From positions 1-48,775 of the forward strand of contig JAUYMI010000007.1 in assembly GCA_030698665.1 (NCBI GenBank): a stretch of DNA of 48,775 nt, written 5' to 3'. This DNA is from a bacterium (lineage in GTDB: Bacteria > Patescibacteriota > Minisyncoccia > Minisyncoccales > UBA10102). Both the position numbers and the translations under genes were made by a program. Under the pieces are notes generated by a model. The model did no database searches. It worked only from the letters and a program-made list of their open reading frames with translations, and had not been told where the DNA came from. Positions 1 through 48,775 of the stretch are shown in pieces (within the stretch, counting starts at the first letter, position 1; every line of letters begins with the position of its first letter).

Positions 1-128
1 AGATGATTCTGTCAGGAAAGATACAAAAGACGGGCATGGTGCTCACAGAAGAACTCGGGAGAGAGGGAGCCCTTCCTTTTGTTCTCAAGGTACTTCGTGC
101 CCACGGATTATCTGTGAGGCGTCATTAG
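1..128 (+). CDS. 3' end of an unidentified CDS (partial, continues upstream of the window)
   Basis: Frame 3 is open from the window edge to TAG at 126-128 (..MVLTEELGREGALPFVLKVLRAHGLSVRRH*). Too short to assign a family. Confidence 0.3.
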   Translation, partial: MILSGKIQKTGMVLTEELGREGALPFVLKVLRAHGLSVRRH

Positions 129-222
129 CTCTAGTCATTGAATTTTAGTGAGATTTGTTGTATTGTTGCTCTGGCAACTACAACGGTTTTCGGGATGGAG
201 CCGTGAAAAGGAGCGCAGCTAC

Positions 223-738
223 ATGACCATCAACGTTCGGGAGATGGTCCCGATGGATTTCAACGCGGTAGCGAGGATTGCCCACGAGGAGATCTACGAC
301 GAACAGCCAGAAGAGCTGGTGAAGAAGCTCTTAGAGGATCTCCAGGCAGACCCTCGCTCCTCCATCTTCGTCGTGTTCCTGGATGATCTGGTTGCGGGCT
401 TTCTCGTCCTTCAGCGCTTTGACAGCTACGGGGAGGTAGAGTCGGTCCGGGCTTTCCTCATGGCTCTCGGGGAGGGATATCAGGGCAAGCTGGGTCCGTT
501 CTTCTTTCGGGACGTGGTTATGCGCTCGCTCAGCCTTCTTGAGAAGAGGATCAAGAGGAAGATATTCCGTCTCACCTTTGAGCTGGACGGCTACAACGAG
601 CAGTTCCAGAGGGTTCTCTGCCGAGCCATCGGCAGGATGGGCCTGAGGTATGAGGTCAGTCTGCTGGAAGGGGCATGGCCAGCCAACAAAGAAGATCCAA
701 GGGGTAGTCAGTACATGTTCAACGTCTGGCCGCCCTAG
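223..738 (+). CDS. Hypothetical protein, possibly a GNAT-fold acyltransferase
   Basis: ORF 148..738. Internal ATG at 223 lies 9 nt after AAAAGGAG (206-213). About 170 aa with a GNAT-like layout (..IFVVFLDDLVAGFLVLQRF..); no diagnostic motif was checked. Confidence 0.4.
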   Translation: MTINVREMVPMDFNAVARIAHEEIYDEQPEELVKKLLEDLQADPRSSIFVVFLDDLVAGFLVLQRFDSYGEVESVRAFLMALGEGYQGKLGPFFFRDVVMRSLSLLEKRIKRKIFRLTFELDGYNEQFQRVLCRAIGRMGLRYEVSLLEGAWPANKEDPRGSQYMFNVWPP

Positions 739-775
739 GCGGGGGAGAGGAGACTCAAACCCCGCTTTTTCTTTT
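739..775 (+). terminator. Candidate rho-independent terminator
   Basis: GCGGGG (739-744) pairs with CCCCGC (760-765), followed by TTTTTCTTTT. The 15 nt loop is rather large. Confidence 0.45.
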
Positions 776-812
776 CAAAAGGGCAAATGTGAGTATAATA
801 GAGGGGCTACAT

Positions 813-3251
813 ATGAACATCCTAGACACAATTTTCGGAGATGCTACGGAAAAAGAGCTCAAGAAGCTTCAGCCCATAGTTGAGGAGATAAACTCAAAGG
901 AGGCTGAGTTGGAGCCGCTTTCCAGAGATGAGCTCAAGGCAAGGGCGCTCAATCTCAGGGGAGAGATTCAGCAGGGAAAGAATCTCAATGAGGCGCTTGC
1001 CTTGGCCTTTGCTTTTGTGAGAGAGGCGGCCAAGCGCACGCTGGGCCAGCGTCACTACGACGTACAGCTTCTGGGAGGAATTGTTCTCCACCAGGGCAAG
1101 ATAGCTGAGATGAAGACCGGAGAAGGAAAGACCCTGGTCTCAACGCTTCCGGTCTTTCTCAACGCCTTGGAAGGCAAAGGAGTGCACGTGGTGACCGTGA
1201 ACGACTATCTGGCCAAGAGGGACGCCGTATGGATGGGGCAGATCTACGCCTACCTTGGCTTGCAGGTTGGGTGCGTGGTGCACGAGGGTTCATATCGGTA
1301 TGACGCCTCGTACACGGCGGAAGATGAGGAGCGGGACGAAACAGGATCTTTCAGGATTTTTGAGAACTTCCTGCGTCCGTGCACCAAGAAGGAGGCCTAT
1401 GCGAGCGACATCACCTATGGCACGAACAACGAATTCGGCTTTGACTATCTGCGCGACAACATGGCGCCTGAGACAGAACAGCAGGCCCAGCGCGGATATC
1501 GTTTTGCCATCGTAGACGAGGTGGACTCGGTCCTCATTGACGAGGCCAGGACTCCGCTTATCATCTCGGCTCCCGACCAGGAGAGTTCTTCATGGTACCA
1601 GGATTTTGCCCGTCTCACCCCTCAGCTCAAAGAAGGGGAGGACTATGAGGTGGATGAGAAGCTCAAGGCCGTCACGCTGAGCGAGAACGGCATCAACAGG
1701 GTGGAGAAGCTGCTGGGTGTGGGGGATATCTATCAGGAGAAAGGCATTAAATACATCCATCACTTAGAGAGCGCGCTCAAGGCGCAGGCGCTTTTCAGCC
1801 GCGACCGGGACTATGTGGTAAGAAACGGAGAGGTTCTCATCATAGACGAGTTCACGGGCCGCATGCTGCCTGGGAGAAGGTACTCGGGCGGACTCCACCA
1901 GGCCTTGGAAGCAAAGGAAGGGGTGCGGGTGCAGCCGGAATCTTTGACTTTGGCCTCCATCACCTTTCAGAATTACTTTCGTATGTATGATAAGGTTGCC
2001 GGAATGACGGGAACCGCCATCACCTCAGCTGAGGAGTTCCACAAGGTGTACAAGCTTGAGGTGCTTCCTGTTCCTACCAACCGGCCTTTAGTCAGAGCGG
2101 ACATGCCAGACAAGGTGTACAAGACGAAGGAGGCCAAGTTCAAAGCCGTAGCCAGAGAAGTAAAAGAGCGTCACGAAAATGGCCAGCCCGTGCTCGTGGG
2201 TACGGTTTCCATTGAGAGGAACGAGTACCTTCACAAGCTCCTTGAGACGGAAGGAGTTCCCCATCAGGTGCTCAACGCAAAGAACCACGAGCGTGAAGCT
2301 GAGATCATAGCTCAGGCGGGGCGCAAGGGAGCGGTTACGGTGGCCACGAACATGGCGGGCCGCGGCGTGGACATCATCCTGGGGGGAAATCCCTCAGACG
2401 AGAAGGAAGCAAAAGAGGTGAAGGCTTTGGGGGGCCTGCATGTCATTGGCACTGAGCGCCACGAGGCCAGGCGCATTGATAACCAGCTCAGAGGAAGGTC
2501 GGGGCGGCAGGGAGACCCGGGCTCCTCTCAGTTCTACGTTTCTTTAGAGGATGACCTCATGCGCATCTTTGGGGGTGAGCGTATTCAGGGCATCATGAAC
2601 AGGTTTAAGCTACCGGACGACGAAGCGATTGAGGCCAGGATCGTCTCGGGAGCCATTGAGTCAGCCCAGGGGAAGATTGAGGGAATGCACTTTGACGCGA
2701 GAAAGCACGTACTGGACTATGACGACGTGCTGAATCGGCACCGCGAGATATTCTATTCCAGGCGCAGGGAGGTGTTGGAGATGGCCAAGGACGGGAGCAT
2801 CAAGGAGTATGCGTTTGACCTGGTGAGAGAGCAGGGAGGTTCTCTCCAGGATTTGGAAAAGCGGGAGCAGGAGCTGGGGAAGGAGACCTTTGTCCAGTTT
2901 GCAAAAGCTGTGGCGCTCCGCGTCATGGATTCTTTGTGGATGGACCATTTAGAGATGATGGAAGCTCTCAGGGATTCGGTTCGCCTCCGTGCATACGGCC
3001 AGCAGGATCCTTTAGTGGAGTACAAGAACGAAGGGAGAAAGGAGTTTGATCGCTTTCTCGCCTCCGTTGGTTCTCTCACGGCAAACGCTCTGCTCACAGC
3101 TCAAGTACAGGCCAATCGCCCCCAGCCCGTTTCCGTGCAGGTTGAATCGCACAAGGAGGACGTTGGGAGGAATGATCCCTGCCCGTGCGGGTCGGGGAAG
3201 AAGTGGAAGCGCTGCGGAATGATAAACGCTCCAGAACACCAAAAGAAGTAG
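813..3251 (+). CDS. secA: Preprotein translocase ATPase SecA
   Basis: ORF 789..3251. ATG at 813 follows GAGGGG (801-806). N-terminus MNILDTIFGD..KELKKL; motifs MKTGEGKT, DEVDSVLIDEARTPLIIS and TNMAGRGVDI; C-terminal zinc finger CPCGSGKKWKRCG. Confidence 0.97.
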   Translation: MNILDTIFGDATEKELKKLQPIVEEINSKEAELEPLSRDELKARALNLRGEIQQGKNLNEALALAFAFVREAAKRTLGQRHYDVQLLGGIVLHQGKIAEMKTGEGKTLVSTLPVFLNALEGKGVHVVTVNDYLAKRDAVWMGQIYAYLGLQVGCVVHEGSYRYDASYTAEDEERDETGSFRIFENFLRPCTKKEAYASDITYGTNNEFGFDYLRDNMAPETEQQAQRGYRFAIVDEVDSVLIDEARTPLIISAPDQESSSWYQDFARLTPQLKEGEDYEVDEKLKAVTLSENGINRVEKLLGVGDIYQEKGIKYIHHLESALKAQALFSRDRDYVVRNGEVLIIDEFTGRMLPGRRYSGGLHQALEAKEGVRVQPESLTLASITFQNYFRMYDKVAGMTGTAITSAEEFHKVYKLEVLPVPTNRPLVRADMPDKVYKTKEAKFKAVAREVKERHENGQPVLVGTVSIERNEYLHKLLETEGVPHQVLNAKNHEREAEIIAQAGRKGAVTVATNMAGRGVDIILGGNPSDEKEAKEVKALGGLHVIGTERHEARRIDNQLRGRSGRQGDPGSSQFYVSLEDDLMRIFGGERIQGIMNRFKLPDDEAIEARIVSGAIESAQGKIEGMHFDARKHVLDYDDVLNRHREIFYSRRREVLEMAKDGSIKEYAFDLVREQGGSLQDLEKREQELGKETFVQFAKAVALRVMDSLWMDHLEMMEALRDSVRLRAYGQQDPLVEYKNEGRKEFDRFLASVGSLTANALLTAQVQANRPQPVSVQVESHKEDVGRNDPCPCGSGKKWKRCGMINAPEHQKK

Positions 3252-3267
3252 GTATCTGCGAGAAATC

Positions 3268-3295
3268 TTGACATACTATTTCTTAGTACTATTAT
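3268..3295 (+). promoter_or_regulatory. Sigma70-like promoter abutting the antitoxin start codon, with a flanking inverted repeat
   Basis: TTGACA (3268-3273), 16 nt spacer, TATTAT (3290-3295); ATG at 3303. ATACTAT (3273-3279) and ATAGTAT (3296-3302) form an inverted repeat around the -10, a plausible operator. Confidence 0.5.
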
Positions 3296-3302
3296 ATAGT
3301 AT

Positions 3303-3527
3303 ATGGCAACAATAACGACCCCCGTAGGGAAAGAACTTGAGGAGTTTATCGTGCGGGAAGTACGGGAAGGGCGAGGGGCGAGTAAGGCGCATGTTGTGCG
3401 TCGAGCTTTGGAGCTTCTGCGCGAAGAGCGGGCGTTTGAACGCATCCGCGAGGCGGAAGACGACATAAAAGCCGGCCGCGTGTACAAAGGGAGCCTCCGA
3501 ACGCTCGCCAAGAAACTCCCTTCCTAG
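3303..3527 (+). CDS. Type II antitoxin, ribbon-helix-helix type
   Basis: 74 aa ORF 10 nt upstream of a RelE/ParE-like ORF. The stretch ..ASKAHVVRRALELLREE.. is typical of RHH antitoxins. Confidence 0.7.
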   Translation: MATITTPVGKELEEFIVREVREGRGASKAHVVRRALELLREERAFERIREAEDDIKAGRVYKGSLRTLAKKLPS

Positions 3528-3536
3528 AGTTTACGT

Positions 3537-3791
3537 ATGGAGTTTCTCTACACGCGACGTTTCCTACGTTCATTCAACAAACTCCCCGTGCCGGTTCAAG
3601 AAGATATACTTTCAGCAATTGAACGGTTCAAAAACAAGCGCGAACATAAGGCGTTGCGATTGCATAAGCTATCTGGTCGCATGAAAAAGTACCACGCTTT
3701 TTCTGCAAATTTTACCTACCGCGTAATCGTAGAGATTAAGAAGACAAAGGTGTATTTTCTTGATGTAGGAGATCATGAGGTATATCAGTAG
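3537..3791 (+). CDS. Type II toxin, RelE/ParE superfamily
   Basis: 84 aa. C-terminal pattern ..HKLSGRMKKYHAFSANFTYRVIVEI..KVYFLDVGDHEVY matches the RelE/ParE fold signature. Paired with the upstream antitoxin. Confidence 0.75.
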   Translation: MEFLYTRRFLRSFNKLPVPVQEDILSAIERFKNKREHKALRLHKLSGRMKKYHAFSANFTYRVIVEIKKTKVYFLDVGDHEVYQ

Positions 3792-3834
3792 GCTAGACAG
3801 GGGAAGACGTATAAAAAATGCCACGGTGCCTAGC

Positions 3835-4101
3835 ATGGCGACAATCAGAAAGAAAATCTGGCCCGAGTACTTTGAAGCAGTTGCTTCGGGGAAGAAGAAG
3901 TATGAGCTTCGGCTCAATGATTTTGATGTTCAGGAGGGTGATATGCTCATCCTTGAGGAATGGAATCCTCAAACAAAGGAGTACACGGGGAGAACAACTG
4001 AGAAAAAAGTAGCGTATGTCGGGAAGTTCAGGATTGATAAACTATTCTGGCCAGAGGAAGAAATCAAAGAAAAGGGGATACAGATTATCTCGTTAGAGTA
4101 G
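3835..4101 (+). CDS. ASCH-like DUF3850 domain protein
   Basis: ORF 3775..4101 with internal ATG at 3835. KKIWPEYFEAVASGKKKYELRLNDFDVQEGDMLILEEW matches the DUF3850/ASCH pattern recalled from homologues. Confidence 0.65.
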   Translation: MATIRKKIWPEYFEAVASGKKKYELRLNDFDVQEGDMLILEEWNPQTKEYTGRTTEKKVAYVGKFRIDKLFWPEEEIKEKGIQIISLE

Positions 4102-4382
4102 GTTTTTGGAAAATAAAGGACCGTCGCAGAGGAGAGAATTCTCAAGGACCCGGAGGTGCAGGCCCCACACTCTGACGACGGCCAAGAAGTACGCGCAGTA
4201 CGGGCCACCATTCCCGTTCTGCGACTACCATCAAGTTATCATAGAGAATAGTTGCGTCAAGGTATGAAAAGCACCTTCACCGTTACCATTCACCAGAGTC
4301 AGCGGATGCTCTTGGGTATGGGGCTCTTTTTTGATACACTGGAGCATATCCTTGAGCACGAAGTGAAGATTATCTCAGAGTA

Positions 4383-4832
4383 ATGAAAAAGAGCGCCAAG
4401 AAGATTGTGGTTGCGGTATCGGGCGGGTTTGATCCTTTGCACATCGGCCATGTGCGTCTGTTTGAGGCCGCTCACAAGCTCGGAGACGAGCTTGTGGTGA
4501 TTTTGAATAACGACAACTGGCTGAGAGCTAAGAAAGGGTATGTTTTCATGCAAGAGAAAGAGCGCAAGGAGATTATTGAGGCATTGAGAAGCGTGAGCAA
4601 GGTGATTGTTACCAGCCACCTCAAAGACCCGAAAGATATGAGCGTCGCCGACGACCTACGGAGGATCAAGCCCGATATCTTTGCAAATGGGGGAGATAGG
4701 AAGTCTCACAACACGCCGGAGGATGCCGTGTGCAGGGAGCTGGGCATCAAAATGGCTTTTAATAAGGGAAGGGGAGGCAAGGTCCAGTCCAGCTCTTGGC
4801 TCGTAGAGGTTTTCCAAACAAGAGAGAAATGA
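4383..4832 (+). CDS. Cytidylyl/adenylyltransferase family protein (TagD / RfaE domain II-like)
   Basis: 149 aa. Nucleotidyltransferase signature GGFDPLHIGHVRLF (HxGH motif). The size fits the stand-alone cytidylyltransferase fold. Confidence 0.8.
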   Translation: MKKSAKKIVVAVSGGFDPLHIGHVRLFEAAHKLGDELVVILNNDNWLRAKKGYVFMQEKERKEIIEALRSVSKVIVTSHLKDPKDMSVADDLRRIKPDIFANGGDRKSHNTPEDAVCRELGIKMAFNKGRGGKVQSSSWLVEVFQTREK

Positions 4833-5113
4833 GATTTCGTCTTCCCTTGCAGGGAGAAAGCGTATCCGTATTCCTCAGACGCATGGGATACCATGTTGAA
4901 GGAAACGACAGGGGGACGGGGGAGCTGAAGTTTGCAAGGTCTCTTGTGGCACGAGCGTACCCGAAGTTTCATCTCTACTGCACTCCAGACGGACTCTGCA
5001 ATCTGCACCTGGACCAGAAAGAACCAAGCTATCGGGGGTCTCCCGTCCACAGTGGAGAGTATGAAGGGGAGCTGGTTGAGTCGGAAGCTGCCAGAATTCA
5101 AGGAGGACCCTGA
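4829..5113 (+). CDS. Hypothetical protein
   Basis: ORF 4796..5113. ATG at 4829 overlaps the upstream stop (ATGA), and its own stop overlaps the next ATG (TGATG at 5111-5115). No recognisable motif. Confidence 0.5.
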   Translation: MRFRLPLQGESVSVFLRRMGYHVEGNDRGTGELKFARSLVARAYPKFHLYCTPDGLCNLHLDQKEPSYRGSPVHSGEYEGELVESEAARIQGGP

Positions 5114-5754
5114 TGTTTCTCCTCCCGCTCAGCTTCCTGGTTTTTCTGCTTGTTCTTCCGGCACTCGCGTTTTTGGGATTTTTTCATATCGTCACAATCG
5201 GGTTTGAGAATCTGGGCATTTCTCCTGAGGTCGTTGTCCTCATTCTCCTGCTCATGCTCGTGGGGTCCGCCTTCAACATCCCTTTGGGGAGGAAGCGCCT
5301 TATTGAAGTTGAGACGAGCTCCTGGTTTGGATTAAGGAAGCGCAGGGGAGTTCAGGCCCAGGGCTTGTCTCTCAATGTCGGAGGAGGAGCCATTCCCATT
5401 CTCATAGCCTCGTATCTTTTTCTTTCGGTTCCCGCGGGGCCCGCGATGGCGGCGGTGCTCATAACGGCTCTGGTTTCTTTCAAGATGTCGCGCGTGGTCC
5501 CCGGGCGGGGCGTCACCATCCCCATTCTTCTGCCCCCTTTGGTTGCTGGTGCCGCTTCCTACCTCTTGGTCCCGGGAGCGGTACCCCAGGCCGCCTTTAT
5601 CTCGGGAGTCTTTGGTGTGCTGATCGGAGCTGATCTGCTTCGTCTTCCCTTCATTCTCGCTCACGAGCGCGGCATGCTTTCTATAGGGGGAGCGGGAGTT
5701 TTTGACGGAATCTTCCTCACCTCAATCCTTGCCGTCCTTTTGACTGCCCTGTGA
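5113..5754 (+). CDS. Integral membrane protein, DUF1614-like
   Basis: 213 aa and strongly hydrophobic. AGGAGGA at 5101-5107 precedes the ATG. The motif GGAGVFDGIFL is recalled from the DUF1614 family. Confidence 0.55.
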   Translation: MFLLPLSFLVFLLVLPALAFLGFFHIVTIGFENLGISPEVVVLILLLMLVGSAFNIPLGRKRLIEVETSSWFGLRKRRGVQAQGLSLNVGGGAIPILIASYLFLSVPAGPAMAAVLITALVSFKMSRVVPGRGVTIPILLPPLVAGAASYLLVPGAVPQAAFISGVFGVLIGADLLRLPFILAHERGMLSIGGAGVFDGIFLTSILAVLLTAL

Positions 5755-5768
5755 GGCTGTGATAGCAT
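5740..5768 (+). promoter_or_regulatory. Candidate extended -10 promoter abutting the secD start codon
   Basis: TTGACT (5740-5745), 17 nt spacer ending in TGa, TAGCAT (5763-5768), then 7 nt to ATG at 5776. The 10-mer GTGATAGCAT recurs at 24381-24390 in the same geometry. Confidence 0.45.
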
Positions 5769-5775
5769 ACGCGTT

Positions 5776-7122
5776 ATGTTCAGGCAGAGATTTATTCCCA
5801 TACTGATTCTGCTTGCTGTCTTTCTTTCGGCTGTCTTAGTGTTTCCAGGCCCCGTGAACTTTGGGCTGGGGGTTGTAGAGCAGAAGATCGGCCGGCAGCT
5901 ATTTTCAGTTCCCGAGCGCCCTTTCCAGCTCGGCCTTGACCTCCAGGGAGGCGTTCACCTTGTCTACCAGGCGGATCTTACCAGTATTGTTGGTTCAGAG
6001 CGGAGTGAGGCCATGTCAGGGCTCCGCGATGTCATTGAGAGGAGGGTCAATCTGTTCGGAGTGACAGAGCCTTTGGTGCAGACGGAGGGGACGGGCGAGG
6101 TCAAGCGTCTCATCGTGGAGCTCGCGGGAATAACATCTCCCGAGGAGGCCATCCGTATTATTGGGGAAACCCCGTACCTTGAGTTTCGAAAACCCAAGGA
6201 CAATTATGAGGAGCTTTTGGATCTGAATCGTCAGGCCGTAGAGGCCGGCCAGGTTCCCCAGAACGAGATATTTGAACCCACTCAGCTCTCGGGGCGCTTC
6301 CTCTCAAAAGCGCAGCTCGGATTTGACAACCTATCTCAAGAGCCCCTCATTGAGCTTGAGTTTAATGATGAAGGGGCCGTATTGTTCCGCGAGCTCACAG
6401 AGCAGAACATCGGAAGACCCATTGCCATCTTTTTAGACGGATTTCTTTTGCAGGCTCCTACGGTGCGTGAAGCCATTCTGGGCGGTAGGGCTCAGATCAC
6501 GGGTGGTTTTACGGCAGAAGAGGGGAGACAGCTGGCGCGGGAGCTGAACGCCGGCGCCCTTCCTGTTCCCATAGAGCTCGTTTCCCAGCAGGCAATCGGG
6601 CCGACCCTGGGCAGGGCGTCCCTGGATCTTTCCGTGCGCGCCGGGATTATCGGCACCATTCTCGTAATTGCGTTCATGCTCTTGTTCTACCGGCTCCCCG
6701 GCCTCTTGGCCTCGCTTTCCCTTGCCGTTTACATCGTGGTTCTGCTGGCCCTCTTCAAGCTCATTCCCGTTACTCTAACCTTGGCAGGAATCGGAGGCGT
6801 GATTCTTTCTGTGGGCATGGCGGTGGACGCGAACATTCTTATCTTCTCTCGTATGAGAGAAGAGATGCGGGAGGGCAGGGAGCTCCATCTGGCGCTCTCA
6901 GAGGGTTTCCGCCGCGCCTGGCCCTCCATCAGAGATGGTAATCTCACGACGCTCTTGGTTGCTTTAATCTTGTTCTGGTTCGGGACTTCGTTCGTACAGG
7001 GCTTTGCCCTGACGCTCTCTTTGGGAATTGTCTTGAGCATGGTTTCTTCCATGGTTCTCACGCGTATGCTTATGGAGGGAGTCGGGGTGCTGACGAGAAG
7101 AGCTGAGTGGATGTGGAAGTAG
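5776..7122 (+). CDS. secD: Protein translocase subunit SecD
   Basis: 448 aa. N-terminal TM helix, periplasmic domain (LGLDLQGGV..) and a C-terminal SecD/F TM bundle (GIGGVILSVGMAVDANILIFSRMREE). Confidence 0.95.
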   Translation: MFRQRFIPILILLAVFLSAVLVFPGPVNFGLGVVEQKIGRQLFSVPERPFQLGLDLQGGVHLVYQADLTSIVGSERSEAMSGLRDVIERRVNLFGVTEPLVQTEGTGEVKRLIVELAGITSPEEAIRIIGETPYLEFRKPKDNYEELLDLNRQAVEAGQVPQNEIFEPTQLSGRFLSKAQLGFDNLSQEPLIELEFNDEGAVLFRELTEQNIGRPIAIFLDGFLLQAPTVREAILGGRAQITGGFTAEEGRQLARELNAGALPVPIELVSQQAIGPTLGRASLDLSVRAGIIGTILVIAFMLLFYRLPGLLASLSLAVYIVVLLALFKLIPVTLTLAGIGGVILSVGMAVDANILIFSRMREEMREGRELHLALSEGFRRAWPSIRDGNLTTLLVALILFWFGTSFVQGFALTLSLGIVLSMVSSMVLTRMLMEGVGVLTRRAEWMWK

Positions 7123-7126
7123 CACT

Positions 7127-7984
7127 ATGAAGATTCTTTCTTTCAGATATGTTACCTCGGGTATTTCAGCCCTCCTGATCGCAGGGTCTCTTGCTGCTGT
7201 CGCGGTGTATGGTCTCAGCTTTGGCATTGAGTTTCAGGGAGGAAGTATTTTGGAGGGAACATTTGCCCTCGACAGGCCTCAGGTAGCGGAGCTCAGCGTT
7301 GCGGCGAAAGGAGCAGTGGGACCGTCCGTCATCCAGCCCTTGGGAGAGCGGGGAGTAATCCTCCGCACGCGCTTTCTGACGGAAGACGAACACCAGCAGC
7401 TTGTTCTGGCCCTTGGCAGTTCATTCTCAGAGTCCCGTTTTGAGTCCGTTGGTCCCGTGGTTGGAGAAGAGCTGAAGACAAAGTCCCTGTGGATGGCTTT
7501 GGCCGCCTTTCTCGCCGTCGTGGGATACGTCGCTTTTGCTTTTCGTCGCCTCGCAGAACCCGTGGCCTCCTGGCAGTACGGACTAGTGACTCTTCTGGTG
7601 CTTTTCCACGACGTTCTCTTGCCCATCGGACTCGTTGCTGTGACACGGCATCAAGTCACGATTCCGGTCGTCGTGGCCCTCCTGACAGTTCTCGGATACT
7701 CGGTGAACGATACTGTGGTGGTCTTTGATCGAATCCGCGAGAACCTTCTGCGCCAGGGCAAGGGCGGGTTCACGGAGGTCGTGGAGCGCTCTCTGCGTCA
7801 GACGCTTGCCAGGTCCTTTGCCACATCCTTTACAACCATTTTGGTACTCCTCGCTTTATACTTTTTGGGAGGAGAAAGCCTGCGCGATTTCTCTCTGGTT
7901 CTGGTGGCTGGAATTGCCGCCGGCGCCTACTCATCCGTCTTTCTCGCTCCTACTTTTCTCCTCTGGTTTGCCAAACGCAGTTGA
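7127..7984 (+). CDS. secF: Protein translocase subunit SecF
   Basis: 285 aa, 4 nt after secD. Motifs GIEFQGGS and TVLGYSVNDTVVVFDRIREN. Confidence 0.95.
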   Translation: MKILSFRYVTSGISALLIAGSLAAVAVYGLSFGIEFQGGSILEGTFALDRPQVAELSVAAKGAVGPSVIQPLGERGVILRTRFLTEDEHQQLVLALGSSFSESRFESVGPVVGEELKTKSLWMALAAFLAVVGYVAFAFRRLAEPVASWQYGLVTLLVLFHDVLLPIGLVAVTRHQVTIPVVVALLTVLGYSVNDTVVVFDRIRENLLRQGKGGFTEVVERSLRQTLARSFATSFTTILVLLALYFLGGESLRDFSLVLVAGIAAGAYSSVFLAPTFLLWFAKRS

Positions 7985-8009
7985 CAAAAAGCGTGAGGTG
8001 TGGTTGAAT
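7981..8009 (+). promoter_or_regulatory. Candidate promoter abutting the start of the HTH gene
   Basis: TTGACA (7981-7986), 17 nt spacer, weak -10 TTGAAT (8004-8009) preceded by TGg, then 7 nt to ATG at 8017. Confidence 0.35.
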
Positions 8010-8016
8010 CTGCCAT

Positions 8017-9063
8017 ATGAAGACATCGTATGATCAGATCACCCTTACCTTGCTCTCCGAGCTCCCAGAACGCACGCGTGAGGTTCTAGGGCGCCGGTTT
8101 GGACTGTTGTCCGAAAAGCCCGAGACCCTAGAGCAGATCGGCCAGGGCATTGGCATCACGAGGGAACGGGTTCGGCAGATTGCGGACGCCGGGCTTGTCC
8201 AGCTCATGGCCTTAATCCGGGAAGAGAAGCGGCACGGAGAGGCGAATGAGGCTTTTTCTCGCCTGCTCGCCCGCCTCAAGGAGGTTGGGGAGGTGAGGCG
8301 CGAAGACCATCTGCTCAAAGATGTTCTAGAGAAAGAGGAGGAGGCAAATCACGTCATCTTCCTTCTTCATGTTGGAGACCCATTCTTCCACCATCGGGAA
8401 ACTTCAGAGACCCATGCCTTTTGGGCAAGCAAGGAAGAGGGTATTTCAGGGGTTCTTTCAGCCCTCCATACCGTCAAGGCATACTTTGAGAAGCGCAACG
8501 CGGCCGCCACCTTAGAGGAGATCGCCCAGCTCTACGAAAAGAAGTTCGGAGGGCGCATCACTCCAGAAACCCTGGCCTCCTACCTTGAGATTTCAAAGCA
8601 CGTCATGCAGGGACCCGAGGGTTCTTGGGGCTTGAAGTCCTGGCCTGAGGTAAATCCCAAGGGAATCCGCGATAAGGCGTATCTCGTTGTAAAGTCCTCA
8701 GGCTCTCCCTTGCACTTTACTAAGGTGGCAGAGCGCATCCGCGAGTTCCAGCAGACCTTTGCTCCCAGCTCTCAAAAGCAGTGCTTGCCCCAGACCGTGC
8801 ACAACGAACTCATTAAAGATCCCAGGTTTGTCCTGGTCGGGAGGGGTACCTATGCCCTCAAGGAGTGGGGGTACCGCCCCGGCACCGTGCGGGACGTGAT
8901 CACTCAGATTCTCAAGGAGAGTGGTAAACCTCTCTCAAAAGATGATATTATAAAAAAGGCGCTTTCCGAGCGTCAGGTGAAAGAGAGCACCATTGCTCTC
9001 AACCTTCAGAACAAGAAGTACTTTGCCCGAGACGGCAAGGGAAGGTATCTCCCTGTTTCATAA
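8017..9063 (+). CDS. Sigma-70 region-4-like HTH protein with a C-terminal HARE-HTH domain
   Basis: N-terminus LPERTREVLGRRFGL..ETLEQIGQGIGITRERVRQIADAGL is a sigma region 4 HTH. C-terminal ..PLHFTKVAERI..VHNELIKDPRFVLVGRGTYALKEWGY matches the HARE-HTH pattern of RpoE-delta-like proteins. Confidence 0.75.
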   Translation: MKTSYDQITLTLLSELPERTREVLGRRFGLLSEKPETLEQIGQGIGITRERVRQIADAGLVQLMALIREEKRHGEANEAFSRLLARLKEVGEVRREDHLLKDVLEKEEEANHVIFLLHVGDPFFHHRETSETHAFWASKEEGISGVLSALHTVKAYFEKRNAAATLEEIAQLYEKKFGGRITPETLASYLEISKHVMQGPEGSWGLKSWPEVNPKGIRDKAYLVVKSSGSPLHFTKVAERIREFQQTFAPSSQKQCLPQTVHNELIKDPRFVLVGRGTYALKEWGYRPGTVRDVITQILKESGKPLSKDDIIKKALSERQVKESTIALNLQNKKYFARDGKGRYLPVS

Positions 9064-10361
9064 TGGATTTTACTCCATACCTACAGATCCTCTGGGACCT
9101 CGTGAAGGACTGGTGGTGGCTGGCTTTGCCGGTTGTGCTTTACAAACCAACCGTGTTTTTGTGGCTGTGGTGGCGCCAAGAGATGTGGATCAACCAGCAG
9201 AGAATGATCGTGCTGGAGATTACGCCTCCCCGCGAGGTCGTAAAACCCATCCGGGCCATGGAGAACGTTTTCTCAGCCCTCTGGCAGGTACACGATCCCC
9301 CGAACCCGAGAGAGAAGTGGTTTGAGGGCAAGGTGCAGATGAGTATCTCTCTGGAGATTGTCTCTGACGGAGGCAAGGTGCATTTTTATATCAGGTGTCC
9401 TGAAGGGAACCGTAACCTTATTGAGTCATCCCTGTATTCCGAGTATCCCAGCATTGAGATTGCCGAGGTGGAGGACTACATCAAGCAGGTCCCCCCGGAC
9501 ATTCCGAACAAGGAGTGGGATCTGTGGGGAACGAACTACAAGCTCCAAAAGCCGGACCCCTATCCCATCAAGACCTACAAGTACTTCTTTGAGGAGTCAG
9601 AGGGTTCAAAGGAGGAAGAGCGCGTGGATCCTCTGTCCAACCTCGTTGAGGGGCTTTCCCATTTCAGGAAAGGGGAAAAGCTGTGGCTGCAGATTGTCAT
9701 CACGCCTATTCTCAACTCAGAGCGGAACTATGTCGCTGAAGGCAAGGCGATTGTGGATAAGCTCGTGAAGCGCCCGGATCCAAAGAAGGGGCCCACGGTG
9801 TTTTCGGATTTGGAAGCCGTAAGCGCCCACCTGGCGACCGGCATACCAAAAACTCAAATGGCAGAGGAGGTACGAGAGTTCATTCCTCCTGAAATGAAGC
9901 TTACTCCGGGCGAGCGTCTCACAGTGGCAGCCATTGAAGAGAAGGTCGGGAAGTACGCCTTTCACGCGGTGCCGAGGTTCATCTATCTGGCTCCCCGCGA
10001 CAACTACTACAGCCCGTCTAAGGCGATTGCGATGAGCTACTTTTCTCAGATGAGTACGGCCGACCTCAACGGATTCGGTCCTTTGCGCCCGACCTTAACG
10101 AAGGTCCACACCATTTTGACCTGGTTTCTGGACCGGAGGCGGGTATACATTCGCAAGAGGCGTCTGTTGAGAAACTACGTGCGGCGTCTTCCGCCGTTCT
10201 TCCCAGTCAACACGCTCAAAGGAACCATTCTGCTCAACATTGAGGAGTTGGCGACGATGTTTCACTTCCCGGGCCAGATTGTGGCTCCGGGTGCCGGCTG
10301 GCCGAGAGTTGAGACCAAGAAGGGAGGGGCTCCGAGGGAGCTTCCCATGGAAGAAGAATAA
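9063..10361 (+). CDS. Membrane-anchored hypothetical protein, partner of the downstream VirD4/TraD-like ATPase
   Basis: 432 aa. ATG shares 1 nt with the upstream TAA. Trp-rich N-terminal TM segment; C-terminal ..LNIEELATMFHFPG.. resembles the segment preceding the ATPase domain in fused coupling-protein-like proteins (from memory, not verified). Confidence 0.6.
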   Translation: MDFTPYLQILWDLVKDWWWLALPVVLYKPTVFLWLWWRQEMWINQQRMIVLEITPPREVVKPIRAMENVFSALWQVHDPPNPREKWFEGKVQMSISLEIVSDGGKVHFYIRCPEGNRNLIESSLYSEYPSIEIAEVEDYIKQVPPDIPNKEWDLWGTNYKLQKPDPYPIKTYKYFFEESEGSKEEERVDPLSNLVEGLSHFRKGEKLWLQIVITPILNSERNYVAEGKAIVDKLVKRPDPKKGPTVFSDLEAVSAHLATGIPKTQMAEEVREFIPPEMKLTPGERLTVAAIEEKVGKYAFHAVPRFIYLAPRDNYYSPSKAIAMSYFSQMSTADLNGFGPLRPTLTKVHTILTWFLDRRRVYIRKRRLLRNYVRRLPPFFPVNTLKGTILLNIEELATMFHFPGQIVAPGAGWPRVETKKGGAPRELPMEEE

Positions 10362-10364
10362 GAT

Positions 10365-12041
10365 ATGGCTGAAATCAACTTTTTCGGATACACAACCTTT
10401 CGCAACCAGCGGAGGAAGTTTGGCATTAAGATTGATGACCGGAGAAGACACGTGTACGTGATGGGGAAGACCGGCATGGGCAAGACAGCTATGCTAGAGA
10501 ACATGGCCGAACAAGACATCACGGCCGGCCACGGTGTGGGCTTCATTGATCCGCACGGGGAAGCTGCAGAAAAGCTCTTGGACTACATTCCGGCTTCCCG
10601 CGTGGATGACGTCATCTATTTCAATCCTGCCGACATGGCGCATCCCATCGCCTTCAACGTCATGGAGCAGGTGGCTCCCGAGTACCGGCACCTGGTCGCT
10701 TCGGGTTTAATGTCGGTTTTCAAGAAGATTTGGCCTGACGTTTGGTCAGCTCGTATGGAGTACATTTTAAACAACGTGATCTTGGCGCTTTTAGAGTATC
10801 CGGGAGCCACACTCCTCGGGATCAACCGCATGCTGTCTGACCGCGCGTATCGAGAGGAGGTGATCAGTAAGCTCACGGACCCCATCATCAAGGCGTTCTG
10901 GGTGCAGGAGTACGCGAGGTACACGGAGCGCTATGAGGTGGAGGCGACGGCCGCCATTCAAAACAAAGTCGGTCAGTTCGTTTCAAACCCTCTCATACGA
11001 AACATCGTGGGGCAGACGAGATCCGCCATTAATATGAGGGAAATCATGGACGGGGAGAAGGTCCTCATAGCCAACATTTCCAAGGGCCGGGTCGGGGAGG
11101 ATAACTCGCGCCTCCTGGGAGCCCTGCTCATCACCAAGCTTCAGCTTGCGGCCATGTCGCGCGTGGACATTCCAGAGCAGGAGCGCAAGGACTTCTTTTT
11201 GTACATTGACGAGTTCCAGAACTTTGCCTCAGAGTCCTTCGTGAACATTCTTTCAGAAGCCAGAAAATACCGGCTGGATCTCATTTTGGGGCACCAGTAC
11301 ATCGCTCAGTTAGACGAGACAGTGCGGGATGCCGTATTCGGAAACGTGGGGACCATGGTTGCTTTCCGCGTGGGAGCCGAGGACGCAGAGTGGCTCGAGC
11401 GGGAGTTTTCTCCCGAGTTTACGGCTCAGGATTTGGTCAACCTTGGCAAGTACAACGTGTACTTGAAGCTCATGATTGACGGCCTGGCGGGAGCTCCCTT
11501 TTCAGCTGAGACCCTGCTTCCGCTTCCTGAGCCCGAAAACTCCCAGAAGGATCATATCATTCAGGCTTCAAGGCAGCGCTACGGCACCCCCCAGAGCGAG
11601 GTGGAGGAGGCGATTAGCGATTGGTCGCTCATGAGGGAAGCTACCTCAGCACAGCCGCCAAGGGCGGCTCCTCCTCGCCCGTCTTCTGTCGCTAGCGGGG
11701 AAACTTTGTATGACGCTATCTGTTCTTCGTGCGGCAAGCCCACGAAGGTGGTCTTTCCTCCCGACGGCAAGCGGCCCACGTACTGCAAGTCCTGCCGCAA
11801 GAAGCAAAAGCGCTCACAAGAACAGGTGAAGGGACCGGCTCAGCCAATGTCGCTGAAGGATGCCTTGGGCGCAAAGCCTGTCTTCTTCCATCCTTCAAAG
11901 GCGCAGGAGGCACGCGAGGGAAGCTCTGGAAATGCCGAACTCAGACAGGTACTACAAGAGTCCCTGAAGCAGACCTCGGAAAAGAGCAAAGAGAAGGGAG
12001 AGATTGTCCCCGGCCAGACTATACGCTTTGAGCATGAATGA
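10365..12041 (+). CDS. VirD4/TraD/TraG-like (type IV coupling-protein family) P-loop ATPase with a C-terminal zinc ribbon
   Basis: 558 aa. Walker A GKTGMGKT, Walker B FFLYIDEFQNF, then LGHQYIAQL..GNVGTMVAFRVG typical of the TraD/TraG C-terminal region. Tail CSSCGKPTKVVFPPDGKRPTYCKSCRKK. Confidence 0.8.
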   Translation: MAEINFFGYTTFRNQRRKFGIKIDDRRRHVYVMGKTGMGKTAMLENMAEQDITAGHGVGFIDPHGEAAEKLLDYIPASRVDDVIYFNPADMAHPIAFNVMEQVAPEYRHLVASGLMSVFKKIWPDVWSARMEYILNNVILALLEYPGATLLGINRMLSDRAYREEVISKLTDPIIKAFWVQEYARYTERYEVEATAAIQNKVGQFVSNPLIRNIVGQTRSAINMREIMDGEKVLIANISKGRVGEDNSRLLGALLITKLQLAAMSRVDIPEQERKDFFLYIDEFQNFASESFVNILSEARKYRLDLILGHQYIAQLDETVRDAVFGNVGTMVAFRVGAEDAEWLEREFSPEFTAQDLVNLGKYNVYLKLMIDGLAGAPFSAETLLPLPEPENSQKDHIIQASRQRYGTPQSEVEEAISDWSLMREATSAQPPRAAPPRPSSVASGETLYDAICSSCGKPTKVVFPPDGKRPTYCKSCRKKQKRSQEQVKGPAQPMSLKDALGAKPVFFHPSKAQEAREGSSGNAELRQVLQESLKQTSEKSKEKGEIVPGQTIRFEHE

Positions 12042-13077
12042 GGTCTCAGACATGGAGGTCCGGGGAAAGAGGGTCTTTGTGCGTTCTTCCTTGAACGTTG
12101 CTTTGAATGAGGAAGGAAAGATTGCAGATGACTTCCGCATTCGGATGTCAGCCCCCACCATTCGGGAATTGAGTGAGGGAGGAGCGCGGGTGGTGGTGGC
12201 AGGACACCTCGGGAGACCGGAAGGGAGAGATGAGAAGCTGAGTTTGAAAGCTCTTGTGCCGCGGTTGGAAGAGTTGTTGGGTCAGGATGTTTCTTTTGTT
12301 TCTGACTGCGTGGGAGCTGAGGCTGAAAAAGCGGTCTCTGAGATGTCAGACGGGGATGTGATGCTGTTAGAGAATCTGAGATTTCACAAAGGCGAAGTTG
12401 AGAACGATCCCGTGTTCGCTCAGCAGTTGGAGCGACTGGCGGACCTCTACGTGAACGACGCTTTTGACGTTGCTCATCGAGCTCATGCCTCCGTGTTCCA
12501 GCTTCCAAAACTTCTTCTTTCCTCCATGGGTCCGCAGTTTGCAGAGGAACTCAAGGTGTTAGACCGCATCCTTCAGCATCCAGATCGCCCCTTCGTGGCT
12601 GTGGTCGGAGGAAGTAAGGTTGAGAGCAAGGCGAGGTTTGCTGTGAAGCTGGCTGAGAAGGCGGACGTGGTGCTCGTAGCGAACCTTGTACGTGACGCGA
12701 TGCCCGAGATTCCTTCAAACGTTCTTGCGGCCTCAGACGGGGTCCGTGTAGGAGAACGCGAACTTGATATTGGTCCTGAAACCACCGCTCGCTTCATAGA
12801 GGAAATCAGGAAGGCCCGAACCGTGTTCTGGTCAGGTCCTCTCGGCATGGCGGAAGAGGAGGCATACCAGGCGGGCTCCTTGGCGGTTGCCAAAGCCATT
12901 CTTGAGATTCCCAGGTTCTCTGTGATTGGAGGTGGAGACATCACGGCGTTTTTGGGATTGATGGGACTCAGGGAGAAGTTTACCCACGTATCCACGGGAG
13001 GGGGAGCTATGTTGGCCTACGTGGCCGGAGAGAAGCTTCCAGGTATCATTGCCCTTGAACACTCGTACCATGGCTGA
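12034..13077 (+). CDS. pgk: Phosphoglycerate kinase (short form)
   Basis: GKRVFVRSSLNV, GHLGRPEG, LLENLRFHKGE, VNDAFDVAHRAHAS, VVGGSKVESK, STGGGAMLAYVAGEKLPGI. Start is ATG 12034 (8 nt overlap with the upstream gene) or ATG 12052. Confidence 0.92.
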   Translation: MNEVSDMEVRGKRVFVRSSLNVALNEEGKIADDFRIRMSAPTIRELSEGGARVVVAGHLGRPEGRDEKLSLKALVPRLEELLGQDVSFVSDCVGAEAEKAVSEMSDGDVMLLENLRFHKGEVENDPVFAQQLERLADLYVNDAFDVAHRAHASVFQLPKLLLSSMGPQFAEELKVLDRILQHPDRPFVAVVGGSKVESKARFAVKLAEKADVVLVANLVRDAMPEIPSNVLAASDGVRVGERELDIGPETTARFIEEIRKARTVFWSGPLGMAEEEAYQAGSLAVAKAILEIPRFSVIGGGDITAFLGLMGLREKFTHVSTGGGAMLAYVAGEKLPGIIALEHSYHG

Positions 13078-14233
13078 AATCAAGAATCTCAAAAAGGGAG
13101 CAGCTCGGATTCTCAAAGCGATTGAGAAGGGTGAGCGCATCGTCCTATACGGAGATGCTGACTTAGATGGCGTGTCCGCTGTCATCATTTTAGAGCAGGC
13201 CATCCGCAGTAAGGGGGGCAGGGTTGCTTCCTACTACTTCCCGGACAGAGAGAAGGAGGGCTATGGCATCACCAAAGATGCCTTAAAGAAACTCAAGAAA
13301 CTTGCTCCGGCTCTCTTAGTAGCGCTGGACCTCGGAATCTCAAACTTTGAGGAGATCAAAGAGGCAAAGAAGCTCGGTTTTGAGGTGATGGTTGTAGATC
13401 ACCACGTGCCGCTCGGAGGCAAGCTTCCTGCAGCTGACCTCATCATTGACCCAAAACAGAAAGGGGATCGGTACCCGTTCAAGGAGTTTGCCGCCTGCGG
13501 GCTTTCTTTTAAGGTGGCAGAAGCCATGTTTGCTTCTTCCCTGCCCAACGCCCTGCGCTCCAGCCTGCTGGAGCTTGCCGCGTTGGGGACCATAGCTGAC
13601 ATGATGAAACGGGAAGAGGACAATGAAAAGATCATTGCAGAAGGGCTTTTGACGCTGGAGAATTCCTGGAATCCCGGGATTCAGGCCTTTTTGCAGACAG
13701 ATCCCTTTGCGAGCATTGAGAACATCACGGCAAAGGTCTATCGCATGATTTCCGTGCTGAACGTGAGGGATGTTAAGAACGGGTTTCCAGGAGCTTTCCG
13801 CCTCCTCACGGTTCCCACTCTTGAGGAAGCCAAGGTTCTGTTGGCTGACTTCGTGGAACAGACGGTTGTGCGCAAGGCCCGGATCCGCCAGCTGGCTGAC
13901 GAGGTCAAAGAACGCGTCCGGCTTTCCCAGCCCTCCCCCGTCATCTTTCAAGGAGGAAACTCCTTTGAGTTCATGCATTTGGGCGCCGTTGCCTCCATTG
14001 TTGAGAACGAGTTTGGGAAACCCACTTTCATTTTCAAAAAAGGAGAGAAGGAGTCCTTGGGAAGCGTCAGGGCTCCTGCGGGCAGGGATACCGTGAAGGC
14101 CATGGAGTCCTGCGCAGATCTCCTGGGCGCTTTTGGGGGGCACCCCCAGGCCTCGGGTTTCAGAATCAAGACGCAGAACTTAGAGAAGTTCAGGCGGTGT
14201 CTGGAGGATCACTTTTCAAAACAGAATGGATAA
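13070..14233 (+). CDS. DHH/DHHA1 family phosphoesterase, RecJ-like
   Basis: ORF 13049..14233. ATG at 13070 overlaps the pgk stop by 8 nt. Motifs GDADLDGVSA, VVDHH (DHH) and GGHPQASGF (DHHA1). Confidence 0.85.
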   Translation: MAEIKNLKKGAARILKAIEKGERIVLYGDADLDGVSAVIILEQAIRSKGGRVASYYFPDREKEGYGITKDALKKLKKLAPALLVALDLGISNFEEIKEAKKLGFEVMVVDHHVPLGGKLPAADLIIDPKQKGDRYPFKEFAACGLSFKVAEAMFASSLPNALRSSLLELAALGTIADMMKREEDNEKIIAEGLLTLENSWNPGIQAFLQTDPFASIENITAKVYRMISVLNVRDVKNGFPGAFRLLTVPTLEEAKVLLADFVEQTVVRKARIRQLADEVKERVRLSQPSPVIFQGGNSFEFMHLGAVASIVENEFGKPTFIFKKGEKESLGSVRAPAGRDTVKAMESCADLLGAFGGHPQASGFRIKTQNLEKFRRCLEDHFSKQNG

Positions 14234-14666
14234 GTACGTATTGAGAACCGATGGAGGAGCGAGAGGGAACCCGGGTCCTGCGGCTTTGGGCGCGGTTCTT
14301 GAGGAAGAAGGAGGGAAGGTGATTGCCGCATTTGGAGAGTACATCGGGGAGACCACGAATAACGAGGCCGAGTACCGGGCCGTCATTGAGGGATTGAAAA
14401 AGCTCAAGTCCCGTATAGGAAAGGCAAAAACAAAGGCCTCTGATGTGCAGGTGCTCTCTGACTCTGAGCTCGTCGTCAAGCAGATGACCGGAAAGTACAA
14501 GGTGGAGAACCCGAAGATCCAGCAGTTCTTTCTGCAGCTTTGGAATCTCACGCTGGACTTTAAAAAAGTTTCTTTCACTGCGGTGCCCCGCGAGAAGAAC
14601 AAGGCAGCTGACCGCCTAGTGAATGAGGCCCTGGATGCTCAAGGAGCAAAGCGGAAACTGCTCTAA
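14226..14666 (+). CDS. rnhA: Ribonuclease HI family protein
   Basis: 146 aa. TDGGARGNPGPAALG..TNNEAEYRAVIEGL..SDSELVVKQM..NKAADRLVNEA carries the RNase H D-E-D-D residues. Overlaps the upstream gene by 8 nt. Confidence 0.85.
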   Translation: MDKYVLRTDGGARGNPGPAALGAVLEEEGGKVIAAFGEYIGETTNNEAEYRAVIEGLKKLKSRIGKAKTKASDVQVLSDSELVVKQMTGKYKVENPKIQQFFLQLWNLTLDFKKVSFTAVPREKNKAADRLVNEALDAQGAKRKLL

Positions 14667-14675
14667 CTGGAATAC

Positions 14676-14704
14676 TTGACAGCTATTTCAGCATAAGGTA
14701 TTAT
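14676..14704 (+). promoter_or_regulatory. Consensus sigma70-like promoter of rnpB
   Basis: TTGACA (14676-14681), 17 nt spacer, TATTAT (14699-14704). The predicted transcription start near 14711 coincides with the 5' strand of helix P1. Confidence 0.6.
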
Positions 14705-14709
14705 ATGCC

Positions 14710-15102
14710 CGTCAAGCTGTATGGCAGTCGCTCTCGCGTTCTCAGAACGTGGGAGAGGAAGGTCCGAACACTACTTCCCGTCAGAAGAACGGGTCTAAAA
14801 GGGTAGCGGGTAACACCCGTCCGCAGTAATGCGAGAGGTGCGAGCAGAGACGCTGAGGCAAGCGATTGCCGAGGCCCTTGCCAGAGTGGCAAGGTGAGCT
14901 CCGGGAGTAATCCTGGAGGTGAAACGGCTAAATCCTTATCCGAGTGCAAGAGCAAGCCAGGGAATCAGCTTCCATGTTGAAGCCCTGTGAAAAGTAGCTC
15001 GCTGGAGCCTGAGGGTAACCTCAGGCCAAGACAGATGATTGCCGCTCTGTCCTCGCGAGGGGGCAGAGTACAGAATTCGGCCTATATTACAGCTTGGCCG
15101 GG
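14710..15102 (+). ncRNA. rnpB: RNase P RNA, bacterial type A
   Basis: P4 strands GAGAGGAAGGUCCGAAC (about 14753-14769) and ACAGAAUUCGGCCUAUA (15070-15086). P1 pairs AAGCUGU (14714-14720) with ACAGCUU (15089-15095). No credible ORF on this strand. Confidence 0.85.
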
Positions 15103-15129
15103 GAGTCCCTTCGGGGACTCTTCGCTTTT
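15103..15129 (+). terminator. Rho-independent terminator after rnpB
   Basis: GAGTCCC (15103-15109), TTCG tetraloop, GGGACTC (15114-15120), then TTCGCTTTT. Confidence 0.6.
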
Positions 15130-15216
15130 AGATGAGTATGCTGTACGTATCCATGCCTATATCCGTGCCTAAATCTCGTTTAGTTATTCTGCGATTCTGA
15201 TACAATAGGGAGTGAT

Positions 15217-16821
15217 ATGATGAAACGAATTTTCTCAGTTACTTCACAGAGCGTTGGCTCAGCCGCCCTCATTCTGGTTGCCTCAGCTTTGGTGAGCCGC
15301 GTACTTGGGCTTCTGCGTGACCGCCTCATGGCGGGAACCTTCGGAGCCGGGCAGGAGCTGGATATATACTTTGCGGCCTTCCGCATCCCGGACTTTATCT
15401 ACGGGCTCTTTATCACAGGAGGGATCGCAGCCGTGTTTCTCCCCGTGTTTTCTTCGTATATGGAAGAGAATAAGGAGAAGGCCCGGGAGTTCGTGAGTTC
15501 GCTCCTCGTTTCTCTTCTCGTTTTCCTCTCTCTTTTGTCTGTGGTTTTGGCCCTTGCGGCGCCCTGGATCATGAGATTTGTGGTGCCTGGGTTCAATGAG
15601 GCGAGCATGCAGACGGCGGTTGCCATGGCCCGTCTCCTGTTCCTGAGCCCGATTCTTTTCGGGCTGGCCTCCGTGTTTTCAGGTCTCCTACAGTACCACA
15701 GGAGATTTTTGGCGTACGCCACGGCTCCCATACTCTACAACCTCGGAATCATCTTTGGCATCCTCGTCTTCGTTCCGCGTTTCGGGGTGTTCGGGCTCGC
15801 TTGGGGAGTTATCTTGGGCGCCCTGCTTCAGTTTGTTATACAGGTCGTCCCAGTGCTCCAGGCAGGGTTTTCCTTTACAAGGGTCAGGAATATTCTTTCT
15901 CCCGGGGTGATGAGCGTGGCGAGATTGAGCATACCACGTACTATTGGAGCCGCGGCCTACCATCTTAACCTCATTATCATGACCTCCATTGCTTCCTTGT
16001 TTTCAGCTGGCAGTATTACTGTCTTCAACCTGGCGAACAACCTTCAGTATGTTCCCATCGGGCTTGTCGGCGTTTCCTTTGCCGTAGCTTCCTTCCCCGA
16101 GCTTTCCCGTTCGGCCGCTAGGGGAGACGAGGTTGGTTTCGCTCGCCAGTTTTCTTCCACCCTTCGCCAAATCGTGTTTCTTGCCCTACCAGCTTCTCTG
16201 CTTCTCCTGCTTTTTCGTACGCAGATCGTACGTCTCGTGCTGGGAACTGGGGAGTTTAGCTGGGAGGCGACCCAGCTCACCTCACAGGTTCTGGGGATCT
16301 TTGCGCTCAGTGTGGTCTTCTATTCTGTCATCCCGTTTCTGGCCCGCGCCTTCTTCGCACGGCAGGATACCAAGACCCCGACCGTGGCAGGAGTCATTTC
16401 GGTCGGAGTGAACCTGGGTCTCGCTTTTCTCTTTGCCCAGATGCTCAGCTCGGTTTCCATCGGGGGCATCTCGGATGTGCGGGTGCTCGCTCTGCCTCTC
16501 GCTCTCCTGGTCTCGGGCTTTGTCCAGTTTGCCATGCTTGTGTTCTTCCTTCAGAAAGGAAGAAGGTTGTATGAGGGAGGGTGGGGAGTGTTTTGCAGAA
16601 TGGGAATTGCCTCTGCCGCCTTGGTCGCGGTTTCGCTTGCCGGTCTCAGAGCTTCTTTCTCATTCCTTGATTTGGGTACGTTCTCTGGTGTATTGATGCA
16701 AACTACGGTTGTTTCCCTGTTGGCCGGAGCCTCGTATCTTCTCGTGTCCTGGTTGCTGAAGATACCCGAAGCAAGGCGGTTTGGGAGCATACTTTCAAAG
16801 ATGCGGAATGTTTGGGCATGA
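15217..16821 (+). CDS. murJ: Lipid II flippase MurJ (MviN family)
   Basis: 534 aa, about 14 TM segments. N-terminal SRVLGLLRDRLMAGTFGAGQELDIYFAAFRIPDF is the MurJ signature. Confidence 0.9.
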   Translation: MMKRIFSVTSQSVGSAALILVASALVSRVLGLLRDRLMAGTFGAGQELDIYFAAFRIPDFIYGLFITGGIAAVFLPVFSSYMEENKEKAREFVSSLLVSLLVFLSLLSVVLALAAPWIMRFVVPGFNEASMQTAVAMARLLFLSPILFGLASVFSGLLQYHRRFLAYATAPILYNLGIIFGILVFVPRFGVFGLAWGVILGALLQFVIQVVPVLQAGFSFTRVRNILSPGVMSVARLSIPRTIGAAAYHLNLIIMTSIASLFSAGSITVFNLANNLQYVPIGLVGVSFAVASFPELSRSAARGDEVGFARQFSSTLRQIVFLALPASLLLLLFRTQIVRLVLGTGEFSWEATQLTSQVLGIFALSVVFYSVIPFLARAFFARQDTKTPTVAGVISVGVNLGLAFLFAQMLSSVSIGGISDVRVLALPLALLVSGFVQFAMLVFFLQKGRRLYEGGWGVFCRMGIASAALVAVSLAGLRASFSFLDLGTFSGVLMQTTVVSLLAGASYLLVSWLLKIPEARRFGSILSKMRNVWA

Positions 16822-18587
16822 AGACCTCCATTCGGAATTTTTGCATCATCGCCCACATTGACCACGGTAAGTCCACCTTAGCTGATCGTTTTTTGGAGGT
16901 GACGGGCACGGTGGACAAACGCAAGTTCAGGGATCAATTCTTGGACTCCATGCCCCTGGAACGCGAGAAGGGGATCACCATCAAGATGCAGCCCGTGCGC
17001 ATGGAATACCAGGGGCACATTCTCAATCTCATTGATACCCCAGGACACGTGGACTTTACCTACGAGGTTTCTCGTTCCCTGGCAGCGGTGGAAGGAGCCA
17101 TCTTGCTCGTGGACGCTGTCAAGGGAGTGCAGGCCCAGACCTTAGCCAACCTCCGGCTCGCCCAAAAGCTCAATCTCCGCATCATTCCGTGCGTCAACAA
17201 GATTGATCTTCCCTTTTCAAGAGCCGATGAGGTGGCCAAAGAAACAGGGGAGCTCCTTGGGATTTCACCAGACAGCATTCTTCGCATTTCAGCGAAGGTA
17301 GGAACAGGGGTGAAGGAACTCTTGGACACCGTGATCTCTGAAATTCCGCCTCCATCGGGCAGTGAGTCTTCTCCCTTGCAGGCCCTCATCTTTGACTCTC
17401 GCTATGACGCTTTTAAGGGAGTGGTTGCGTACGTGCGAGTCGTTGAAGGGAGCGTAAAGTCCTCTGAGAAGGTGTGGTTCGCTCAGAGCGGAGCCTCCTC
17501 GTCTCTCAAGGAGGTTGGGTATTTTCTTCCCCAGGAGATGCCGGCCTTGGGTCTCTTGGCCGGAGAAATCGGGTACGTGGCGACCGGCATGAAATCCTCT
17601 GAGTTGGTGCGTATTGGGGACACGCTGACCGTTTCCTCGGTGACCCCGGCCCTTCCGGGATACAAAGAGCCCCAGCCCTTGGTGTTTGTAAGTCTGTATC
17701 CTGAGAACCCGGACGAGTTTGATATCTTGAAAGATGCGATTGCAAAACTCAAACTCAACGACCCTTCTTTTACTGCTGAGCCCGAGTCCCGGGAGGCCTT
17801 AGGGAGGGGATTCCGCTGTGGGTTTCTTGGTGTTCTGCACTCTGAGATCATAGCTGAGCGAATCCGCAGGGAGTATAATCTGAGCCTCGTGGTTTCCCGT
17901 CCCTCAGTTGAGTTTAAGGTGAGAGACAAGCAGGGGAGGGAGATTCCGGTCCGCACGGCAGGTGAGTGGCCCGATCCCGGGCTCATTGAGGAGACCTTGG
18001 AACCATACTCGCGCCTCAGGGTTCTCGCCCCGAGCTCCCAGTATGCTCAGGCGCTCTCCACGGTAGAGTCTATTGAGGGGGAGAGGATAAGCATATCGTA
18101 CATTGGTTCTTCTACCGTACTCTTTGAGTATGAGGTTCCATTGCGGGAGCTCATCATTGATTTTTACGACACCCTCAAGTCAGCCACGCAAGGGTTGGCC
18201 TCCATGGATTATGAGATTGTCGGTTTTCGCACAGGGGATCTCGTCAAGCTTGATATCCTGGTGGCCGGAGAGCGAGAAGAGGCCCTTGCCTTTATCGTTC
18301 CGAGAGCAAAGGCCGAAGCTGAGGGAAGGAGAATTGTGGAGAAGCTCAAAAAATCCCTGCCCAGCCAGCTCTTTGCGGTTTCCTTGCAGGCCGCCATTTC
18401 TGGAAAGGTACTGGCCCGGGAAACCATGTCAGCCAAGCGCAGGGACGTGATAGCTCCTCTCTACGGAGGAGACGTAACGAGGAAGAGAAAGCTGCTGGAG
18501 CGCCAGAAGAAAGGCAAAAAGGAACTGGCAAAAAAAGGCCGAGTGAGGATCCCGGCCAAGGTATTCTTGGAGCTCTTTCGGAACTGA
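16818..18587 (+). CDS. lepA: Translation elongation factor 4 (LepA)
   Basis: IRNFCIIAHIDHGKSTLADR, DTPGHVDF, NKIDL and the LepA C-terminal domain (..GGDVTRKRKLLERQKKGKK). ATG at 16818 overlaps the murJ stop (ATGA). Confidence 0.97.
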   Translation: MKTSIRNFCIIAHIDHGKSTLADRFLEVTGTVDKRKFRDQFLDSMPLEREKGITIKMQPVRMEYQGHILNLIDTPGHVDFTYEVSRSLAAVEGAILLVDAVKGVQAQTLANLRLAQKLNLRIIPCVNKIDLPFSRADEVAKETGELLGISPDSILRISAKVGTGVKELLDTVISEIPPPSGSESSPLQALIFDSRYDAFKGVVAYVRVVEGSVKSSEKVWFAQSGASSSLKEVGYFLPQEMPALGLLAGEIGYVATGMKSSELVRIGDTLTVSSVTPALPGYKEPQPLVFVSLYPENPDEFDILKDAIAKLKLNDPSFTAEPESREALGRGFRCGFLGVLHSEIIAERIRREYNLSLVVSRPSVEFKVRDKQGREIPVRTAGEWPDPGLIEETLEPYSRLRVLAPSSQYAQALSTVESIEGERISISYIGSSTVLFEYEVPLRELIIDFYDTLKSATQGLASMDYEIVGFRTGDLVKLDILVAGEREEALAFIVPRAKAEAEGRRIVEKLKKSLPSQLFAVSLQAAISGKVLARETMSAKRRDVIAPLYGGDVTRKRKLLERQKKGKKELAKKGRVRIPAKVFLELFRN

Positions 18588-18692
18588 GTTGTGCTAGTAT
18601 ATGGGAAGAAGAAAGATGACCATGCTGAGCATGACGAGGGCGACGACCACAATCCAGAAGACCCTGACTACTTTGTGTTGCTTCATTCCAGT

Positions 18693-19076
18693 ATGGTAGC
18701 AAGGAAGATCAAAAAGCGCAAAGTGGCAGAGAAGAAGAGCTCTGCGTATACCGGGGGTTTTGCCGTCATCTTCCTTGGCATTCTTATCGTTTTAGGGTAT
18801 AACAACGTGAGAATTCAGCAGAAACGAGGAGAGTTGGTGACTCAGGCAGAACAGCTTGCGGGCAAGGTAGGGGAGCTTCAGGCGCAGGAAGAGAAGCTCA
18901 AGACCCAGTCCCTCAACGCCGAAGCGCCAGAGTACCAAGAGCGCATACTGAGAGAGCAGGGGCTGTACAAGAAGGAAGGGGAAGAGGTGATTACCGTGCT
19001 TCCTCCAGAACAAGTCCGGGCCGTTGCGCCAAAACCCGAGCGCGTTTGGTGGAACCCCTGGACATGGTTTAAGTAA
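18693..19076 (+). CDS. Septum formation initiator (FtsB/DivIC-like) protein
   Basis: ORF 18591..19076 with internal ATG at 18693. Basic N-terminus, one TM helix (FAVIFLGILIVLGY), a coiled-coil (LVTQAEQLAGKVGELQAQEEKLK) and ILREQGLYKKEGEEVI. Confidence 0.6.
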   Translation: MVARKIKKRKVAEKKSSAYTGGFAVIFLGILIVLGYNNVRIQQKRGELVTQAEQLAGKVGELQAQEEKLKTQSLNAEAPEYQERILREQGLYKKEGEEVITVLPPEQVRAVAPKPERVWWNPWTWFK

Positions 19077-19149
19077 TGCGGGACGTAATAATTTCTTTCA
19101 GAAATTAAACGTTCCAGCAACGTAAAATTTTATTGAAAATTTGTACGTT

Positions 19150-19220
19150 GCGGGTGTAACACAGTGGCAGTGTGCTTGCTTCCCAAGCAAGATACGCGAG
19201 TTCGATTCTCGTCACCCGCT
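19150..19220 (+). tRNA. tRNA-Gly (anticodon CCC)
   Basis: Hand-folded cloverleaf. Acceptor GCGGGTG/CACCCGC, D stem ACAC/GTGT, anticodon stem CTTGC/GCAAG with loop TTCCCAA, T arm GCGAG-TTCGATT-CTCGT. CCA is not encoded. Confidence 0.9.
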
Positions 19221-19230
19221 CAAGGAGCGC

Positions 19231-19304
19231 GCCGATGTAGCTTAGTGGTAAAGCAATGGTTTCGTAAACCATGGACGGCAGTTCGATTCTGCCCGTCGGC
19301 TCCA
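19231..19304 (+). tRNA. tRNA-Thr (anticodon CGU), CCA encoded
   Basis: Acceptor GCCGATG/CGTCGGC (one G-U pair), D stem GCTT/AAGC, anticodon stem ATGGT/ACCAT with loop TTCGTAA, T arm GGCAG-TTCGATT-CTGCC, then T-CCA. Confidence 0.9.
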
Positions 19305-19311
19305 ATGGCAA

Positions 19312-19349
19312 CGGGGGGGTCCCCGGTTCGAATCCGGGAGGTGGCTCCA
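19312..19349 (+). pseudogene. Orphan tRNA 3' half (T arm + 3' acceptor strand + CCA) with no 5' half
   Basis: CCCGG-TTCGAAT-CCGGG (19322-19338), then AGGTGGC-T-CCA (19339-19349). It begins only a few nt after tRNA-Thr ends. The matching 5' acceptor strand GCCACCT is absent nearby. Confidence 0.6.
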
Positions 19350-19394
19350 GAATCAGAGTTTCAGAAAACGGAATGAATGTATTATAGTAGAACT

Positions 19395-19577
19395 ATGGAT
19401 CAGCCAGATACACAAGCATTGGAAAAAAAGATAGACGCATTGCAGCGTTCTATAGACAGGCTCAATAAGATATTTTTTTGGACGCTTATTATAACCGTGG
19501 CCTTGTTTCTCCTTCCTCTTCTCGGCCTTTTGCTGGTTATTCCTCAATTTCTTTCGAGCTACAGCACTTTACTATAA
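19395..19577 (+). CDS. Small membrane protein, hypothetical
   Basis: ORF 19377..19577, likely ATG at 19395. Polar coiled N-terminus (ALEKKIDALQRSIDRLNK) followed by one long hydrophobic helix. Confidence 0.4.
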   Translation: MDQPDTQALEKKIDALQRSIDRLNKIFFWTLIITVALFLLPLLGLLLVIPQFLSSYSTLL

Positions 19578-19660
19578 TGGTTGACAGGGGACGGAGATGA
19601 TTGGACAACTTCGTGAAGTTTTGATTTTTACCTTAGTTTTCGGCTGGATTTTTTCCGGGA

Positions 19661-19689
19661 TAGACACAAGTTTTTTAGTTTTATATAAT
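19661..19689 (+). promoter_or_regulatory. Candidate promoter in the AT-rich spacer
   Basis: TAGACA (19661-19666), 17 nt spacer, TATAAT (19684-19689). Lies upstream of the small ORF at 19761. Confidence 0.35.
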
Positions 19690-19760
19690 GAATTCAATGA
19701 TGATAGAAACAAATAAAGGTCGAGTTTCTGCAATTACATTATTCAGTAAAGCCATAAGCC

Positions 19761-19910
19761 ATGAAATACATAGTTACATTTATTCTGGCATTTGCATTAT
19801 TGGCAGTCGGTTCTAACGCCTTGGCGGCAAAAGGAGGAATAAAAGGCCCCCCAGGCAGTGGTGATGGAGGAGACGGCTCCACGCCACCCCCAGCTCAGCC
19901 GTTCGTTTAG
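19761..19910 (+). CDS. Candidate small secreted Gly/Pro-rich peptide (49 aa, below the ORF-track cutoff)
   Basis: My translation: MKYIVTFILAFALLAVGSNALA/AKGGIKGPPGSGDGGDGSTPPPAQPFV*. Classical signal peptide with an A-x-A site. No clear SD. Followed by a perfect hairpin. Confidence 0.35.
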   Translation: MKYIVTFILAFALLAVGSNALAAKGGIKGPPGSGDGGDGSTPPPAQPFV

Positions 19911-19918
19911 GTTTGGTT

Positions 19919-19949
19919 TCTCGCTTCCAACAGAATATTGGAAGCGAGA
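19919..19949 (+). terminator. Perfect 11 bp stem hairpin (terminator or regulatory element)
   Basis: TCTCGCTTCCA (19919-19929), 9 nt loop, TGGAAGCGAGA (19939-19949). No downstream T tract. It sits 15 nt before ATG 19964. Confidence 0.4.
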
Positions 19950-19963
19950 GGCGAGATTTAAAT

Positions 19964-21466
19964 ATGAACGCTATGACGGAAAAATTTAAAATTTGGTATT
20001 TGTATATAACGGTTTTTGCGACTGGAGCGGCAATTTTAATCATTGAAATTTTAGGAACAAGAGTCATCTCTCCCTTCTACGGCACAACTATTTTTGTTTG
20101 GTCTTCGCTTATCATCGTTACGTTGAGCGCGCTTGCTTTGGGATATTGGTTAGGAGGGAAAATAGCGGATAGGCGGCCGGATGTTAGAATTTTTTATTCT
20201 CTTGTTTTAACGGCAGGCATCGCCACCTCGCTTATTATGAAAATAGATCAGCCGATACTTGTTTTTGCCGATCGGTTTGGATTTCAATTTGGTCCTCTGG
20301 TTGCGACATTTATTCTTTTTTCTGTTCCTCTGTTTTTACTTGGTGCATTGACTCCGTTTATTGTTCGTCTTCGGATGAAATTGCCTGAAAGGGCAGGCGA
20401 ATCGTCGGGCAATATTTTTGCCATTGCGACACTTGGATCGCTTGCTGGAGCTCTCTTGGCAGGGTTTGTTCTGATGCCGAGATTTTCTTTATCCGCCATT
20501 TTTTTCTTTATAGCAGGATTTCTTATAATAATCGCGTTCGCGGGTCTTCTCATGGAAAAGCAGTTTGCAAAAAATCCAACAAGAATCCTTTTTCTATTGC
20601 TCGCTTTCGGTTTTTTTGCGTTTCCGACACTGCGCTATGCGGAAGCAACGACAAATAATTTTGAGGTGCTTTACGCAGAACCAAATTTTAATAGCGACCT
20701 AAAAATAGTGAAGGTAGGCGAAAATATATGCATAGCTATGGACGGCGCGCTGCAGACGTGCAAATCAACGGGAAGTAATGGGCAGTTATTTTCCTATTTT
20801 GAGGAGTTGAAAAGCATCGTAAGCGAAAAAACGTACGGGGATATTCTTATTTTGGGCTCTGGAGGCGGCGCAATGCTGACGCTTTTTGCTCCAGATCAGC
20901 GTCTTGACGCGGTTGAAATAAACCCAAAGATGGTTGTTTTGGGAGAGCAGCGCCTTGGATTTAAAGCGGGACCAAATCAGAGTATCGTTATAGATGACGC
21001 GCGCAATTTTTTGCGAAAGACAGATAAAAAATATGATTTGGTTATCATGGACGTGTCTAAAGGATTTACTATTCCAAGCCATCTTTTTGCCAAAGAATAT
21101 TTTGAGATTTTAGCAAGTCATTTGAACCAGAACGGCGTTTTGGCAATAAACTTTTTTGGCCGCACAGAACCAGAAGACACGCTGACCGCGTCGGTAGTAA
21201 AAACCCTACAAACCATTTTTCCCAACACGGCTGTTGCGGCGCCGGATATTGGTTTGCAGAACTTGCTCATTTTTGCTTCATTTAGCGATTTGAGTCCAGT
21301 TGTTTCTTCACTGGCGACATACAGGGAAGCAAAACTAAACGCCAAAGACGGCATCGTATTCACGGATGACAAAAATCTTTCAGAAACACTGATTTTGCCC
21401 AATCTGGAAACCCTGCGGAACAGTTTAAAAGGCATCGGCGGTTTTAAACTTCTTTTTGCCAATTAA
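19964..21466 (+). CDS. Fused polytopic membrane domain / spermidine synthase-like SAM-dependent transferase
   Basis: ORF 19913..21466 with ATG at 19964. About 7 N-terminal TM helices, then ILILGSGGGAML..DAVEINPKMV..DDARNFL..YDLVIMDV (spermine/spermidine synthase fold). Confidence 0.8.
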   Translation: MNAMTEKFKIWYLYITVFATGAAILIIEILGTRVISPFYGTTIFVWSSLIIVTLSALALGYWLGGKIADRRPDVRIFYSLVLTAGIATSLIMKIDQPILVFADRFGFQFGPLVATFILFSVPLFLLGALTPFIVRLRMKLPERAGESSGNIFAIATLGSLAGALLAGFVLMPRFSLSAIFFFIAGFLIIIAFAGLLMEKQFAKNPTRILFLLLAFGFFAFPTLRYAEATTNNFEVLYAEPNFNSDLKIVKVGENICIAMDGALQTCKSTGSNGQLFSYFEELKSIVSEKTYGDILILGSGGGAMLTLFAPDQRLDAVEINPKMVVLGEQRLGFKAGPNQSIVIDDARNFLRKTDKKYDLVIMDVSKGFTIPSHLFAKEYFEILASHLNQNGVLAINFFGRTEPEDTLTASVVKTLQTIFPNTAVAAPDIGLQNLLIFASFSDLSPVVSSLATYREAKLNAKDGIVFTDDKNLSETLILPNLETLRNSLKGIGGFKLLFAN

Positions 21467-21471
21467 AGATT

Positions 21472-23151
21472 ATGCGTACAATTTGCAAAAAAAATATTAT
21501 CACCCTGCTTATTGCGGCAGCAGTATTTGGAGGAATGATTTTTTGGGCTAATCCTGTTTTTGCGGCGGGTACATTCACCACCAATCAAAGCCATTTTCAG
21601 TTTAAGGGCGACACCGGCGGAGAAACAGCTACGGACTGGCTTGCGGCTCAAGACGCTAATCTTAGTAGATTGACTAACAGTAATTTCCGTGTCCGCATCC
21701 ATTTTTATGAATCTGGCAATGTTACTGGTTCGGTAACCCCTCTTTTGGAATACAAACTAGCCTCTGGCAGCGCCTGTACCGATACAACAGGATGGACAAC
21801 CATTACTACCAGCACCACAAACGCGTTTGCCCTTGTTGATTCAGCTAATTTTACTGAACCGGTCGTAACCACCGAACAGTTATCAAGCCAGGGCGGCGTA
21901 ACGTTCACGGCCGGAGAACTTCTGGACCAAACCAACCCGGGTTCTTCTGTTGCCATCGGTCCAAAAAATGAAACTGAATACGTTTGGAATATTAAAGCGA
22001 CCGATAGCGCGTCTGCAACCGCTTACATTTTTCGGGTCAGCAATAACGGCACTAACTTAACAAATTATAATGTCTGCCCGCAGGTTACCGTTCTTGTTCC
22101 ACCTGATTTAACTTGGGCAACCGGCGCGGCTGATTTTGAAATTTTTACGTCCAGTTCGCTCACATGGGATGCCGGTGGTCCGGCAGTGTGTTCGGGAACT
22201 CTTACCGACACCAATGCCGATACAATTTCTTGCTCAAGCGGTTCTGTCGCCAACTCAACGCAATATAGGGTGCAGGCGGTTTTGAAGAATGTCGGTGGCA
22301 TAGCAAGGATGATAAGCACACCTGAATATGTTGACCATAAAAATGTCAAAGCCGGCTGGGCAGGAACCAATCCGACTTTAGGGACTTGCGGGTTTAACGA
22401 TTTTGGGTTGGACGATGATGTTAGTGTTGTTTGCATCCTCGCTTACGTTGGCAATGATGTTAGAATAACAAATGAACCTCCAATTACCCCTGACAATGTA
22501 CTAATTAGCACAGGTGAAACCGAGGGCTTTATGTATTTGATTACCACTGACAGCGATGTTCCGTCTTCTGACTCCACAAGCTATATGGACACTTCAATTG
22601 ATGATATAATACAAGATTCAAGCAAAATTACGATTACCGGCTCGGCCGCCGGGCCGACTCTTACTTTCAGTATCAGTGACAATGCAATCGGCTTTAGCAA
22701 CCTTGATAGCGCAAATGAAAGATGGGCTACTGGAAGCGGTTCTGGGAGCCCGACCGAAACCCCGGCCCACACTTTAACCGCCTCCACCAACGCCACAAAC
22801 GGATACACCATTACCGTAAACGGAACTACCCTTGCATCCACTGGCACGCCAAGCCATACCATCACTGCCATTGGGGCTTCTGCGGCTAACGTTACAACAG
22901 GAAATGGCACAGAGCAGTTTGGCATACGATTAACAGCTTCAGGGACTGGAACTCCCAGCTCTCCTTATAATGGGGCTACCAATATGTATGCCTTAGATAC
23001 TGCCGCCTTTCCTGATGCAATTGCTACGGGCGCTGGAGATGGCAGCTCCACAATCTATTCTGTTTTTTACGCGGCAAACATTGCCGCCACAACGGAAGCG
23101 CATACGGATTACACAGCTTCTCTCACCTATGTTGCCACGGGAAATTTCTAA
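21472..23151 (+). CDS. Secreted surface protein, paralog A; C-terminal module of about 164 aa shared with 23233..24342
   Basis: Signal peptide ..ANPVFA/AG; Thr/Ser/Asn-rich. The C-terminal module (from about 22657) aligns with the next gene, and the last 19 aa are identical (TEAHTDYTASLTYVATGNF). Confidence 0.75.
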   Translation: MRTICKKNIITLLIAAAVFGGMIFWANPVFAAGTFTTNQSHFQFKGDTGGETATDWLAAQDANLSRLTNSNFRVRIHFYESGNVTGSVTPLLEYKLASGSACTDTTGWTTITTSTTNAFALVDSANFTEPVVTTEQLSSQGGVTFTAGELLDQTNPGSSVAIGPKNETEYVWNIKATDSASATAYIFRVSNNGTNLTNYNVCPQVTVLVPPDLTWATGAADFEIFTSSSLTWDAGGPAVCSGTLTDTNADTISCSSGSVANSTQYRVQAVLKNVGGIARMISTPEYVDHKNVKAGWAGTNPTLGTCGFNDFGLDDDVSVVCILAYVGNDVRITNEPPITPDNVLISTGETEGFMYLITTDSDVPSSDSTSYMDTSIDDIIQDSSKITITGSAAGPTLTFSISDNAIGFSNLDSANERWATGSGSGSPTETPAHTLTASTNATNGYTITVNGTTLASTGTPSHTITAIGASAANVTTGNGTEQFGIRLTASGTGTPSSPYNGATNMYALDTAAFPDAIATGAGDGSSTIYSVFYAANIAATTEAHTDYTASLTYVATGNF

Positions 23152-23232
23152 GTTATCCACAGCACACTCGCTTGACTTGGTTTTTTGTACTATACTATTT
23201 TAAGATGTAAGTATTAAGCAGTATAAACAACA

Positions 23233-24342
23233 ATGAAAGGTATTCGTTTTGTAACCAGTGTCGGACTTATTTTCTCGCTTCTCTTGGCTTTGTTCGGTCC
23301 GCCTTTCCAGATTGCGCAGGCAGCCGCCTTAACTGGTATGTCTGCCACGTTGTCTACTTTAAAAATAAGCACGGTGGCGAACCAGACCATTCTGTTCACT
23401 CTGTCAGCTACAGGAGGAGGAATAGCCGCCGGTGAAACCATCACATTGACATATGATTCGGACTTTGCCATACCCGTAGCCCTGGACTTTGAAGATATTG
23501 ACGTGAGCACCGACGCTACTCCAGATGGCGTGTGCGATACCGGCGACACCGAATTAACTCTTGCCGCCGCTGCCTCTGGCACAACGTGGGGAGCGATAGA
23601 CACAAGCACCACGGTTATTACCATTACTTCGGGCACGGGCACCATTGCGGCCTCGGTTGAAGTATGCGTTGAGATTGGGACCAATGCTGAATCAGTGATT
23701 ACCGGTATAGAGCGGATAACCAATGCCACCACTGCCGCTTCTCGCAACCTTACTCTTGGAGGCACCAATGGCGACACGGGAACCATTGTCATTACCACGG
23801 TCACAGATGACGTAGTGGTGGCAACCGCAACGGTAGCAGCCAGCTTGAGTTTCTCCATTTCAGACAACGATATTTTCTTTGGCACTTTGAGTACCAGCGC
23901 GAGCAAGTGGGCAGACAACACGGCAGACGGAAATGCCACGGCAGCCGTAGCCCATACCCTTATTGCGGGAACCAACAGCACGAGCGGATACACCATAACC
24001 GTGCAAGGGGCCACGCTCACTTCTACTGGCACGCCGGGTGACACCATTACTGCCATGGGCACGGAAGCCGTGCTTGACCCCTCGGGAGACGTAGAGCAGT
24101 TTGGCTTGCGCATTACGGCTGCGGGAGGTTCCGGAGCGGTTGACACAAACTATGACAACACTCCCGCTGACACCTACTTTTATGGAGCAAACGCGACCAC
24201 AACAGACGTTATCGCCACATCAGCGGGCGTCTCCGCTGACACAACATACTCTTTGTATTACGCCGCCAACATTGCTTCCAGTACTGAAGCCCACACGGAC
24301 TACACAGCTTCCCTCACCTACGTTGCAACGGGGAACTTTTAG
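23233..24342 (+). CDS. Secreted surface protein, paralog B, same C-terminal module
   Basis: Signal peptide ..FQIAQA/AA. The module starts at about 23842 (SLSFSISDNDIFFG..GYTITVQG..EQFGLRITA..YYAANIA..TEAHTDYTASLTYVATGNF). Confidence 0.75.
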   Translation: MKGIRFVTSVGLIFSLLLALFGPPFQIAQAAALTGMSATLSTLKISTVANQTILFTLSATGGGIAAGETITLTYDSDFAIPVALDFEDIDVSTDATPDGVCDTGDTELTLAAAASGTTWGAIDTSTTVITITSGTGTIAASVEVCVEIGTNAESVITGIERITNATTAASRNLTLGGTNGDTGTIVITTVTDDVVVATATVAASLSFSISDNDIFFGTLSTSASKWADNTADGNATAAVAHTLIAGTNSTSGYTITVQGATLTSTGTPGDTITAMGTEAVLDPSGDVEQFGLRITAAGGSGAVDTNYDNTPADTYFYGANATTTDVIATSAGVSADTTYSLYYAANIASSTEAHTDYTASLTYVATGNF

Positions 24343-24361
24343 GGAGAATATATATAATCTC

Positions 24362-24390
24362 TTGTTCTCTCCGTGGTGGCGTGATAGCAT
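24362..24390 (+). promoter_or_regulatory. Candidate extended -10 promoter abutting ATG 24397
   Basis: TTGTTC (24362-24367), 17 nt spacer ending in TGa, TAGCAT (24385-24390), then 6 nt to the ATG. Same GTGATAGCAT 10-mer as upstream of secD. Confidence 0.4.
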
Positions 24391-24396
24391 AACACT

Positions 24397-25473
24397 ATGA
24401 AATTTTTTGCAACCGTAGGCCTTTTTCTGCTTGCCGCCGTCATTGTACTGCCCGGTACAGCAGAAGCTCTTACTCTCTCTCCCGTACGCGAGGAGATTAC
24501 AGCGGACCCTGGTGAAACGGTGCATGGGGAACTTTTACTGATTAATGAGCAGGAGGGAACTAAGACCTTTTATTCAACTTTCGGGAACTTTGAAGCTTCA
24601 GGCGAATCGGGAACCCCGAGCTTTGTGGAGGGAAGAGAGGGGCTCGCGACTTGGATTGAGGCCGTGTCCTCGGTTACTCTTTCGCAGAATGAACAATTAG
24701 AGGTTCCCTATACCATACGGATACCTAAAAATGCCGCTCCCGGAGGCCACTTTGCCGCCATTTTTTGGAGCACTGTTCCTCCCAGAAGTCAAAGTGAGGG
24801 CGTTTCCATTGGCGCTAAAGTTGGTTCTTTGATTTTGCTTCGTGTGTCAGGAGAAATTCCGGAAGGAGGCGGAGTGCTGGAGTTTACAACAAAGGGCAAG
24901 CAGGGCTTTTTTAGCTCTCTGCCTATTGCTTTGGAGTACCGCTTCCAGAACGGGGGCGGGGACCGCTTAAAGCCGGAGGGGACGATAAGGATTACGAACC
25001 TCATTGGTTTTACCTCGGCTACCTTTAACGCGAACCCGGACGACGGGAACATTTTGCCTCAGTCCGTGAGAAAGTTTGATGTTCTTTGGGAGAAGGGAAA
25101 GGACGAAACAAAAAAGCTCCAAGGCGAGGGAGAGAAAACAGGAGGATTTTTTGGGGGATTGAAACAAGAATGGAGCAATATTGCATTTGGCAGATACACG
25201 GCTCATCTTGACGTAGTATATGGAGCGGAAGGGGAACGGGCACAGGCAAGCACGAGCTTCTTTGTTGTTCCTTGGAGGATTTTGAGCATACTCATCGTTA
25301 TACTCGCCATTCTGTCCTTTCTGTTTTCCTTGGGAATTAAACGTTACAACAAGTGGGTGACGCAAAAGGCGATTTCCCAGTTTCAGATGATGAACGCGGG
25401 GCGTACCGCACCAAGCAAGGCAATATCTACTGTGGCTCAAGCTTCAAAAAAACGCAGGCTTAAAACTCTATAA
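24397..25473 (+). CDS. Signal-peptide Ig-fold protein with a C-terminal TM anchor (DUF916/DUF3324-like architecture)
   Basis: Signal peptide ..GTAEA/LT, beta-rich domains (PGETVHGELLLINE.., IPKNAAPGGHFAAIFW) and a C-terminal helix ILSILIVILAILSFLFSLGI with a basic tail. Confidence 0.7.
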   Translation: MKFFATVGLFLLAAVIVLPGTAEALTLSPVREEITADPGETVHGELLLINEQEGTKTFYSTFGNFEASGESGTPSFVEGREGLATWIEAVSSVTLSQNEQLEVPYTIRIPKNAAPGGHFAAIFWSTVPPRSQSEGVSIGAKVGSLILLRVSGEIPEGGGVLEFTTKGKQGFFSSLPIALEYRFQNGGGDRLKPEGTIRITNLIGFTSATFNANPDDGNILPQSVRKFDVLWEKGKDETKKLQGEGEKTGGFFGGLKQEWSNIAFGRYTAHLDVVYGAEGERAQASTSFFVVPWRILSILIVILAILSFLFSLGIKRYNKWVTQKAISQFQMMNAGRTAPSKAISTVAQASKKRRLKTL

Positions 25474-25481
25474 AGGAGCGA

Positions 25482-26528
25482 ATGAGCAAATGGATATTCT
25501 CAATTTTCATATTATCCTTTGCCAGCGGGTTTCCCTTCTTGATTTCCCAAGCGCAAGAAACGGTAGAGGTGACTCTTTCAGCCGCCGTTGAGGGTTGCGG
25601 AGACGAAGTTATTCAAAGCGGCGAAGCATGCGACGGCTCTAATTTGAACGGCAAAAGCTGTTCCACTCAAGGATTTTCTGCTGGAACTTTAAGTTGTAAC
25701 TCCAACTGCACTTTTAATACTTCGGCTTGCACTTCCGGCGGAGGTGGGGGTGGCGGAGGAGGAGGCGGTGGTGGCGGCGGATATGTCGCGCCAGTCACGA
25801 GCGCTGTTTTTTCCGGCCACGCGTATCCTAAAAGCACGGTAACGCTTCTGAAAGACGCGCAGATTGCCGCAACAACCATCGCCGGCGCGGATGCTATTTT
25901 TCAAGTCAGTGTTTCCGGCATTTCGGCTGGAAATTATATTTTCTCTGTCTACAGCGAAGATGACAAAGGTGTACGGTCTTCTCTTTTGACTTTTCCTATA
26001 AGCGTAACATCGGGCGCCACTACCAATGTGAGCGGCATTTTTATTGCGCCCACCATTGTGGTAGATAAAAGCGAAGTGAAACGGGGCGACAACATCGCAA
26101 TTTTTGGGCAAAGCACGCCAAATTCCGAGATTACGATAGCGGTAAATTCAGACGAGGAGTTTTTTGCGAAAACGCCCGCCGACAAGGATGGTGTATATCT
26201 GTATAACTTTGACACTTCGCCGCTTGCGACGGAGCAGCATTTTACTCGATCAAAAAGCGCGTACAGCGGCGGAATCAGTTCTTTTAGCAAGTCCATAAGT
26301 TTTCTCGTTGGCACAAAAAATATTGCGGCCGAATTTCCAAAGGCGGCCGCGGAAGGCGATTTGAACGGTGATGGCCGCGTTAACCTCATTGATTTTTCCA
26401 TCGCCGCGTATTGGTATAAAAGGCCGATTTCAGCAGAGTTTATGCAGAAAGAAGCCGAGCGCTTAAATGGCGATGGCAAGGTTGACTTGGTGGACTTTAG
26501 CATCATGGCCTTTTACTGGACCGGATAA
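25482..26528 (+). CDS. Secreted dockerin-domain protein with an N-terminal Cys-rich repeat and a poly-Gly linker
   Basis: AAGGAG upstream. Signal peptide; CGDEVIQSGEACDG..C..C..C Cys-rich repeat; 15 consecutive Gly. Two dockerin type I calcium loops: DLNGDGRVNLID (26358-26393) and LNGDGKVDLVD (26463-26495). Confidence 0.8.
   Translation: MSKWIFSIFILSFASGFPFLISQAQETVEVTLSAAVEGCGDEVIQSGEACDGSNLNGKSCSTQGFSAGTLSCNSNCTFNTSACTSGGGGGGGGGGGGGGGYVAPVTSAVFSGHAYPKSTVTLLKDAQIAATTIAGADAIFQVSVSGISAGNYIFSVYSEDDKGVRSSLLTFPISVTSGATTNVSGIFIAPTIVVDKSEVKRGDNIAIFGQSTPNSEITIAVNSDEEFFAKTPADKDGVYLYNFDTSPLATEQHFTRSKSAYSGGISSFSKSISFLVGTKNIAAEFPKAAAEGDLNGDGRVNLIDFSIAAYWYKRPISAEFMQKEAERLNGDGKVDLVDFSIMAFYWTG
25737..25781 (+). 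repeat. Low-complexity tract of 15 consecutive Gly codons
   Basis: ggc gga ggt ggg ggt ggc gga gga gga ggc ggt ggt ggc ggc gga. Mixed synonymous codons, so it is not a simple nucleotide repeat. Confidence 0.95.
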
Positions 26529-26529
26529 T

Positions 26530-27441
26530 ATGAAGAACCTTCTCTTGTCGCTGGGCGTTCTTTCCTTGCTCGGGTACGCAGAACCCGCGTTCGGAGCGGC
26601 TCTTGTTTTGCAATCCGAACGGATGGAAGTCGGGGTGGGGCAGGAGGTGAGTGTTCTCCTCATGCTTGATTCACAGGACGAGATTCTGAACGCGGTGGAA
26701 GGAGCGGTGGTCTTCCCCCAGGAGGTCCTGCAGTTTGTCTCCGCCCGGGATGGAGACTCCGTGGTGAACCTTTGGGTGGAAAGGCCCGCTCTTGCAGGAG
26801 ACACTGTTTTCTTCTCTGGCGTAATGCCCGGCGGTTTTTCCGGAGTGCTCAGCCCCTATTACAGGGGAGGGCGGCCAGGCAAGCTTTTTGAGATGACCTT
26901 TGTGGCAAAGGAAGAAGGAGAGGCAGTGTTGTTGCTTCAAGGGGCGCGGGCGCTGCTGCACGACGGGGAGGGCACTTTGGCAGACCTTGAGGCGCCGCCC
27001 CTGCGACTTTCGGTCGTTCAGGAAACGCCCGAGGAGGCGGTGGCAGCTCCGCAGGATGTTGTGGCGCCCGAACCCTTTACCCCTGTTATCTCGCAAGATG
27101 CCAATCTCTTTGACGGGAAATGGTTTGTGGTCTTCGTGACGCAGGACAAAGGAAGCGGCGTCGCGCGCTACGAGGTGGCAGAACGTAGGGGAGAGGCGAT
27201 ACAAAACTACGCTCGACTTTCCTGGCGCGAGGCCGAAAGCCCTTATCTGTTGCGCGACCAGGAGCTGAAAAGTACGGTGTACGTGAAGGTTGTCGATTGG
27301 GCCGGCAACGAACGGACTGCCATGGCGCAGGCTCTCAACCCGTTCCCGTGGTATGAGAAATACTTGGTTTGGATTATACTAATAGTAGTAATCCTCGTAT
27401 TCCTCTTATGGGGCTTCCTAGTGCGTTACAGGCCAAATTAA
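26530..27441 (+). CDS. Cohesin-domain protein with a C-terminal membrane anchor
   Basis: ORF 26467..27441; ATG at 26530 lies 1 nt after the upstream stop. Signal peptide ..AEPAFG/AA. Cohesin-like LVLQSERMEVGVGQEVSVLLMLDS..LNAVEGAVVFPQEVLQFVS. C-terminal helix YLVWIILIVVILVFLLWGFLV. Confidence 0.7.
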   Translation: MKNLLLSLGVLSLLGYAEPAFGAALVLQSERMEVGVGQEVSVLLMLDSQDEILNAVEGAVVFPQEVLQFVSARDGDSVVNLWVERPALAGDTVFFSGVMPGGFSGVLSPYYRGGRPGKLFEMTFVAKEEGEAVLLLQGARALLHDGEGTLADLEAPPLRLSVVQETPEEAVAAPQDVVAPEPFTPVISQDANLFDGKWFVVFVTQDKGSGVARYEVAERRGEAIQNYARLSWREAESPYLLRDQELKSTVYVKVVDWAGNERTAMAQALNPFPWYEKYLVWIILIVVILVFLLWGFLVRYRPN

Positions 27442-27446
27442 AAAGG

Positions 27447-29180
27447 ATGCGATTCCCCAAGCCAAAGCTCTTATTGCTTCTTGTCTGTTTTCTGTTTGCG
27501 CCCGGTCTTGTTTCAGCCGCCACTCTGTACGTTACTCCTTCCACGGGATCATTTACCGTAGGGGAAATCTTTTCTGTGCAGGTGTCTGCCTCAAGCGCGG
27601 ATCAAGCTATGAACGCCGCATCGGGAGTGATTTCATTTCCGAGCGATAAGTTAGAGGTAACTTCGCTTTCCAAAACCAGTTCCATTATTTCCTTGTGGGT
27701 GCAAGAACCTTCGTACTCAAATAATGCGGGAACCGTCACGTTTGAGGGGATTGTGCCCAATCCCGGGTTTACTGGTTCTGTCGGGCGACTGCTTTCAGTC
27801 ACTTTTCGGGTAAAAGCGGGCGGCGTTGCTTCCCTCGCCTTTGTCTCAGGCAGCGTTTTGGCAAATGACGGTTTGGGCACAAATATCTTAACTGGCCTCA
27901 GCGGGGCAGCATTTTCTCTTGGGAGTGTGGTCACTCCTTCACCAACTCCAACACCAGCGCCCCAGTCCTCCCGGGTTGGAGTTCCTTCAGCTCCGGTGGT
28001 GCGTTCTTCCACGCACCCTGACTCAGAAAAATGGTACGCAAGCAGCAATGCCGTGTTTTCCTGGGACGTGCCCTCTGATGTTGATGCGGTTCGTTTGCTT
28101 GTAGGGGAATCCGCCAGCAGCGTGCCGACCATCGTGTATGCGCCGCCTGTCAGCTCTCGGGACCTTTCTGACATCGCCCTGGCTGACGGCGTGTGGTACT
28201 TCCATGTTCAGCTGGGGAACGCCAGCGGGTACGGGGGCACCTCGCATTTCAGGTTCCAGATTGACAAGACAAAGCCCCAGTACTTTACCCTTGAGGAACA
28301 ATCAAGGGAGGACGCAACCTTTCCCAGGGTTTCCTTTGCCGTGGACGCCGCAGACCAAATCTCCGGCATTGACCACTACGAGTTCCAGATTGACGAGGGC
28401 GAAAGCGTGGCGTGGAGCGATCCGGGAAACCACATCTACGAGACGCTCGCCCTTCTTCCCGGTAAACACCTGGTGATTGCAAAGGCGGTGGATAAGGCGG
28501 GAAACTACCTTGTGGATTCTGTTACCGTTGAGATTGAAGCCATAGAGTCACCGGTGCTCACCTCCTACCCCAGTTTGGTAAAGACAGGAGAGGCGTTTTT
28601 GGTGAAGGGAACTACGTATCCTGGAGGTGAGGTTACCTTACTGTTCCAGAGGGATAAAGAAGACGCTGTGTCTGCCGCGGTGAGCGCGGACAAGGCAGGG
28701 AACTTTGAGATATTTCTTGAGGAAGGCCTGAAGGATTCTGGTAGCTACAAGATGTGGGCCTTTGTATCTGACGAGCGGGGAGCGGTGAGTTTGCCCACCC
28801 AAAAGCTTTCTCTCAAAGTTGAGCGTTCACCGCTCATTGAGCTAGGTTCTTGGGCAACCACCGTGCTCGCCGTGATGATTCCCATTGTTGCCCTTCTTCT
28901 CGTTCTTATGGGGCTGTTGTGGTATGGATTTCAGAAGTTCGTACTCTGGAAGAGAAGAATCAGAAAAGAGGTGAAGGAAGCAGACCAGGCCCTCCATAAG
29001 GCAATCGGCCTGCTCAAAAAAGACATGGCAAGCCAGATTAAGCTTTTGGAGAAGGCCAAAACAAAACGCCAGCTTACCAAAGAAGAGGAAAAGATAATTA
29101 GGCAACTCAAAAAAGATTTGGATGACACGGAGAAATTTGTGAAAAAGGAAATCAAGGATATTGAAAAGGAAGTAAAATAA
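27447..29180 (+). CDS. Large cohesin-domain surface protein with a C-terminal TM anchor and a K/E-rich coiled-coil tail
   Basis: ORF 27369..29180 with ATG at 27447. Signal peptide ..GLVSA/AT. LYVTPSTGSFTVGEIFSVQVSASS..ASGVISFPSDKLEVTSL.. is a typical cohesin N-terminus. Ig-like repeats, TM helix VLAVMIPIVALLLVLMGLLWYGF, then KEVKEADQALHKAIGLLKKD... Confidence 0.75.
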   Translation: MRFPKPKLLLLLVCFLFAPGLVSAATLYVTPSTGSFTVGEIFSVQVSASSADQAMNAASGVISFPSDKLEVTSLSKTSSIISLWVQEPSYSNNAGTVTFEGIVPNPGFTGSVGRLLSVTFRVKAGGVASLAFVSGSVLANDGLGTNILTGLSGAAFSLGSVVTPSPTPTPAPQSSRVGVPSAPVVRSSTHPDSEKWYASSNAVFSWDVPSDVDAVRLLVGESASSVPTIVYAPPVSSRDLSDIALADGVWYFHVQLGNASGYGGTSHFRFQIDKTKPQYFTLEEQSREDATFPRVSFAVDAADQISGIDHYEFQIDEGESVAWSDPGNHIYETLALLPGKHLVIAKAVDKAGNYLVDSVTVEIEAIESPVLTSYPSLVKTGEAFLVKGTTYPGGEVTLLFQRDKEDAVSAAVSADKAGNFEIFLEEGLKDSGSYKMWAFVSDERGAVSLPTQKLSLKVERSPLIELGSWATTVLAVMIPIVALLLVLMGLLWYGFQKFVLWKRRIRKEVKEADQALHKAIGLLKKDMASQIKLLEKAKTKRQLTKEEEKIIRQLKKDLDDTEKFVKKEIKDIEKEVK

Positions 29181-29188
29181 CCAGCAGG

Positions 29189-29220
29189 ACAGCAGGGGAG
29201 TCCCTTCTGCTGTTTTGTCT
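29189..29220 (+). terminator. Rho-independent terminator ending the surface locus
   Basis: ACAGCAG (29189-29195) pairs with CTGCTGT (29207-29213), followed by TTTTGTCTTT. Confidence 0.55.
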
Positions 29221-29248
29221 TTGAACTTTTCCTTCTTTGATATACAAT
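29221..29248 (+). promoter_or_regulatory. Promoter abutting the prfB start codon
   Basis: TTGAAC (29221-29226), 16 nt spacer, TACAAT (29243-29248), then 6 nt to ATG at 29255. Confidence 0.45.
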
Positions 29249-29254
29249 ACTGGT

Positions 29255-30344
29255 ATGTCCGACGTTTCAGAAAAGATCCAGGAGTTAGAAGCAAAACTCC
29301 TCCACCTGGAGGACTGTCTTTGACTTTGAAGGAAAGAAAAAGAGGATAGCTGAGATTGAAAAGGAAGCAGCCACGGGAGAGTTCTGGCGGGACAAAGAGC
29401 GCTCAGTGAGGATGAGCCAGGAGGTAGCTGCGTTGAAAGAAGAGGTTGCGGGGATAGAGAAGCTCGGGAAGGAAGTGAGTGATCTCAGGGAGCTTGCCGG
29501 GGTTGCACAGGGAGAAGAGCTGGAATCGGAAGTGGAGAAGGTCAGAGAGCATCTCAGCAAGGAAGAGATCAAGGTGTTCCTTTCTGCAAAGTACGACGCT
29601 GGCAACGCAATCCTTACCGTGACGGCCGGGGCCGGCGGCCAGGACGCCCAGGACTGGGCCACCATACTTTTGCGCATGTACGAGCGGTACTCAGAGCACA
29701 AGGGATGGAGGTCTCGCATAGTGAGTCAGTCATTTGGGGACCCGGGGCCCGAGAGCAGGATCGGAACCAAGCAGGCGAGCTTGGAGATTCAGGGAAGGTA
29801 CGCCTACGGGCTTTTGAGACGGGAGAACGGGATTCATCGCTTGGTGCGCATCTCACCCTTTTCAGCAAAGTCCCTGCGCCACACCTCCTTTGCCTCAGTG
29901 GAGGTCATTCCGGAGATTGATACCACGGTGGAGAAAATTGAGGTCAGGCCGGACGATTTGCAGATTGATACGGCAAAGTCCTCGGGTCCCGGGGGACAGA
30001 ACGTGAACAAGCGGGAGACCGCAATCAGGATCACCCACATTCCCACGGGAATCATCGCGTCTTCCCAGGCCGAGCGTTCCCAGGCCCAGAACAGGGAGCG
30101 TGCCATGCAGATGCTACTTTCCAAGCTCTATCGGGTAGAGGAAGCCAAGAAGGAAGAGGAGGTGAGGAAGGCCAAGGGTGTAAAAAAGGCGAATGAGTGG
30201 GGGAGTCAGATTCGCTCGTACGTTCTGCATCCTTACACCATGGTGAAGGACCTGAGGACGGGAGAAGAAACCTCCCAGGCCTCCCAGGTGTTGGATGGGG
30301 ACTTAGACCAATTTATCGAAGCTGAGATTCGACTCAATGATTAG
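29255..30344 (+). CDS. prfB: Peptide chain release factor 2, expressed through a programmed +1 frameshift
   Basis: Frame 0 reads MSDVSEKIQELEAKLLHLEDCL, then TGA at 29321-29323. The +1 frame from 29322 joins ORF 29406..30344, which carries SPF (RISPFSA) and GGQ (SGPGGQNVNK). Confidence 0.93.
29308..29324 (+). promoter_or_regulatory. RF2 autoregulatory frameshift site
   Basis: Internal SD-like GGAGG (29308-29312), 5 nt, then the slippery CTT TGA C (29318-29324). Confidence 0.9.
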
Positions 30345-31020
30345 TTTTCAAGAGGTTACTAAAGCATACGACTCAGACAAGGCGGCGCTTGAGAATGTTT
30401 CCTTTGAGATTGAGCAGGGGGAGTTCGTTTCGCTGGTGGGAAAGTCCGGGGCCGGGAAGACCACGGTCATTCGCCTCTTGATGGCAGAGGAGAGACCAAC
30501 CTCAGGCAAGGTGCTCTTTGAAGGAAAGAACGTGGCTGAGATATCTTCCTCTAGGTTGCCTGAGTTCAGGCGTGAGATTGGCGCCATCTTCCAGGACTAC
30601 AAACTCCTTCCTTTTAAGACCGTGCACGAGAATGTCGCTTACGTCATGGAGGTGATGGGAGCTGAGGATAAAGACATTGAGCGGGACGTGGGAGAGGTGT
30701 TGGAGATTGTGGACCTGGAGGACCGCAAGAACGCCTTTCCCGTCCAGCTGTCCGGGGGAGAGAAGCAGAGGGTGGCGATTGCCCGCGCTCTCATTCACCG
30801 TCCCCGGGTGCTGGTGGCGGACGAACCCACCGGCAACCTGGACCCGTATCACACAGAGGATATTGTACGTATTCTGAGAAATATCAACAAGTTGGGAACG
30901 ACCGTGCTCTTAGCTACGCATGATAAAGGGGTTGTGGACAAACTGGGAAAACGCGTGATCACGCTGGATGAAGGAAGGGTCGTGCGGGACGAAGAGAAAG
31001 GAAAGTTCATACTTTCATGA
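30337..31020 (+). CDS. ftsE: Cell division ABC ATPase FtsE
   Basis: 227 aa. [35 protein letters not shown]. Overlaps prfB by 8 nt and ftsX by 4 nt. Confidence 0.92.
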   Translation: MISFQEVTKAYDSDKAALENVSFEIEQGEFVSLVGKSGAGKTTVIRLLMAEERPTSGKVLFEGKNVAEISSSRLPEFRREIGAIFQDYKLLPFKTVHENVAYVMEVMGAEDKDIERDVGEVLEIVDLEDRKNAFPVQLSGGEKQRVAIARALIHRPRVLVADEPTGNLDPYHTEDIVRILRNINKLGTTVLLATHDKGVVDKLGKRVITLDEGRVVRDEEKGKFILS

Positions 31021-31928
31021 TGACGGGATTCAAACGGATTTGGAGATATGGCTATCAGGCCTTTTTACGGGACAAGGGTTCTTCCGTTGCTACGGTCTTT
31101 GTCTTTGTGCTTACGCTCTCTCTCTTGACCTCGCTCCTGCTCTTCCAGGGGGTTTCGGGTTTTCTCATTCAGTCCATCAGGGACCGCGTGGACGTCTCAG
31201 CATACTTTTCTGATGCTGCAACTGAAGACACGATTTTGCAGGCGAGAGACCGGATCTTAGAGCTTTCTGAGGTTAGGGACGTTCGTTATGTCTCCAAAGA
31301 GGACGCTTTAGCAACATTCACAGAGCGCCATGCGGGAGACCCTGTTTTATTGGAGGCCCTGAGCGCCGTGGGGACAAATCCCTTGCTGGCTTCTTTGAAT
31401 ATCAGGACGCACGAGGTGGGGCAGTTTGACGGGGTAGTAAAGTCTCTCAAGGAAGGCGAGTTTGCTCCCTTTATTGAGAAGGTGGACTATGAGAACCGAA
31501 AGCCCGTGATTGACCGCATTTCAGCTTTAGTAGCAGGCATCTGGGCTTTTGGCCTGGCACTTTCGGGAGTCCTTGCTCTGGTTGCCGTCCTGGTCGCCTT
31601 CAACACGGTGCGCCTCGCCATTTACAGCGCCAAGGAAGAAATTGAGGTCATGAAGCTCGTGGGTGCCTCTCACTGGTTTATTCGGGGTCCCTTCCTGGCT
31701 CAGGGCGTGCTGGCTGGGGCCATGGGAGCCCTCATTGTGCTGTTTATGTTCTTCCCCCTGACGCTGGTGGCAACCCCGATTATTGAGCGCGTGACCCAGG
31801 GCTTTAATCTCTTTGAGTACTTCCTCTCCCACTTCTTTACAACCCTGCTCTTTTTGGGTATTGTAGGAACCGGACTGGGAGCACTTTCCAGTTTCATTGC
31901 TATTCGTAGGTACTTGGAAGAGAGATAG
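31017..31928 (+). CDS. ftsX: Cell division permease-like protein FtsX
   Basis: 303 aa. TM1, an extracellular domain (VRYVSKEDALATF..), three C-terminal TM helices and EIEVMKLVGAS.WFIRGPF. Confidence 0.9.
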   Translation: MMTGFKRIWRYGYQAFLRDKGSSVATVFVFVLTLSLLTSLLLFQGVSGFLIQSIRDRVDVSAYFSDAATEDTILQARDRILELSEVRDVRYVSKEDALATFTERHAGDPVLLEALSAVGTNPLLASLNIRTHEVGQFDGVVKSLKEGEFAPFIEKVDYENRKPVIDRISALVAGIWAFGLALSGVLALVAVLVAFNTVRLAIYSAKEEIEVMKLVGASHWFIRGPFLAQGVLAGAMGALIVLFMFFPLTLVATPIIERVTQGFNLFEYFLSHFFTTLLFLGIVGTGLGALSSFIAIRRYLEER

Positions 31929-31936
31929 TAATGCAT

Positions 31937-32007
31937 TGCCGGGTCGTCTAGTGGTAGGACCCATGGTTCTGGACCATGGTACCTAGGTTCGAATCCTAGC
32001 CCGGCAG
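31937..32007 (+). tRNA. tRNA-Gln (anticodon CUG)
   Basis: Acceptor TGCCGGG/CCCGGCA (U1-A72), D stem GTCT/GGAC, anticodon stem CATGG/CCATG with loop TTCTGGA, T arm CTAGG-TTCGAAT-CCTAG, discriminator G. Confidence 0.9.
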
Positions 32008-32047
32008 CCGTCATATGCTAAGTCAAGTGACCGAGACGCCTAGAGAA

Positions 32048-32085
32048 GAAAAACCACTGATCAATCTCAGTGGTTTTTCTTTTTC
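32048..32085 (+). terminator. Rho-independent terminator after tRNA-Gln
   Basis: GAAAAACCACTGA (32048-32060), 6 nt loop, TCAGTGGTTTTTC (32067-32079), then TTTTT. Confidence 0.65.
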
Positions 32086-32301
32086 CTCACTATCCCAGTG
32101 AGATTTTCTTATCCTTGAGAGTTAGCTTACTTTGCAGACAGAAGAGGAGCTCTCTCTTTTCAAGATAAAGGTACTTAAGTTGGTCCAGGCGAAACCGCTC
32201 GAACACTCATATCTCTTGTTGGAATATAAAGTTATAAACTGAACGAAATGCCGTTTTCTCTTGCAGGATCAAGGATCCAACTTCTTCCAGTCCCCCAGCG
32301 C

Positions 32302-32329
32302 TTGACAGTGTGTATACAATGAGTATACT
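32302..32329 (+). promoter_or_regulatory. Promoter/operator abutting the dinJ-like start codon
   Basis: TTGACA (32302-32307), 16 nt spacer, TATACT (32324-32329), then 6 nt to ATG at 32336. The palindromic hexamer GTATAC occurs twice (32312-32317 and 32323-32328). Confidence 0.5.
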
Positions 32330-32335
32330 TAAATC

Positions 32336-32587
32336 ATGGGAACATTAAACGTAAGAATTGATAAAAACATTAAGGCAAAAGCAGGGAAAACACTTTCTGC
32401 TTTAGGTCTGGATACCTCAACTGCGGTGCGGCTTTTTCTCTATCAAGTTGTTGCGGAGAAGGGACTTCCTTTTATTCCGACACGAAATCCTGCGACTATC
32501 CGTGCGCAATGGGACAAGGAAGTTGCCAGGGCTAAAAAGAATAGTCGTCGCTATAGAACTGCCCAAGACGCGTTAGCTGACCTTTAG
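32336..32587 (+). CDS. dinJ: Type II antitoxin, RelB/DinJ family
   Basis: 83 aa. LNVRIDKNIKAKAGKTLSALGLDTSTAVRLFLYQVVAEKGLPF is the DinJ N-terminal RHH pattern. Sits 1 nt upstream of a YafQ-like ORF. Confidence 0.8.
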   Translation: MGTLNVRIDKNIKAKAGKTLSALGLDTSTAVRLFLYQVVAEKGLPFIPTRNPATIRAQWDKEVARAKKNSRRYRTAQDALADL

Positions 32588-32588
32588 G

Positions 32589-32873
32589 ATGTACAGAATT
32601 ATCCGTACGAAGGCTTTTGAGCGTTCGTACGGACGATTAAAACAGTCAGGCGTCAAAGAGTCGATTTTCAATGATATAAAGAATACCATTGATACCCTGG
32701 CATCGGGAAAATCGTTATCGGCAAAACATCGCGACCACAAGCTCACCGGACACTTTCACGGATATCGTGAATGTCACGTGCGGCCAAATCTACTTCTTGT
32801 ATATCAGATTGACCAAAGCAACCTTGTTCTCATATTAGTTGATATAGGGTCGCATCCTTATCTCTTTGGTTAA
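32589..32873 (+). CDS. yafQ: Type II toxin, YafQ family mRNA interferase
   Basis: 94 aa. HRDHKLTGHFHGYRECHVRPNLLLVYQI..LVLILVDIGSHPYLF matches the YafQ signature (H.L.G....ECHI.PD.LLIY...GSH..LF). Confidence 0.85.
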   Translation: MYRIIRTKAFERSYGRLKQSGVKESIFNDIKNTIDTLASGKSLSAKHRDHKLTGHFHGYRECHVRPNLLLVYQIDQSNLVLILVDIGSHPYLFG

Positions 32874-32913
32874 ATTGAATCCTAACTTTGTCCAATAGCC
32901 CAGCCATAGGGGA

Positions 32914-32942
32914 TTGACAAGAGAGCGTACTAAAAGTAGTAT
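32914..32942 (+). promoter_or_regulatory. Promoter abutting the second antitoxin start codon
   Basis: TTGACA (32914-32919), 17 nt spacer, TAGTAT (32937-32942), then 6 nt to ATG at 32949. Confidence 0.5.
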
Positions 32943-32948
32943 AAAGGT

Positions 32949-33206
32949 ATGAATACAACATTGACCATTAAAACAAACAAAAAGCTGAGAAACGCGGCAA
33001 AGAAAACGGCAGAAGAGATGGGAGTACCTCTTACCACTGTTGTGAACGCTATGCTCAAGCAGTTTGTGCGCGATAAAGAGATTATTCTTTCTGTCCGTAC
33101 CCCAAACGCGGAGACGCGGCGTGCAATGGGTGAAGCACGGGAGCGTAAAAATATTGAGGCGTTTGAATCTTTGGGTCAGTGGAAGAAGCGTATGCAGTTG
33201 CGATAA
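32949..33206 (+). CDS. Type II antitoxin, RelB/DinJ-like (second copy)
   Basis: 85 aa. LTIKTNKKLRNAAKKTAEEMGVPLTTVVNAMLKQFV. Sits 6 nt upstream of a YafQ-like ORF. Confidence 0.7.
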   Translation: MNTTLTIKTNKKLRNAAKKTAEEMGVPLTTVVNAMLKQFVRDKEIILSVRTPNAETRRAMGEARERKNIEAFESLGQWKKRMQLR

Positions 33207-33212
33207 TTTGCC

Positions 33213-33482
33213 ATGCGCCGCATAGTCCAGCATAGACGTTTCTTGAAAGATTTTAGAAGGATGACGAGGCGCGGCAGGGATGAGCAAAAGCTCTATGAGG
33301 CAGTGGGTATGCTCGCGCGTCTTGGGCGTTTGTCTGTGATGATGAGGCCTCACAGATTGGTTGGTATGTGGGACGGATTTTGGGAATGTCATATTGAACC
33401 AGATTGGTTGCTTATCTACGACGTGAGCGACAAGGAGGTTCTCCTTGTGCGCACAGGTACTCACGCTGATTTATTTGAGTGA
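33213..33482 (+). CDS. Type II toxin, YafQ/RelE family (second copy)
   Basis: 89 aa. PHRLVGMWDGFWECHIEPDWLLIYDVSDKEVLLVRTGTHADLFE. Confidence 0.8.
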   Translation: MRRIVQHRRFLKDFRRMTRRGRDEQKLYEAVGMLARLGRLSVMMRPHRLVGMWDGFWECHIEPDWLLIYDVSDKEVLLVRTGTHADLFE

Positions 33483-33506
33483 AAGCTTGAGGCAGCTTTT
33501 TAAGGT

Positions 33507-34079
33507 ATGAAAACAGCAATTATTCTCCATGGGATGCCTTCAAAGGAAGAATACTTTAGCCCTGAGGGTGGTCCCAGTCAGCACAACAAACATTGGCTAC
33601 CATGGATTCAGCATCAGCTCCTTCTCAAAGGGGTTCTTGCGCAGATACTTGAATTACCAGAACCCTATGAACCTGACTATGAGAAATGGCGTTCTGTGTT
33701 TGAGCAGTTCAAGATAGATGAGAATACGAGCTTGGTGGGGCATAGTTGTGGGGGAGGATTCCTTGTGCGGTGGCTGAGCGAGAACAAGGTAAACGTAGGG
33801 AGGGTCGCTCTTATTGCGCCCTGGATTGATCCCACTAGCACTAGCGTAAAACCGGGATTCTTTGACTTTCAGATAGATGAGAATCTGGCAGAAAGAACTG
33901 GTGGCATCTGCCTGTTCATCTCGTCTGACGATAGCAAGGAAGAGTTGGACACCGCCAAGTTGCTCAGAGAAAAAGTCCGTGGTCTTGAGGTTAAGGAATT
34001 TAGCGATAAAGGGCACTTTACCTTCAACAGTATGGGCACGGAGGTTTTTCCTGAGTTAAGGGATTTCTTGGCAAAGTAG
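33507..34079 (+). CDS. Alpha/beta hydrolase, YdeN/RBBP9-like serine hydrolase family
   Basis: 190 aa. ILHGMPS.., nucleophile elbow GHSCGG, ..IAPW... The size fits the small Ser_hydrolase family. Confidence 0.65.
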   Translation: MKTAIILHGMPSKEEYFSPEGGPSQHNKHWLPWIQHQLLLKGVLAQILELPEPYEPDYEKWRSVFEQFKIDENTSLVGHSCGGGFLVRWLSENKVNVGRVALIAPWIDPTSTSVKPGFFDFQIDENLAERTGGICLFISSDDSKEELDTAKLLREKVRGLEVKEFSDKGHFTFNSMGTEVFPELRDFLAK

Positions 34080-34141
34080 GCAGGCTCTGACTCGTAGCAA
34101 ACTTTGCAGCGGCCAGCGTATCGTGCTACGGTAAAGGCGGC

Positions 34142-34693
34142 ATGGCGCTTACAGAATCATTCCAAAAGTTACAGAGGGGAGATAAGGCCCCGAGTTTTTC
34201 TTTACAGGGAGTGGATGGGAAGATATATTCCCTATCTAACTTCCAGGGAAAGGAGGGTCTGTTGGTTATTTTCATGTGCAACCACTGCCCCTATGTGAAG
34301 GTCAAGATGGATGCCATAGCTGAGCTGTATGAGAAGTGGGGAGACAGGATTGCGTTTGTGGGAATTAACAGCAACGACCCTGCGTACGAAGGTGAGGGCA
34401 TGGAGAACATGAAGGCCTTCGCTGAGGAAAGGAGCATCTTCTTTCCTTACCTGCTGGATGAAACCCAAGAAGTGGCAAAGGCGTACGGGGCTACTTGTAC
34501 TCCCGACCCCTTCTTGTTCGACAAAGAACACGAGCTTGTGTTTCATGGCAGAATCAACGACGCTTTGGAGCCGGGGCAGGAGGTGAAAGAAAACACCATG
34601 GATGAGAACATTGCAAGGATTGTTGCGGGGCAGGAGGTGCCCGATGAACCCAAGCCCTCCATGGGCTGCTCCATCAAGTGGCTTGAGGTGTAG
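34142..34693 (+). CDS. Thioredoxin-fold redoxin (AhpC/TSA-like) protein
   Basis: 183 aa. KAPSFSLQGVDGKIYSL..LLVIFMCNHCPYV (CxxC) and ..FPYLLDETQEVAKAYGA. Confidence 0.8.
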   Translation: MALTESFQKLQRGDKAPSFSLQGVDGKIYSLSNFQGKEGLLVIFMCNHCPYVKVKMDAIAELYEKWGDRIAFVGINSNDPAYEGEGMENMKAFAEERSIFFPYLLDETQEVAKAYGATCTPDPFLFDKEHELVFHGRINDALEPGQEVKENTMDENIARIVAGQEVPDEPKPSMGCSIKWLEV

Positions 34694-34759
34694 CTTGGCT
34701 GAGGTATCCGTGAACAATCGCCAGAAAGGCGTTTTTTAGATAGAGTACTCATAGTAAAC

Positions 34760-36550
34760 ATGGAGAAAGAAGTCATTACACGGCAGGCAGTGCGCCAGGT
34801 TCTCTGGGACTATTGGTGCCAGTACAAAGCGCATCCCTGGTATGCAGGGGTTGGGTTTTTTGTGCCTGCCGTAGGAGACATACTGGTATTTTTTGTCCCT
34901 CCCCTTATTGTGGCGCGGGTTATTGATGCCTTCGCGACGCAAGGCGGCATCTCTCTGGACGTGGTGTGGTGGTATGTTGCGCTGTTCGGAGGACTGTGGT
35001 TGCTTGGAGAAGCATTGTGGCGCATTGGCATGTACTTTCTCGTAAGGCTTGAAGAACGGGGGATCAATACCTTGAGCAGGCTTTCCTTTAGCAGACTCAT
35101 GGAGCGGGACTACGCGTTTTACACAAATAACTTTGTTGGTTCCTTAACCAAAAAGGCGCTGGCCTTCTCAAGGGGATTTGAGATGTTTACGGACACGCTC
35201 GTGTTCAACGTCACTACCAGCATCTTGCCGATTCTGTTTGTTATCTTCATCTTGTGGCAGTATTCTCCTTTCATCCCTTTGGTATTGGTGCTCTGGATCA
35301 TGGGAGCAATCCTTGTCGCCATTCCCATCATGAAAAAACGTTCCAAGCTGGTAGCCTTGCGGCACGATGCGAGCAGTAAGGTGGCTGGTAGGCTGTCTGA
35401 CTCCATGACCAATATGCTTGTCATAAAGTCTTTCGCGAGAGAAGACGCAGAGTATGCCACGTTTGGAGAATACGTAGGCGACCTTACCCGAAAGTTTAAG
35501 AAGGCAGCTGACTATCAGAACCTGAGACTGGACATCTTGCTGTCTCCGCTGTATGTCGCAACAAACGTGTGCGGGCTGCTTTTGGCCATCTTCTTTGCCC
35601 AAAAGCTTTCCCTGCAGCCCGGAGCCATTGTGGTAATCTTTAGCTACTATGTCCTCATCACGCGGATTTTCTGGCAAATCAACAGGACATACAGGAACAT
35701 CGAATCCTCTGTCAGCGAAGCTGCCGAGTTTACCCAGATGTTCGTGGAGGCGCCAACGGTTCAAGACGCACCTGCCGCAAAACCTCTTGCCGTTACAGAA
35801 GCTGGCATCCAATTCAAGGATGTCACGTTTAAGTACAGTGACGCTGAAACTCAGGAGCCCTCTTTTCTCCGCAAATTTAACCTGGACATTAAAGGGCACG
35901 AGAGGGTGGGATTGGTGGGTCCGAGCGGCGGGGGAAAGACCACCATTACAAAGCTCCTGCTTCGCTTCATTGACCTGGAGTCAGGGAGCATTGTCATTGA
36001 TGGGCAAGATATCAGCAAGGTCACCCAAAAGTCCCTGCGCGGGGCCATAGCGTACGTGCCTCAAGACCCTCTCTTGTTTCACCGATCCTTGGCTGAAAAC
36101 ATTTCCTACAGCAATGAACATGCCACGCAAGAAGATGTGGTGCGGGCAGCAAAGATAGCCCATGCAGATGAATTTATCTCAGAACTCCCCAGGGGATACA
36201 AGACCCTTGTGGGAGAACGAGGCATCAAGCTGAGCGGAGGACAGCGTCAGCGGGTAGCCATTGCTCGTGCCTTGTTGAAAAAGTCTTCAATCCTCGTATT
36301 AGATGAGGCTACCAGCTCTCTGGACTCTGAGTCTGAAAAGTATATCCAGGAGGGGTTGTGGGAGCTCATGAAAGACAAGACCGTCTTGGTGATTGCTCAT
36401 CGACTTTCCACCATCAAGCACCTCGACAGGATTGTTGTGTTGGACCAGGGAAAGATTGTGCAGGAGGGTACCCACGCGAAGCTCATTAAAGAAAAAGGAC
36501 TGTACGCAAAACTCTGGAGCTTACAATCAGGTGAGTTCTTGGGAGATTAG
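34760..36550 (+). CDS. ABC exporter, fused permease/ATPase (MsbA/type I exporter-like)
   Basis: 596 aa. Six N-terminal TM helices, then [43 protein letters not shown]. Confidence 0.9.
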   Translation: MEKEVITRQAVRQVLWDYWCQYKAHPWYAGVGFFVPAVGDILVFFVPPLIVARVIDAFATQGGISLDVVWWYVALFGGLWLLGEALWRIGMYFLVRLEERGINTLSRLSFSRLMERDYAFYTNNFVGSLTKKALAFSRGFEMFTDTLVFNVTTSILPILFVIFILWQYSPFIPLVLVLWIMGAILVAIPIMKKRSKLVALRHDASSKVAGRLSDSMTNMLVIKSFAREDAEYATFGEYVGDLTRKFKKAADYQNLRLDILLSPLYVATNVCGLLLAIFFAQKLSLQPGAIVVIFSYYVLITRIFWQINRTYRNIESSVSEAAEFTQMFVEAPTVQDAPAAKPLAVTEAGIQFKDVTFKYSDAETQEPSFLRKFNLDIKGHERVGLVGPSGGGKTTITKLLLRFIDLESGSIVIDGQDISKVTQKSLRGAIAYVPQDPLLFHRSLAENISYSNEHATQEDVVRAAKIAHADEFISELPRGYKTLVGERGIKLSGGQRQRVAIARALLKKSSILVLDEATSSLDSESEKYIQEGLWELMKDKTVLVIAHRLSTIKHLDRIVVLDQGKIVQEGTHAKLIKEKGLYAKLWSLQSGEFLGD

Positions 36551-36560
36551 CGCGTGACAT

Positions 36561-37529
36561 ATGGCATTCGTTGATGAAATAAAAATCCAGGTCAAGGCGG
36601 GCAACGGTGGAAACGGTGTTGTGCGTTGGTTGCACACAAGAGAGAAGGAGCTCGGAGGTCCATCTGGTGGAAACGGCGGGCGAGGCGGAAACGTATACGC
36701 AAAGGCCTTGCGCGATGTTCATTTGCTTTCCCGATATCGCGCAAAAAAGGAACTTGGAGCTGAAAATGGACGAGACGGGCAGGCAAAGAACTTATACGGA
36801 GCCAACGGCAAGGACCTTGAGCTTCTGCTTCCCGTGGGATCTCTCATTGCCAACACGGAAACCGGAGAGAAGGTTGCCCTCAATGAAGAAGGGGAGCGGA
36901 TACTTTTGCTTTCCGGAGGATTTGGTGGCCGGGGGAACAAATCGTTTCAAAGTTCGCAGAATCAATCGCCCGACAGGGCGACGCCCGGCAAACCAGGGCA
37001 AGTGGCCATCTTTTTTATTGAGGTAGAGCTCATAGCGCACATCGGACTGATAGGACTGCCGAACGCGGGTAAGACAAGCCTTCTCAACGAGCTCACCGCG
37101 GCTCATGGAAAAATCGGAGATTATCCCTTTACCACGCTTGAACCAAACTTGGGAGAACTGCACGGCTACATCATTGCCGACATTCCGGGTCTCGTGGAAG
37201 GGGCTGCGGGAGGAAAGGGATTGGGCCACAAGTTTTTACGACATATTAAGAGGACAAAGATGCTCGTGCACGTCATTTCCTTGGAGAACAGCGACATGAT
37301 GGAATCCTATCGGACCGTGAGAAAAGAAATTGAAAAGTACGACCCGAACCTGCTTGGGAAAAAAGAAATCATTGTGCTCACGAAGACAGACCTCAAGGAT
37401 GATGCTGAGGTGCAAGAGGCCAAAGAAAGGTTCAAGAACATTGCCCCGAATGTCTATGCCGTATCCCTGTACAAAAATGAGGATATGAAGTTTCTTAGAG
37501 AAGCGCTCTTAAAAGAAATCGCCAGCTAA
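36561..37529 (+). CDS. obg: GTPase Obg (short form without a C-terminal extension)
   Basis: FVDEIKIQVKAGNGGNG, Gly-rich Obg fold, GLIGLPNAGKTSLLN, DIPGLVEGA, TKTDL. Only 322 aa. Confidence 0.93.
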   Translation: MAFVDEIKIQVKAGNGGNGVVRWLHTREKELGGPSGGNGGRGGNVYAKALRDVHLLSRYRAKKELGAENGRDGQAKNLYGANGKDLELLLPVGSLIANTETGEKVALNEEGERILLLSGGFGGRGNKSFQSSQNQSPDRATPGKPGQVAIFFIEVELIAHIGLIGLPNAGKTSLLNELTAAHGKIGDYPFTTLEPNLGELHGYIIADIPGLVEGAAGGKGLGHKFLRHIKRTKMLVHVISLENSDMMESYRTVRKEIEKYDPNLLGKKEIIVLTKTDLKDDAEVQEAKERFKNIAPNVYAVSLYKNEDMKFLREALLKEIAS

Positions 37530-37556
37530 CCGTTGGGCAGGTTAAGAGTGGATCGC

Positions 37557-37586
37557 TTGACACTAAATACCCCGTGGGGGTATTCT
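37557..37586 (+). promoter_or_regulatory. Promoter of the csoR-cop operon
   Basis: TTGACA (37557-37562), 18 nt spacer, TATTCT (37581-37586); ATG at 37596. Confidence 0.5.
37567..37583. promoter_or_regulatory. CsoR-type operator (GC-rich inverted repeat)
   Basis: ATACCCC-GTG-GGGGTAT lies between the -35 and -10 elements. It resembles the TACCC-N-GGGGTA operators described for CsoR. Confidence 0.6.
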
Positions 37587-37595
37587 GTTGTATAT

Positions 37596-37865
37596 ATGGA
37601 TAAGAAAATAAAAAAGAGGGCAATCCGCCGCTTGAAGATTCTGGAAGGGCAGGTACGGGGACTGCAGAACATGGTTGAGAAGGAGGAATACTGCGTGGAT
37701 ATCATCACGCAGTCGCTTGCGGTCAAACAAGCCCTGTCCGGTGTTGAGGATCTTCTTTTGGAGAACCACTTGTCCACGCACGTTGCAGAGCAGATGAGAT
37801 CCGGGAAAGGTTCAAAGGCGGTGCAAGAGATTCTTTCCGTGTATAAGCTGTCCAGGAAGAAATGA
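37596..37865 (+). CDS. csoR: Copper-sensing transcriptional repressor, CsoR/RcnR (DUF156) family
   Basis: ORF 37533..37865 with ATG at 37596. RLKILEGQVRGLQNMVEKEEYCVDIITQSLAVKQAL..HL..H carries the C-H-C-type ligand positions. Confidence 0.85.
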   Translation: MDKKIKKRAIRRLKILEGQVRGLQNMVEKEEYCVDIITQSLAVKQALSGVEDLLLENHLSTHVAEQMRSGKGSKAVQEILSVYKLSRKK

Positions 37866-39976
37866 TGGAGCACCGAGAAGAGAAACGCTATACCTGTCCC
37901 ATGCATCCTGGTATCCATCAGGAGATGGCTGGTTTGTGTCCTGAGTGCGGAATGAACCTGGTGCCAGAGAAGGGTGTGTCTTTACAGCATGCGGGGCACG
38001 AAGGCGCAAAGGGATTTGAGAAGCATGAAGGCCATTCCACATCTGCCTTCAAGGCAAAGTTCTGGGTGAGTCTGACTCTTTCCGTTCCTGTCGTTCTCTA
38101 TTCTGATATCGCTCAAGAGCTTTTGCGCTTTCAGCCCCCAGCGTTTCCCGGGTCCTCGTACCTTCCTTTTGTGCTTGCCTCTGTTATCTTTTTTTACGGC
38201 GGCTGGGTATTCATTGCCTCAGCCTTCCGGGAGCTGAGGGCGAGACTGCCAGGCATGATGACGCTCATCGCTCTGGCAATATCCGTTGCCTATACCTACA
38301 GCATATACGTTGTGTTCTTTGGGGAAGGGAAGACCCTCTTTTGGGAACTTGCCACCCTGATTACCGTGATGCTGTTGGGGCATTGGATGGAGATGCGTGC
38401 GGTTTCTGGCGCCCAGAGCGCTCTCAGGGAACTCTCAAAGCTGCTGCCAGATGAGGCAGAGGTGTTTCGGGGTGGCACAACCGTCATTGTGCCTCTTGGA
38501 GAGATACGGGTTGGAGACCTGGTGCAGGTTAAGCCAGGGGGCAAGATTCCGGTAGACGGTGTGGTTCAGGAGGGTGCCTCGGACGTGGATGAGTCCGTTG
38601 CCACGGGTGAGTCCAAGCTTGTTGCAAAGAAACAGGGAGACGAGGTTATTGCAGGAACAATCAACGGAGACGGCTCGCTCAAGGTGGAGGTGAGCAAGAT
38701 AGGGGAGAATACCTTTCTGGCTGGAGTCATGCGCCTGGTTGCGGAAGCTCAGGCGTCAAAATCACGGCTCCAGATGCTGTCTGATCGGGCGGCATACTAC
38801 CTCACCATTGTTGCGGTCGTGACAGGAGGTGTCACGCTTGCTGCCTGGCTGGCGGTCGCCGATCCCCCTTTTGCCATTGAGCGTATGGTTGCCGTGCTGG
38901 TGATAGCGTGCCCGCACGCATTGGGGCTTGCCATTCCTCTGGTGGCATCCATCTCAACAACAAAGGCCGCCAAAAACGGGTTTCTTGTAAAGAGACGGCT
39001 CTCTTTGGAAGCGGCTCGCGACATTGATGTTGTCCTTTTTGACAAGACAGGAACGCTCACGAAAGGAGAGTTTGGCGTTGACTCGATTGTTTCTGCGGGC
39101 GATGAGTCAGAGGTTCTGCGGTACGCGGCTTCCGTGAATACTTACTCAGAGCACCCGATTGCGCGGGCGATCGTCAAGGAAGCTGAAAAGCGCAAGATCG
39201 CGGTACTGCCAGTGAGGAACTTCAAGCGCCTGGCAGGGAGGGGTGCTGCAGCTGAGATTGAGGGAGTGGAGGTGCTGGTTGGCAGTCCGACCCTTGTATC
39301 AGAACGCAACGTAACTCCTGACCACTTGCTGGAAACAAGGGCAGAGGAGTTTTCCCGACAAGGGAAAACAGTCATATTTGTCATACGAGGAGGCGTACTG
39401 CTAGGAGCCATTGCTTTAGCTGACGTCATTCGGGAAGAATCGCGCGAAGCCATTGATGCGCTGCACGCAATGGGCATTGCAACCGCCATGATCACGGGAG
39501 ACGGGGAGAACGTTGCTGAGTGGGTTGCAGGGGAGCTGGGGATTGATGAGTACTTCGCTAGAGTATTGCCAGAGCAGAAATCAGAGAAGGTGAAGCTGTT
39601 GCAGGCAAAAGGCCGAAAAGTGGCAATGGTGGGAGATGGCGTGAATGACGCGCCCGCTCTCACTCAAGCTGATGTGGGTATTGCCATTGGAGCTGGCACG
39701 AACGTTGCCATTGAGTCAGCCGGCATCATCCTTGTGAGAGACGATCCGCGCGATATCGCAAAGGTCATCAGGCTTTCGCGCTTGACGTATGCCAAGATGA
39801 TTCAGAATCTGTTTTGGGCGACAGGATACAATGTTGTGGCAATTCCCCTGGCGGCGGGAGTTCTGGCATTTGAAGGCATCCTTCTCCAGCCGGCAGTGGC
39901 GGCGTTATTCATGTCATTGAGTACGGTCATTGTCGCGGTAAATGCGATGCTGCTGCGAGGCCGCACATTGTCATAA
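37862..39976 (+). CDS. copB: Copper-transporting P1B-type ATPase, CPH (CopB / P1B-3-like) subtype
   Basis: TGES, DKTGTLT, SEHP and GDGVNDAP. TM motif is CPH (VIACPHALGL) rather than CPC, with MSLST in the last helix. His-rich N-terminus plus YTCPMHPGIHQEMAGLCPECGMNL. Confidence 0.9.
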   Translation: MMEHREEKRYTCPMHPGIHQEMAGLCPECGMNLVPEKGVSLQHAGHEGAKGFEKHEGHSTSAFKAKFWVSLTLSVPVVLYSDIAQELLRFQPPAFPGSSYLPFVLASVIFFYGGWVFIASAFRELRARLPGMMTLIALAISVAYTYSIYVVFFGEGKTLFWELATLITVMLLGHWMEMRAVSGAQSALRELSKLLPDEAEVFRGGTTVIVPLGEIRVGDLVQVKPGGKIPVDGVVQEGASDVDESVATGESKLVAKKQGDEVIAGTINGDGSLKVEVSKIGENTFLAGVMRLVAEAQASKSRLQMLSDRAAYYLTIVAVVTGGVTLAAWLAVADPPFAIERMVAVLVIACPHALGLAIPLVASISTTKAAKNGFLVKRRLSLEAARDIDVVLFDKTGTLTKGEFGVDSIVSAGDESEVLRYAASVNTYSEHPIARAIVKEAEKRKIAVLPVRNFKRLAGRGAAAEIEGVEVLVGSPTLVSERNVTPDHLLETRAEEFSRQGKTVIFVIRGGVLLGAIALADVIREESREAIDALHAMGIATAMITGDGENVAEWVAGELGIDEYFARVLPEQKSEKVKLLQAKGRKVAMVGDGVNDAPALTQADVGIAIGAGTNVAIESAGIILVRDDPRDIAKVIRLSRLTYAKMIQNLFWATGYNVVAIPLAAGVLAFEGILLQPAVAALFMSLSTVIVAVNAMLLRGRTLS

Positions 39977-40012
39977 CGAGTCATATTAGAGATACCAAAT
40001 TAAACCAAACAT

Positions 40013-40261
40013 ATGAACAAAAAATTAGACGCATTAGCAGTAGCATACGCCTCAGCAATTCTGGGGGCCGCTCTCATGCTGTTGTTGGGAATTGCCGGCA
40101 ACCTGGGAGTATATACCGGCGCCGTTGGGCAGATGAAGCAGTGGCACATGTTTTTCAGCCTGAGTGCTGGCGGGATTATCAGCGGCATGGTCGAGGCCGC
40201 CGTGATTAGTTTTGCGGTTGGATACGCTTTTGCGTGGGTGTATAATAAATTGTCTAAATAA
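40013..40261 (+). CDS. Small membrane protein, hypothetical
   Basis: 82 aa with two or three hydrophobic helices. No SD. Confidence 0.5.
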   Translation: MNKKLDALAVAYASAILGAALMLLLGIAGNLGVYTGAVGQMKQWHMFFSLSAGGIISGMVEAAVISFAVGYAFAWVYNKLSK

Positions 40262-40268
40262 CAAGAGC

Positions 40269-40715
40269 ATGAAACACGTCGTTATCGCGCTGAGTATTGC
40301 CCTTCTCGTGTTCCCGTTCGCCGCAGGAGCGCACGCGGGAGATGCCGGAGATGCCGGAACCGGCTTTGGCATGATGCGAACGGTTGAGGATAGGGCTTTG
40401 GGAGATGAGCTTCACGAAGAAATGGAAAGTCTCATGGTCAAAATGATGGCCGGTGACATGAGCGATGAGGAGGCGGGGCGCATGATTGAGCTTATGGATG
40501 AGAACCCCGGGCCCTACGGCACAATGATGGGTCGTATGATGGGTATGCAGTTTGCAGGAACCTCTACCCTCGGACAGCCTCTGGGTATGATGTCTTGGGG
40601 AGCAATGGGATCGGGCGGATTCTGGCCCTTACTTCTCCTGTTCGCGGGGATTGTATGGCTGGTCGTCGGGATTCTCGCAATCGTGTGGCTTTCAAGACAG
40701 ATTAACAAGAAGTAG
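40269..40715 (+). CDS. Met-rich secreted, membrane-anchored protein (putative Cu(I) binder)
   Basis: ORF 40212..40715 with ATG at 40269. Signal peptide ..AAGAHA/GD. Many Met clusters (MVKMMAGDM, GTMMGRMMGMQ, GMMSWGAM). C-terminal TM helix. Confidence 0.6.
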   Translation: MKHVVIALSIALLVFPFAAGAHAGDAGDAGTGFGMMRTVEDRALGDELHEEMESLMVKMMAGDMSDEEAGRMIELMDENPGPYGTMMGRMMGMQFAGTSTLGQPLGMMSWGAMGSGGFWPLLLLFAGIVWLVVGILAIVWLSRQINKK

Positions 40716-40746
40716 TCATTCTATGCAGTGTCATTCAACTAAAACC

Positions 40747-41247
40747 ATGAAAGAGAACAAAAACTCCTCACTCAAGCCGTTTCTTTTCCTTGCCTTTGTT
40801 CTTGTTGTCGGGGGAGCAGGGGTGCTCGCGCTCACCAGCAGAACTACCTCTCATGATGGAGAGGTGTCCGGCGAAAAGACGGAAGCTGTCGTATACCACT
40901 CTCCTACATGCGGGTGCTGCGGTGCGTACGTGAGCTATCTGGGGAGCAGCAAGTTTGCCGTGGAGCGGAAAGTCAGCGACAAACTCCTCGCTGAAATAAA
41001 GGGAGAGTTCGGAATTCCTCAAGAGATGCTTTCTTGCCACACGGCTGTGCTTGACGGCTACTTCGTGGAAGGACATGTCCCGGCAGAGGCAATCCGCAAG
41101 CTTTTAGAGGAACGTCCGAATCTCAAGGGAATCGCGTTGCCCGGAATGCCCGCTGGAGCTCCCGGTATGGGTGGAAGGAAGGTAGGTTCCTTCGTCGTGT
41201 ACGGAATCTCCCAGAGTGGAGAAACCTCCGTATTCGCTGAGCTATGA
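40747..41247 (+). CDS. copG: CopG / DUF411 family metal-binding protein
   Basis: ORF 40651..41247; start is ATG 40747 or 40723. SPTCGCCGAY, SCHT..GYFVEGHVP, ALPGMPAGAPGM match DUF411. Confidence 0.75.
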   Translation: MKENKNSSLKPFLFLAFVLVVGGAGVLALTSRTTSHDGEVSGEKTEAVVYHSPTCGCCGAYVSYLGSSKFAVERKVSDKLLAEIKGEFGIPQEMLSCHTAVLDGYFVEGHVPAEAIRKLLEERPNLKGIALPGMPAGAPGMGGRKVGSFVVYGISQSGETSVFAEL

Positions 41248-41774
41248 GAAAGCGTATTCTTATTGCGGGGTTCGCAGTGGGAATTGGAGCCGTGCCGGGA
41301 ACAGCCCTTGCGCACTGCCCGCTCTGCGTGGCTGGCGCTGGTTTTCTGGCTGTTTTTGCCGCGTCAATAGGAGTTTCTACGGCTGTAGTGGGGATTTTCA
41401 TTGGTGCCTTTTCTCTTGCCCTGGGGCTATGGATTTCTCAGATGGTCAAGAAAAAGTACGTGAAGTATCAGGATGCAATCCTTACCTTGGCTATATTCGC
41501 CTCAACGGCTGTTCCCGTCATGCCCTTCATCCGGGAGTATCGGGCGCTCTACGTTTCTCTTGGAGGAGAGTACGGAACGCTGTTCCATAATACCTATGTG
41601 ATAAATCTCTATCTCTTGGGTGTTTTCGCTGGAGCGCTTCTCCTATTCGTAGCTCCTTTGCTAAGTCAGCTATTGGCTCGCGCGCGCGAGGGTCGCTCCC
41701 TGCCATACCAGGGCTTGATCGTTACGTTCGGGCTTTTGATCGTCTCGTCGCTCGTATTCCAGATTCTCCTATGA
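41244..41774 (+). CDS. Polytopic membrane protein with an HCPLC motif, function unknown
   Basis: 176 aa; ATGA overlap with copG. LAHCPLCVAGAG at the end of the signal/TM1 segment; about 4 more TM helices. Confidence 0.6.
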   Translation: MRKRILIAGFAVGIGAVPGTALAHCPLCVAGAGFLAVFAASIGVSTAVVGIFIGAFSLALGLWISQMVKKKYVKYQDAILTLAIFASTAVPVMPFIREYRALYVSLGGEYGTLFHNTYVINLYLLGVFAGALLLFVAPLLSQLLARAREGRSLPYQGLIVTFGLLIVSSLVFQILL

Positions 41775-42211
41775 GCGAGTTGCTGGCAGTTTTCATTGGC
41801 ATCGTTTCCCTATTCGTATTTTTCCTGCTAGTGCGAGTCGTGACTGGGTGGCGTTTCTGTGCGCTTTGTGCGGGTGTTTTTGCAACCTGGGCGGCGCTCC
41901 TTATCCTTCACCGGCTGGGAATCTTCCAGGACCTCATTCTGGCAGCTCCCTTGTTGGGAGCGAGTGCTGTTGGAGTCTACTATCTTGCTGAAAAGAGAGC
42001 GTCAGAACCGCTCCATGTCTTCCGTCTGCCGTTTTTCCTTACCCTTCTTTTCATTGCCTACCTTTTACTCGGCGCCGTTCATGGTTATTTCGGGCTGATG
42101 CTGTTCCTCGCTTCCTTGTGGCTTCTCTTTGGAGCGCTTCATGTGTATGGCAGAAATCCTAAGGTGCGCACGTTGGTTAATCATCTCATCGCTTGCTGTA
42201 AGAATTGGTAA
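41771..42211 (+). CDS. Four-TM membrane protein with CxxC (FCALC) and a terminal CC motif, function unknown
   Basis: 146 aa; ATGA overlap with the upstream gene. WRFCALCAGVF in TM2; C-terminal LIACCKNW. Confidence 0.6.
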   Translation: MSELLAVFIGIVSLFVFFLLVRVVTGWRFCALCAGVFATWAALLILHRLGIFQDLILAAPLLGASAVGVYYLAEKRASEPLHVFRLPFFLTLLFIAYLLLGAVHGYFGLMLFLASLWLLFGALHVYGRNPKVRTLVNHLIACCKNW

Positions 42212-42227
42212 GTAATAATCTTTATCC

Positions 42228-43154
42228 ATGACCGAATCAAAAAACGACGAGCAGTCCTGGCAGGTTCTCGCAGTTGGTTTTTCTGTTCTTTTGGGCATGA
42301 TTCTTTTCTTTGACTTTTTCAGCATCAGCATAACTCCAAAGAGAAACATTCCGACACGGTTGACGGAGTCAGCTTCTTATTCAACGGATAGCGAGATCGG
42401 GTTGAGGGATGCGGTGTTGCCAAAAGAGGGCGTGGAGCTTCCTGTTGTTTGGGGAGACTTGGGAAAGCGGCTGATGGAATTGGGAGTGATTGATGCAGAC
42501 AAGCTGGAGAGTTTGTATGCGCAGAGAGGGGGGCTGGACGAGGAAACCCAGCGCCTGATTGGAGCAAACGATACTGGCAGCCTCGTTATCACGGAAGAAA
42601 ACGCCAATGCGCTGTTGAATCTTTTGTGGGCGTTTGGCCTGGCAAACGAGAACAGGATTTTAGCGGAAGGTCCGATGATGGATCCGCAATACGGTGGAGA
42701 TGCCGGCCGTTTCGCCTCCACAGGAGGTTGGACGCTTGCTGCAGGAAGCGTCATGGACCATTACAACAAGCATCAACTCGTTACGCTCACGGAAACGCAG
42801 CAGGAGTTAGTGGAGCTGGTTTCAAAAAACATCTATCGCCCATGTTGCGGCAACTCAACCTACTTCCCGGACTGCAATCACGGTATGGCGATGCTGGGTT
42901 TGCTTGAACTCATGGCGTCACAGGGGGTAGGGGAGCAGGAGATGTATCAGATAGCTCTCAAGGTCAATTCGTATTGGTTTCCTGATACGTATCTCACGAT
43001 TGCAACATACCTGGAACATCAGGGCATTTCGTGGCTCCAGGCAGACCCCAAACTTGTTTTGGGCGAGTCGTTCTCGAGCGCTGCTGGCTACGCTCGCATC
43101 CTATCTGAAGTGGACCCCGTGCAGTCTGGGGGCGGGGGGAGCTGCGGCGTATGA
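42228..43154 (+). CDS. Membrane-anchored extracytoplasmic protein with a PCCGNSTYFPDCNHG motif, function unknown
   Basis: 308 aa. N-terminal TM helix, soluble domain, Cys/His cluster RPCCGNSTYFPDCNHGMAM, and a C-terminal GGGGSCGV. Confidence 0.6.
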   Translation: MTESKNDEQSWQVLAVGFSVLLGMILFFDFFSISITPKRNIPTRLTESASYSTDSEIGLRDAVLPKEGVELPVVWGDLGKRLMELGVIDADKLESLYAQRGGLDEETQRLIGANDTGSLVITEENANALLNLLWAFGLANENRILAEGPMMDPQYGGDAGRFASTGGWTLAAGSVMDHYNKHQLVTLTETQQELVELVSKNIYRPCCGNSTYFPDCNHGMAMLGLLELMASQGVGEQEMYQIALKVNSYWFPDTYLTIATYLEHQGISWLQADPKLVLGESFSSAAGYARILSEVDPVQSGGGGSCGV

Positions 43155-43216
43155 TGTGATGCGTGAGGAGGGGATTAGGCGACAAAAGGGAGTATTCTTT
43201 GGTATACTGAAAAGGT

Positions 43217-43612
43217 ATGAAGGGGTACGTGGCAAATATTGAAAAGTTAGCTGAGGAGAATGAGAACTTCAGGAAGGTTTTGTATACGGCTCATCATGTG
43301 CAACTCGTGCTCATGAGTTTGAAGCCCGGAGAAGATATTGGAGAAGAGGTTCACCAGTTAGACCAGTTCATCAGGTGTGAGAGCGGGGAGGGCAAGGCGG
43401 TGCTGGACGGTGTACAGCATGAGATCAGAGATGGCTCAGTGGTTGTGGTCCCATCCGGAGCGCGCCACAACATCATAAACACCTCTCAGAACCGATCCAT
43501 GAAGTTGTACACCGTGTACGGGCCTCCCAACCACCAAGATCAGGTTATTCATGCCACCAAGGAGGTGGCCGAGTCAGAGGAGGAACACTTTGACGGGAAG
43601 ACCACGGAGTAG
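43217..43612 (+). CDS. Cupin domain protein
   Basis: 131 aa. LKPGEDIGEEVH..DQFIRCESGEGKAVLDG..VVVPSGARHNIINT carries the two cupin motifs. GCGACA-18-TATACT precedes ATG 43217 by 8 nt. Confidence 0.75.
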   Translation: MKGYVANIEKLAEENENFRKVLYTAHHVQLVLMSLKPGEDIGEEVHQLDQFIRCESGEGKAVLDGVQHEIRDGSVVVVPSGARHNIINTSQNRSMKLYTVYGPPNHQDQVIHATKEVAESEEEHFDGKTTE

Positions 43613-43789
43613 CCATGAGCGAGGAACGCATCACACCTTTACTCCTCACTACTACGGAGACACCGTGCGCCGGCTTTTTCTCATATTCAGCCTCAAGACG
43701 GTGCGCGGGTACTTTTTCAGAAGATAACTGTGGTCTCCTTTTGCAGCTTTCATGATTTTGATCTCCAGGAGCCTCATTTTCAGAAAAGT

Positions 43790-44047
43790 ATGATATTCGG
43801 AATTCCTTGGCAGGACCTCGTGCTTTCAGGGGGCAACGTCGTGCTGGGCCTTGCTCTCCTGCCCTCGATTTTCAGTAGGGAAAAGCCCGCCCTGGCCACG
43901 AGCGTTATGACGTGCTGTGTACTGGCCGCTTTTACTCTGACGGTTTTCACGCTCGGCCTTGTGGCCACGGCTATTGTAACAGGGGTGGTAAGCGCTTTGT
44001 GGGGCGTGCTGGCGGCGCAGGAATACCTTATTCACAGGAGGTCTTAA
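43790..44047 (+). CDS. Small membrane protein, hypothetical
   Basis: ORF 43730..44047, likely ATG at 43790. Three hydrophobic helices. Confidence 0.4.
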   Translation: MIFGIPWQDLVLSGGNVVLGLALLPSIFSREKPALATSVMTCCVLAAFTLTVFTLGLVATAIVTGVVSALWGVLAAQEYLIHRRS

Positions 44048-44074
44048 TATATTTCTCTCGGTTTTCTTGATACA

Positions 44075-45685
44075 ATGACAAGAGAATTATTGAGCATGAA
44101 AAAGATTCACCTTCGCTACAAGCCGTATCTCCGTCTTCTTAAAAAGAAACGGGTCGTCGTTCCGGTCCTCGTTTTTGTCGTGGCTGCGTCTGCCTTCCTG
44201 GTGTTTTCCGGAGGGAAGGGAAGCGTCCCATACGAATACGTGGAGGTCCAGCTGAGTGAGCTTGTGCAGGAGGTTTCTGTTACGGGACGGGTGAAGGCGG
44301 CAGAATACGTGGATCTTGCGTTTGAGCGCGGGGGCCGGGTAGCTGCCGTGTACGCTCAGGTTGGAGACGCGGTACCAAAAGGGGCTCTGTTGGTGAACCT
44401 GGCCAATGGAGACATTGCCGCTCAGCTGGCTCAGGCGAAAGCATCCTTGAAGGCAGAGCAGGCAAAGCTTAGTGAGCTCCAGCAGGGTTCGCGCCCAGAG
44501 GAGATCCGCGTGCAGGAAGTCAAAGCGGAGTCAGCCGAGCTCGCCCTGGAGGATGCTCAGCAGGTTCTCCTCAACGCGGTCAACGGCGCCTACACAACTT
44601 CAGACGACGCCGTACGCAACAAAGCAGACCAGCTGTTTCTCGGAGGAACCTCTTTGTCTCCTCAGCTGAGAAGCGAACTCATCATTGATTTTAGCATTGA
44701 GAACGTCCTGAGGCAGAAGCGCCTGCTCCTGGAAACCTTTCTTTCTTCCTGGAAGACGTCGTTGGAAGGGCTGAGTCTGACCGGCGACCTTCTTTCTTTC
44801 GCGAGCGAGGCAAAGACGAACCTCAATGAGGTGAGGGCTTTTCTTGAGCTTGCCGGTCAGGGGCTCAACAATGCAGTCATACACTCGGGGCTTTCTCAAA
44901 CGACTCTGGATTCGTGGAAGGCCGACGTCTCTTTGGCCCGAACGAGCGTCAACACCGCCATTACGACTCTCAGCTCATCTGAGGCGGGTTTGCAGAACGC
45001 AAAGTCAGCTCTCGCACTTGCTGCCCAGGAACTTGCCCTCAAGCGGGCTGGGTCAAGCGCAGAGCAGATTCAGGCGCAAGAGGCGCAGGTGGAACGCGCT
45101 CGGGCCCAGGTGGATCAGTATGAGGCCGAGCTTCGCAAAACCATCATCACGGCTCCCATCTCCGGGGTCGTGACCAGGCAGGATGCAAAAGTTGGAGAGA
45201 TCGCAGGCGCCAACACAACCGTGGCCTCCTTGATTTCAGAAAACCGGTTTGAGATTGAGGCGAATGTTCCTGAGGCCGACATCGCCAATCTGAAGATAGG
45301 GGACACGGCAAGCTTCACTCTGGATGCCTTTGGGCCCGACCGTACGTTTCAAGCCGATGTCTCTTCCATTGATCCTGCTGAAACCGTGATTGAGGGAGTT
45401 CCCACCTATAAGATCAAGCTTCAGTTCGTGAGGGAGGGAGGAGATGTGAAGTCCGGGATGACTGCTGACGTTACGATTCTCACCGCCCGCAAGGACTCGG
45501 TTATCTCAGTTCCCGGACGAGCCGTCTTCACGGAGAATGGTGAGAAGCTCGTGAGGATCGTGACAGACACGGGAGAGCTGGAACAGCGGAAGGTTGAGAC
45601 CGGCCTCAGGGGATCTGACGGCAGAGTTGAGATTACCTCGGGAGTTTCAGAGGGAGAGAAGGTCGTGGTGTTCCTCCGCAGCTGA
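44075..45685 (+). CDS. HlyD/MacA-type periplasmic adaptor (membrane fusion) protein
   Basis: 536 aa. N-terminal TM helix, lipoyl-like VTGRVKAAEYVDLAFERGGRVAAVYAQVGDAV, long coiled-coil hairpin, ITAPISGVV, beta-barrel and MP domains. The start could be ATG 44096. Confidence 0.85.
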   Translation: MTRELLSMKKIHLRYKPYLRLLKKKRVVVPVLVFVVAASAFLVFSGGKGSVPYEYVEVQLSELVQEVSVTGRVKAAEYVDLAFERGGRVAAVYAQVGDAVPKGALLVNLANGDIAAQLAQAKASLKAEQAKLSELQQGSRPEEIRVQEVKAESAELALEDAQQVLLNAVNGAYTTSDDAVRNKADQLFLGGTSLSPQLRSELIIDFSIENVLRQKRLLLETFLSSWKTSLEGLSLTGDLLSFASEAKTNLNEVRAFLELAGQGLNNAVIHSGLSQTTLDSWKADVSLARTSVNTAITTLSSSEAGLQNAKSALALAAQELALKRAGSSAEQIQAQEAQVERARAQVDQYEAELRKTIITAPISGVVTRQDAKVGEIAGANTTVASLISENRFEIEANVPEADIANLKIGDTASFTLDAFGPDRTFQADVSSIDPAETVIEGVPTYKIKLQFVREGGDVKSGMTADVTILTARKDSVISVPGRAVFTENGEKLVRIVTDTGELEQRKVETGLRGSDGRVEITSGVSEGEKVVVFLRS

Positions 45686-45686
45686 C

Positions 45687-46373
45687 ATGGCGCTTTTTGA
45701 AGTTGAGAATCTCGCGAAGGTCTACGGCGACGGTAAAGTCCAGACCCCTGTTCTGCACGGGGTTTCCTTTGGCATTGAACAGGGAGAGTTCGTGTCCATC
45801 ATGGGGCCTTCGGGGTCCGGCAAGTCCACGCTCTTGCACATTCTTGGATTTTTGGACAAAGCGACATCCGGTGTCTACCGTTTTGAAGGCAAGCGGGCTG
45901 AGGAATACGGAGAAGAGGAAGCAGCTCACATGAGGAATGAGAAAATGGGATTCGTGTTTCAAACCTTCAACCTTCTCGCCCGCACCTCGGTGCTCGAGAA
46001 CGTGAAGCTTCCCCTGTTGTACTCCAACGTGCCAGAGCGCCTCTGGGACAGCATGGCGAAAAAGGCCATTGAAGACGTTGGACTTTCCCACCGCTCAGAG
46101 TACGAACCCTCCCAGTTGTCTGGAGGGGAGCGCCAACGCGTGGCAATTGCCCGTGCCCTGGTGAACAGCCCGAGTGTTATTTTCGCTGACGAACCGACCG
46201 GGAATCTGGACAGCAAGTCGGGGAGTCAGGTGATGGAGATCGTGGCCCAGCTCAACACAAAGGGCCATACCGTTATTGTCATCACCCACGAAGCTGAAAC
46301 CGCAGAGCGGGCTGACCGCATTCTGCATCTCAGGGACGGCAGGATTGAGAAAGACGAAAAGGCAGCCAGATGA
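45687..46373 (+). CDS. MacB/LolD-type ABC ATPase
   Basis: ORF 45594..46373 with ATG at 45687. [46 protein letters not shown]. Confidence 0.92.
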
Positions 46374-47614
46374 AGATTTTTCATCTCTTTCGTACCTCGC
46401 TCATCGCTCTCGGCCTCAACAAGGCCAGGTCCGCCTTAACGATCCTCGGAATCGTTATTGGCATCACGGCTATCATCCTCATTGTTTCTCTCGGGCAGGG
46501 TGCCCAGAATCTGGTACTGGGGGAGATTGAGGGGCTGGGATCGGAACTGATCGTGATACGTCCGGGCCAGGAGCCTTCGGGCCCCACGGACATCGGCGGA
46601 ACCCTGTTCGCCGATTCTCTCAAGGAACGGGACGTTGAGGCGTTGAAGAAAAAGGCAAATGTTCCCTACGCAGCTGACGTTGCCCCCGTCATTATTGTTC
46701 CGGGATCCGTTTCGTACCTCGGGGAGACATATCGCCCGCAGATTTTTGGGTGGTCAGCTGAGTTCATGTCTCGAGTCTTCAATATCTATCCTGAAGAAGG
46801 AGTGATGTTCGGAGAAAGTGAAACCCGTCAGCGTTCAAGCGTGGCCGTGATTGGTTCTAAGGTGCGAGATGAGCTCTTCGGGCTGGAAGATCCTTTAGGG
46901 AAGAACATCAAGATCAGGGGCAGGAGTTTCCGGGTGGTGGGTGTTCTGTCCTCCCAGGGCCAGGTAGCGTTTTTCAATGTTGATGAAATCGTGCTCATCC
47001 CTCCCTCTACGGCCCAGACCTACCTGCTTGGTATTGACTACTACAACGAGGTGCTCGTTCTCGCGGAGAGCCCCGAACTCGTGGAGCGCACGGTGCGGGA
47101 CATTGAACTCACGCTTCGTGAGTCCCACAAGATTACCGATCCCAAGAAAGACGACTTCTTTGTGGTGACGCAGGAAGGGCTGGTGAATCAGATTGGGACC
47201 ATCCTTGGCGTGCTCACCGCTTTTCTGTCCTCAGTGGTTGCGATCTCCTTGGTTGTCGGGGGCATCGGGGTGATGAACATCATGCTGGTTTCGGTCACGG
47301 AACGCACCCGGGAGATTGGGCTGAGGAAGGCCATTGGAGCTACGAACAGGGATATCCTGGGCCAGTTCCTGATAGAGGCGGTGTTCCTGACGGGAGCTGG
47401 CGGAGCGATTGGCGTCTTCTTTGGGATTGTCCTTTCCTTTGTTGCCTCCTTGGCTCTGAGCCGCGGCCTTGGGGTCGCTTGGGCCTTCAGCTTTCCCTGG
47501 AGCGCGGCTATTATTGGAGTTGCGGTTTCGGGCCTCGTAGGTTTGGTGTTCGGCATCTATCCCGCTCGGCAGGCATCCCGCAAGAACCCCATTGAGGCCT
47601 TACGGTATGAGTAG
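46370..47614 (+). CDS. MacB-type ABC permease (FtsX-like permease family with MacB periplasmic domain)
   Basis: 414 aa. ATGA overlap with the ATPase. TM1, a large extracytoplasmic domain, three C-terminal TM helices, and TREIGLRKAIGAT..I..QFL. Confidence 0.9.
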   Translation: MKIFHLFRTSLIALGLNKARSALTILGIVIGITAIILIVSLGQGAQNLVLGEIEGLGSELIVIRPGQEPSGPTDIGGTLFADSLKERDVEALKKKANVPYAADVAPVIIVPGSVSYLGETYRPQIFGWSAEFMSRVFNIYPEEGVMFGESETRQRSSVAVIGSKVRDELFGLEDPLGKNIKIRGRSFRVVGVLSSQGQVAFFNVDEIVLIPPSTAQTYLLGIDYYNEVLVLAESPELVERTVRDIELTLRESHKITDPKKDDFFVVTQEGLVNQIGTILGVLTAFLSSVVAISLVVGGIGVMNIMLVSVTERTREIGLRKAIGATNRDILGQFLIEAVFLTGAGGAIGVFFGIVLSFVASLALSRGLGVAWAFSFPWSAAIIGVAVSGLVGLVFGIYPARQASRKNPIEALRYE

Positions 47615-48590
47615 GAAGAGGAATCTGGTTCCGCTACTCGTTCTCGGAATCTTTGGCGTGCTGGTCGTTGTAGCAATTGTGATCTCTCGTCCTGCCGATA
47701 ACAAAATTCCTCCAAAGGCAGAAGGATGGGACCCGGGACAAAGAGCGGATGAGCTGAATGAACCAAAAACTCCCAGCGTCTCTCTTTCCTCGCTGACCCC
47801 GGAGCAGTCAGAGACACTGGTCGTTGTCTCAGACCAGGAGCCGGTCACCGGCTGGTTCAACGGGGAGCCCTTCCCGTTCTTTGCCTTGCACGGGAGGTGG
47901 GTTGCCTTGGTGGGTGTTTCAGCAAAGCTGGCACCCGGGAGCTACGACCTTCAGGTCGTTTTCCCGAGTCAGAAGGTTGCAGAGCGCGTTGAGGTGCAAA
48001 AGCGCGCCTTTCCCGTGACCCAGCTTGTGGTGACTCCGGAGTTAGAGGAACAGGGATATACGCCAAGCTCAATTGCAGAGAACATCGCCCTGCGAGAGAA
48101 CGTGATGATTCAGCGGGCCATGGAACGTGTTGCTGAACCCCCGTACTTTACAGGCCCGTTTTATAATCCTTTGGCCTCAATGAACGTGGTGGGAGCCTAT
48201 GGGAATATCAGGAAGTCCGGAGATATTGAGCTTCAGCATCTGGGGCTGGATCTGGGAGCTGCAATGGGGACAAACGTATACGCCGTGAATGACGGAGTTG
48301 TGAGTTTTGAGGATTCCCTGACGAACTACGGCAAGACCCTTATCATTGATCATGGGCTCGGCCTGTACTCTTTGTATCTACATCTGAGCGAGTTTCAGGT
48401 TTCAGAGAAGGAAGAGGTGAAGCGGGGAGAGGTGATTGCGCGCTCTGGAAACACGGGATACTCCATAGCGCCGCACCTGCACTATTCTATGAAGCTGAGG
48501 GGAAGCAGTATTGACCCCTCGCTTTTCTGCGACATCGTGAACCGCGAGGTCTTTGGCCTTGCGGGATGCTTGCAGCGCAAGATAGAATAA
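47607..48590 (+). CDS. M23 family (LytM-type) metallopeptidase, membrane-anchored
   Basis: ORF 47592..48590; ATG at 47607 overlaps the permease by 8 nt. H.GLDL, IDHGLGLYSLYLHLS, GNTGYSIAPHLHY (HxxxD / HxH zinc site). Confidence 0.85.
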   Translation: MSRKRNLVPLLVLGIFGVLVVVAIVISRPADNKIPPKAEGWDPGQRADELNEPKTPSVSLSSLTPEQSETLVVVSDQEPVTGWFNGEPFPFFALHGRWVALVGVSAKLAPGSYDLQVVFPSQKVAERVEVQKRAFPVTQLVVTPELEEQGYTPSSIAENIALRENVMIQRAMERVAEPPYFTGPFYNPLASMNVVGAYGNIRKSGDIELQHLGLDLGAAMGTNVYAVNDGVVSFEDSLTNYGKTLIIDHGLGLYSLYLHLSEFQVSEKEEVKRGEVIARSGNTGYSIAPHLHYSMKLRGSSIDPSLFCDIVNREVFGLAGCLQRKIE

Positions 48591-48613
48591 AGGATATAAG
48601 TAATTTTACAACT

Positions 48614-48775
48614 ATGTACACAGACATATTGCTGCTCGTAGGCCGTCTCATCTTTGGAGGATTCTTTGTCATGATGGGGTTCATGCATGGCATGAAGATG
48701 AGCCAGATGGCTCAGTACGCCGCATCAAAGAAGGTGCCCCTATCATCTCTCGCGGTTTTGGGAACCGGCATTCTG
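48614..48775 (+). CDS. DoxX-like membrane protein (partial, runs off the window)
   Basis: ATG at 48614. MYTDILLLVGRLIFGGFFVMMGFMH.. resembles DoxX family N-termini. The frame stays open to the window end. Confidence 0.5.
   Translation, partial: MYTDILLLVGRLIFGGFFVMMGFMHGMKMSQMAQYAASKKVPLSSLAVLGTGIL

What the first reader, a model, noticed from the sequence alone, without database searches (positions are those of the whole stretch)
8017..12041. Translationally coupled HTH protein, membrane protein and orphan VirD4/TraD-like ATPase inside a housekeeping region
Three genes are packed with a 1 nt overlap and then a 3 nt gap:
1. a sigma-region-4 plus HARE-HTH DNA-binding protein;
2. a 432 aa protein with a Trp-rich N-terminal TM segment;
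3. a 558 aa coupling-protein-family ATPase (Walker A GKTGMGKT, Walker B YIDEFQNF).

They sit between secDF and pgk. The window contains no relaxase, VirB4, VirB6, pilin or other conjugation or T4SS gene. A coupling-protein-like motor kept as a core-genome gene with a dedicated membrane partner points to a substrate (DNA or protein) translocation function that has not been characterised.
Basis: partly seen in the sequence, partly recalled or inferred. Interest (0 to 1): 0.66.

Follow-up and report, generated by a model that had tools for sequence, protein, structure and literature searches.

The report
Split membrane-anchored coupling ATPase of Patescibacteria
Two adjacent genes here are the separated halves of one membrane-anchored, conjugation-type motor protein; it is found across the ultra-small Patescibacteria, is conserved as strongly as core secretion genes, persists in lineages that lack a type IV secretion system, and its job is still unknown.

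Summary
In detail: the three ORFs, their junctions (TAATG; TAA-gat-ATG), their motifs and the housekeeping context are all as described, and the window holds no T4SS gene.

The "membrane partner" (DUF8128, PF26449) and the "orphan ATPase" are not two independent proteins. They are the N- and C-terminal halves of one ancestral protein. Fused DUF8128+TrwB-type proteins (725-1142 aa) occur in Berkelbacteria, Falkowbacteria, Saccharibacteria and Gottesmanbacteria, and in Bacillus phages (G gp156, SPO1 gp27.4). The fusion junction is colinear with the gene boundary in this window.

In Paceibacteria the gene is split. The pair is adjacent in 72 of 76 genomes tested, including genomes where the surrounding synteny is lost.

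The motor is VirD4/TrwB/DotL-like and is the most conserved gene of the block (median identity 64%, against 61% for SecA).

VirB4 is present elsewhere in 7 of 11 cross-checked genomes that carry the trio. It is absent in 11 of 12 Wildermuthbacteria, the nearest named lineage, so the motor is not strictly tied to a T4SS.

In S. epibionticum the probable fused orthologue is non-essential, whereas the upstream sigma-r4/HARE-HTH orthologue is essential.

Verdict: a real, phylum-wide, uncharacterised bipartite coupling-type translocase, and a new variant of a known kind. Interest is moderate to high.

The parts
8017..9063 (+). Sigma-70 region 4 + HARE-HTH / winged-helix DNA-binding protein (348 aa). 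It is the first gene of the trio and the orthologue by architecture of the essential S. epibionticum gene SEML1_0294.
   Evidence: Pfam Sigma70_r4 at 12-63 and HARE-HTH at 219-284. The PDB sequence search hits only sigma region 4 of RpoS/RpoD. The gene lies within 300 nt upstream of DUF8128 in 64 of 77 loci. SEML1_0294 has the same architecture and is called ES/ES/ES in Tn-seq.
9063..10361 (+). DUF8128 (PF26449) protein, 432 aa: an N-terminal membrane anchor plus a cytoplasmic alpha/beta domain. It is the detached N-terminal half of the DUF8128-T4CP protein.
   Evidence: Precomputed PF26449 annotation. AF2 model with pLDDT 83 and pTM 0.79. Foldseek matches: phage G gp156 E 8e-17 and TrwK/VirB4 E 1e-4. 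hhalign against the gp156 N-terminal half gives 98.5% probability. Fused homologues exist.
9111..9167 (+). Trp-rich hydrophobic membrane-anchor segment (residues about 17-35 of DUF8128).
   Evidence: This is the only hydrophobic 19-mer in the protein. K+R residues are enriched on the C-terminal flank in 33 of 40 and 34 of 36 family members, which implies N-out/C-in topology. The equivalent segment in fused homologues is strongly hydrophobic, 2.7-3.5.
10233..10271 (+). Signature C-terminal motif LNIEELATMFHFP (residues 391-403 of DUF8128). In fused homologues it lies just before the junction with the motor.
   Evidence: E394, E395, A397, H401 and P403 are invariant or nearly invariant. The motif aligns to LNVQEMSQFIHLPG of phage G gp156 and is present in the fused Patescibacteria proteins.
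10365..12041 (+). VirD4/TrwB-type (T4CP-family) ATPase without a TM segment, 558 aa: the motor half.
   Evidence: Pfam TrwB_AAD_bind, TraG-D_C and T4SS-DNA_transf. Best sequence match in the PDB is TrwB. Foldseek: DotL 7e-10, TrwB about 3e-8, Cag-beta; VirB4 C-terminal domain only 1.6e-4. No TM segment. Median identity of 64% across 64 genomes.
10464..10487 (+). Walker A motif GKTGMGKT (residues 34-41).
   Evidence: Read directly from the sequence. Conserved in 31 of 31 homologues.
11199..11225 (+). Walker B region LYIDEFQNF (residues 279-287).
   Evidence: Read directly from the sequence. Conserved in 31 of 31 homologues. Aligns to the TrwB Walker B region.
11721..11795 (+). CxxC-x17-CxxC treble-clef zinc finger (residues 453-477), followed by an 81-aa charged, disordered tail.
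   Evidence: Pfam zf_Tbcl_2 E 1.3e-10 and TIGR04272. Present in 31 of 31 split-form homologues and absent from 8 of 8 fused forms.

Best explanation
Genes 9063-10361 and 10365-12041 together encode a bipartite, membrane-anchored ATPase of the type IV coupling protein (VirD4/TrwB) family. This is the gene-fission form, typical of Paceibacteria, of a DUF8128-T4CP protein that is a single polypeptide in other Patescibacteria classes and in some Bacillus phages.

Shown here: the two halves are colinear with the fused proteins. DUF8128 supplies one N-terminal hydrophobic helix and an alpha/beta domain with no P-loop. The motor half has intact Walker A and B motifs, a helical insert at the position of the T4CP all-alpha domain, no TM segment, and in the split form an added zinc finger and charged tail.

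Inferred: DUF8128 sits N-out/C-in in the membrane and holds a hexameric motor ring at the cytoplasmic face. The ring uses NTP hydrolysis to move a polymer, most probably nucleic acid, as in TrwB, CedD and the phage 'DNA translocation operon' ATPases. It would move it towards or from a membrane conduit.

The machine descends from the T4SS coupling ATPase and may still feed the Patescibacteria T4SS where one exists. However, it is maintained under very strong purifying selection in lineages that lack VirB4. I therefore infer that it also has a T4SS-independent housekeeping-like role, with nucleic-acid transfer across the membrane the most likely.

The upstream sigma-r4/HARE-HTH protein is usually co-transcribed. 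It is either the DNA-recognition adaptor or regulator of the motor, or an RNA-polymerase-associated factor that merely shares the operon. It has at least one essential function that does not depend on the motor.
For: Identity and architecture:
- Pfam, PDB sequence and Foldseek results all place the motor with T4CPs.
- The DUF8128 profile hits the N-terminal half and the T4CP profile hits the C-terminal half of the same polypeptides: phage G gp156, SPO1 gp27.4 and JL gp150 (hhalign 98.5%, E 1.7e-15), and eight Patescibacteria proteins from Berkelbacteria, Falkowbacteria, Saccharibacteria and Gottesmanbacteria. The junction is colinear with the window's gene boundary.

Linkage:
- T4CP lies within 300 nt downstream of DUF8128 in 72 of 76 loci, with a median gap of 12 nt.
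- The linkage holds in loci whose flanks are unrelated to this window: L080, L082, L086 and L088.

Topology: one hydrophobic segment, and the positive-inside rule holds in 33 of 40 and 34 of 36 family members.

Selection: the motor has a median identity of 64.4%, against SecA 61.1%, SecD 52.6% and PGK 40.0% in the same genomes. It stays at 60-67% while housekeeping identity falls from 56% to 39%.

Independence from the T4SS:
- Wildermuthbacteria keep the trio (L016, L018, L020) but are VirB4-negative in 11 of 12 genomes.
- 4 of 11 cross-checked trio genomes lack VirB4.
- T4CP homologues are found in 2,918 of 3,035 genomes and VirB4 in 2,417; only 148 of 5,713 T4CP genes lie near virB4.
- In S. 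epibionticum the T4SS is essential but the 921-aa T4CP SEML1_0293 is not.

Nucleic-acid precedent:
- Phage relatives sit in an operon with an HTH-containing relaxase-type protein.
Against: - No substrate, oligomeric state, ATPase activity or localisation has been measured.
- The fold link of DUF8128 to VirB4 is weak in the PDB search (TM 0.34-0.38) and has no sequence-profile support.
- 7 of 11 trio genomes do have VirB4, and in Gottesmanbacteria the fused gene adjoins the T4SS cluster. A plain 'T4SS coupling protein encoded in trans' remains viable for most lineages.
- VirB4 absence is scored on draft MAGs.
- Non-essentiality in S. epibionticum fits poorly with SecA-level conservation, unless the function matters only outside laboratory co-culture.
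- Orthology of SEML1_0293 to the window proteins rests on architecture and on a related Saccharibacteria protein (P0458), not on its own sequence.
- The HTH gene is absent next to the fused genes in L098, L099 and L100.
Confidence: 0.6

Rival explanations
1. This is simply the coupling protein of the Patescibacteria MPF-FATA-like T4SS, encoded away from the virB4 cluster as T4CP genes often are. DUF8128, with its VirB4-NTD-like fold, docks the soluble motor onto the T4SS inner-membrane platform. The only role of the pair is to deliver substrates to that T4SS.
For: - T4CP family membership.
- The best PDB fold matches of DUF8128 are TrwK/VirB4.
- Phage G gp155, a VirB4-type ATPase (P-loop_TraG/AAA_10), shares the N-terminal fold and sits next to gp156.
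- TrsD-VirB4 pairs in pGO1 and in Patescibacteria T4SS clusters show the same 'N-domain gene followed by ATPase gene' layout.
- The fused gene is adjacent to PrgI/TraC-like/VirB4 in Gottesmanbacteria.
- VirB4 is present in 7 of 11 trio genomes and in about 80% of the phylum.
Against: - The trio is retained intact in Wildermuthbacteria, which are VirB4-negative in 11 of 12 genomes.
- T4CP homologues are more prevalent than VirB4 (96% against 80% of genomes) and only 148 of 5,713 lie near virB4.
- In S. epibionticum the T4SS is essential but the T4CP is not.
- The motor is more conserved than SecA, which is unlike typical T4CPs.
- Almost no relaxases are found in the phylum.
Confidence: 0.27
2. 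It is an FtsK/SpoIIIE-like housekeeping DNA pump. It would clear or segregate chromosomal DNA at the division septum, with the HTH protein acting like the FtsK gamma domain to read DNA polarity.
For: - It belongs to the HerA-FtsK superfamily, is membrane-anchored, and has a DNA-binding partner.
- It has core-genome status and very high conservation.
- The phage relatives are linked to actin-like segregation proteins.
Against: - There is no FtsK_SpoIIIE, FtsK alpha or FtsK gamma Pfam signal.
- S. epibionticum has a canonical, essential FtsK (SEML1_0096: 4TM + alpha + motor + gamma), while its T4CP is dispensable.
- The T4CP folds rank above any FtsK structure in the fold search.
Confidence: 0.05
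3. It is an anti-phage defence or other conflict module built around a HerA/T4CP-like ATPase, as in MADS mad8, DndH or SIR2-HerA.
For: - The best PADLOC hit for the ATPase is mad8 of MADS (E 1.5e-14), with weaker HerA hits.
- Foldseek hits include DndH-C, SIR2-HerA and DUF4297-HerA.
- HARE-HTH domains occur in restriction-related contexts (the Pfam description; established knowledge).
Against: - The locus is fixed in a conserved housekeeping block in at least 70 genomes.
- Sequence conservation is at the level of SecA.
- There is no nuclease, Sir2 or methylase effector nearby.
- DUF8128 has no PADLOC hit.
- Wang et al. classify the family as a 'core family'.
- Defence systems are patchy and fast-evolving (established knowledge).
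Confidence: 0.03
4. It is a remnant of an integrated conjugative or mobilisable element, or of a prophage 'DNA translocation operon', with no function for the cell.
For: - The closest described relatives outside the phylum are in Bacillus phages.
- A probable Patescibacteria phage contig carries a copy of the motor alone (L092).
Against: - The reading frames are intact and the catalytic motifs are invariant in all homologues examined.
- GC content equals that of the flanks.
- There is no integrase, relaxase or repeat boundary.
- The locus is the same across many genera.
- Purifying selection is strong.
Confidence: 0.02

Closest known systems
Type IV coupling proteins (VirD4, TrwB of R388, TraD, DotL, Cag-beta)
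   Same: The motor shares the P-loop nucleotide-binding domain with a helical insert. It matches Pfam TrwB_AAD_bind, TraG-D_C and T4SS-DNA_transf, has its best PDB sequence match in TrwB, and its best fold matches in DotL, TrwB and Cag-beta. It is membrane-anchored at the N-terminus, here through DUF8128.
   Different: The canonical N-terminal multi-helix TMD is replaced by one helix plus a domain of about 370 aa (DUF8128), carried here on a separate polypeptide. The motor has an extra C-terminal zinc finger. There is no relaxase and no linked T4SS. The gene is chromosomal, core, and far more conserved than plasmid T4CPs. It is retained in lineages without VirB4.
'VirD4-like T4CP homologues' of Patescibacteria (Quinonero-Coronel et al. 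2025, PMC12102498) and SEML1_0293 of Ca. Southlakia epibionticum (Wang et al. 2023, PMC10633639)
   Same: This is very probably the same gene family: 5,713 copies in 2,918 genomes, mostly far from virB4. SEML1_0293 is flagged as a core and Patescibacteria-enriched family, is non-essential, and is preceded by a Sigma70_r4+HARE-HTH gene exactly as in this window.
   Different: Those papers do not describe the DUF8128 N-terminal domain, the split and fused forms, the phage relatives, the SecA-level conservation, or the retention in VirB4-negative lineages. I could not align SEML1_0293 itself; its fused state is inferred from its length and domain coordinates and from the Saccharibacteria protein P0458.
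Coupling ATPase of the Bacillus phage 'DNA translocation operon' (0305phi8-36 orf201, SPO1 gp27.4, phage G gp156; Pathria et al. 2012, PMC3357382)
   Same: These proteins are homologous in both halves: a DUF8128-type N-terminal domain fused to a T4CP-type ATPase. Phage G gp156 itself carries PF26449. The gene lies next to a gene for an HTH-containing DNA-binding protein, and the operon is dispensable in laboratory culture.
   Different: The phage proteins lack the N-terminal TM helix and the zinc finger. Their neighbour is a Replic_Relax/MobC-type putative relaxase that is not homologous to the window's HTH protein. They are also accompanied by an actin-like protein. Identity to the window's motor is only 23-28%.
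CedD/TedD, the VirD4-like ATPase of the archaeal Ced DNA-import system (PMC11823120)
   Same: CedD is a VirD4-like HerA-FtsK ATPase encoded away from the other system genes. Some orthologues lack a TM domain and are thought to be tethered by another protein. It is essential for DNA import rather than export. The window's motor gives a weak NCBIfam CedD hit (E 7.5e-8, residues 12-89).
   Different: CedD works with CedA, CedA1, CedA2 and CedB, which are VirB6-, VirB2- and VirB4-like. No DUF8128 domain is reported for it, and the sequence similarity is limited to the P-loop region.
TrsD-TrsE (pGO1) and VirB3-VirB4: an N-terminal-domain gene followed by a VirB4 ATPase gene
   Same: The layout is the same: a small membrane or N-domain protein encoded immediately upstream of the ATPase. 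The best PDB fold matches of DUF8128 are TrwK/VirB4.
   Different: There is no detectable sequence-profile similarity to TrsD, TrsE or TrwK. The motor is of the VirD4 type, not the VirB4 type.
RNA polymerase sigma-70 region 4 and RNAP delta subunit (HARE-HTH), compared with ORF1
   Same: The N-terminal 60 residues match sigma region 4 of RpoS/RpoD. Residues 219-284 match HARE-HTH, and they match RNAP delta at 38 bits.
   Different: ORF1 has no sigma region 2 or 3. The delta model score is below its cut-off of 42 bits. The architecture of region 4 followed by three winged helices is specific to Patescibacteria ('Patescibacteria enriched').

Membership tests
Type IV coupling protein (VirD4/TrwB/TraD) | HerA-FtsK-type P-loop nucleotide-binding domain with Walker A and B motifs | tested here: met
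   GKTGMGKT at 34-41 and YIDEFQNF at 280-287, invariant in 31 of 31 homologues. Pfam PF10412 scores 43.4 bits against a cut-off of 20.5.
Type IV coupling protein (VirD4/TrwB/TraD) | All-alpha domain inserted in the NBD, and overall T4CP fold | tested here: met
   The AF2 model has a helical insert at about residues 105-215. The top Foldseek hits are DotL (6.8e-10), TrwB (about 3e-8, TMt about 0.5) and Cag-beta. Model confidence is only moderate (pLDDT 71).
Type IV coupling protein (VirD4/TrwB/TraD) | N-terminal transmembrane domain in the same polypeptide | tested here: not met
   The ATPase has no hydrophobic segment. The anchor is on the separate DUF8128 protein. In fused relatives, 6 of 8 have an N-terminal TM helix.
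Type IV coupling protein (VirD4/TrwB/TraD) | Works with a VirB4-containing T4SS and, for DNA transfer, a relaxase | tested here: inconclusive
   There are none in the window or in the flanks of more than 80 loci. VirB4 is present elsewhere in 7 of 11 trio genomes and absent in 4 of 11, and absent in 11 of 12 Wildermuthbacteria. It is adjacent in one Gottesmanbacteria genome. The rest of this genome is not available.
Type IV coupling protein (VirD4/TrwB/TraD) | Hexameric ring with nucleic-acid-stimulated NTPase activity | not testable with these tools
DUF8128 (PF26449) | Match to the Pfam model | tested here: met
   The precomputed annotation gives PF26449 for the window protein P0001 and its homologues. 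The model is absent from the local Pfam copy, which explains the zero hits.
VirB4 (TrwK/TraC/TrsE) | VirB4-type C-terminal ATPase (P-loop_TraG / AAA_10 / CagE_TrbE_VirB) | tested here: not met
   No such Pfam hit for the motor. The VirB4 C-terminal domain (4ag6) ranks 42nd at E 1.6e-4, behind the T4CPs.
VirB4 (TrwK/TraC/TrsE) | N-terminal domain homologous to the VirB4 NTD/TrsD | tested here: inconclusive
   The top 13 PDB Foldseek hits for DUF8128 are all TrwK, but with TM scores of only 0.34-0.38. Phage G gp155, a VirB4-type ATPase, shares the fold at E 1.2e-7. hhalign against TrsD, TrsE and TrwK found nothing.
FtsK/SpoIIIE | FtsK alpha/beta motor (PF01580, PF17854) and gamma winged helix (PF09397) | tested here: not met
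   No hits at E <= 0.1. A canonical FtsK coexists with the T4CP in S. epibionticum.
Phage 'DNA translocation operon' (0305phi8-36 / SPO1) | Coupling ATPase with a DUF8128-type N-domain | tested here: met
   hmmsearch and hhalign match both halves. tblastn gives E 3e-40 to gp156.
Phage 'DNA translocation operon' (0305phi8-36 / SPO1) | Adjacent Replic_Relax/MobC-type relaxase and actin-like protein | tested here: not met
   The window's HTH protein is not homologous to gp27.3 or JL gp149. There is no actin-like gene in the window.
Sigma-70 family sigma factor (ORF1) | Region 2 (-10 recognition and core binding) together with region 4 | tested here: not met
   Only Sigma70_r4 is detected. All NCBIfam sigma models score 18-56 bits against cut-offs of 240-800.
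RNA polymerase delta subunit (ORF1) | TIGR04567 equivalog score | tested here: not met
   38.0 bits against a cut-off of 42. The domain is internal, not N-terminal.
MADS defence system (mad8) | mad8-like ATPase within an eight-gene mad1-mad8 operon | tested here: not met
   The ATPase hits mad8 at E 1.5e-14, but neither neighbour hits any mad model and the context is housekeeping.

The most novel reading that the evidence does not exclude
The DUF8128-T4CP machine is a T4SS-independent nucleic-acid import motor of Patescibacteria. On this reading it is the missing ATPase that pulls host-derived or environmental DNA, or possibly RNA, through the cytoplasmic membrane. It would work with ComEC and the type IV pilus, or with another conduit, in organisms that cannot make nucleotides. 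The sigma-r4/HARE-HTH protein, or the Paceibacteria-specific zinc finger, would handle the incoming polymer.

Observations consistent with this reading:
- No ComFA is annotated in S. epibionticum, while ComEC, ComFC, DprA and the T4CP are all present and all non-essential.
- CedD shows that a VirD4-like motor can drive DNA import.
- The route of host RNA uptake in a cultivated member of the phylum is explicitly unresolved.
- The motor is kept where VirB4 is absent.

None of these observations tests the idea directly.
Probability: 0.2. Interest if true: 0.85.

Novelty: new variant of a known kind. Interest (0 to 1): 0.58.

Why it matters
Patescibacteria make up a large share of bacterial diversity, and they live by taking building blocks, including nucleic acids, from host cells. 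How those polymers cross the parasite's membrane is an open question.

This locus encodes a motor of the family that moves DNA through membranes in conjugation and in archaeal DNA import. The motor is present phylum-wide, is conserved as strongly as SecA, and survives in lineages with no type IV secretion system. That makes it a concrete candidate for a core, lineage-specific transport function.

Recognising that DUF8128 is the N-terminal half of this protein removes a 'domain of unknown function' and explains the missing membrane anchor of the Patescibacteria 'T4CP'. It also links the protein to the enigmatic 'DNA translocation operons' of large Bacillus phages.

The function is directly testable, because the fused orthologue can be knocked out in the genetically tractable S. 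epibionticum.

Tried and rejected
- Local Pfam and NCBIfam scans of ORF2 found nothing, and a scan of 40 family members found nothing consistent. The PF26449 model is simply not in the local copy.
- A PDB sequence search with the DUF8128 profile gave 0 hits.
- hhalign of the DUF8128 profile against pGO1 TrsD, pGO1 TrsE, R388 TrwK and the motor profile gave no signal. DUF8128 is therefore not a degenerate paralogue of its ATPase, and the VirB4 link is at the fold level only.
- A genome scan with the divergent alignment A2 failed because no stretch was conserved enough. A1 was used instead.
- The listing of cluster members on 10 divergent DUF8128 representatives gave almost no taxon names.
- Looking up contig and assembly accessions in the 2025 paper's supplement failed. 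Strain names worked.
- Table S3 of that paper is truncated in storage, so the T4CP rows for Wildermuthbacteria could not be read.
- The promoter and terminator scan found nothing above shuffle expectation inside the trio.
- FtsK-substitute idea: rejected, because S. epibionticum has a canonical, essential FtsK.
- Defence-system idea: rejected on conservation and synteny, despite the mad8 hit.
- Homology between the window's HTH protein and the phage Replic_Relax partner: rejected.
- The recurrent 1164-aa ORFs inserted in L055 and L076 are unrelated to each other: one is a pseudopilin-like protein, the other a PG_binding/SpaA surface protein. There is no hidden fourth partner.
- 'Candidatus Saccharibacteria' labels on the binchicken MAGs and the 'CPR3' label on P0128 are unreliable. 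These loci have Paceibacteria-type synteny.

Full report
**1. Observation**

The three ORFs exist exactly as described: 8017-9063 (348 aa), 9063-10361 (432 aa) and 10365-12041 (558 aa), all on the + strand. The junctions read TAATG (1-nt overlap) and TAA-gat-ATG (3-nt gap).

- ORF1 carries Sigma70_r4 (12-63) and HARE-HTH (219-284). Its only matches among solved structures are sigma region 4 of RpoS/RpoD.
- ORF3 matches TrwB_AAD_bind, TraG-D_C and T4SS-DNA_transf.
- ORF2 has no hit in the local libraries. In the large protein database it is annotated PF26449, DUF8128.

The flanks are SecA, DUF1614, SecD and SecF on one side and PGK, a DHH phosphoesterase, RNase H, RNase P RNA, MurJ and LepA on the other. 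Nothing in the window resembles a relaxase, VirB4, VirB6, pilin or FtsK. GC content is uniform across the trio and its flanks.

Tight gene packing is general in this window. The overlaps are real, but they are not specific evidence that the trio is functionally coupled.

**2. The pair is one protein split in two**

A confident AF2 model of ORF2 (pLDDT 83, pTM 0.79) found only TrwK/VirB4 of R388 among solved structures. Those hits were consistent (top 13) but weak (TM 0.34-0.38). Against predicted viral structures the matches were much stronger: Bacillus phage G gp156 (E 8e-17, TMq 0.51), phage JL gp150 (E 9e-15) and phage Slash (E 1e-13).

A tblastn search with the window's ATPase found the same phage proteins: 60 records, 56 of them Bacillus phages, with gp156 at E 3e-40. 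In these polypeptides of 825-913 aa the ATPase match occupies the C-terminal half.

A DUF8128 profile built only from Patescibacteria sequences hits the N-terminal half:
- phage G gp156, 74 bits;
- SPO1 gp27.4, 26 bits;
- hhalign against the gp156 N-terminal half gives 98.5% probability, E 1.7e-15, over 291 columns, including the signature LNxEELAxxxHFPG motif.

Searching the large protein database with gp156 then revealed many fused PF26449+PF10412 proteins of 725-1142 aa in other Patescibacteria lineages: Berkelbacteria, Falkowbacteria, Saccharibacteria and Gottesmanbacteria. In eight of these proteins:
- the DUF8128 profile covers residues about 4-389, and the motor profile follows directly, from about 317 or 383-397 onward;
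- the motor part is 36-56% identical to the window's ATPase;
- six of the eight have a strongly hydrophobic N-terminal helix;
- none has the zinc finger.

The fused sequences run from "...KKGExPxxLP" straight into "...FGIKxDDRRxHxYxxGKTGxGK[ST]". This is colinear with the stop and start boundary at 10361/10365 in the window. The 432-aa 'membrane protein' and the 'orphan ATPase' are therefore a gene-fission form of one protein, and the split form has gained a zinc finger.

**3. Linkage and selection within Paceibacteria**

A scan of species-representative genomes found at least 565 genomes with a DUF8128 relative, of which 80 loci were kept.
- The motor gene lies within 300 nt downstream of DUF8128 in 72 of 76 testable loci. 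The median gap is 12 nt, and 34 gaps are 10 nt or less.
- The HTH gene lies within 300 nt upstream in 64 of 77 loci.

In most of these genomes the whole SecA...LepA block is syntenic, so adjacency alone is weak evidence. The pair, and often the trio, also persists where both flanks are unrelated (L080, L082, L086, L088) or where insertions separate the HTH gene (L076, L077, L079). The exceptions are:
- L055 (Minisyncoccus archaeiphilus), with a 3.7-kb pseudopilin-like insertion between the two halves;
- L062 and L083, where no motor gene follows.

The motor is the most conserved gene in the block. Its median identity to the window is 64.4%, against SecA 61.1%, SecD 52.6%, DUF8128 43.6%, HTH 42.0% and PGK 40.0%. 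It stays at 60-67% while the average identity of the housekeeping genes falls from 56% to 39%. Walker A, Walker B and the zinc finger are invariant in 31 of 31 homologues.

**4. What kind of motor**

By sequence the closest solved structure is TrwB. By fold the best matches are DotL, TrwB and Cag-beta, followed by HerA and DndH-C. The VirB4 C-terminal domain is far behind, at E 1.6e-4. The model shows a helical insert at residues 105-215, where T4CPs carry their all-alpha domain. The ATPase has no TM segment.

DUF8128 has a single hydrophobic segment at residues about 17-35. Its positive-inside bias (33 of 40 and 34 of 36 family members) places the large domain in the cytoplasm. It has no P-loop and is not a paralogue of the motor.

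**5. Relation to the T4SS**

Published work already reports the following (PMC12102498):
- 5,713 VirD4-like genes in 2,918 of 3,035 Patescibacteria genomes;
- only 148 of them near virB4;
- VirB4 in 2,417 genomes;
- almost no relaxases;
- possible exaptation of the T4CP.

I cross-referenced that paper's Table S1 with genomes in which I had verified the DUF8128 locus.
- VirB4 is present in 7 genomes: DG_74_1, three Nealsonbacteria, two Staskawiczbacteria and Greene0416_39.
- VirB4 is absent in 4 genomes: Nealsonbacteria 43_13, Wildermuthbacteria 49_22b and 40_12, and ADurb.Bin247.

In the part of the table I read, Wildermuthbacteria are VirB4-negative in 11 of 12 genomes, while Zambryskibacteria are positive in 22 of 25. 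Against a phylum-wide frequency of 80%, 11 of 12 negative is too extreme to be explained by incomplete assemblies (my own estimate, not a tool result). Wildermuthbacteria nevertheless keep the intact trio (L016, L018, L020). They include the reference genome closest to this window overall (L018), although at only about 56% identity. The T4SS status of this genome itself therefore remains unknown.

In the other direction, a Gottesmanbacteria genome has the fused gene placed divergently next to a PrgI/TraC-like/VirB4 cluster. T4SS clusters in the phylum, and plasmid pGO1, also show the analogous TrsD-then-VirB4 gene order.

My reading is that the protein descends from the T4SS coupling ATPase but is not strictly dependent on the T4SS.

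**6. Genetic data from a cultured relative**

In Ca. Southlakia epibionticum (Wang et al. 2023, PMC10633639):
- SEML1_0294 is 349 aa, with Sigma70_r4 at 27-72, HARE-HTH at 225-283 and three winged helices. It is a core, Patescibacteria-enriched family and is essential at all time points.
- SEML1_0293 lies 155 nt downstream. It is 921 aa, with TrwB_AAD_bind at 402-719 and nothing assigned to residues 1-360. It is also core and Patescibacteria-enriched, and is called non-essential, although its normalised reads fall from 5817 to 2940 to 1372.

The authors state that the essential T4SS of this organism lacks a recognisable coupling protein. The same genome has a canonical, essential FtsK. No ComFA is annotated, while ComEC is present and non-essential.

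Three conclusions follow:
- the HTH protein has an essential role that does not depend on the motor;
- the motor is not an FtsK substitute;
- the essential function of the T4SS does not require the motor.

The fused state of SEML1_0293 is inferred from its length and domain coordinates, and from the Saccharibacteria protein P0458 (945 aa), which I did verify. I could not obtain the sequence of SEML1_0293 itself.

**7. Phage relatives**

Pathria et al. 2012 (PMC3357382) described a 'DNA translocation operon' in phage 0305phi8-36 and in SPO1. It contains an HTH-containing MobC/Replic_Relax-type relaxase (SPO1 gp27.3), a TM-less 'VirD4-like' coupling ATPase with a distinct N-terminal domain (orf201/gp27.4), and an actin-like protein. 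The operon is dispensable in the laboratory.

My Pfam scan confirms Replic_Relax and ALP domains next to gp27.4 and JL gp150. It also shows that phage G gp155 is a VirB4-type ATPase (P-loop_TraG/AAA_10) that shares the DUF8128-like N-terminal fold. The window's HTH protein is not homologous to the phage relaxase family. The two DNA-binding proteins share only an analogous position next to the motor gene.

**8. Mechanism**

Shown:
- the split and fused architecture;
- the single N-terminal anchor helix;
- intact catalytic motifs;
- the T4CP fold;
- tight linkage of the two halves;
- extreme conservation of the motor;
- persistence of the pair without VirB4.

Inferred:
- DUF8128 tethers a hexameric motor at the cytoplasmic face of the membrane;
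- the complex may feed the T4SS where one exists, but also serves a T4SS-independent role.

The most novel reading that the evidence does not exclude is an import motor for DNA or host RNA. The route of RNA uptake in a cultivated member of the phylum is explicitly unresolved.

**9. Novelty**

Already known: VirD4-like genes are abundant in Patescibacteria and lie away from virB4; the family is core and phylum-enriched; it is dispensable in S. epibionticum.

New here, as far as the searchable literature shows (no paper mentions DUF8128):
- DUF8128 is the N-terminal half of this protein;
- the gene is split in Paceibacteria, and the split form has gained a zinc finger;
- both halves are homologous to the phage 'DNA translocation' ATPases;
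- the motor is conserved at the level of SecA;
- the trio is retained in a VirB4-poor lineage.

I classify the finding as a new variant of a known kind.

Noticed in passing
L092 (IMGVR_UViG_3300015370_000561), 3956-5254: A contig with a phage holin, an M23 peptidase and a PLD-like nuclease carries a 432-aa motor-only copy of the ATPase. It is 59% identical to the window's motor and has neither DUF8128 nor the zinc finger. This is possibly a Patescibacteria phage that has captured the host motor.
   Followed up: partly
L055 (Minisyncoccus archaeiphilus PMX.108), 8408-11902: In the cultured species, an 1164-aa ORF with an N-terminal methylation (pilin-like) motif and a Gly_rich_2 domain is inserted between DUF8128 and the motor. 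The motor here is 784 aa.
   Followed up: partly
L087, 9532-10980: A second, divergent T4CP-like gene (482 aa) lies directly downstream of the DUF8128-motor pair. Table S3 of PMC12102498 likewise lists several T4CP-like genes per genome, some in tandem, so the phylum has more than one T4CP-like family.
   Followed up: no
L100 (Gottesmanbacteria), 1002-7181: A TM-less fused DUF8128-T4CP gene is placed divergently next to a PrgI / TraC-like (PF26593) / VirB4 (P-loop_TraG) / M23 peptidase cluster. This is one of the rare cases of linkage to a T4SS.
   Followed up: partly
L077, 10502-12217: The gene downstream of the motor encodes a 571-aa protein that also ends in a zf_Tbcl_2 zinc finger. This suggests the finger is a mobile module in these genomes.
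   Followed up: no
window 19900-29200: GC content drops to 0.43-0.48. The stretch holds a run of large ORFs with no Pfam hit, or with only Big_6, Dockerin or Big_13 domains, plus a spermidine-synthase-like protein. It looks like a surface-protein island of different composition.
   Followed up: no
window 14713-15100; 19150-19304; 31937-32009: Bacterial RNase P RNA class A (116 bits), and tRNA-Gly(CCC), tRNA-Thr(CGT) and tRNA-Gln(CTG).
   Followed up: yes
window 12004-12041: The longest PGK ORF (TTG start at 12004) overlaps the end of the motor gene by 38 nt. An ATG at 12034 would leave an 8-nt overlap. In relatives the motor and PGK genes overlap by about 4 nt, so PGK may be co-transcribed with the trio.
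   Followed up: partly
S. epibionticum SEML1_0293 (literature, not in the window): The gene is called non-essential, but its normalised Tn-seq reads fall about four-fold from T0 to T2 (5817, 2940, 1372). This hints at a fitness cost that the HMM call does not capture.
   Followed up: no

Follow-up and report, generated by a model that had tools for sequence, protein, structure and literature searches.

Among the closest described counterparts of the locus considered here are the Pam system of CPR bacteria and the WxL clusters of Bacilli. The Pam system of Candidatus Mycosynbacter amalyticus comprises the pilins PamA and PamB and the chaperones PamC and PamD (bioRxiv 10.64898/2026.03.03.709456; NCBIfam NF058581, NF058579). 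Cryo-EM of Pam pilins, reported in a 2026 preprint, showed that their N-terminal domain is joined by a linker strand to a C-terminal domain (CTD) of truncated Ig-like fold, and that they assemble by donor-strand exchange; the chaperones are FimC/PapD-like and carry C-terminal transmembrane (TM) helices (bioRxiv 10.64898/2026.03.03.709456). The WxL clusters of Bacilli combine a small WxL protein, a large WxL protein, and a WxLIP (PMC9772566, PMC10599100; PDB 9i1y, 9i25), the name now given to DUF916/DUF3324-type proteins.

The 48,775-nucleotide stretch of DNA analysed here (the window) carries a six-gene locus that is quite likely a Pam-type pilus operon, lacking an usher, in a member of the CPR (Patescibacteria), probably from the Parcubacteria/Paceibacteria lineage. 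Its product would most likely be a thin surface fibre of interlocking subunits, and we read the locus as a variant of the recently described Pam system. The third gene ties together two systems known so far from separate descriptions, CPR pili and the WxL loci of gut Firmicutes, and this connection is apparently new to the literature.

Organization and distribution of the six-gene module

The features of the locus are as follows, with residue numbers counted within each protein.

21472..23151, + strand: 559-aa secreted protein, signal peptide at aa 1-31 (by eye)
aa 32-393, + strand: variable N-terminal region of the 559-aa protein, differing between lineages
22651-23148 (aa 394-559), + strand: Pam-type CTD of the 559-aa protein (CTD HMM E=3.8e-52)
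23233..24342, + strand: 369-aa pilin (likely assignment), signal peptide at aa 1-30
aa 31-188, + strand: N-terminal beta-sandwich domain of the 369-aa protein
23797-23841 (aa 189-203), + strand: conserved linker and candidate donor strand of the 369-aa protein, DDVVVATATVAA
23842-24339 (aa 204-369), + strand: Pam-type CTD of the 369-aa protein
24397..25473, + strand: gene 3, 358-aa membrane-anchored WxLIP-like (PamC/D-like) putative chaperone, signal peptide at aa 1-24
aa 25-165, + strand: domain 1 of gene 3, DUF916 equivalent
24772-24819 (aa 126-141), + strand: conserved low-confidence loop in domain 1 (VSIGAKVG), candidate complementing strand
aa 177-290, + strand: domain 2 of gene 3, DUF3324 equivalent
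25273-25344 (aa ~293-316), + strand: TM helix of gene 3, followed by a basic tail
25482..26528, + strand: gene 4, secreted protein of 348 aa; Gly run, Ig domain resembling Big_6, and dockerin at the C-terminus
26467..27441, + strand: gene 5, 324-aa ORF whose secreted product has a TM anchor at the C-terminus; paralogous to gene 6 by alignment; true start probably the Met near 26545
27369..29180, + strand: gene 6, 603-aa ORF with an N-terminal domain common with gene 5, OmpL47-type and Big_13 Ig-like domains, and a TM helix leading to a coiled-coil tail in the cytoplasm; true start probably the Met near 27447

The module is conserved in several CPR lineages. A first-pass annotation had singled out the first three genes as a unit; their ORFs are confirmed at the positions it gave, and they are indeed syntenic: the order of large CTD protein, pilin, and chaperone recurs, between flanks that vary, in CPR from marine sediment and in Nomurabacteria, Peregrinibacteria, and Magasanikbacteria. 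Doudnabacteria (locus L075) keep the pilin-chaperone pair without a large CTD protein upstream and have no genes 4-6 beside such pairs. No usher-like gene occurs in the conserved six-gene module at any examined locus. The position of gene 4, whose dockerin exceeds the Pfam cut-off (Dockerin_1, 26.8 against 22.9 bits; Big_6, E=5.6e-6), is unchanged in loci L001, L003/L004, L073, and L074. Gene 6 is kept in L001, L003/L004, and L074, and an HMM built from the gene 5/6 alignment (A4) finds the counterparts of these genes in L073 and L074.

The locus resembles the Pam system in its CPR host, the lack of an usher, and the signal peptides predicted from sequence on all components, through which every product would be exported by the Sec route. 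It differs in encoding one chaperone rather than two and in its three extra conserved genes, for the dockerin protein and the two TM paralogues. Equivalents of PamT, PamE, and PamR were not detected in an HMM search of the window ORFs, and no ATP-synthase neighbourhood was seen among the scanned ORFs. The closest relatives of the window proteins are Parcubacteria-type, whereas the preprint stresses Saccharimonadia and Microgenomatia. Pam filaments have been seen by cryo-EM; those of the window subfamily are predicted.

The shared Pam-type domain and its putative membrane-anchored partner

The first-pass annotation had described two adjacent secreted proteins sharing a C-terminal module at roughly half identity. 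BLASTP bears this out, with 90 identities over 168 aligned residues (54%, E=4e-42), the match being limited to residues 396-559 of the 559-aa protein and 204-369 of the 369-aa protein. The motifs quoted at that time are all present and coincide with the most conserved stretches of the family (FSISDN, GYTITV, EQFG, and YAANIA..TEAHTDYTASLTYVATGNF). The module runs to the last residue of both window proteins; across its relatives, 262 of 265 located copies stop precisely at the final residue, and the module lay at, or a few residues from, the C-terminus in all 150 matches listed from a profile search. That search returned 1597 representative clusters at E<=1e-3, and 301 at the stricter E<=1e-30, so that the module lies well outside chance similarity. 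By sequence, the module is a member of the CPR Pam pilin C-terminal domain family (NCBIfam NF058581, CPR_Pam_pilin_C), with E=2.5e-14 and 53.6 bits for the 559-aa protein and E=3.9e-13 and 49.7 bits for the 369-aa protein. Both fall just under the curated cut-off of 55 bits, by 1-5 bits, and orthologues or relatives exceed it (81.2, 59.2, and 92.7 bits, the first being the orthologue of the 369-aa protein in L003). Homology to PamA and PamB, whose structures were solved by cryo-EM, suggests that the Ig-like fold of the CTD is incomplete and leaves a groove open.

The 369-aa protein is likely the polymerising pilin; a conserved linker strand precedes its module. As in Pam, this pilin has two domains joined by the strand, and its AlphaFold2 model (pLDDT 92.4) contains two beta domains with the linker (DDVVVATATVA) unpaired between them. 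The linker motif, DDqVaVTATV, is kept in 173 proteins of the mid-size class, and minimal proteins of 191 and 197 aa are built from a signal peptide, this motif, and the CTD. A Foldseek search with the whole model retrieved generic two-Ig adhesins, with no Pam structures among the best 50 matches.

The same linker is absent upstream of the CTD in the 559-aa protein and in the 73 other proteins of the large class (74 in total), which sets the large protein apart from PamA, as does an N-terminal domain that it does not have in common with the smaller pilin. That the two N-terminal regions are unrelated, as originally proposed, agrees with an HMM of the N-domain of the 369-aa family, which matches only the 369-aa ORF in the window. 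The N-terminal domain of the 559-aa protein recurs in only one of the 73 other large-class proteins. With a groove domain, a variable N-terminal region, and no conserved linker, the 559-aa protein is probably an acceptor-only tip adhesin, a candidate role suggested by the missing linker conservation.

The protein encoded by gene 3 had been proposed to combine a signal peptide, Ig folds, and a single C-terminal TM anchor in the manner of DUF916/DUF3324 proteins, and both parts of that proposal hold. Its AlphaFold2 model (pLDDT 86.9) places two beta-sandwich domains between a signal helix at the N-terminus and a single long C-terminal helix from residue 293, an architecture by which it is likened to the Pam chaperones and which is also that of WxLIP. 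Alignment with Firmicutes WxLIP by hhalign gave 96.8% probability and E=2.5e-10 in an alignment of 210 columns that takes in both domains, and the best PDB match in Foldseek was the WxLIP of Enterococcus faecium (9i1y_A, E=1.7e-11; 9i25_C, E=2.8e-10), with RbmA and the chaperones CfaA and CsuC (~1e-8) also retrieved. Pfam PF06030 weakly matches 55 of the 73 gene 3 family members, and a CPR paralogue in L075 reaches 47.4 bits, above the model's cut-off of 27.3. Among NCBIfam models, none matches gene 3. Gene 3 is a genuine remote homologue of Firmicutes WxLIP (DUF916 plus DUF3324).

Proposed assembly and competing interpretations

Given the match to the Pam pilin CTD, the subunits likely polymerise into a pilus by donor-strand exchange. 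The gene 3 chaperone, with its two Ig-like domains held at the membrane by the C-terminal TM helix, would lend one of its strands to close the groove of each subunit just exported, and the loop at aa 126-141 is the candidate for that strand. The linker strand of each 369-aa subunit would then enter the CTD groove of the preceding subunit, and the 559-aa protein would sit at the distal end as an acceptor-only subunit, much as FimH/PapG do. More speculatively, the finished filament would probably remain tethered, either by its chaperone-capped proximal subunit or by the three downstream membrane-associated proteins.

The first-pass annotation had instead leaned towards a WxL-type display system. 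In a static version of it, the module would be a divergent WxL domain holding both proteins non-covalently at the wall, gene 3 would be a stabilising membrane-anchored WxLIP partner, and no polymer would form. The homology of gene 3 to WxLIP fits this reading, as does the cluster layout, in which a large protein, variable at its N-terminus, and a smaller one share an invariably C-terminal module beside a WxLIP (PMC9772566, PMC10599100); in both systems, moreover, a strand from the partner is predicted to complete a beta-sandwich. The proposed placement of two Tyr motifs at the W-x-L positions stands as to spacing, since ~100 residues separate them and the second is 7 residues from the C-terminus, compared with 101 and 9 in small WxL proteins, and hhalign aligns the two families best, locally, at GYTITV/GWxLxV and LTY/LTW. 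The accompanying profile similarity did not materialize: Pfam WxL matches neither the window proteins nor 74 relatives of the module, Tyr replaces both Trp residues, and hhalign scores against WxL alignments (P=0.006-0.085) equal those of unrelated beta-sandwich decoys, so that no WxL link of the pilin module is established by sequence. The module matches instead a domain found in filaments by cryo-EM. The mid-size protein has an additional N-terminal domain and a donor-type linker conserved only in the non-adhesin class, as expected of a polymer rather than a static display, whereas WxL proteins are described as peptidoglycan binders and not as filament subunits. The window cluster also lacks an LPxTG protein. 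Static wall display is thus unlikely, and a Pam-type pilus is preferred.

A cohesin-dockerin-type complex, in which genes 5 and 6 would form a membrane scaffold binding the gene 4 dockerin and the CTD proteins would be cargo without any pilus, draws on the dockerin match, on the TM-anchored paralogues with their common N-terminal domain, and on the conservation of genes 4-6 alongside the pilin and the chaperone across four lineages. We regard it as very improbable, since cohesin was unmatched in Pfam and PDB profile searches, the Doudnabacteria pairs occur without genes 4-6, and the CTD, linker, and WxLIP-like features are left unexplained. The spore-coat-U/Csu-like pilin fold named earlier as an alternative is nearer to the likely mechanism than static wall display is, as donor-strand complementation followed by exchange is the principle of chaperone-usher pili (Fim/Pap, CFA/I, and archaic Csu), which also use two-Ig-domain chaperones, as the CfaA and CsuC matches of gene 3 recall, and tip adhesins with a pilin domain but no donor strand, the candidate role of the 559-aa protein. 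An archaic chaperone-usher pilus, with SCPU-type pilins, a periplasmic chaperone, and an outer-membrane usher, is nevertheless the least credible reading and is effectively refuted: no SCPU, fimbrial, or usher Pfam match was found at E<=1 in any module gene, nor a PapD match in the module, the chaperone is TM-anchored, and the donor strand would be a linker inside the subunit, not an extension of its N-terminus. CPR bacteria are not known to have an outer membrane.

The similarity of gene 3 to Vibrio cholerae RbmA, a soluble matrix protein without a TM anchor or pilin partner, extends to a tandem FnIII/Ig-like two-domain fold (Foldseek E~3e-11) but with low TM-scores (0.23-0.36), and is a resemblance of fold only.

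The shared C-terminal domain and its size classes

The module discussed here lies wholly on the forward strand, and its first three ORFs are found where the first-pass annotation had placed them.

Genes of the module (coordinates, strand, product)
21472-23151, +, 559-aa protein
23233-24342, +, 369-aa protein
24397-25473, +, gene 3, 358-aa protein
25482-26528, +, gene 4, Gly-run/Big_6/dockerin protein (Dockerin_1 at 26.8 bits against a cut-off of 22.9)
26467-27441, +, gene 5, TM-anchored, paralogue of gene 6, N-terminal domain in common
27369-29180, +, gene 6, TM-anchored, paralogue of gene 5, N-terminal domain in common

The C-terminal module (CTD) that the 559-aa and 369-aa proteins were said to share is recovered as one significant BLASTP alignment (90/168 identities, 54%, E=4e-42), which pairs residues 396-559 of the former with 204-369 of the latter and reaches the last residue in both. 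A CTD HMM matches these two and no others among 504 six-frame ORFs of the window, which lacks a short CTD-only protein. The N-terminal parts had been described as unrelated, in agreement with an HMM of the 369-aa family's N-terminal domain, which matches that ORF alone in the window. Against Pfam, none of the three proteins had a match at E<=1, the profiles to which they had been likened (WxL, DUF916, DUF3324 and SCPU) included, and PDB sequence searches with single proteins returned nothing meaningful.

The CTD is matched by NCBIfam model NF058581 (CPR_Pam_pilin_C), which originates from the description of the Pam pilus (bioRxiv 10.64898/2026.03.03.709456). The scores of the 559-aa CTD (E=2.5e-14, 53.6 bits, profile positions 7-148 of 148) and the 369-aa CTD (E=3.9e-13, 49.7 bits, positions 10-148 of 148) are both slightly under the curated cut-off of 55 bits; above it are the orthologous pilin of a Nomurabacteria genome (81.2 bits), a 1055-aa protein of a marine-sediment CPR contig (59.2 bits) and short relatives (70-93 bits). 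Profile comparison establishes that the CTD is homologous to those of Pam pilins, and its fold is predicted to be incomplete (truncated Ig-like). All named homologues of the window proteins are from CPR bacteria (Nomura-, Nealson-, Kaiser-, Doudna-, Magasanik- and Peregrinibacteria, and 'Paceibacterota'). A CTD profile search returned 1597 representative clusters (50% identity level) at E<=1e-3, 301 of them at E<=1e-30, and proteins carrying the domain range from 156 to 3431 aa. The CTD lies at the C-terminus or a few residues from it in 150 of the 150 matches listed, and its end is the last residue in 262 of the 265 proteins in which it was located. The best 150 matches of the representative-cluster search are close relatives only, without bridging sequences to WxL.

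Little is known of the organelles by which CPR bacteria, presumed to live on other microbes, attach themselves. It was not until 2026 that the Pam pilus was described, from a single cultured Saccharimonadia species; its pilins, PamA (55 kDa) and PamB (39 kDa), are known from cryo-EM filaments of Ca. Mycosynbacter amalyticus and are joined by donor-strand exchange, in which each open CTD is filled by a neighbouring subunit's linker (bioRxiv 10.64898/2026.03.03.709456). The 369-aa protein has the build of a Pam pilin: a beta-sandwich at the N-terminus, one linker as candidate donor strand and, by prediction, a truncated Ig-like CTD. Three size classes were drawn from the 265 CTD proteins and aligned over the 30 residues upstream of the CTD. 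In the mid-size class (~340-400 aa, n=173), to which the 369-aa protein belongs, a common segment 'GDTGxIxVxIxxDDqVaVTATVxqSLTFSISDN' is strongly conserved, and the linker is the stretch of it directly before the CTD. An AF2 model of the 369-aa protein (pLDDT 92.4) has two beta domains and leaves residues 189-204 unpaired, as would be expected of a linker strand that pairs in trans. The matches listed by Foldseek for this full two-domain model are generic two-Ig adhesins and integrins only, at low TM-scores, with no Pam structure among them.

The large class (>400 aa, n=74), which includes the 559-aa protein, has zero conservation upstream of 'SLTFSISDN', and the 559-aa protein departs from the Pam pilin build in having no conserved linker. 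Because the linker is conserved in one class and not in the other, the two proteins are assigned different roles: the 369-aa protein is a putative polymerising pilin, whereas the large proteins are probably acceptor-only, and the 559-aa protein would be a distal tip adhesin comparable with FimH or PapG rather than an equivalent of PamA. A third class consists of genuine short proteins, such as the 191- and 197-aa ones of locus L076. Linker and CTD occur together in these and in the mid-size proteins, and the large ones have no linker, which suggests that the core kept across the family is a donor strand plus an acceptor domain.

The N-terminal domain of the 559-aa protein is found again in one of the 73 other large-class proteins. 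This first domain corresponds to window 21565-22120 (aa 37-217) and recurs in P0269 (1283 aa), where it directly precedes the CTD; the recurrence suggests domain shuffling among tip proteins. A 310-aa ORF runs antisense to the pilin gene (23214-24146, - strand), and similar long antisense ORFs occur across the region; these are most likely by-products of a Thr/Ser/Ala/Gly-rich coding strand and not genes.

Gene 3 and the WxLIP family

Gene 3 had been described as having a signal peptide, an Ig fold and a C-terminal TM anchor, and all three are seen in an AF2 model built with 73 homologues (pLDDT 86.9), which contains a signal helix, two beta-sandwich domains and a long C-terminal helix at 293-336. 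Its assignment to the DUF916/DUF3324 type, that is, to the WxLIP proteins that accompany WxL-domain proteins in Firmicutes, likewise holds, with weak Pfam matches, hhalign, Foldseek and a bridging paralogue in agreement, as remote homology: gene 3 itself has no Pfam match at E<=1. In NCBIfam it has no match at E<=1 either, save a chance one to a small-protein model. PF06030 (WxLIP_PGBD, formerly DUF916) gives weak matches in 55 of 73 gene 3 relatives, the best at E 2e-4, and one relative is annotated as 'DUF916 domain-containing' in UniRef.

For family-level comparison, 68 Firmicutes WxL loci were gathered by a genome scan for the WxLIP motif NQIDKxxxYFDLK, and their WxLIP genes were verified (PF06030 1e-39, PF11797 4e-51). 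The gene 3 family aligned with 60-odd Firmicutes WxLIP proteins in hhalign at 96.8% (E=2.5e-10) over 210 columns spanning both domains, with a score of 80.7 against 12-23 for decoy comparisons. The best PDB match of the gene 3 model in Foldseek is 9i1y_A, the WxLIP of Enterococcus faecium (E=1.7e-11, target TM 0.52); 9i25, a complex described as 'WxLIP bound to long WxL', is also matched, and next come RbmA and then the chaperone-usher chaperones CfaA and CsuC (about 1e-8). The gene 3 family profile has EfmWxLIP1 as its top match among PDB sequences, at an E-value (0.16) that is not significant alone. A gene 3 paralogue of 319 aa from a Doudnabacteria locus, L075, matches the family HMM at 3.5e-41 and PF06030 at 47.4 bits (E=2.4e-12), against a gathering threshold of 27.3 bits; because it exceeds that threshold outright, it bridges the CPR family and the Firmicutes one. 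Gene 3 is a true WxLIP homologue with the two-Ig and TM architecture.

The Pam operon also encodes the FimC/PapD-like chaperones PamC and PamD, which have a C-terminal TM helix, and it is without an usher (bioRxiv 10.64898/2026.03.03.709456). Gene 3 is the putative counterpart of such a chaperone in the present locus, and it is likened to PamC and PamD (WP_260763277.1, WP_260763284.1) by fold and TM architecture. In WxL clusters, as in Pam-type loci, the partner protein is predicted to supply a strand to complete the beta-sandwich, in effect donor-strand complementation. In gene 3, residues 126-141 (VSIGAKVG) form a conserved, low-confidence loop in the DUF916-equivalent domain and are a candidate for this strand.

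Gene order and a proposed assembly pathway

The synteny anticipated for the three genes is found, in the order large CTD protein, pilin and WxLIP-like gene, in a marine-sediment CPR contig (L001), a complete Nomurabacteria genome (L003/L004), Peregrinibacteria (L073) and Magasanikbacteria (L074). Flanking genes differ among these loci, and the length of the large protein ranges between 559 and 2540 aa; the chaperone gene is directly downstream of the pilin in seven of the seven CPR loci examined. Since genes 4-6 follow the first three in those four lineages, as they do in the window, the conserved unit is one of six genes (21472-29180), wider than the three first delimited. As listed, the ORFs of genes 5 and 6 begin inside the genes before them; starts at Met codons further in, near 26545 and 27447, are more plausible. 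No similarity of genes 5 and 6 to the CTD or to gene 3 was detected, and a cohesin in these genes, a tempting partner for the dockerin, was not confirmed by Pfam or PDB profile search.

The Doudnabacteria locus L075 lacks genes 4-6 and has no large CTD protein upstream of the pilin, with a second pilin-chaperone pair instead. This pair (L075:11202-13245; Candidatus Doudnabacteria, JAWKSI010000002.1) adjoins the first and consists of a divergent 'type-2' Pam-type pilin of 368 aa, whose CTD aligns with the window-type CTD at 98.8% in hhalign, and the 319-aa chaperone paralogue directly downstream. A groundwater CPR scaffold (L076:9001-10396) carries tandem proteins of 191 and 197 aa that comprise a signal peptide, a linker motif (QDVNISATVAQ and QNVSITATVDQ) and the CTD only, and these appear to be minimal pilins without an N-terminal domain; they are followed by a gene 3-family chaperone and a protein of more than 2700 aa.

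A Pam-type pilus is considered, with good confidence, to be the explanation of the locus. CTD-Pam homology, gene 3-WxLIP homology, class-specific linker conservation and synteny form the demonstrated base of the mechanism. By analogy with Pam cryo-EM and chaperone-usher biology, the subunits would be exported by Sec, after which the membrane-anchored chaperone would cap the open CTD groove. The acceptor-only 559-aa protein would start the fibre, its variable N-terminal region facing outward, and 369-aa pilins would join at the base, each inserting its linker into the preceding CTD. Termination or anchoring might, speculatively, be achieved by a chaperone-capped last subunit, or genes 4-6 might be involved. 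The locus is best filed as a variant of a kind of system already known from the Pam preprint and the NCBIfam models. It differs from Pam in belonging to another CPR lineage and in having a single chaperone, a hypervariable tip protein and three extra conserved genes, and no equivalent of the Pam accessory subunits PamT (tip), PamE and PamR (RbmA-like terminator/anchor) was detected in the window.

Promoter and terminator scans gave nothing above shuffled expectation. A gap of 5 nt separates the first pilus gene from the gene before it (19913-21466), which encodes a 517-aa membrane protein with a spermidine-synthase-like domain and is not kept at that position in other loci. The remainder of the window is ordinary CPR housekeeping (SecA, SecDF, MurJ, LepA, RNase P RNA and tRNAs).

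RNA genes of the window (coordinates, strand, product)
14713-15100, 19150-19301 and 31937-32007, +, bacterial class A RNase P RNA (116 bits) and three tRNA genes

A 558-aa protein encoded at 10365-12041 (+ strand) has TrwB_AAD_bind (E=2.7e-11) and TraG-D_C domains and a treble-clef zinc finger; this type IV secretion coupling-domain protein may be part of the conjugation-like T4SS reported for Patescibacteria.

Relation to WxL clusters and other surface systems

The first-pass annotation had read the locus as a WxL-like system with Trp replaced by Tyr and had named a spore-coat-U/Csu-like pilin fold as the alternative. The alternative was not borne out: no Pfam match to Usher, SCPU, Fimbrial or PapD was found at E<=1 in the six module genes or the upstream gene, these profiles were also unmatched in 74 pilin and 73 chaperone relatives, and the syntenic loci contain no further large conserved gene. 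As for sortase-dependent pili, there is no sortase Pfam match among the 17 window ORFs scanned, and both CTD proteins end in ...LTYVATGNF, without an LPxTG motif, a hydrophobic stretch or a basic tail. The WxL reading holds for the partner protein, as a WxLIP homologue, and is not supported by sequence for the subunit domain, which is better called a Pam pilin CTD. PF13731 (WxL) has no match in the window proteins or the 74 relatives; genuine small WxL proteins, as a positive control, score 145-223 bits on it (1e-42 to 1e-66). Five CTD alignments (A2-derived, the A3 set, 144 diverse representatives, the Doudnabacteria 'type-2' pilin subfamily, and a merged one) were compared in hhalign with small, large and pooled WxL alignments and gave P=0.006-0.085 and a probability of at most 6%. 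The CTD-WxL score is reached by 0 of 150 column-shuffled controls (z~5) and is equalled by unrelated beta-sandwich decoys (CTD against the pilin N-terminal domain, 23.1; WxL against the gene 3 family, 23.0); because the decoys score equally, it is not counted as evidence and no sequence homology is claimed. When 968 Firmicutes ORFs were searched with the CTD HMM, WxL and WxLIP proteins ranked together at E>0.01, too weakly to be informative.

GYTITV and LTYVA had been said to sit where WxL domains carry their two W-x-L motifs, and the geometry bears this out. Trp-x-Leu motifs are absent from the CTD, which has Tyr-x-Ile and Tyr-x-Ala instead; of 151 CPR CTDs, 142 have Y and one has W as the first aromatic residue. 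The two CTD motifs are 100 residues apart (IQR 98-102), the second 7 residues from the C-terminus, and in 53 small WxL proteins they are 101 apart (IQR 100-106), the second 9 residues from the C-terminus. In every comparison the best local matches coincide with the motifs first pointed out (GYTITV/GWxLxV, YTxSLTY/YxTxLTW and SLTFSIS..IGFG/LSID..S..FG), and they are collinear. The CTD and the WxL domain are alike in being always C-terminal, and WxL clusters of Bacilli, which combine a large protein with a variable N-terminus, a smaller protein and a WxLIP, have the same layout as the CPR loci (PMC9772566, PMC10599100). A CTD-WxL relation is plausible but unproven, and its support, from architecture and motif geometry, is circumstantial but consistent.

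Firmicutes WxL clusters and CPR Pam-type loci may be two branches of one ancient usher-less monoderm system with a membrane-anchored chaperone, in which WxLIP and the Pam-type chaperone would correspond to each other, as would the WxL domain and the Pam pilin CTD, with Trp in the former for Tyr in the latter; this is offered tentatively, the balance being tipped slightly against it. The chaperone half is demonstrated, and the subunit half would follow from architecture and motif geometry only. If it is true, WxL proteins would be handled, and possibly polymerised, by donor-strand complementation or exchange, not simply stuck to peptidoglycan, and Enterococcus, Listeria and Lactobacillus would offer a tractable relative of the CPR pili. 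The Pam-WxLIP connection, the outcome of most interest, seems to be new, since the Pam preprint (bioRxiv 10.64898/2026.03.03.709456) makes no mention of WxL or DUF916 and a literature search found no paper joining WxL, DUF916 or WxLIP to CPR bacteria or donor-strand assembly.

Related modules occur widely in CPR lineages beyond this one (Nomura-, Magasanik-, Doudna- and Peregrinibacteria and relatives). Their core comprises one chaperone, one putative polymerising pilin and a large, highly variable protein, probably the tip that recognises the host. Through the gene 3-WxLIP homology, a filament system of unculturable bacteria is linked to a locus that in culturable Firmicutes is associated with virulence and colonisation, and predictions run both ways: WxL proteins may serve as donor-strand subunits, with WxLIP as their possible assembly chaperone.

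Small WxL proteins of the Firmicutes loci (L005-L072; e.g. L005:6308-7165 and L007:6480-7292, both - strand) have a conserved N-terminal 'Y-x-S-N-G-x-[VI]-x-F-x-P-N', followed by a proline-rich linker and then a beta-sandwich. This segment looks like the N-terminal extension used as a donor strand in chaperone-usher pilins, and WxL proteins could oligomerise.

Follow-up and report, generated by a model that had tools for sequence, protein, structure and literature searches.

The locus consists of three neighbouring plus-strand genes, here called A, B and C, within the 48,775-nt stretch of DNA that was analysed (the window). Their open reading frames and coordinates were verified. They form the 3′ half of a more extensive cluster with close gene spacing, pilin-pilin-G-A-B-C, in which two Pam-type pilin-like genes and gene G lie upstream, and are thus not the self-contained system that the first-pass annotation had suggested. 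The features are as follows (residue numbers refer to the protein concerned).

21472..23151, plus strand: larger Pam-type pilin-like gene, 559 aa, same C-terminal domain as the next gene
23233..24342, plus strand: Pam-type pilin-like gene, 369 aa (NF058581 CPR_Pam_pilin_C)
24397..25473, plus strand: gene G, 358 aa, directly upstream of A, 8-nt gap
25482..26528, plus strand: gene A, predicted secreted dockerin-bearing adaptor, 348 aa (Pfam, family profile, hydropathy)
A residues 1-24: signal peptide (hydropathy, which gives no TM segment in A)
25560-25592, plus strand: short beta-strand-like N-terminus of A, residues 27-37
25596-25730, plus strand: six-Cys module of A, residues 39-83
25737-25781, plus strand: poly-Gly run of A (15 Gly), residues 86-100
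A residues ~107-187: Ig-like (Big_6-like) domain (Pfam Big_6, 27.0 against a cut-off of 27.6)
A residues ~205-284: second beta domain, border tentative
26355-26525, plus strand: type I dockerin of A, residues 292-348 (Pfam Dockerin_1)
26530..27441, plus strand: gene B, predicted short membrane anchor, 303 aa (AF2, Foldseek)
B residues 1-23: signal peptide
26596-27018, plus strand: cohesin-fold domain (beta-sandwich) of B, residues 23-163 (AF2 and Foldseek)
27085-27327, plus strand: second domain of B, Ig-like and highly conserved, residues 186-266 (AF2)
27361-27426, plus strand: TM helix of B, residues 278-299 (AF2 helix and hydropathy)
B C-terminus: cytoplasmic end of 4 residues
27447..29180, plus strand: gene C, predicted long membrane anchor, 577 aa (Pfam, hhalign, hydropathy)
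C N-terminus: signal peptide (hydropathy)
27549-27845, plus strand: Pfam match (residues 35-133) in the cohesin of C, which spans residues ~29-160
C, after the cohesin: P/T-rich linker
C residues 298-362: Ig-like domain, OmpL47-type/Big_13-like (weak Big_13 and OmpL47-barrel matches)
C residues 385-452: Ig-like domain, Big_6-like (weak Big_6 match)
28863-28919, plus strand: TM segment of C, residues 473-491 (hydropathy)
28926-29177, plus strand: K/E-rich, helical cytoplasmic tail of C, 84 aa, residues 494-577
29194..29214, plus strand: terminator-like hairpin and T-run immediately after the stop codon of C (consensus scan)

A ribosome-binding site (AGGAG) lies 4 nt 5′ of the ATG of A. The TAA of A ends at 26528 and the ATG of B starts at 26530, while the TAA of B ends at 27441 and the ATG of C starts at 27447. 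The gaps of 1 and 5 nt reported earlier are thus correct at both junctions, and they suggest that A, B and C are translationally coupled. The hairpin after C is the probable operon end; terminator-like sites occur across the region at a chance-level count, which makes it weak evidence.

The C-terminal end of A (DLNGDGRVNLIDFSIAAYWYKR ... RLNGDGKVDLVDFSIMAFYWTG) carries the two type I dockerin repeats first read from the letters: residues 292-342 match Pfam Dockerin_1 (PF00404) with 26.8 bits (gathering cut-off 22.9, E 5.9e-6), and many A homologues have a precomputed PF00404 assignment. The A-family profile also matches the solved dockerins 2y3n_B (E 3.7e-4), 4fl4_A and 5nrm_B. Type I dockerins are recognised by two tandem F-hand repeats of ~22 residues with Asp/Asn calcium ligands at positions 1, 3, 5, 9 and 12, and A has such a tandem pair. 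Repeat 1 (DLNGDGRVNLID) presents all five ligand positions; repeat 2 (RLNGDGKVDLVD) has ligands at 3, 5, 9 and 12, but in the window its position 1 is Arg, where many A homologues have Asp. The two repeats have 13 of 22 residues in common and near-identical helix residues, an internal likeness that resembles that of dual-binding dockerins.

Across the A-family alignment, the Cys and dockerin residues are invariant. Between CPR classes, the core of A (its two beta domains and the dockerin) keeps 60-78% identity, and the N-terminal head is the only part of A that varies among relatives. Judged from this sequence conservation, A fits better as a core envelope part than as a fast-evolving adhesin. 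The AF2 model of A is poor (pLDDT 60), and the domain borders past residue 190 are therefore tentative.

Both B and C place a cohesin directly after the signal peptide and end with a single C-terminal TM segment, as had been proposed, on the evidence of AF2 and Foldseek for B, Pfam and hhalign for C, and hydropathy. The Pfam check suggested by the first-pass annotation gave a mixed result. Dockerin_1 scored above its cut-off in A, the first 200 aa of C fell 0.8 bit short of the Cohesin (PF00963) cut-off (23.3 against 24.1 bits, E 8.2e-5), and B gave no match in Pfam or in PDB sequence searches. Pfam Cohesin is matched by 41 of 47 C relatives at E<=0.01 (best 1e-9) and by 3 of 54 B relatives. 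The N-terminal domains of B and C are homologous (BLASTP, 30% identity, E 7e-18), and the two families align in hhalign with a probability of 99.9% (E 5e-36). In the AF2 model of B (54 homologues, pLDDT 93.5), the N-terminal domain is a nine-stranded beta-sandwich (jelly-roll) that superposes on solved cohesins, and cohesins make up ~45 of the top 50 Foldseek matches in the PDB, including 2w1n (cohesin+FnIII, E 3e-11), 2xdh (TM 0.81, rmsd 2.7) and 2vo8 (TM 0.78). On this model, the N-terminal domain of B is a cohesin recognisable solely by structure.

B and C have the motifs NA..G, LWV..P, F.G..P.GF.G and DG.GT in common, on strands b3, b5 and b6 and the b8-b9 loop. Strands that carry these motifs belong to the 8-3-6-5 face, which canonically binds the dockerin in type I complexes, 1OHZ among them. 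In B, strands b3 and b6 and the second domain are the most conserved; Gly and Pro account for many of the conserved cohesin positions, which may matter for the fold rather than for the interface. The K/E-rich cytoplasmic tail noted on the larger anchor was also found, with K/E/R/D making up 50% of residues 494-577 of C.

The order A→B→C is kept in 80 of the 80 related loci that reach far enough downstream, and in every one of these 80 a cohesin gene lies 3′ of A; two or more cohesin genes are present in 66 of 75. Among the 80 loci listed, the labels are CPR or unspecific except for a few. Since all 80 informative loci have the same gene order, the trio is far beyond chance, and its synteny in CPR genomes supports the view that A, B and C form a functional unit. 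A is the sole dockerin carrier in the window, and likewise within ±9 kb in 87 related loci, and by gene count the stoichiometry is fixed at one dockerin to two cohesins.

We then propose a mechanistic model in which B and C probably hold the adaptor A at the membrane through predicted cohesin-dockerin binding, as a non-cellulosomal tethering module of the CPR envelope. By sequence, all three proteins are exported via Sec signal peptides. Sequence and structure prediction suggest that B and C are kept in the cytoplasmic membrane by one C-terminal TM helix, N-terminus outside, each displaying one cohesin at its distal tip. A short stalk, a single Ig-like domain, would carry the cohesin of B, and a long one, made up of the P/T linker and about three Ig-like domains, that of C, with C putting its 84-aa charged helical tail into the cytoplasm. 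A, freed from the membrane, would be caught on the cohesin of B and/or C by its C-terminal dockerin, which is internally symmetric and predicted to bind calcium. The poly-Gly hinge may let the N-terminal head swing outward, and the head appears exchangeable on a core that is near-invariant across lineages. Gene context, a weaker guide, suggests that the module cooperates with the upstream Pam-type donor-strand-exchange pilins and G, and probably joins a surface fibre, or the fibre base, to the membrane.

Non-cellulosomal cohesin-dockerin systems offer the closest comparison for the B model, which superposes best on the cohesin structures of Clostridium perfringens GH84C (cohesin+FnIII 2w1n, 2jh2, 2vo8) and Archaeoglobus fulgidus (2xdh). 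These pairs likewise have a single cohesin and a single dockerin, and the cohesin and Ig-like domains of B mirror the cohesin-FnIII double module of 2w1n. Unlike in them, the cohesins of the trio sit on single-pass membrane proteins, the dockerin carrier A has no enzyme or toxin domain, and in hundreds of CPR species the three genes make up one fixed operon that is linked to pilin-like genes. Within this class, which Peer et al. 2009 surveyed, the trio is a novel, membrane-anchored variant. Cell-bound cohesins that capture a dockerin partner at the cell surface, as predicted for B and C, also recall cellulosome anchoring scaffoldins. Those of C. thermocellum (OlpB, SdbA, Orf2p) bear SLH domains, and ScaE of R. 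flavefaciens is sortase-anchored, whereas B and C are anchored by a C-terminal TM helix, the trio has no enzymes or multi-cohesin scaffoldins, and C adds a cytoplasmic helical tail.

Next to the trio, the product of 23233..24342 has a signal peptide, an N-terminal beta domain, a linker strand (..VVVATATVAAS) and a C-terminal Pam pilin domain, and its relatives keep the linker and the C-terminal-domain motif. By sequence, both upstream pilin-like genes have significant homology to Pam pilins, with scores slightly under the NCBIfam NF058581 cut-off of 55 (E 3.9e-13, 49.7 bits for 23233..24342; E 2.5e-14, 53.6 bits for 21472..23151). In G, a signal peptide is followed by one or more Ig-like ectodomains, a TM helix towards the C-terminus (residues 295-313) and a basic tail. 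PF06030 WxLIP_PGBD is matched by 20 of 38 G relatives (best 1.6e-4), the G of the window giving no match, and the top PDB profile match of the family is EfmWxLIP1 (E 0.1). G thus looks like a WxLIP or PamC/D-type membrane-anchored Ig chaperone-like protein. G lies directly upstream of A in 46 of 73 loci, and pilin-like genes occur within 4 kb upstream in 24 of 55, as they do in the window.

The Pam pilus system comes from Ca. Mycosynbacter amalyticus (Troman et al., bioRxiv 2026, 10.64898/2026.03.03.709456), where PamR, a TM-anchored terminator with an N-terminal strand, two FnIII domains and a TM segment, is proposed to donate its strand into the last pilin. PamC/D consist of a signal peptide, Ig-like domains and a C-terminal TM helix, an architecture shared by G, and the same paper makes no mention of cohesin or dockerin. 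The genes upstream of A have the Pam pilin C-terminal domain, whereas A, B and C match no described component (PamC/D chaperone, PamR terminator, PamT tip) and gave no Pam-family match in NCBIfam. The published operon is reported mainly from Saccharimonadia and Microgenomatia; the present cluster occurs in lineages that carry the labels Parcubacteria/Paceibacterota, Uhr- and Magasanikbacteria. By analogy, A+B or A+C could fill the PamR role. Firmicutes WxL clusters combine WxL proteins with WxLIP (DUF916-DUF3324-TM; Hassan et al. 2023, PMC10599100). Compared with the WxLIP families PF06030 and PF11797, the G family weakly matches WxLIP_PGBD and EfmWxLIP1 and has the same layout of signal peptide, two Ig-like domains and TM segment. 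G is likewise encoded beside surface proteins, which it may complement by strand insertion. By contrast, the pilin-like proteins gave no match to a WxL domain, and cohesin-dockerin genes are absent from WxL clusters.

It is tempting to speculate, tentatively, that Parcubacteria-type CPR use the cohesin-dockerin plug to anchor a donor-strand-exchange (Pam/WxL-like) surface fibre in the membrane. A would be the terminal adaptor, possibly capping the fibre base by donating its N-terminal strand to the final pilin, whose C-terminal domain is open, while its dockerin engages the cohesins of the TM proteins B and C, so that PamR would be functionally split into two non-covalently joined halves; we regard this specific role as possible but doubtful. 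No PamR-like gene was recognised at the locus, and A (N-terminal strand, two beta domains, dockerin) and B (cohesin, Ig, TM) together offer its parts. The window has the order pilin-pilin-G-A-B-C with short gaps, and this order is kept in about 21 loci. The A head type co-varies with G, a Cys-type head occurring with G in 40 of 44 loci and a 't2' head in 0 of 11 (loci not phylogeny-corrected). The strand of A, for which the consensus is [ST]Vx[IV][ST]Ax[VI], is similar to QVAVSATV, the core of the pilin linker, and the A-family median strand score is reached by 1.4% of random 16-aa windows. However, with a 13-residue matrix that includes the flanks A is not outstanding (13% of background ORFs equal it), the strand has a generic composition rich in V/T/S/A, and the homologues of A do not count as independent samples. 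Neither cohesin nor dockerin occurs in the published pam operon, and the trio is also found without recognisable G or pilins, in the 11 't2' loci and others, which argues that a fibre link is not obligatory. A may, on weak support, also couple a Pam-like fibre to the membrane.

That sizeable minority of loci would suit an independent envelope scaffold, a housekeeping cohesin-dockerin complex such as a wall- or S-layer-spanning strut or spacer, with the pilin genes as mere neighbours. The trio often lies among housekeeping genes (lepA, prfB, ftsEX), the conservation of the A core is unusual for a surface protein, and the second domain of B is highly conserved too. We consider this rather unlikely, given the adjacency of G and A and the correlation of the A head type with G, and Pfam and NCBIfam searches detected no wall-binding domain in A, B or C. 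Less likely still is a reading in which the cohesin-fold and dockerin-like domains are not partners. The EF-hand-like repeats would then only lend A stability by way of Ca2+, or recognise glycans, and another ligand would be bound by the cohesin-fold domains. The lack of sequence-level cohesin signatures in B would agree with this, but C is a cohesin at sequence level, and one dockerin gene strictly co-occurs with and adjoins cohesin genes in all informative loci. A cellulosome-like enzyme scaffold in miniature, serving to break down polysaccharides, has nothing beyond domain names in its favour and is highly improbable, and the first-pass annotation had rightly set a cellulosome aside: no catalytic or CBM domain was found in A, B or C (nor any other enzyme domain in A, by Pfam), each locus has one dockerin carrier and each anchor one cohesin, no glycoside hydrolases were seen among Pfam-labelled neighbours, and neither dockerins on carbohydrate-active enzymes nor a multi-cohesin CBM scaffoldin, the marks of a cellulosome, are present at these loci.

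CPR/Patescibacteria are a large, mostly uncultured share of bacterial diversity and live attached to other cells. To our knowledge, little has been established on how they build and retain surface structures with a single-membrane, wall-poor envelope, or on most functions of non-cellulosomal cohesin-dockerin pairs. The preferred tethering role would give such pairs a physiological function. Relatives of A were found in at least 478 species genomes, nearly all of which bear a Patescibacteria label, and the near-invariant dockerin adaptor with its two membrane cohesins, which usually adjoins genes for Pam-type pilins and chaperone-like proteins, represents a candidate core envelope-tethering device. 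If the plug does anchor a fibre, the mechanism would be known from no other pilus class, and the cytoplasmic coiled coil of C might couple the fibre to the cell interior. The cluster would also extend the recently described Pam pilus gene set to further CPR classes, and the small, highly conserved cohesin-dockerin pair could serve as an orthogonal protein-assembly tag. Homologues of B (n=209) are from CPR wherever the source names the organism, and a few are annotated as 'cohesin domain-containing protein'.

The cohesin-dockerin set consists of three tightly packed genes. A encodes a secreted protein with a dockerin, and B and C encode membrane-anchored proteins with cohesins.

25482..26528, + strand: A, 348 aa; an AGGAG ribosome-binding site precedes the gene
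26530..27441, + strand: B, 303 aa; its ATG lies one base after the TAA of A
27447..29180, + strand: C, 577 aa; its ATG lies five bases after the TAA of B

The 1- and 5-nt gaps reported in the first-pass annotation are those between these stop and start codons. The longest-ORF starts of B and C (26467 and 27369) would overlap the preceding genes; they have no homologue support, and the family consensus opens at the MK.. start.

The C-terminal end of A is formed by two F-hand repeats, DLNGDGRVNLIDFSIAAYWYKR and RLNGDGKVDLVDFSIMAFYWTG. The Pfam Dockerin_1 HMM scores A at 26.8 bits, above its gathering cut-off of 22.9, which bears out the two dockerin repeats previously read from the sequence. A profile of the A family (42 members) aligns the dockerin segment with solved cellulosomal dockerins (2y3n_B, E 3.7e-4, followed by 4fl4_A, 5nrm_B and 1daq). 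The two repeats are identical at 13 of 22 residues, and their helix residues are nearly the same; internal symmetry of this kind is the basis of dual-binding dockerins. Position 1 of repeat 2 is Arg in the A protein of the window and Asp in many homologues.

A is a modular protein. From N- to C-terminus, the dockerin is preceded by a signal peptide, a short strand-like N-terminus, a module with six cysteines (invariant in the family alignment), 15 glycines, a Big_6-like Ig domain (27.0 bits against a Pfam cut-off of 27.6) and a second beta domain. Poly-Gly hinge, both beta domains and dockerin make up a near-invariant core, while the N-terminal head varies by lineage. The heads include the strand plus six-Cys type of the window, a type here called t2 (~190 aa, EDYTSSNF... 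plus an FnIII-like domain) and others. An AlphaFold2 model of A from 42 homologues was set aside (pLDDT 60, dockerin wrongly stranded); its input alignment lacked diversity.

The Pfam Cohesin HMM, proposed in the first-pass annotation as the check on both anchors, gives a signal for one of them. The first 200 residues of C match it at E 8.2e-5, just below the cut-off (23.3 against 24.1 bits), and so do 41 of 47 C relatives at E ≤ 0.01. B has no match in Pfam or in a PDB sequence search, and only 3 of 54 B relatives match Pfam Cohesin; a B-family profile finds only weak matches, to Ruminococcus flavefaciens cohesins (E 0.02-0.06). For B, the question is settled by the predicted structure, in which the N-terminal domain is a cohesin fold. 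The AlphaFold2 model (54-sequence alignment, pLDDT 93.5) contains a beta-sandwich (residues 23-163), a second beta domain (186-266) and a helix (278-299). A Foldseek search of the PDB with this model returned almost only cohesins, with the C. perfringens cohesin+FnIII double module 2w1n at the top (E 3e-11), and the best single-domain superpositions are with the non-cellulosomal cohesins 2xdh (TM 0.81, rmsd 2.7) and 2vo8 (TM 0.78). B and C have homologous N-terminal domains (BLASTP E 7e-18; hhalign 99.9%, E 5e-36).

By hydropathy, B and C each have a single C-terminal TM segment (residues 280-298 and 473-491), as originally described. Only four to five residues remain after it in B. C continues for 84 residues, of which 50% are K/E/R/D, with helical a/d-like hydrophobic spacing, in agreement with the K/E-rich cytoplasmic tail noted before. 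The stretch that separates the cohesin from the membrane holds one Ig-like domain in B, and a P/T linker and Ig-like domains in C (weak Big_13, OmpL47-barrel and Big_6 matches); PDB sequence searches with C were empty or at noise level. The domain, topology and junction results on A, B and C therefore confirm the domain observation in all parts.

The trio is widely conserved. Homologues of A number more than 2,200. The best 120 all share 60-78% identity with it along the full length, and some of the homologues carry the name "dockerin type I repeat-containing protein". B has 209, of CPR (Patescibacteria) origin wherever the source gives the organism, and a few are already called "cohesin domain-containing protein". 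In a scan of one genome per GTDB species, at least 478 genomes carry a relative of A. Labels among the best 80 of these include, within Parcubacteria/Paceibacterota, Wolfe-, Kaiser-, Campbell-, Zambryski-, Nomura-, Taylor-, Portnoy-, Azam-, Niyogi-, Staskawicz- and Colwellbacteria. Others of the best 80 are labelled Uhr-, Magasanik-, Komeili-, Veblen- and Torokbacteria, Minisyncoccia and auto-assigned "Saccharibacteria" bins, or unspecifically "Patescibacteria group bacterium" and "bacterium". L032 is a locus with the module from a Minisyncoccia genome. A few of the 80 carry non-CPR labels; the taxon labels of some bins are unreliable, and these genomes are probably mis-binned.

We surveyed 87 loci (84 non-redundant, phylogenetically non-independent) by tblastn, blastp and HMM labelling with the proteins of the window. 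Each of the 80 loci that extend 900 nt or more downstream of A has a B-type cohesin gene after A. A strict distance rule is passed by 75 of them; for the remaining five, it is just the longest-ORF start that overlaps A. Of the 75, 66 have two or three cohesin genes within 3.5 kb. No dockerin motif was found outside A-family ORFs within ±9 kb in any related locus, and no second dockerin carrier was found in the window. The unit therefore has a single dockerin carrier and, in most cases, two membrane cohesins.

The junction of A and B appears to be a hot spot for insertions. Examples are L007/L018 (~9641-9940) and the small ORFs that separate the two genes in L012 and L029; in one locus, a GIY-YIG ORF lies between A and B. 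In addition, many B homologues (P0025, P0027-29, P0040, P0060, P0066, P0075 and others) appear in gene calls as fusion proteins whose N-terminal module is GxxExxY (PF13366) or of the 23S-rRNA-intervening-sequence type (PF05635/PF22296).

Together, our results best support a predicted role in membrane tethering by cohesin-dockerin binding. B and C would act as type I membrane proteins that present their cohesins at two different heights, and secreted A would dock onto these cohesins via its C-terminal dockerin and expose its variable head on the flexible hinge. The motifs common to B and C map to strands b3, b5 and b6 and the b8-b9 loop. The 8-3-6-5 face of cohesins, which takes in strands of these motifs, is the interface in known type I complexes, and the shared motifs are consistent with this canonical interface. 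Several of their residues are Gly or Pro, which may have a structural rather than an interface role. Given the symmetric dockerin and its constant pairing with two cohesins, it is tempting to speculate that A binds B and C alternatively or bridges them simultaneously.

The first-pass annotation had called the set self-contained, a description that does not survive the gene neighborhood. The genes upstream of A in the window are separated, in order, by 5, 81, 54 and 8 nt.

19913..21466: fused MFS/spermidine-synthase gene (NF037959, E 5.6e-51), 5 nt before the first pilin gene
21472-25473: two genes for proteins like the pilins of Pam, the pilus system of Ca. Mycosynbacter amalyticus, followed by G, directly upstream of the trio
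24397..25473: G, with a signal peptide, Ig-like ectodomains, a C-terminal TM helix and a basic tail

The C-terminal ~140 residues of both pilin-like proteins match NF058581, "CPR Pam pilus system pilin subunit" (NCBIfam), at 53.6 bits (E 2.5e-14) and 49.7 bits (E 3.9e-13), just under the cut-off of 55. Pfam finds no WxL domain in their C-termini; their PDB sequence searches were empty or at noise level, and PamA and PamB structures were not detected in PDB searches. The G family matches PF06030 (WxLIP_PGBD, formerly DUF916) weakly, in 20 of 38 members (best E 1.6e-4); the G of the window has no match to it. The best PDB match of the G family is EfmWxLIP1 (E 0.1). According to Hassan et al. (2023, PMC10599100), WxLIPs are Ig proteins anchored in the membrane, with a hairpin strand predicted to insert into WxL surface proteins. 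PamC and PamD are PapD-like chaperones that unusually retain a C-terminal TM helix, and an MFS transporter lies close to the pam operon too (Troman et al. 2026, 10.64898/2026.03.03.709456). Pilin-like genes next to G, a membrane-anchored Ig protein of WxLIP/PamC-D-like type, hint that the Pam and WxL systems are related. Pam pilins occur mainly in Saccharimonadia and Microgenomatia (Troman et al. 2026), and the pilin-like genes and G of the window would extend the Pam gene set to CPR labelled Parcubacteria/Paceibacterota.

G lies immediately upstream of A in 46 of 73 loci and pilin-like genes within 4 kb upstream in 24 of 55, with the full order pilin-pilin-G-A-B-C in about 21. In other loci, G is short, with a single domain, and comes after ~175-aa proteins (~155-210 aa). 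Right after the signal peptide, the N-termini of these small secreted proteins (TDSVSATVTVMYS and similar) closely resemble the pilin donor linker strand, and they are possibly single-domain pilins with an N-terminal donor strand.

L007, 7153-7674: small secreted protein upstream of short G
L010, 2635-3099: the same
L021, 37-567: the same
L032, 1235-1867: the same

Giant surface proteins of 1,400-5,100 aa are also often encoded just upstream of the module (L001, 1-5204; L005, 3015-8438; L070, 959-7906; L008, L081 and others), some with a Peptidase_S74 tail-fibre-like C-terminus. A tail-fibre-like protein lies near pam operons (Troman et al. 2026).

How the trio relates to these upstream genes can be read in two ways. 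The main rival to a fibre-linked role is a housekeeping envelope scaffold unrelated to any fibre, as suggested by the extreme conservation of the A core and of the second domain of B, and by the loci without G and pilins. A tentative reading, to which we give rather less than even weight, is that A couples a Pam/WxL-like fibre to the B/C anchors. The Pam terminator, PamR, is anchored by a TM segment and completes the last pilin with its N-terminal strand (Troman et al. 2026); in this reading, PamR would in effect be split, its two halves joined by cohesin-dockerin binding. Gene order favors this coupling, as does the head type of A: G is present in 40 of 44 loci with a Cys-type head and in 0 of 11 with a t2 head (uncorrected for shared ancestry), which points to a functional link between the A head and the G/pilin genes. 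The N-terminal strand of A (consensus [ST]Vx[IV][ST]Ax[VI]) also resembles the conserved pilin donor linker core QVAVSATV. With an 8-residue linker-core matrix, the A-family median is reached by 1.4% of random 16-residue windows; a 13-residue matrix including the flanks gave no enrichment and did not single out the A N-terminus. This likeness is suggestive only. A cellulosome, already rejected in the first reading, is excluded, as no catalytic domain was found in A and there is one dockerin carrier per locus and in the window.

Non-cellulosomal cohesin-dockerin modules are known from C. perfringens toxin complexes and from A. fulgidus. Such modules were surveyed by Peer et al. (2009). Some CPR relatives of A and B already carry domain labels from annotation pipelines. 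The domain observation by itself is ordinary. At the level of the whole system, the picture is new and open to direct testing. In the literature on cohesin or dockerin in CPR, we found no description of the A-B-C module. Cohesin and dockerin are nowhere mentioned in the Pam pilus paper (Troman et al. 2026), whereas the cluster in the window has both. SEML1_0315, the essential dockerin protein of Southlakia (Wang et al. 2023), was rejected as an orthologue (927 aa, different gene context). Undescribed in the literature found are TM-anchored cohesins as part of a whole system, an operon of fixed composition, with one dockerin and two cohesins, conserved across hundreds of CPR species, and the frequent fusion of this operon to Pam-type pilin and WxLIP-like genes.

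A promoter and terminator scan stayed at chance level. Other features of the window are as follows.

10365-12041: VirD4/TraD-like coupling-protein homologue with a C-terminal CxxC-x17-CxxC domain
14713-15100; 19150-19304; 31937-32009: RNase P RNA (class A, 116 bits); tRNA-Gly(CCC), tRNA-Thr(CGT), tRNA-Gln(CTG)
29255-30344: prfB (RF2), with ATG at 29255, CTT TGA C at 29318-29324 and GGAGG upstream, then the +1 frame to 30344
32336-32873; 32949-33206: neighboring small ORFs (83 and 94 aa), and another of 85 aa

A link to FtsEX, prfB or lepA reflects no more than local synteny in only a few loci, and was rejected. prfB shows the classical programmed +1 frameshift, which implies genuine stop-codon use of UGA in this bacterium. 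The VirD4/TraD-like protein may be part of a Patescibacteria type IV secretion system. The small ORFs look, by sequence appearance only, like antitoxin/RelE-type toxin pairs.

Follow-up and report, generated by a model that had tools for sequence, protein, structure and literature searches.

Three unannotated cysteine-motif proteins in a predicted CsoR-controlled copper-stress operon of a Patescibacteria bacterium and their possible role in a trans-membrane thiolate relay

Three genes located directly behind copG in a contig of an ultra-small Patescibacteria bacterium (JAUYMI010000007.1, assembly GCA_030698665.1) constitute, judged by sequence, the promoter-distal end of a single copper-stress operon under CsoR control, for which copper inducibility is predicted. 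The whole stretch of DNA that was analysed (48,775 nucleotides) is called the window here, and the three gene products are called p1, p2 and p3. Comparison of related loci indicated that the trio is not one obligate unit but involves two separable ones, a copG-p1-p2 cassette and p3. Our leading explanation is a copper-induced trans-membrane thiolate relay, for which Cu(I) is a likelier cargo than electrons and in which p3 may function as add-on acceptor. We rate the chance of this explanation as slightly short of even, and topology, cargo, direction of transfer and copper binding by p3 are all properties that we infer. How single-membrane bacteria deal with copper outside the cytoplasmic membrane is poorly understood, and for the Candidate Phyla Radiation (CPR) the subject is essentially unstudied. 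p3 is unannotated and lacks a solved relative, and yet it is found under copper-sensor control beside a copper pump in about one of twelve Patescibacteria genomes.

The original prediction described three genes directly following copG, the first two of them coupled by ATGA overlaps. The open reading frames and the overlaps of copG with p1 (41244-41247) and of p1 with p2 (41771-41774) were read directly from the sequence and agree with this description; p2 and p3 are separated by a gap of 16 nt. The predicted context of CsoR, CopB, a Met-rich protein, CopG and a cupin was also recovered, and a DUF5676 gene could be added. The features of this region are:

37557-37586, forward strand: promoter-like site (TTGACA-18-TATTCT)
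37596-37865, forward strand: CsoR-family repressor (Pfam Trns_repr_metal, E = 7.2e-24; best NCBIfam match RicR)
37862-39976, forward strand: P1B-type (CopB-like) heavy-metal ATPase of the CPH type, with a 4-nt overlap between its start and the stop of csoR
40013-40261, forward strand: DUF5676-like two-TM protein (Pfam DUF5676, E = 3.2e-4, under the curated cut-off)
40269-40715, forward strand: Met-rich exported protein with a signal-like N-terminus and a C-terminal hydrophobic stretch as TM anchor
40747-41247, forward strand: membrane-anchored CopG (DUF411), matching Pfam DUF411 and PDB 6WIS
41244-41774, forward strand: p1, polytopic membrane protein (176 aa) with an invariant HCPLC after a P..ALA signal-peptidase-like site
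41771-42211, forward strand: p2, five-helix membrane protein (146 aa, AlphaFold model) with an invariant CxxC and a C-terminal CC
42228-43154, forward strand: p3, N-terminally anchored protein (308 aa) with PCC-x8-C-x-H-G-M-A-M and a Gly-rich tail ending in C-G-V
43217-43612, forward strand: Cupin_2 protein, peripheral (Pfam Cupin_2, E = 7e-15)

From this list it can be seen that the genes from csoR via copB, DUF5676, the Met-rich gene, copG, p1 and p2 to p3 form a single co-directional unit. Between copB and p3 the gene junctions are tight or overlapping and no convincing terminators were found. The CsoR-type operator palindrome AATACCCCGTGGGGGTATT (37566-37584) is located between the two promoter hexamers, which places the operator inside the promoter. 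The listed reading frame of the repressor starts at 37533, but the ATG at 37596, which lies 3' of the promoter, is the likely start. Thus, the region combines what characterizes a CsoR-regulated copper-efflux operon: a repressor of the CsoR family and a P1B ATPase are encoded co-directionally with the trio, and the promoter contains a palindromic, GC-rich operator. TIGR01525 matches the genome of the window. The metal fingerprint of the repressor is C-H-H. Among the accessory genes, the DUF5676 family was seen again in 19 of the 79 p3 loci described below, and a protein similar to the Met-rich one (18 Met in total) occupies the same position in locus L086. The Cupin_2 gene may have its own promoter (43179-43208); its family occurs in only 3 loci and it lies outside the conserved module.

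A comparable mode of regulation is suggested for related loci. The CsoR-type box TACCC-N4-6-GGGTA occurred 34 times (1.6 expected) in 27 of 83 related loci, and such boxes were often located directly 5' of operons carrying p1, p2 or p3. They precede copG-p1-p2-p3 in L026, L024 and L071, p3-ATPase in L047 and c3-c7-p3 in L007 and L056.

The DUF411 gene matched Pfam PF04214 with E = 9.4e-26 (above cut-off) and PDB 6WIS with E = 3.8e-27 over residues 49-165. Its product carries CGCC at residues 55-58 and a single N-terminal hydrophobic stretch (residues 7-33). By these sequence criteria, it is a true CopG relative in which the CxCC motif is kept. CopG of Pseudomonas aeruginosa has a thioredoxin-like fold and binds a Cu4 cluster, and it has been proposed to oxidize Cu(I) and to deliver copper (PMC7558416). 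The CopG studied here is membrane-anchored, belongs to a single-membrane CPR cell and travels with p1 and p2 as a cassette; in the literature searched, no membrane partner of CopG is described (PMC7558416). None of the three proteins p1, p2 and p3 is homologous to CopG, but p3 has vicinal cysteines plus Met and His in common with it.

For p1, the sequence A23-H24-C25-P26-L27-C28 was invariant in 27 homologues. This protein has a single HCPLC, which is located at the outer end of the first hydrophobic segment and is preceded by a conserved AxA cleavage-like site. The distribution of Lys and Arg (10 in, 1 out) predicts by the positive-inside rule that the motif faces outward, as had originally been proposed. 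Sequence and profile searches revealed no Pfam, NCBIfam or PDB relative of p1 (nothing in the PDB below E = 0.2); there was a weak Pfam match to DUF2946 (E = 0.048), but only in 1 of the 27 family members. Plasmid records did not yield a match. We also considered p1 as divergent CcdA or as relative of the c3 family, but this was ruled out since hhalign probabilities did not exceed 2.6% (1.5% versus DsbD_A, 0.1% versus DsbD_B) and no DsbD_TM match was seen in Pfam. The hallmark of CcdA/DsbD_TM proteins, a membrane-embedded Cys in a PC motif of each half, is without match in both p1 and p2.

In p2, C30, C33, C142 and C143 were invariant in 42 homologues sharing 31-47% identity. This protein had been described as having four TM segments, but its AlphaFold model (pLDDT 89.5) involves five membrane-length helices and an amphipathic C-terminal helix. 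The model and the charge distribution (K+R 9 in, 1 out) predict that the CxxC is located at the cytoplasmic end of helix 2 and the CC in the amphipathic C-terminal helix, likewise in the cytoplasm. Thus, of the suggested outward orientation of the Cys motifs, p1 retains it whereas the p2 cysteines probably face the cytoplasm. Pfam searches gave no match at E ≤ 0.1 for p2 and no recurrent match at E ≤ 1 among the 42 members; there was no NCBIfam or PDB match by sequence (nothing in the PDB below E = 0.2), and Foldseek of the model against the PDB gave no match with E < 5. A DsbB/VKOR-like nature of p2 was ruled out by the missing profile match, the missing fold match and the predicted cytoplasmic location of its cysteines; it does not present the four-helix bundle with extracytoplasmic CxxC of these proteins, and a true VKOR of neighbouring loci scored E = 1.7e-25 in a comparable Pfam scan. 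The cytoplasmic 165-aa protein c7 was also rejected as homologue of p2, since the hhalign probability was 21%, over 20 columns that do not include the cysteines. The two proteins are, according to their sequences, apparent analogues with only the C-terminal CC in common. No p1-p2 or p2-p3 fusion proteins were found; the long reading frames observed were in-frame upstream extensions.

For p3, C206, C207, C216, H218, M220, M222 and C306 were invariant in 40 homologues. Among the p3 reading frames of species-representative loci, [PS]CC-x8-C-x-H was present in 80 of 80 and a Cys within the last four residues in 78 of 80. About 57 positions, among them D, N, Y, W, R and E residues and the FASTGGW loop, were invariant over the whole domain of the 40 homologues, and identity across distant CPR lineages amounted to 55-70%; the only invariant ligand-type cluster is that of Cys, His and Met. 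Although the AlphaFold model is confident (pLDDT 87.8, pTM 0.80), Foldseek revealed no relative in the PDB, and sequence searches of the PDB gave nothing below E = 0.2. There was nothing in Pfam or NCBIfam, and neither a thioredoxin-family nor a recurrent Pfam match across the 40 members, so that all three proteins fall outside known families by Pfam, NCBIfam and PDB sequence search, as suggested originally. p3 is membrane-anchored and probably extracytoplasmic, but its charge bias (K+R 2.6 before the TM segment versus 2.2 after) does not settle the orientation. Lipobox or twin-arginine signals were found in none of 120 sequences. The family was present in 32 of 401 Patescibacteria genomes (about 8%). 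It is very large, with over 6,400 clusters when grouped at 90% identity, and has neither annotation nor Pfam model. No paper on the p1, p2 or p3 families was found, and searches for DUF411, DUF1573 and Patescibacteria plus copper gave only context.

Gene neighbourhoods were compared in 79 species-level loci holding p3. A P1B ATPase was present in 57 of these loci and a CsoR-type repressor in 28, and in 24 the ATPase was the nearest real neighbour of p3. When only the 47 loci flanked on either side by 3.5 kb or more were considered, we counted 38 with a P1B ATPase, 42 with a Cys-motif membrane protein and 36 with an exported Cys protein. The linked ATPases carry copper-type CPC or CPH motifs and HMA or HMBD domains, and the same operons encode CopG, HMA proteins that resemble CopZ, and a multicopper oxidase. 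p1 was present in only 11 of the 79 loci; p3 mostly stands beside other Cys proteins, its usual partners being DUF1573 and a CcdA-like (DsbD_TM) protein, the latter in most loci. In the p1-centred sample, 54 of 63 loci had copG upstream of p1, and the gene downstream was p2 in 52 of 64 loci and c7 in 7 of 62; an ATPase was seen in about 81% and CsoR in 65%. Of the 53 p1 loci long enough for p3 to be seen, 21 carried it (about 40%), and the cassette of copG, p1 and either p2 or c7 was also detected in a Gram-negative-type contig. The anticipated link to metal genes was therefore strong, both by enrichment beside copper genes and by CsoR-type operators, but the three genes do not behave as one unit. 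Since homologues are enriched near copper genes and the Cys motifs of all three families are invariant, the original prediction stands on the two counts on which it could fall, neighbourhood and motif conservation.

The p3 loci followed a clean pattern of substitution, from which hypotheses on proteins sharing a step can be derived. p1 was never found together with DsbD_A, DsbD_B or DUF1573. p2 and c7 did not occur together in any locus (p2 only in 23, c7 only in 12). All 11 p1 loci contained p2 or c7, and either of them accompanied DsbD_A in 17 of 21 loci. A CcdA-like variant, in which TM1 and TM4 each carry a vicinal Cys pair (APCC, SCCAP), had a p2 or c7 partner in only 2 of 18. Thus, p1 and the CcdA-like protein, copG and DUF1573, and p2 and c7 are pairs of mutually exclusive, non-homologous substitutes.

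In the explanation we favour, one module would be the copG-p1-p2 cassette, the products of which form a trans-membrane thiolate relay in the service of CopG. CopG, a Cu-cluster protein with thioredoxin-like fold and CxCC, would be located outside the membrane. p1 would expose HCPLC on the outer face, and the motif may come to lie at a new N-terminus if the conserved AxA site is cleaved; p2 would contribute its four invariant cysteines on the cytoplasmic face. A relay within the envelope had been envisaged originally; the link to copper genes and the invariant cysteines are consistent with it, but since the p2 cysteines are predicted to be cytoplasmic, the relay would span the membrane. The second module would be p3, a putative new fold in which a Cys-Cys...Cys-x-His-Gly-Met-x-Met cluster is placed at a helix N-terminus. 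The Cys on its flexible Gly-rich C-terminal tail may act as mobile ligand of a thiolate-rich Cu(I) site, and p3 might take up, or pass on, the copper that the ATPase and the relay release. The cassette thus suggests a membrane partner for CopG, whose in vivo role is still debated.

Cu(I) ions rather than reducing equivalents may be the cargo of p1 and p2 for several reasons. Vicinal CC pairs are typical soft-metal ligands and poor redox disulfides; such motifs are present in CopG, p2, c7, DsbD_B, c10 (an SCCAH protein) and p3. Moreover, Met and His flank the p3 cysteines, and we counted this towards Cu(I). The p1 and p2 motifs are predicted on opposite faces of the membrane and, therefore, hand-over of an ion fits better than direct thiol-disulfide exchange. 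With Cu(I) as cargo, the system would move copper across the membrane by way of thiolates, a route that differs from that of P-type ATPases.

Several observations count against a Cu(I) relay. The number of invariant p3 positions, spread over the whole domain, suits an enzyme better than a protein that simply binds metal. There is no obvious energetic rationale for a relay beside an ATP-driven exporter. Most regulators carry C-H-H, genes for DsbA, VKOR, thioredoxin-like and peroxiredoxin-like proteins are enriched nearby, and the charge bias of p3 does not settle its orientation.

The strongest competitor, which we consider possible but clearly the less probable explanation, is a disulfide-reducing electron relay in the manner of Scs/CcdA, in which p2 takes up cytoplasmic reducing equivalents and p1 passes them outward, so that CopG and p3 are kept reduced or p3, as reductase or isomerase, repairs copper-catalysed disulfides in surface proteins. 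The established role of the CcdA family is electron transfer, and this redox explanation is favoured by the fact that, in the majority of cases, p3 is partnered by a protein of canonical CcdA appearance (DsbD_A) with one PC Cys per half. p1 takes exactly the slot of this protein, and the CxxC motifs of p1 and p2 are located at helix N-termini. Genes for DsbA, VKOR, thioredoxin-like and AhpC-like proteins occur in the same islands. CopG has its thioredoxin-like fold, and DUF1573 is listed among selenoprotein families (PMC9312934). ScsABCD and the CcdA/DsbD-fed reductases resemble our system as copper-linked envelope proteins with Cys motifs that are fed via a Cys-bearing membrane protein. However, neither p1 nor p2 is a homologue of CcdA/DsbD, DsbB or VKOR, their motifs are predicted on opposite faces without a membrane-embedded Cys in between, and the p2 and c7 parts are cytoplasmic. 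A dedicated cytoplasmic CC protein would be needless given thioredoxin, a housekeeping CcdA-TrxB-DsbA locus is present elsewhere in the genome, and vicinal pairs are poorly suited as redox couples. Nor does p3 resemble the thioredoxin-fold oxidoreductases ScsC, DsbA and ResA, with neither a Foldseek match nor a CxxC (its motif is CC-x8-C-x-H). Its only local structural likeness was to the small helical bundle of the thiol-oxidoreductase domain of CcmH (N-terminal domain, PDB 2KW0 and 2HL7; E = 3.6-7.8, probability 0.30-0.35, 59-64 residues, target TM-score 0.60-0.63), which is not significant, covers a fifth of p3 and relates to a CxxC protein. If electrons were the cargo, p1 and p2 would represent a new class of CcdA-like transducer.

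A bolder version of the copper hypothesis, which we regard as rather doubtful, assigns p3, with its fold lacking a solved relative, as the catalytic or terminal part of an undescribed extracytoplasmic copper-detoxifying system of the CPR, which at least four interchangeable, non-homologous Cys carriers would supply across the membrane (p1 plus p2; the CcdA-like protein plus c7 or p2; the CC-paired DsbD variant; the SCCAH protein c10). CopG, so far seen as stand-alone periplasmic protein, would then have a dedicated membrane partner, the signal-peptidase-generated N-terminal His-Cys-Pro-Leu-Cys of which might form a His-brace/thiolate copper site.

Among known systems, p3 can also be compared with the surface copper-binding proteins of CopB-CopL in S. 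aureus and YdhK in B. subtilis (DUF1541), where a membrane-tethered surface protein is encoded beside a copB-type exporter. There is no homology, however. CopL, which contains DUF1541 domains, is a lipoprotein; p3 differs by its TM anchor, its new fold and a putative Cys-based site.

It is improbable, in our judgement, that p3 is an extracytoplasmic enzyme that does not bind copper as such (e.g. sulfur or persulfide chemistry precipitating copper, or envelope remodelling) but is merely co-regulated with copper export, the Cys proteins providing cofactor or reductant. The very high conservation of the whole domain and the invariant FASTGGW loop would fit an enzyme, and the flexible C-terminal tail with its Cys is reminiscent of MsrA and high-molecular-weight thioredoxin reductase, redox enzymes with cysteines for recycling or shuttling. 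However, the searches gave no likeness to any enzyme family or fold, an ATPase is the nearest real neighbour in 24 of the 79 loci and the invariant ligands are confined to the Cys/His/Met cluster.

Very unlikely is a Mer-like module for another thiophilic stressor (Ag, Hg, Cd, reactive sulfur or electrophiles) with outer binding protein, Cys-lined transporter and cytoplasmic CC acceptor: 22 of the 29 linked regulators carry C-H-H and not the classical Cu(I) fingerprint C-H-C, and a MerR-family gene was present at one distant p1-like locus, but the copper-type ATPases, the copper proteins of the same operons, the CsoR-type operator and the missing Pfam matches to MerA, MerT or MerP argue against it. 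Unlike the Mer chain, the system shows no sequence or Pfam relationship (no match to MerT, MerF or MerC at E ≤ 1 for p1 or p2 members), a copper and not a mercury context and no reductase. The parallel with MerP, MerT/MerF and the MerA tail concerns the arrangement: an outer Cys-motif binder, a small membrane protein that has Cys on either face, and a vicinal CC near the cytoplasmic C-terminus. Mer transporters use a vicinal Cys pair for metal hand-over; p2 has an invariant CC near its C-terminus.

The three Cys-motif proteins p1, p2 and p3 are encoded 3' of copG (DUF411) in the copper island, and their ORFs are exactly those originally described. The main features are:

37557-37586: predicted sigma-70-like promoter with the palindrome AATACCCCGTGGGGGTATT between its hexamers
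41244-41774, plus strand: p1, 176 aa
41771-42211, plus strand: p2, 146 aa
42228-43154, plus strand: p3, 308 aa

When the junctions were read, the predicted ATGA overlaps were found between the copG stop and the p1 start and between the p1 stop and the p2 start; p2 and p3 are separated by 16 nt. Upstream on the plus strand there are genes for a CsoR-family repressor, a CPH-type P1B ATPase, a DUF5676-like protein, a Met-rich anchored protein and the DUF411 protein, and a cupin gene lies downstream of p3. The copper context that had been described (CsoR, CopB, Met-rich protein, CopG, cupin) is present, and the DUF411 protein is a genuine CopG (match to PDB 6WIS at E = 3.8e-27, CGCC motif retained). 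Scanning the window sequence from copB to p3, we found no convincing terminator in between. The cupin gene (43217-43612) has its own promoter-like site (43179-43208; 9/12 matches, extended TG). Since its family recurs in only three related loci, the gene probably lies outside the copper module. The host genome assembly comprises 572 kb (Patescibacteria, CPR). On another of its contigs (L084:428-2630), a housekeeping CcdA (261 aa) adjoins thioredoxin reductase and a DsbA-like protein, an arrangement that points to a conventional envelope reducing pathway separate from the copper island.

None of the three proteins belongs to a recognised family, as had been anticipated. Searches of Pfam and NCBIfam yielded no matches, and neither the single sequences nor the family profiles matched PDB chains. 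A Pfam scan of every member of the three family alignments did not reveal a recurrent family. When the confident AlphaFold models of p2 (pLDDT 89.5, pTM 0.83) and p3 (pLDDT 87.8, pTM 0.80) were compared with the PDB by Foldseek, there was no match at E < 5 for p2 and none at E < 1 for p3. The sole local resemblance of p3, to the small thiol-oxidoreductase domain of CcmH (probability 0.30-0.35, about 60 residues), was not significant. By membership tests, p1, p2 and p3 could not be assigned to the CopG, ScsABCD/CcdA, Mer or CopB-CopL families.

The Cys motifs are conserved in all three family alignments. The p1 alignment shows an invariant A23-H24-C25-P26-L27-C28 and nearly invariant P18 and A21; the N-terminal region of p1 reads as a putative signal-peptidase I site (P-x-x-A-x-A) with HCPLC after it. 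Among 42 p2 sequences (31-47% identity), C30, C33, C142 and C143 do not vary. For p3, 40 sequences share 57 invariant positions, which include C206, C207, C216, H218, M220, M222, C306 and the loop FASTGGW. Among p3 ORFs from species-representative genomes, [PS]CC-x8-C-x-H was present in 80/80, and in 78/80 a Gly run led up to a Cys among the four C-terminal residues. The p3 family exceeds 6,416 clusters at 90% identity, and its named matches are Patescibacteria or unclassified 'bacterium' records only. With 32 carriers among 401 genomes drawn evenly from the phylum, scattered over more than 25 families, p3 is an accessory gene. Some genomes carry two copies, either in tandem (L013, 8001-10000; L135) or on separate contigs (G101, G004, G328, G335). 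For p2 there are 557 representatives at 50% identity and it is present in 17/401 genomes; for p1, at least 557 copies were counted in metagenomes, with close relatives in 4/401 genomes and a broader p1-like group in 50/401. Across distant CPR lineages p3 is 55-70% identical, yet only about 8% of genomes carry it, which suggests that the island spread laterally.

To quantify the copper linkage of p3, we used loci from species-representative genomes, namely the best-scoring 80 of at least 575 matches, and the frequencies are estimates. ORFs were called by a simple longest-ORF heuristic and clustered, and HMMs were built, which yielded 79 non-redundant loci with p3. Enrichment near metal genes was evident in this sample: a P1B ATPase was present in 57/79 loci (in 24 as the closest real neighbour of p3) and a CsoR-family gene in 28/79. 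DUF1573 proteins bearing a C-x-C motif occurred in 44, the small Cys/His membrane protein c3 in 38, and one or the other of two CcdA-like DsbD_TM types in 25 and 19 loci. Where at least 3.5 kb was available on both sides (n = 47), 38 loci had the ATPase and 42 a Cys-motif membrane protein. The CsoR-type box TACCC-N4-6-GGGTA occurred 34 times in 27/83 loci (1.6 expected), often immediately 5' of operons starting with copG-p1-p2-p3, p3-ATPase or c3-c7-p3. At the genome level, a strong heavy-metal ATPase match was obtained for 31/32 p3 genomes vs 238/401 overall. The two findings named beforehand as counter-evidence, homologues lacking such enrichment and Cys motifs lacking conservation, were not obtained.

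Because p1 was scarce among these p3 loci (11/79), we also assembled a p1-centred sample of four long contigs and 80 metagenome loci (the best 80 of at least 557). These frequencies are likewise estimates, and counts were restricted to loci with contig room to show the given gene. Here, copG was upstream of p1 in 54/63 loci, and downstream we found p2 in 52/64 and the cytoplasmic protein c7 in 7/62. About 81% of the loci had an ATPase and 65% had CsoR; a CcdA-like protein occurred in 0-1/49 and p3 in only 21/53. Genomes carrying both p1-like genes and p3 numbered 6 of 401, about 4 being expected by chance. Thus, copG-p1-(p2 or c7) is a cassette in its own right and p3 an add-on more often found with other partners. 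It had been suggested that the trio may form one relay; its copper-gene context was confirmed, but it is not one unit. One locus (L086) repeats the order csoR-ATPase-Met-rich-copG-p1-p2 of the window without p3. Another (L087) reads copZ-copA-copG-p1-c7, and directly after copG-p1-c7 come a three-domain multicopper oxidase and DsbA (3474-6688). Reportedly, CopG has been proposed in print to serve multicopper oxidases, and this order fits that idea. We also found copG-p1-p2 (L089:2897-4441) in a Gram-negative, non-CPR setting, on a 156-kb contig that encodes a full-length DsbD along with a TonB-dependent receptor and has Rnf/Nqr genes; the cassette thus extends beyond CPR bacteria.

Within the 79 p3 loci (from the best 80 of at least 575 matches), p1 never occurred together with DUF1573 (p = 9.5e-5) or with either of the CcdA-like DsbD_TM types, called DsbD_A (0/11 loci with p1 vs 21/68 without) and DsbD_B. 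Its partner was copG (8/11, p = 2.6e-7), and copG and DUF1573 were mutually exclusive (p = 2.4e-4). So were p2 and c7 (both 0, p2 alone 23, c7 alone 12); one or the other accompanied p1 in 11/11 loci and DsbD_A in 17/21, and such a partner was present in only 2/18 DsbD_B loci. Profile-profile comparison indicated that p1 is not homologous to DsbD_A, DsbD_B or c3, nor p2 to c7. This pattern of exclusion and pairing without homology therefore defines a general plan, in which CopG or DUF1573 serves as the exported Cys protein, followed by p1 or a CcdA-like protein as the membrane Cys protein and then by p2 or c7, which places a CC in the cytoplasm, with or without p3. The window carries the rarer version of it.

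Several partner families recur in these loci. The c7 protein (about 165 aa; alignment A4; L001:5126-5623, L087:4524-5021 and 15 other loci) has a C-terminal D-C-C-x-E and invariant H44, C85 and H89, always adjoins p1 or a CcdA-like protein and had no match in Pfam. Nor had c3 (about 144 aa; A5; L001:3258-3665 and 38 other loci), usually the first gene of DUF1573-CcdA-p3 operons; its outer segment shows a conserved H..C-x(5-12)-C...H and its C-terminal part the motif W-L-x-L-H-E-N-S-P. In L007:10508-11403, L056:10510-11423 and about 10 other loci, c10 (147 aa, four TM, SCCAH) forms a recurrent pair with x153 (exported, about 153 aa, GGHH). Their genes are frequently located between p3 and the ATPase, and the pair is a further candidate Cys carrier. 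DsbD_B carries invariant vicinal Cys pairs, APCC in TM1 and SCCAP in TM4. In a DsbD_TM variant of about 290 aa (A7; L002:5115-5987 and 17 other loci), the invariant pairs FAPCC in TM1 and TSCCAP in TM4 replace the single Cys per half of CcdA. With four thiolates in the core of the membrane, a role as a soft-metal permease seems likelier than one as an electron carrier.

The Cys motifs had been expected to face outward, and this holds in the predicted topology for p1 but not for p2. For p1, a K+R count of 10 vs 1 places the MRKR N-terminus inside and HCPLC outside. The p2 model has five long helices instead of the four TM segments predicted, and loop K+R counts over these helices (9 on one side vs 1 on the other) put its N-terminus outside; the cytoplasmic face would hold both the CxxC with which helix 2 starts and the amphipathic C-terminal helix that bears the CC. 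Two C-terminal subtypes of p2 were seen in loci L004-L083: ..CCKNW, as in the window, which in our untallied impression goes with p1, and ..KMKNCC at the very C-terminus, which seems to go with DsbD_A. In p3 only a weak charge bias is seen (K+R 2.6 vs 2.2), but its N-terminal tails are long (median 19 aa; at least 20 aa in 59/120) and charged (6.6 charged residues), and the anchor-variable linker-domain layout is that of the other exported proteins in these islands; its domain is probably outside.

Taken together, we propose that copper would free the CsoR-type repressor, so that the whole operon is transcribed (a putative induction based on the operator), and CopB would export Cu(I). CopG, described as a Cu4-thiolate cluster protein with a proposed role in Cu(I) oxidation or copper delivery (PMC7558416), would act with p1 at the outer face, p2 would provide a four-Cys site at the inner face, and p3 might be an outer copper acceptor or sink. 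In the p3 model, the Cys cluster is at a predicted helix N-terminus and the C-terminal Cys is part of a flexible, Gly-rich tail whose last residues have a pLDDT of 48. We favour Cu(I) as the cargo passing between the CopG, p1 and p2 sites because vicinal CC pairs recur in CopG, p2, c7, DsbD_B, c10 and p3, because Met and His flank the p3 cysteines, and because the sites of p1 and p2 are predicted to face opposite sides of the membrane, and no Cys is embedded in the membrane between them. The chief alternative is an electron relay of the Scs/CcdA type, which would maintain CopG and p3 in the reduced state or repair disulfides driven by copper; it gains from the replacement of a canonical-looking CcdA by p1 and from the plentiful redox genes nearby (DsbA, VKOR, Trx-like, AhpC-like). 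Conservation over the whole p3 domain also leaves room for an enzymatic role of this protein.

Closest in logic are CopG itself, ScsABCD with CcdA-fed reductases, the MerP-MerT-MerA chain and S. aureus CopB-CopL; the p1, p2 and p3 modules are accessory Cys-based envelope copper homeostasis, of a known kind but made of undescribed protein families. The CsoR-family gene of the window (37596-37865) encodes a C-H-H fingerprint, with His at the third Cu(I) ligand position. Including this one, 22/29 island-linked regulators (loci L004-L083) have C-H-H instead of the classical C-H-C, and because of this fingerprint they may not share the metal specificity of textbook CsoR.
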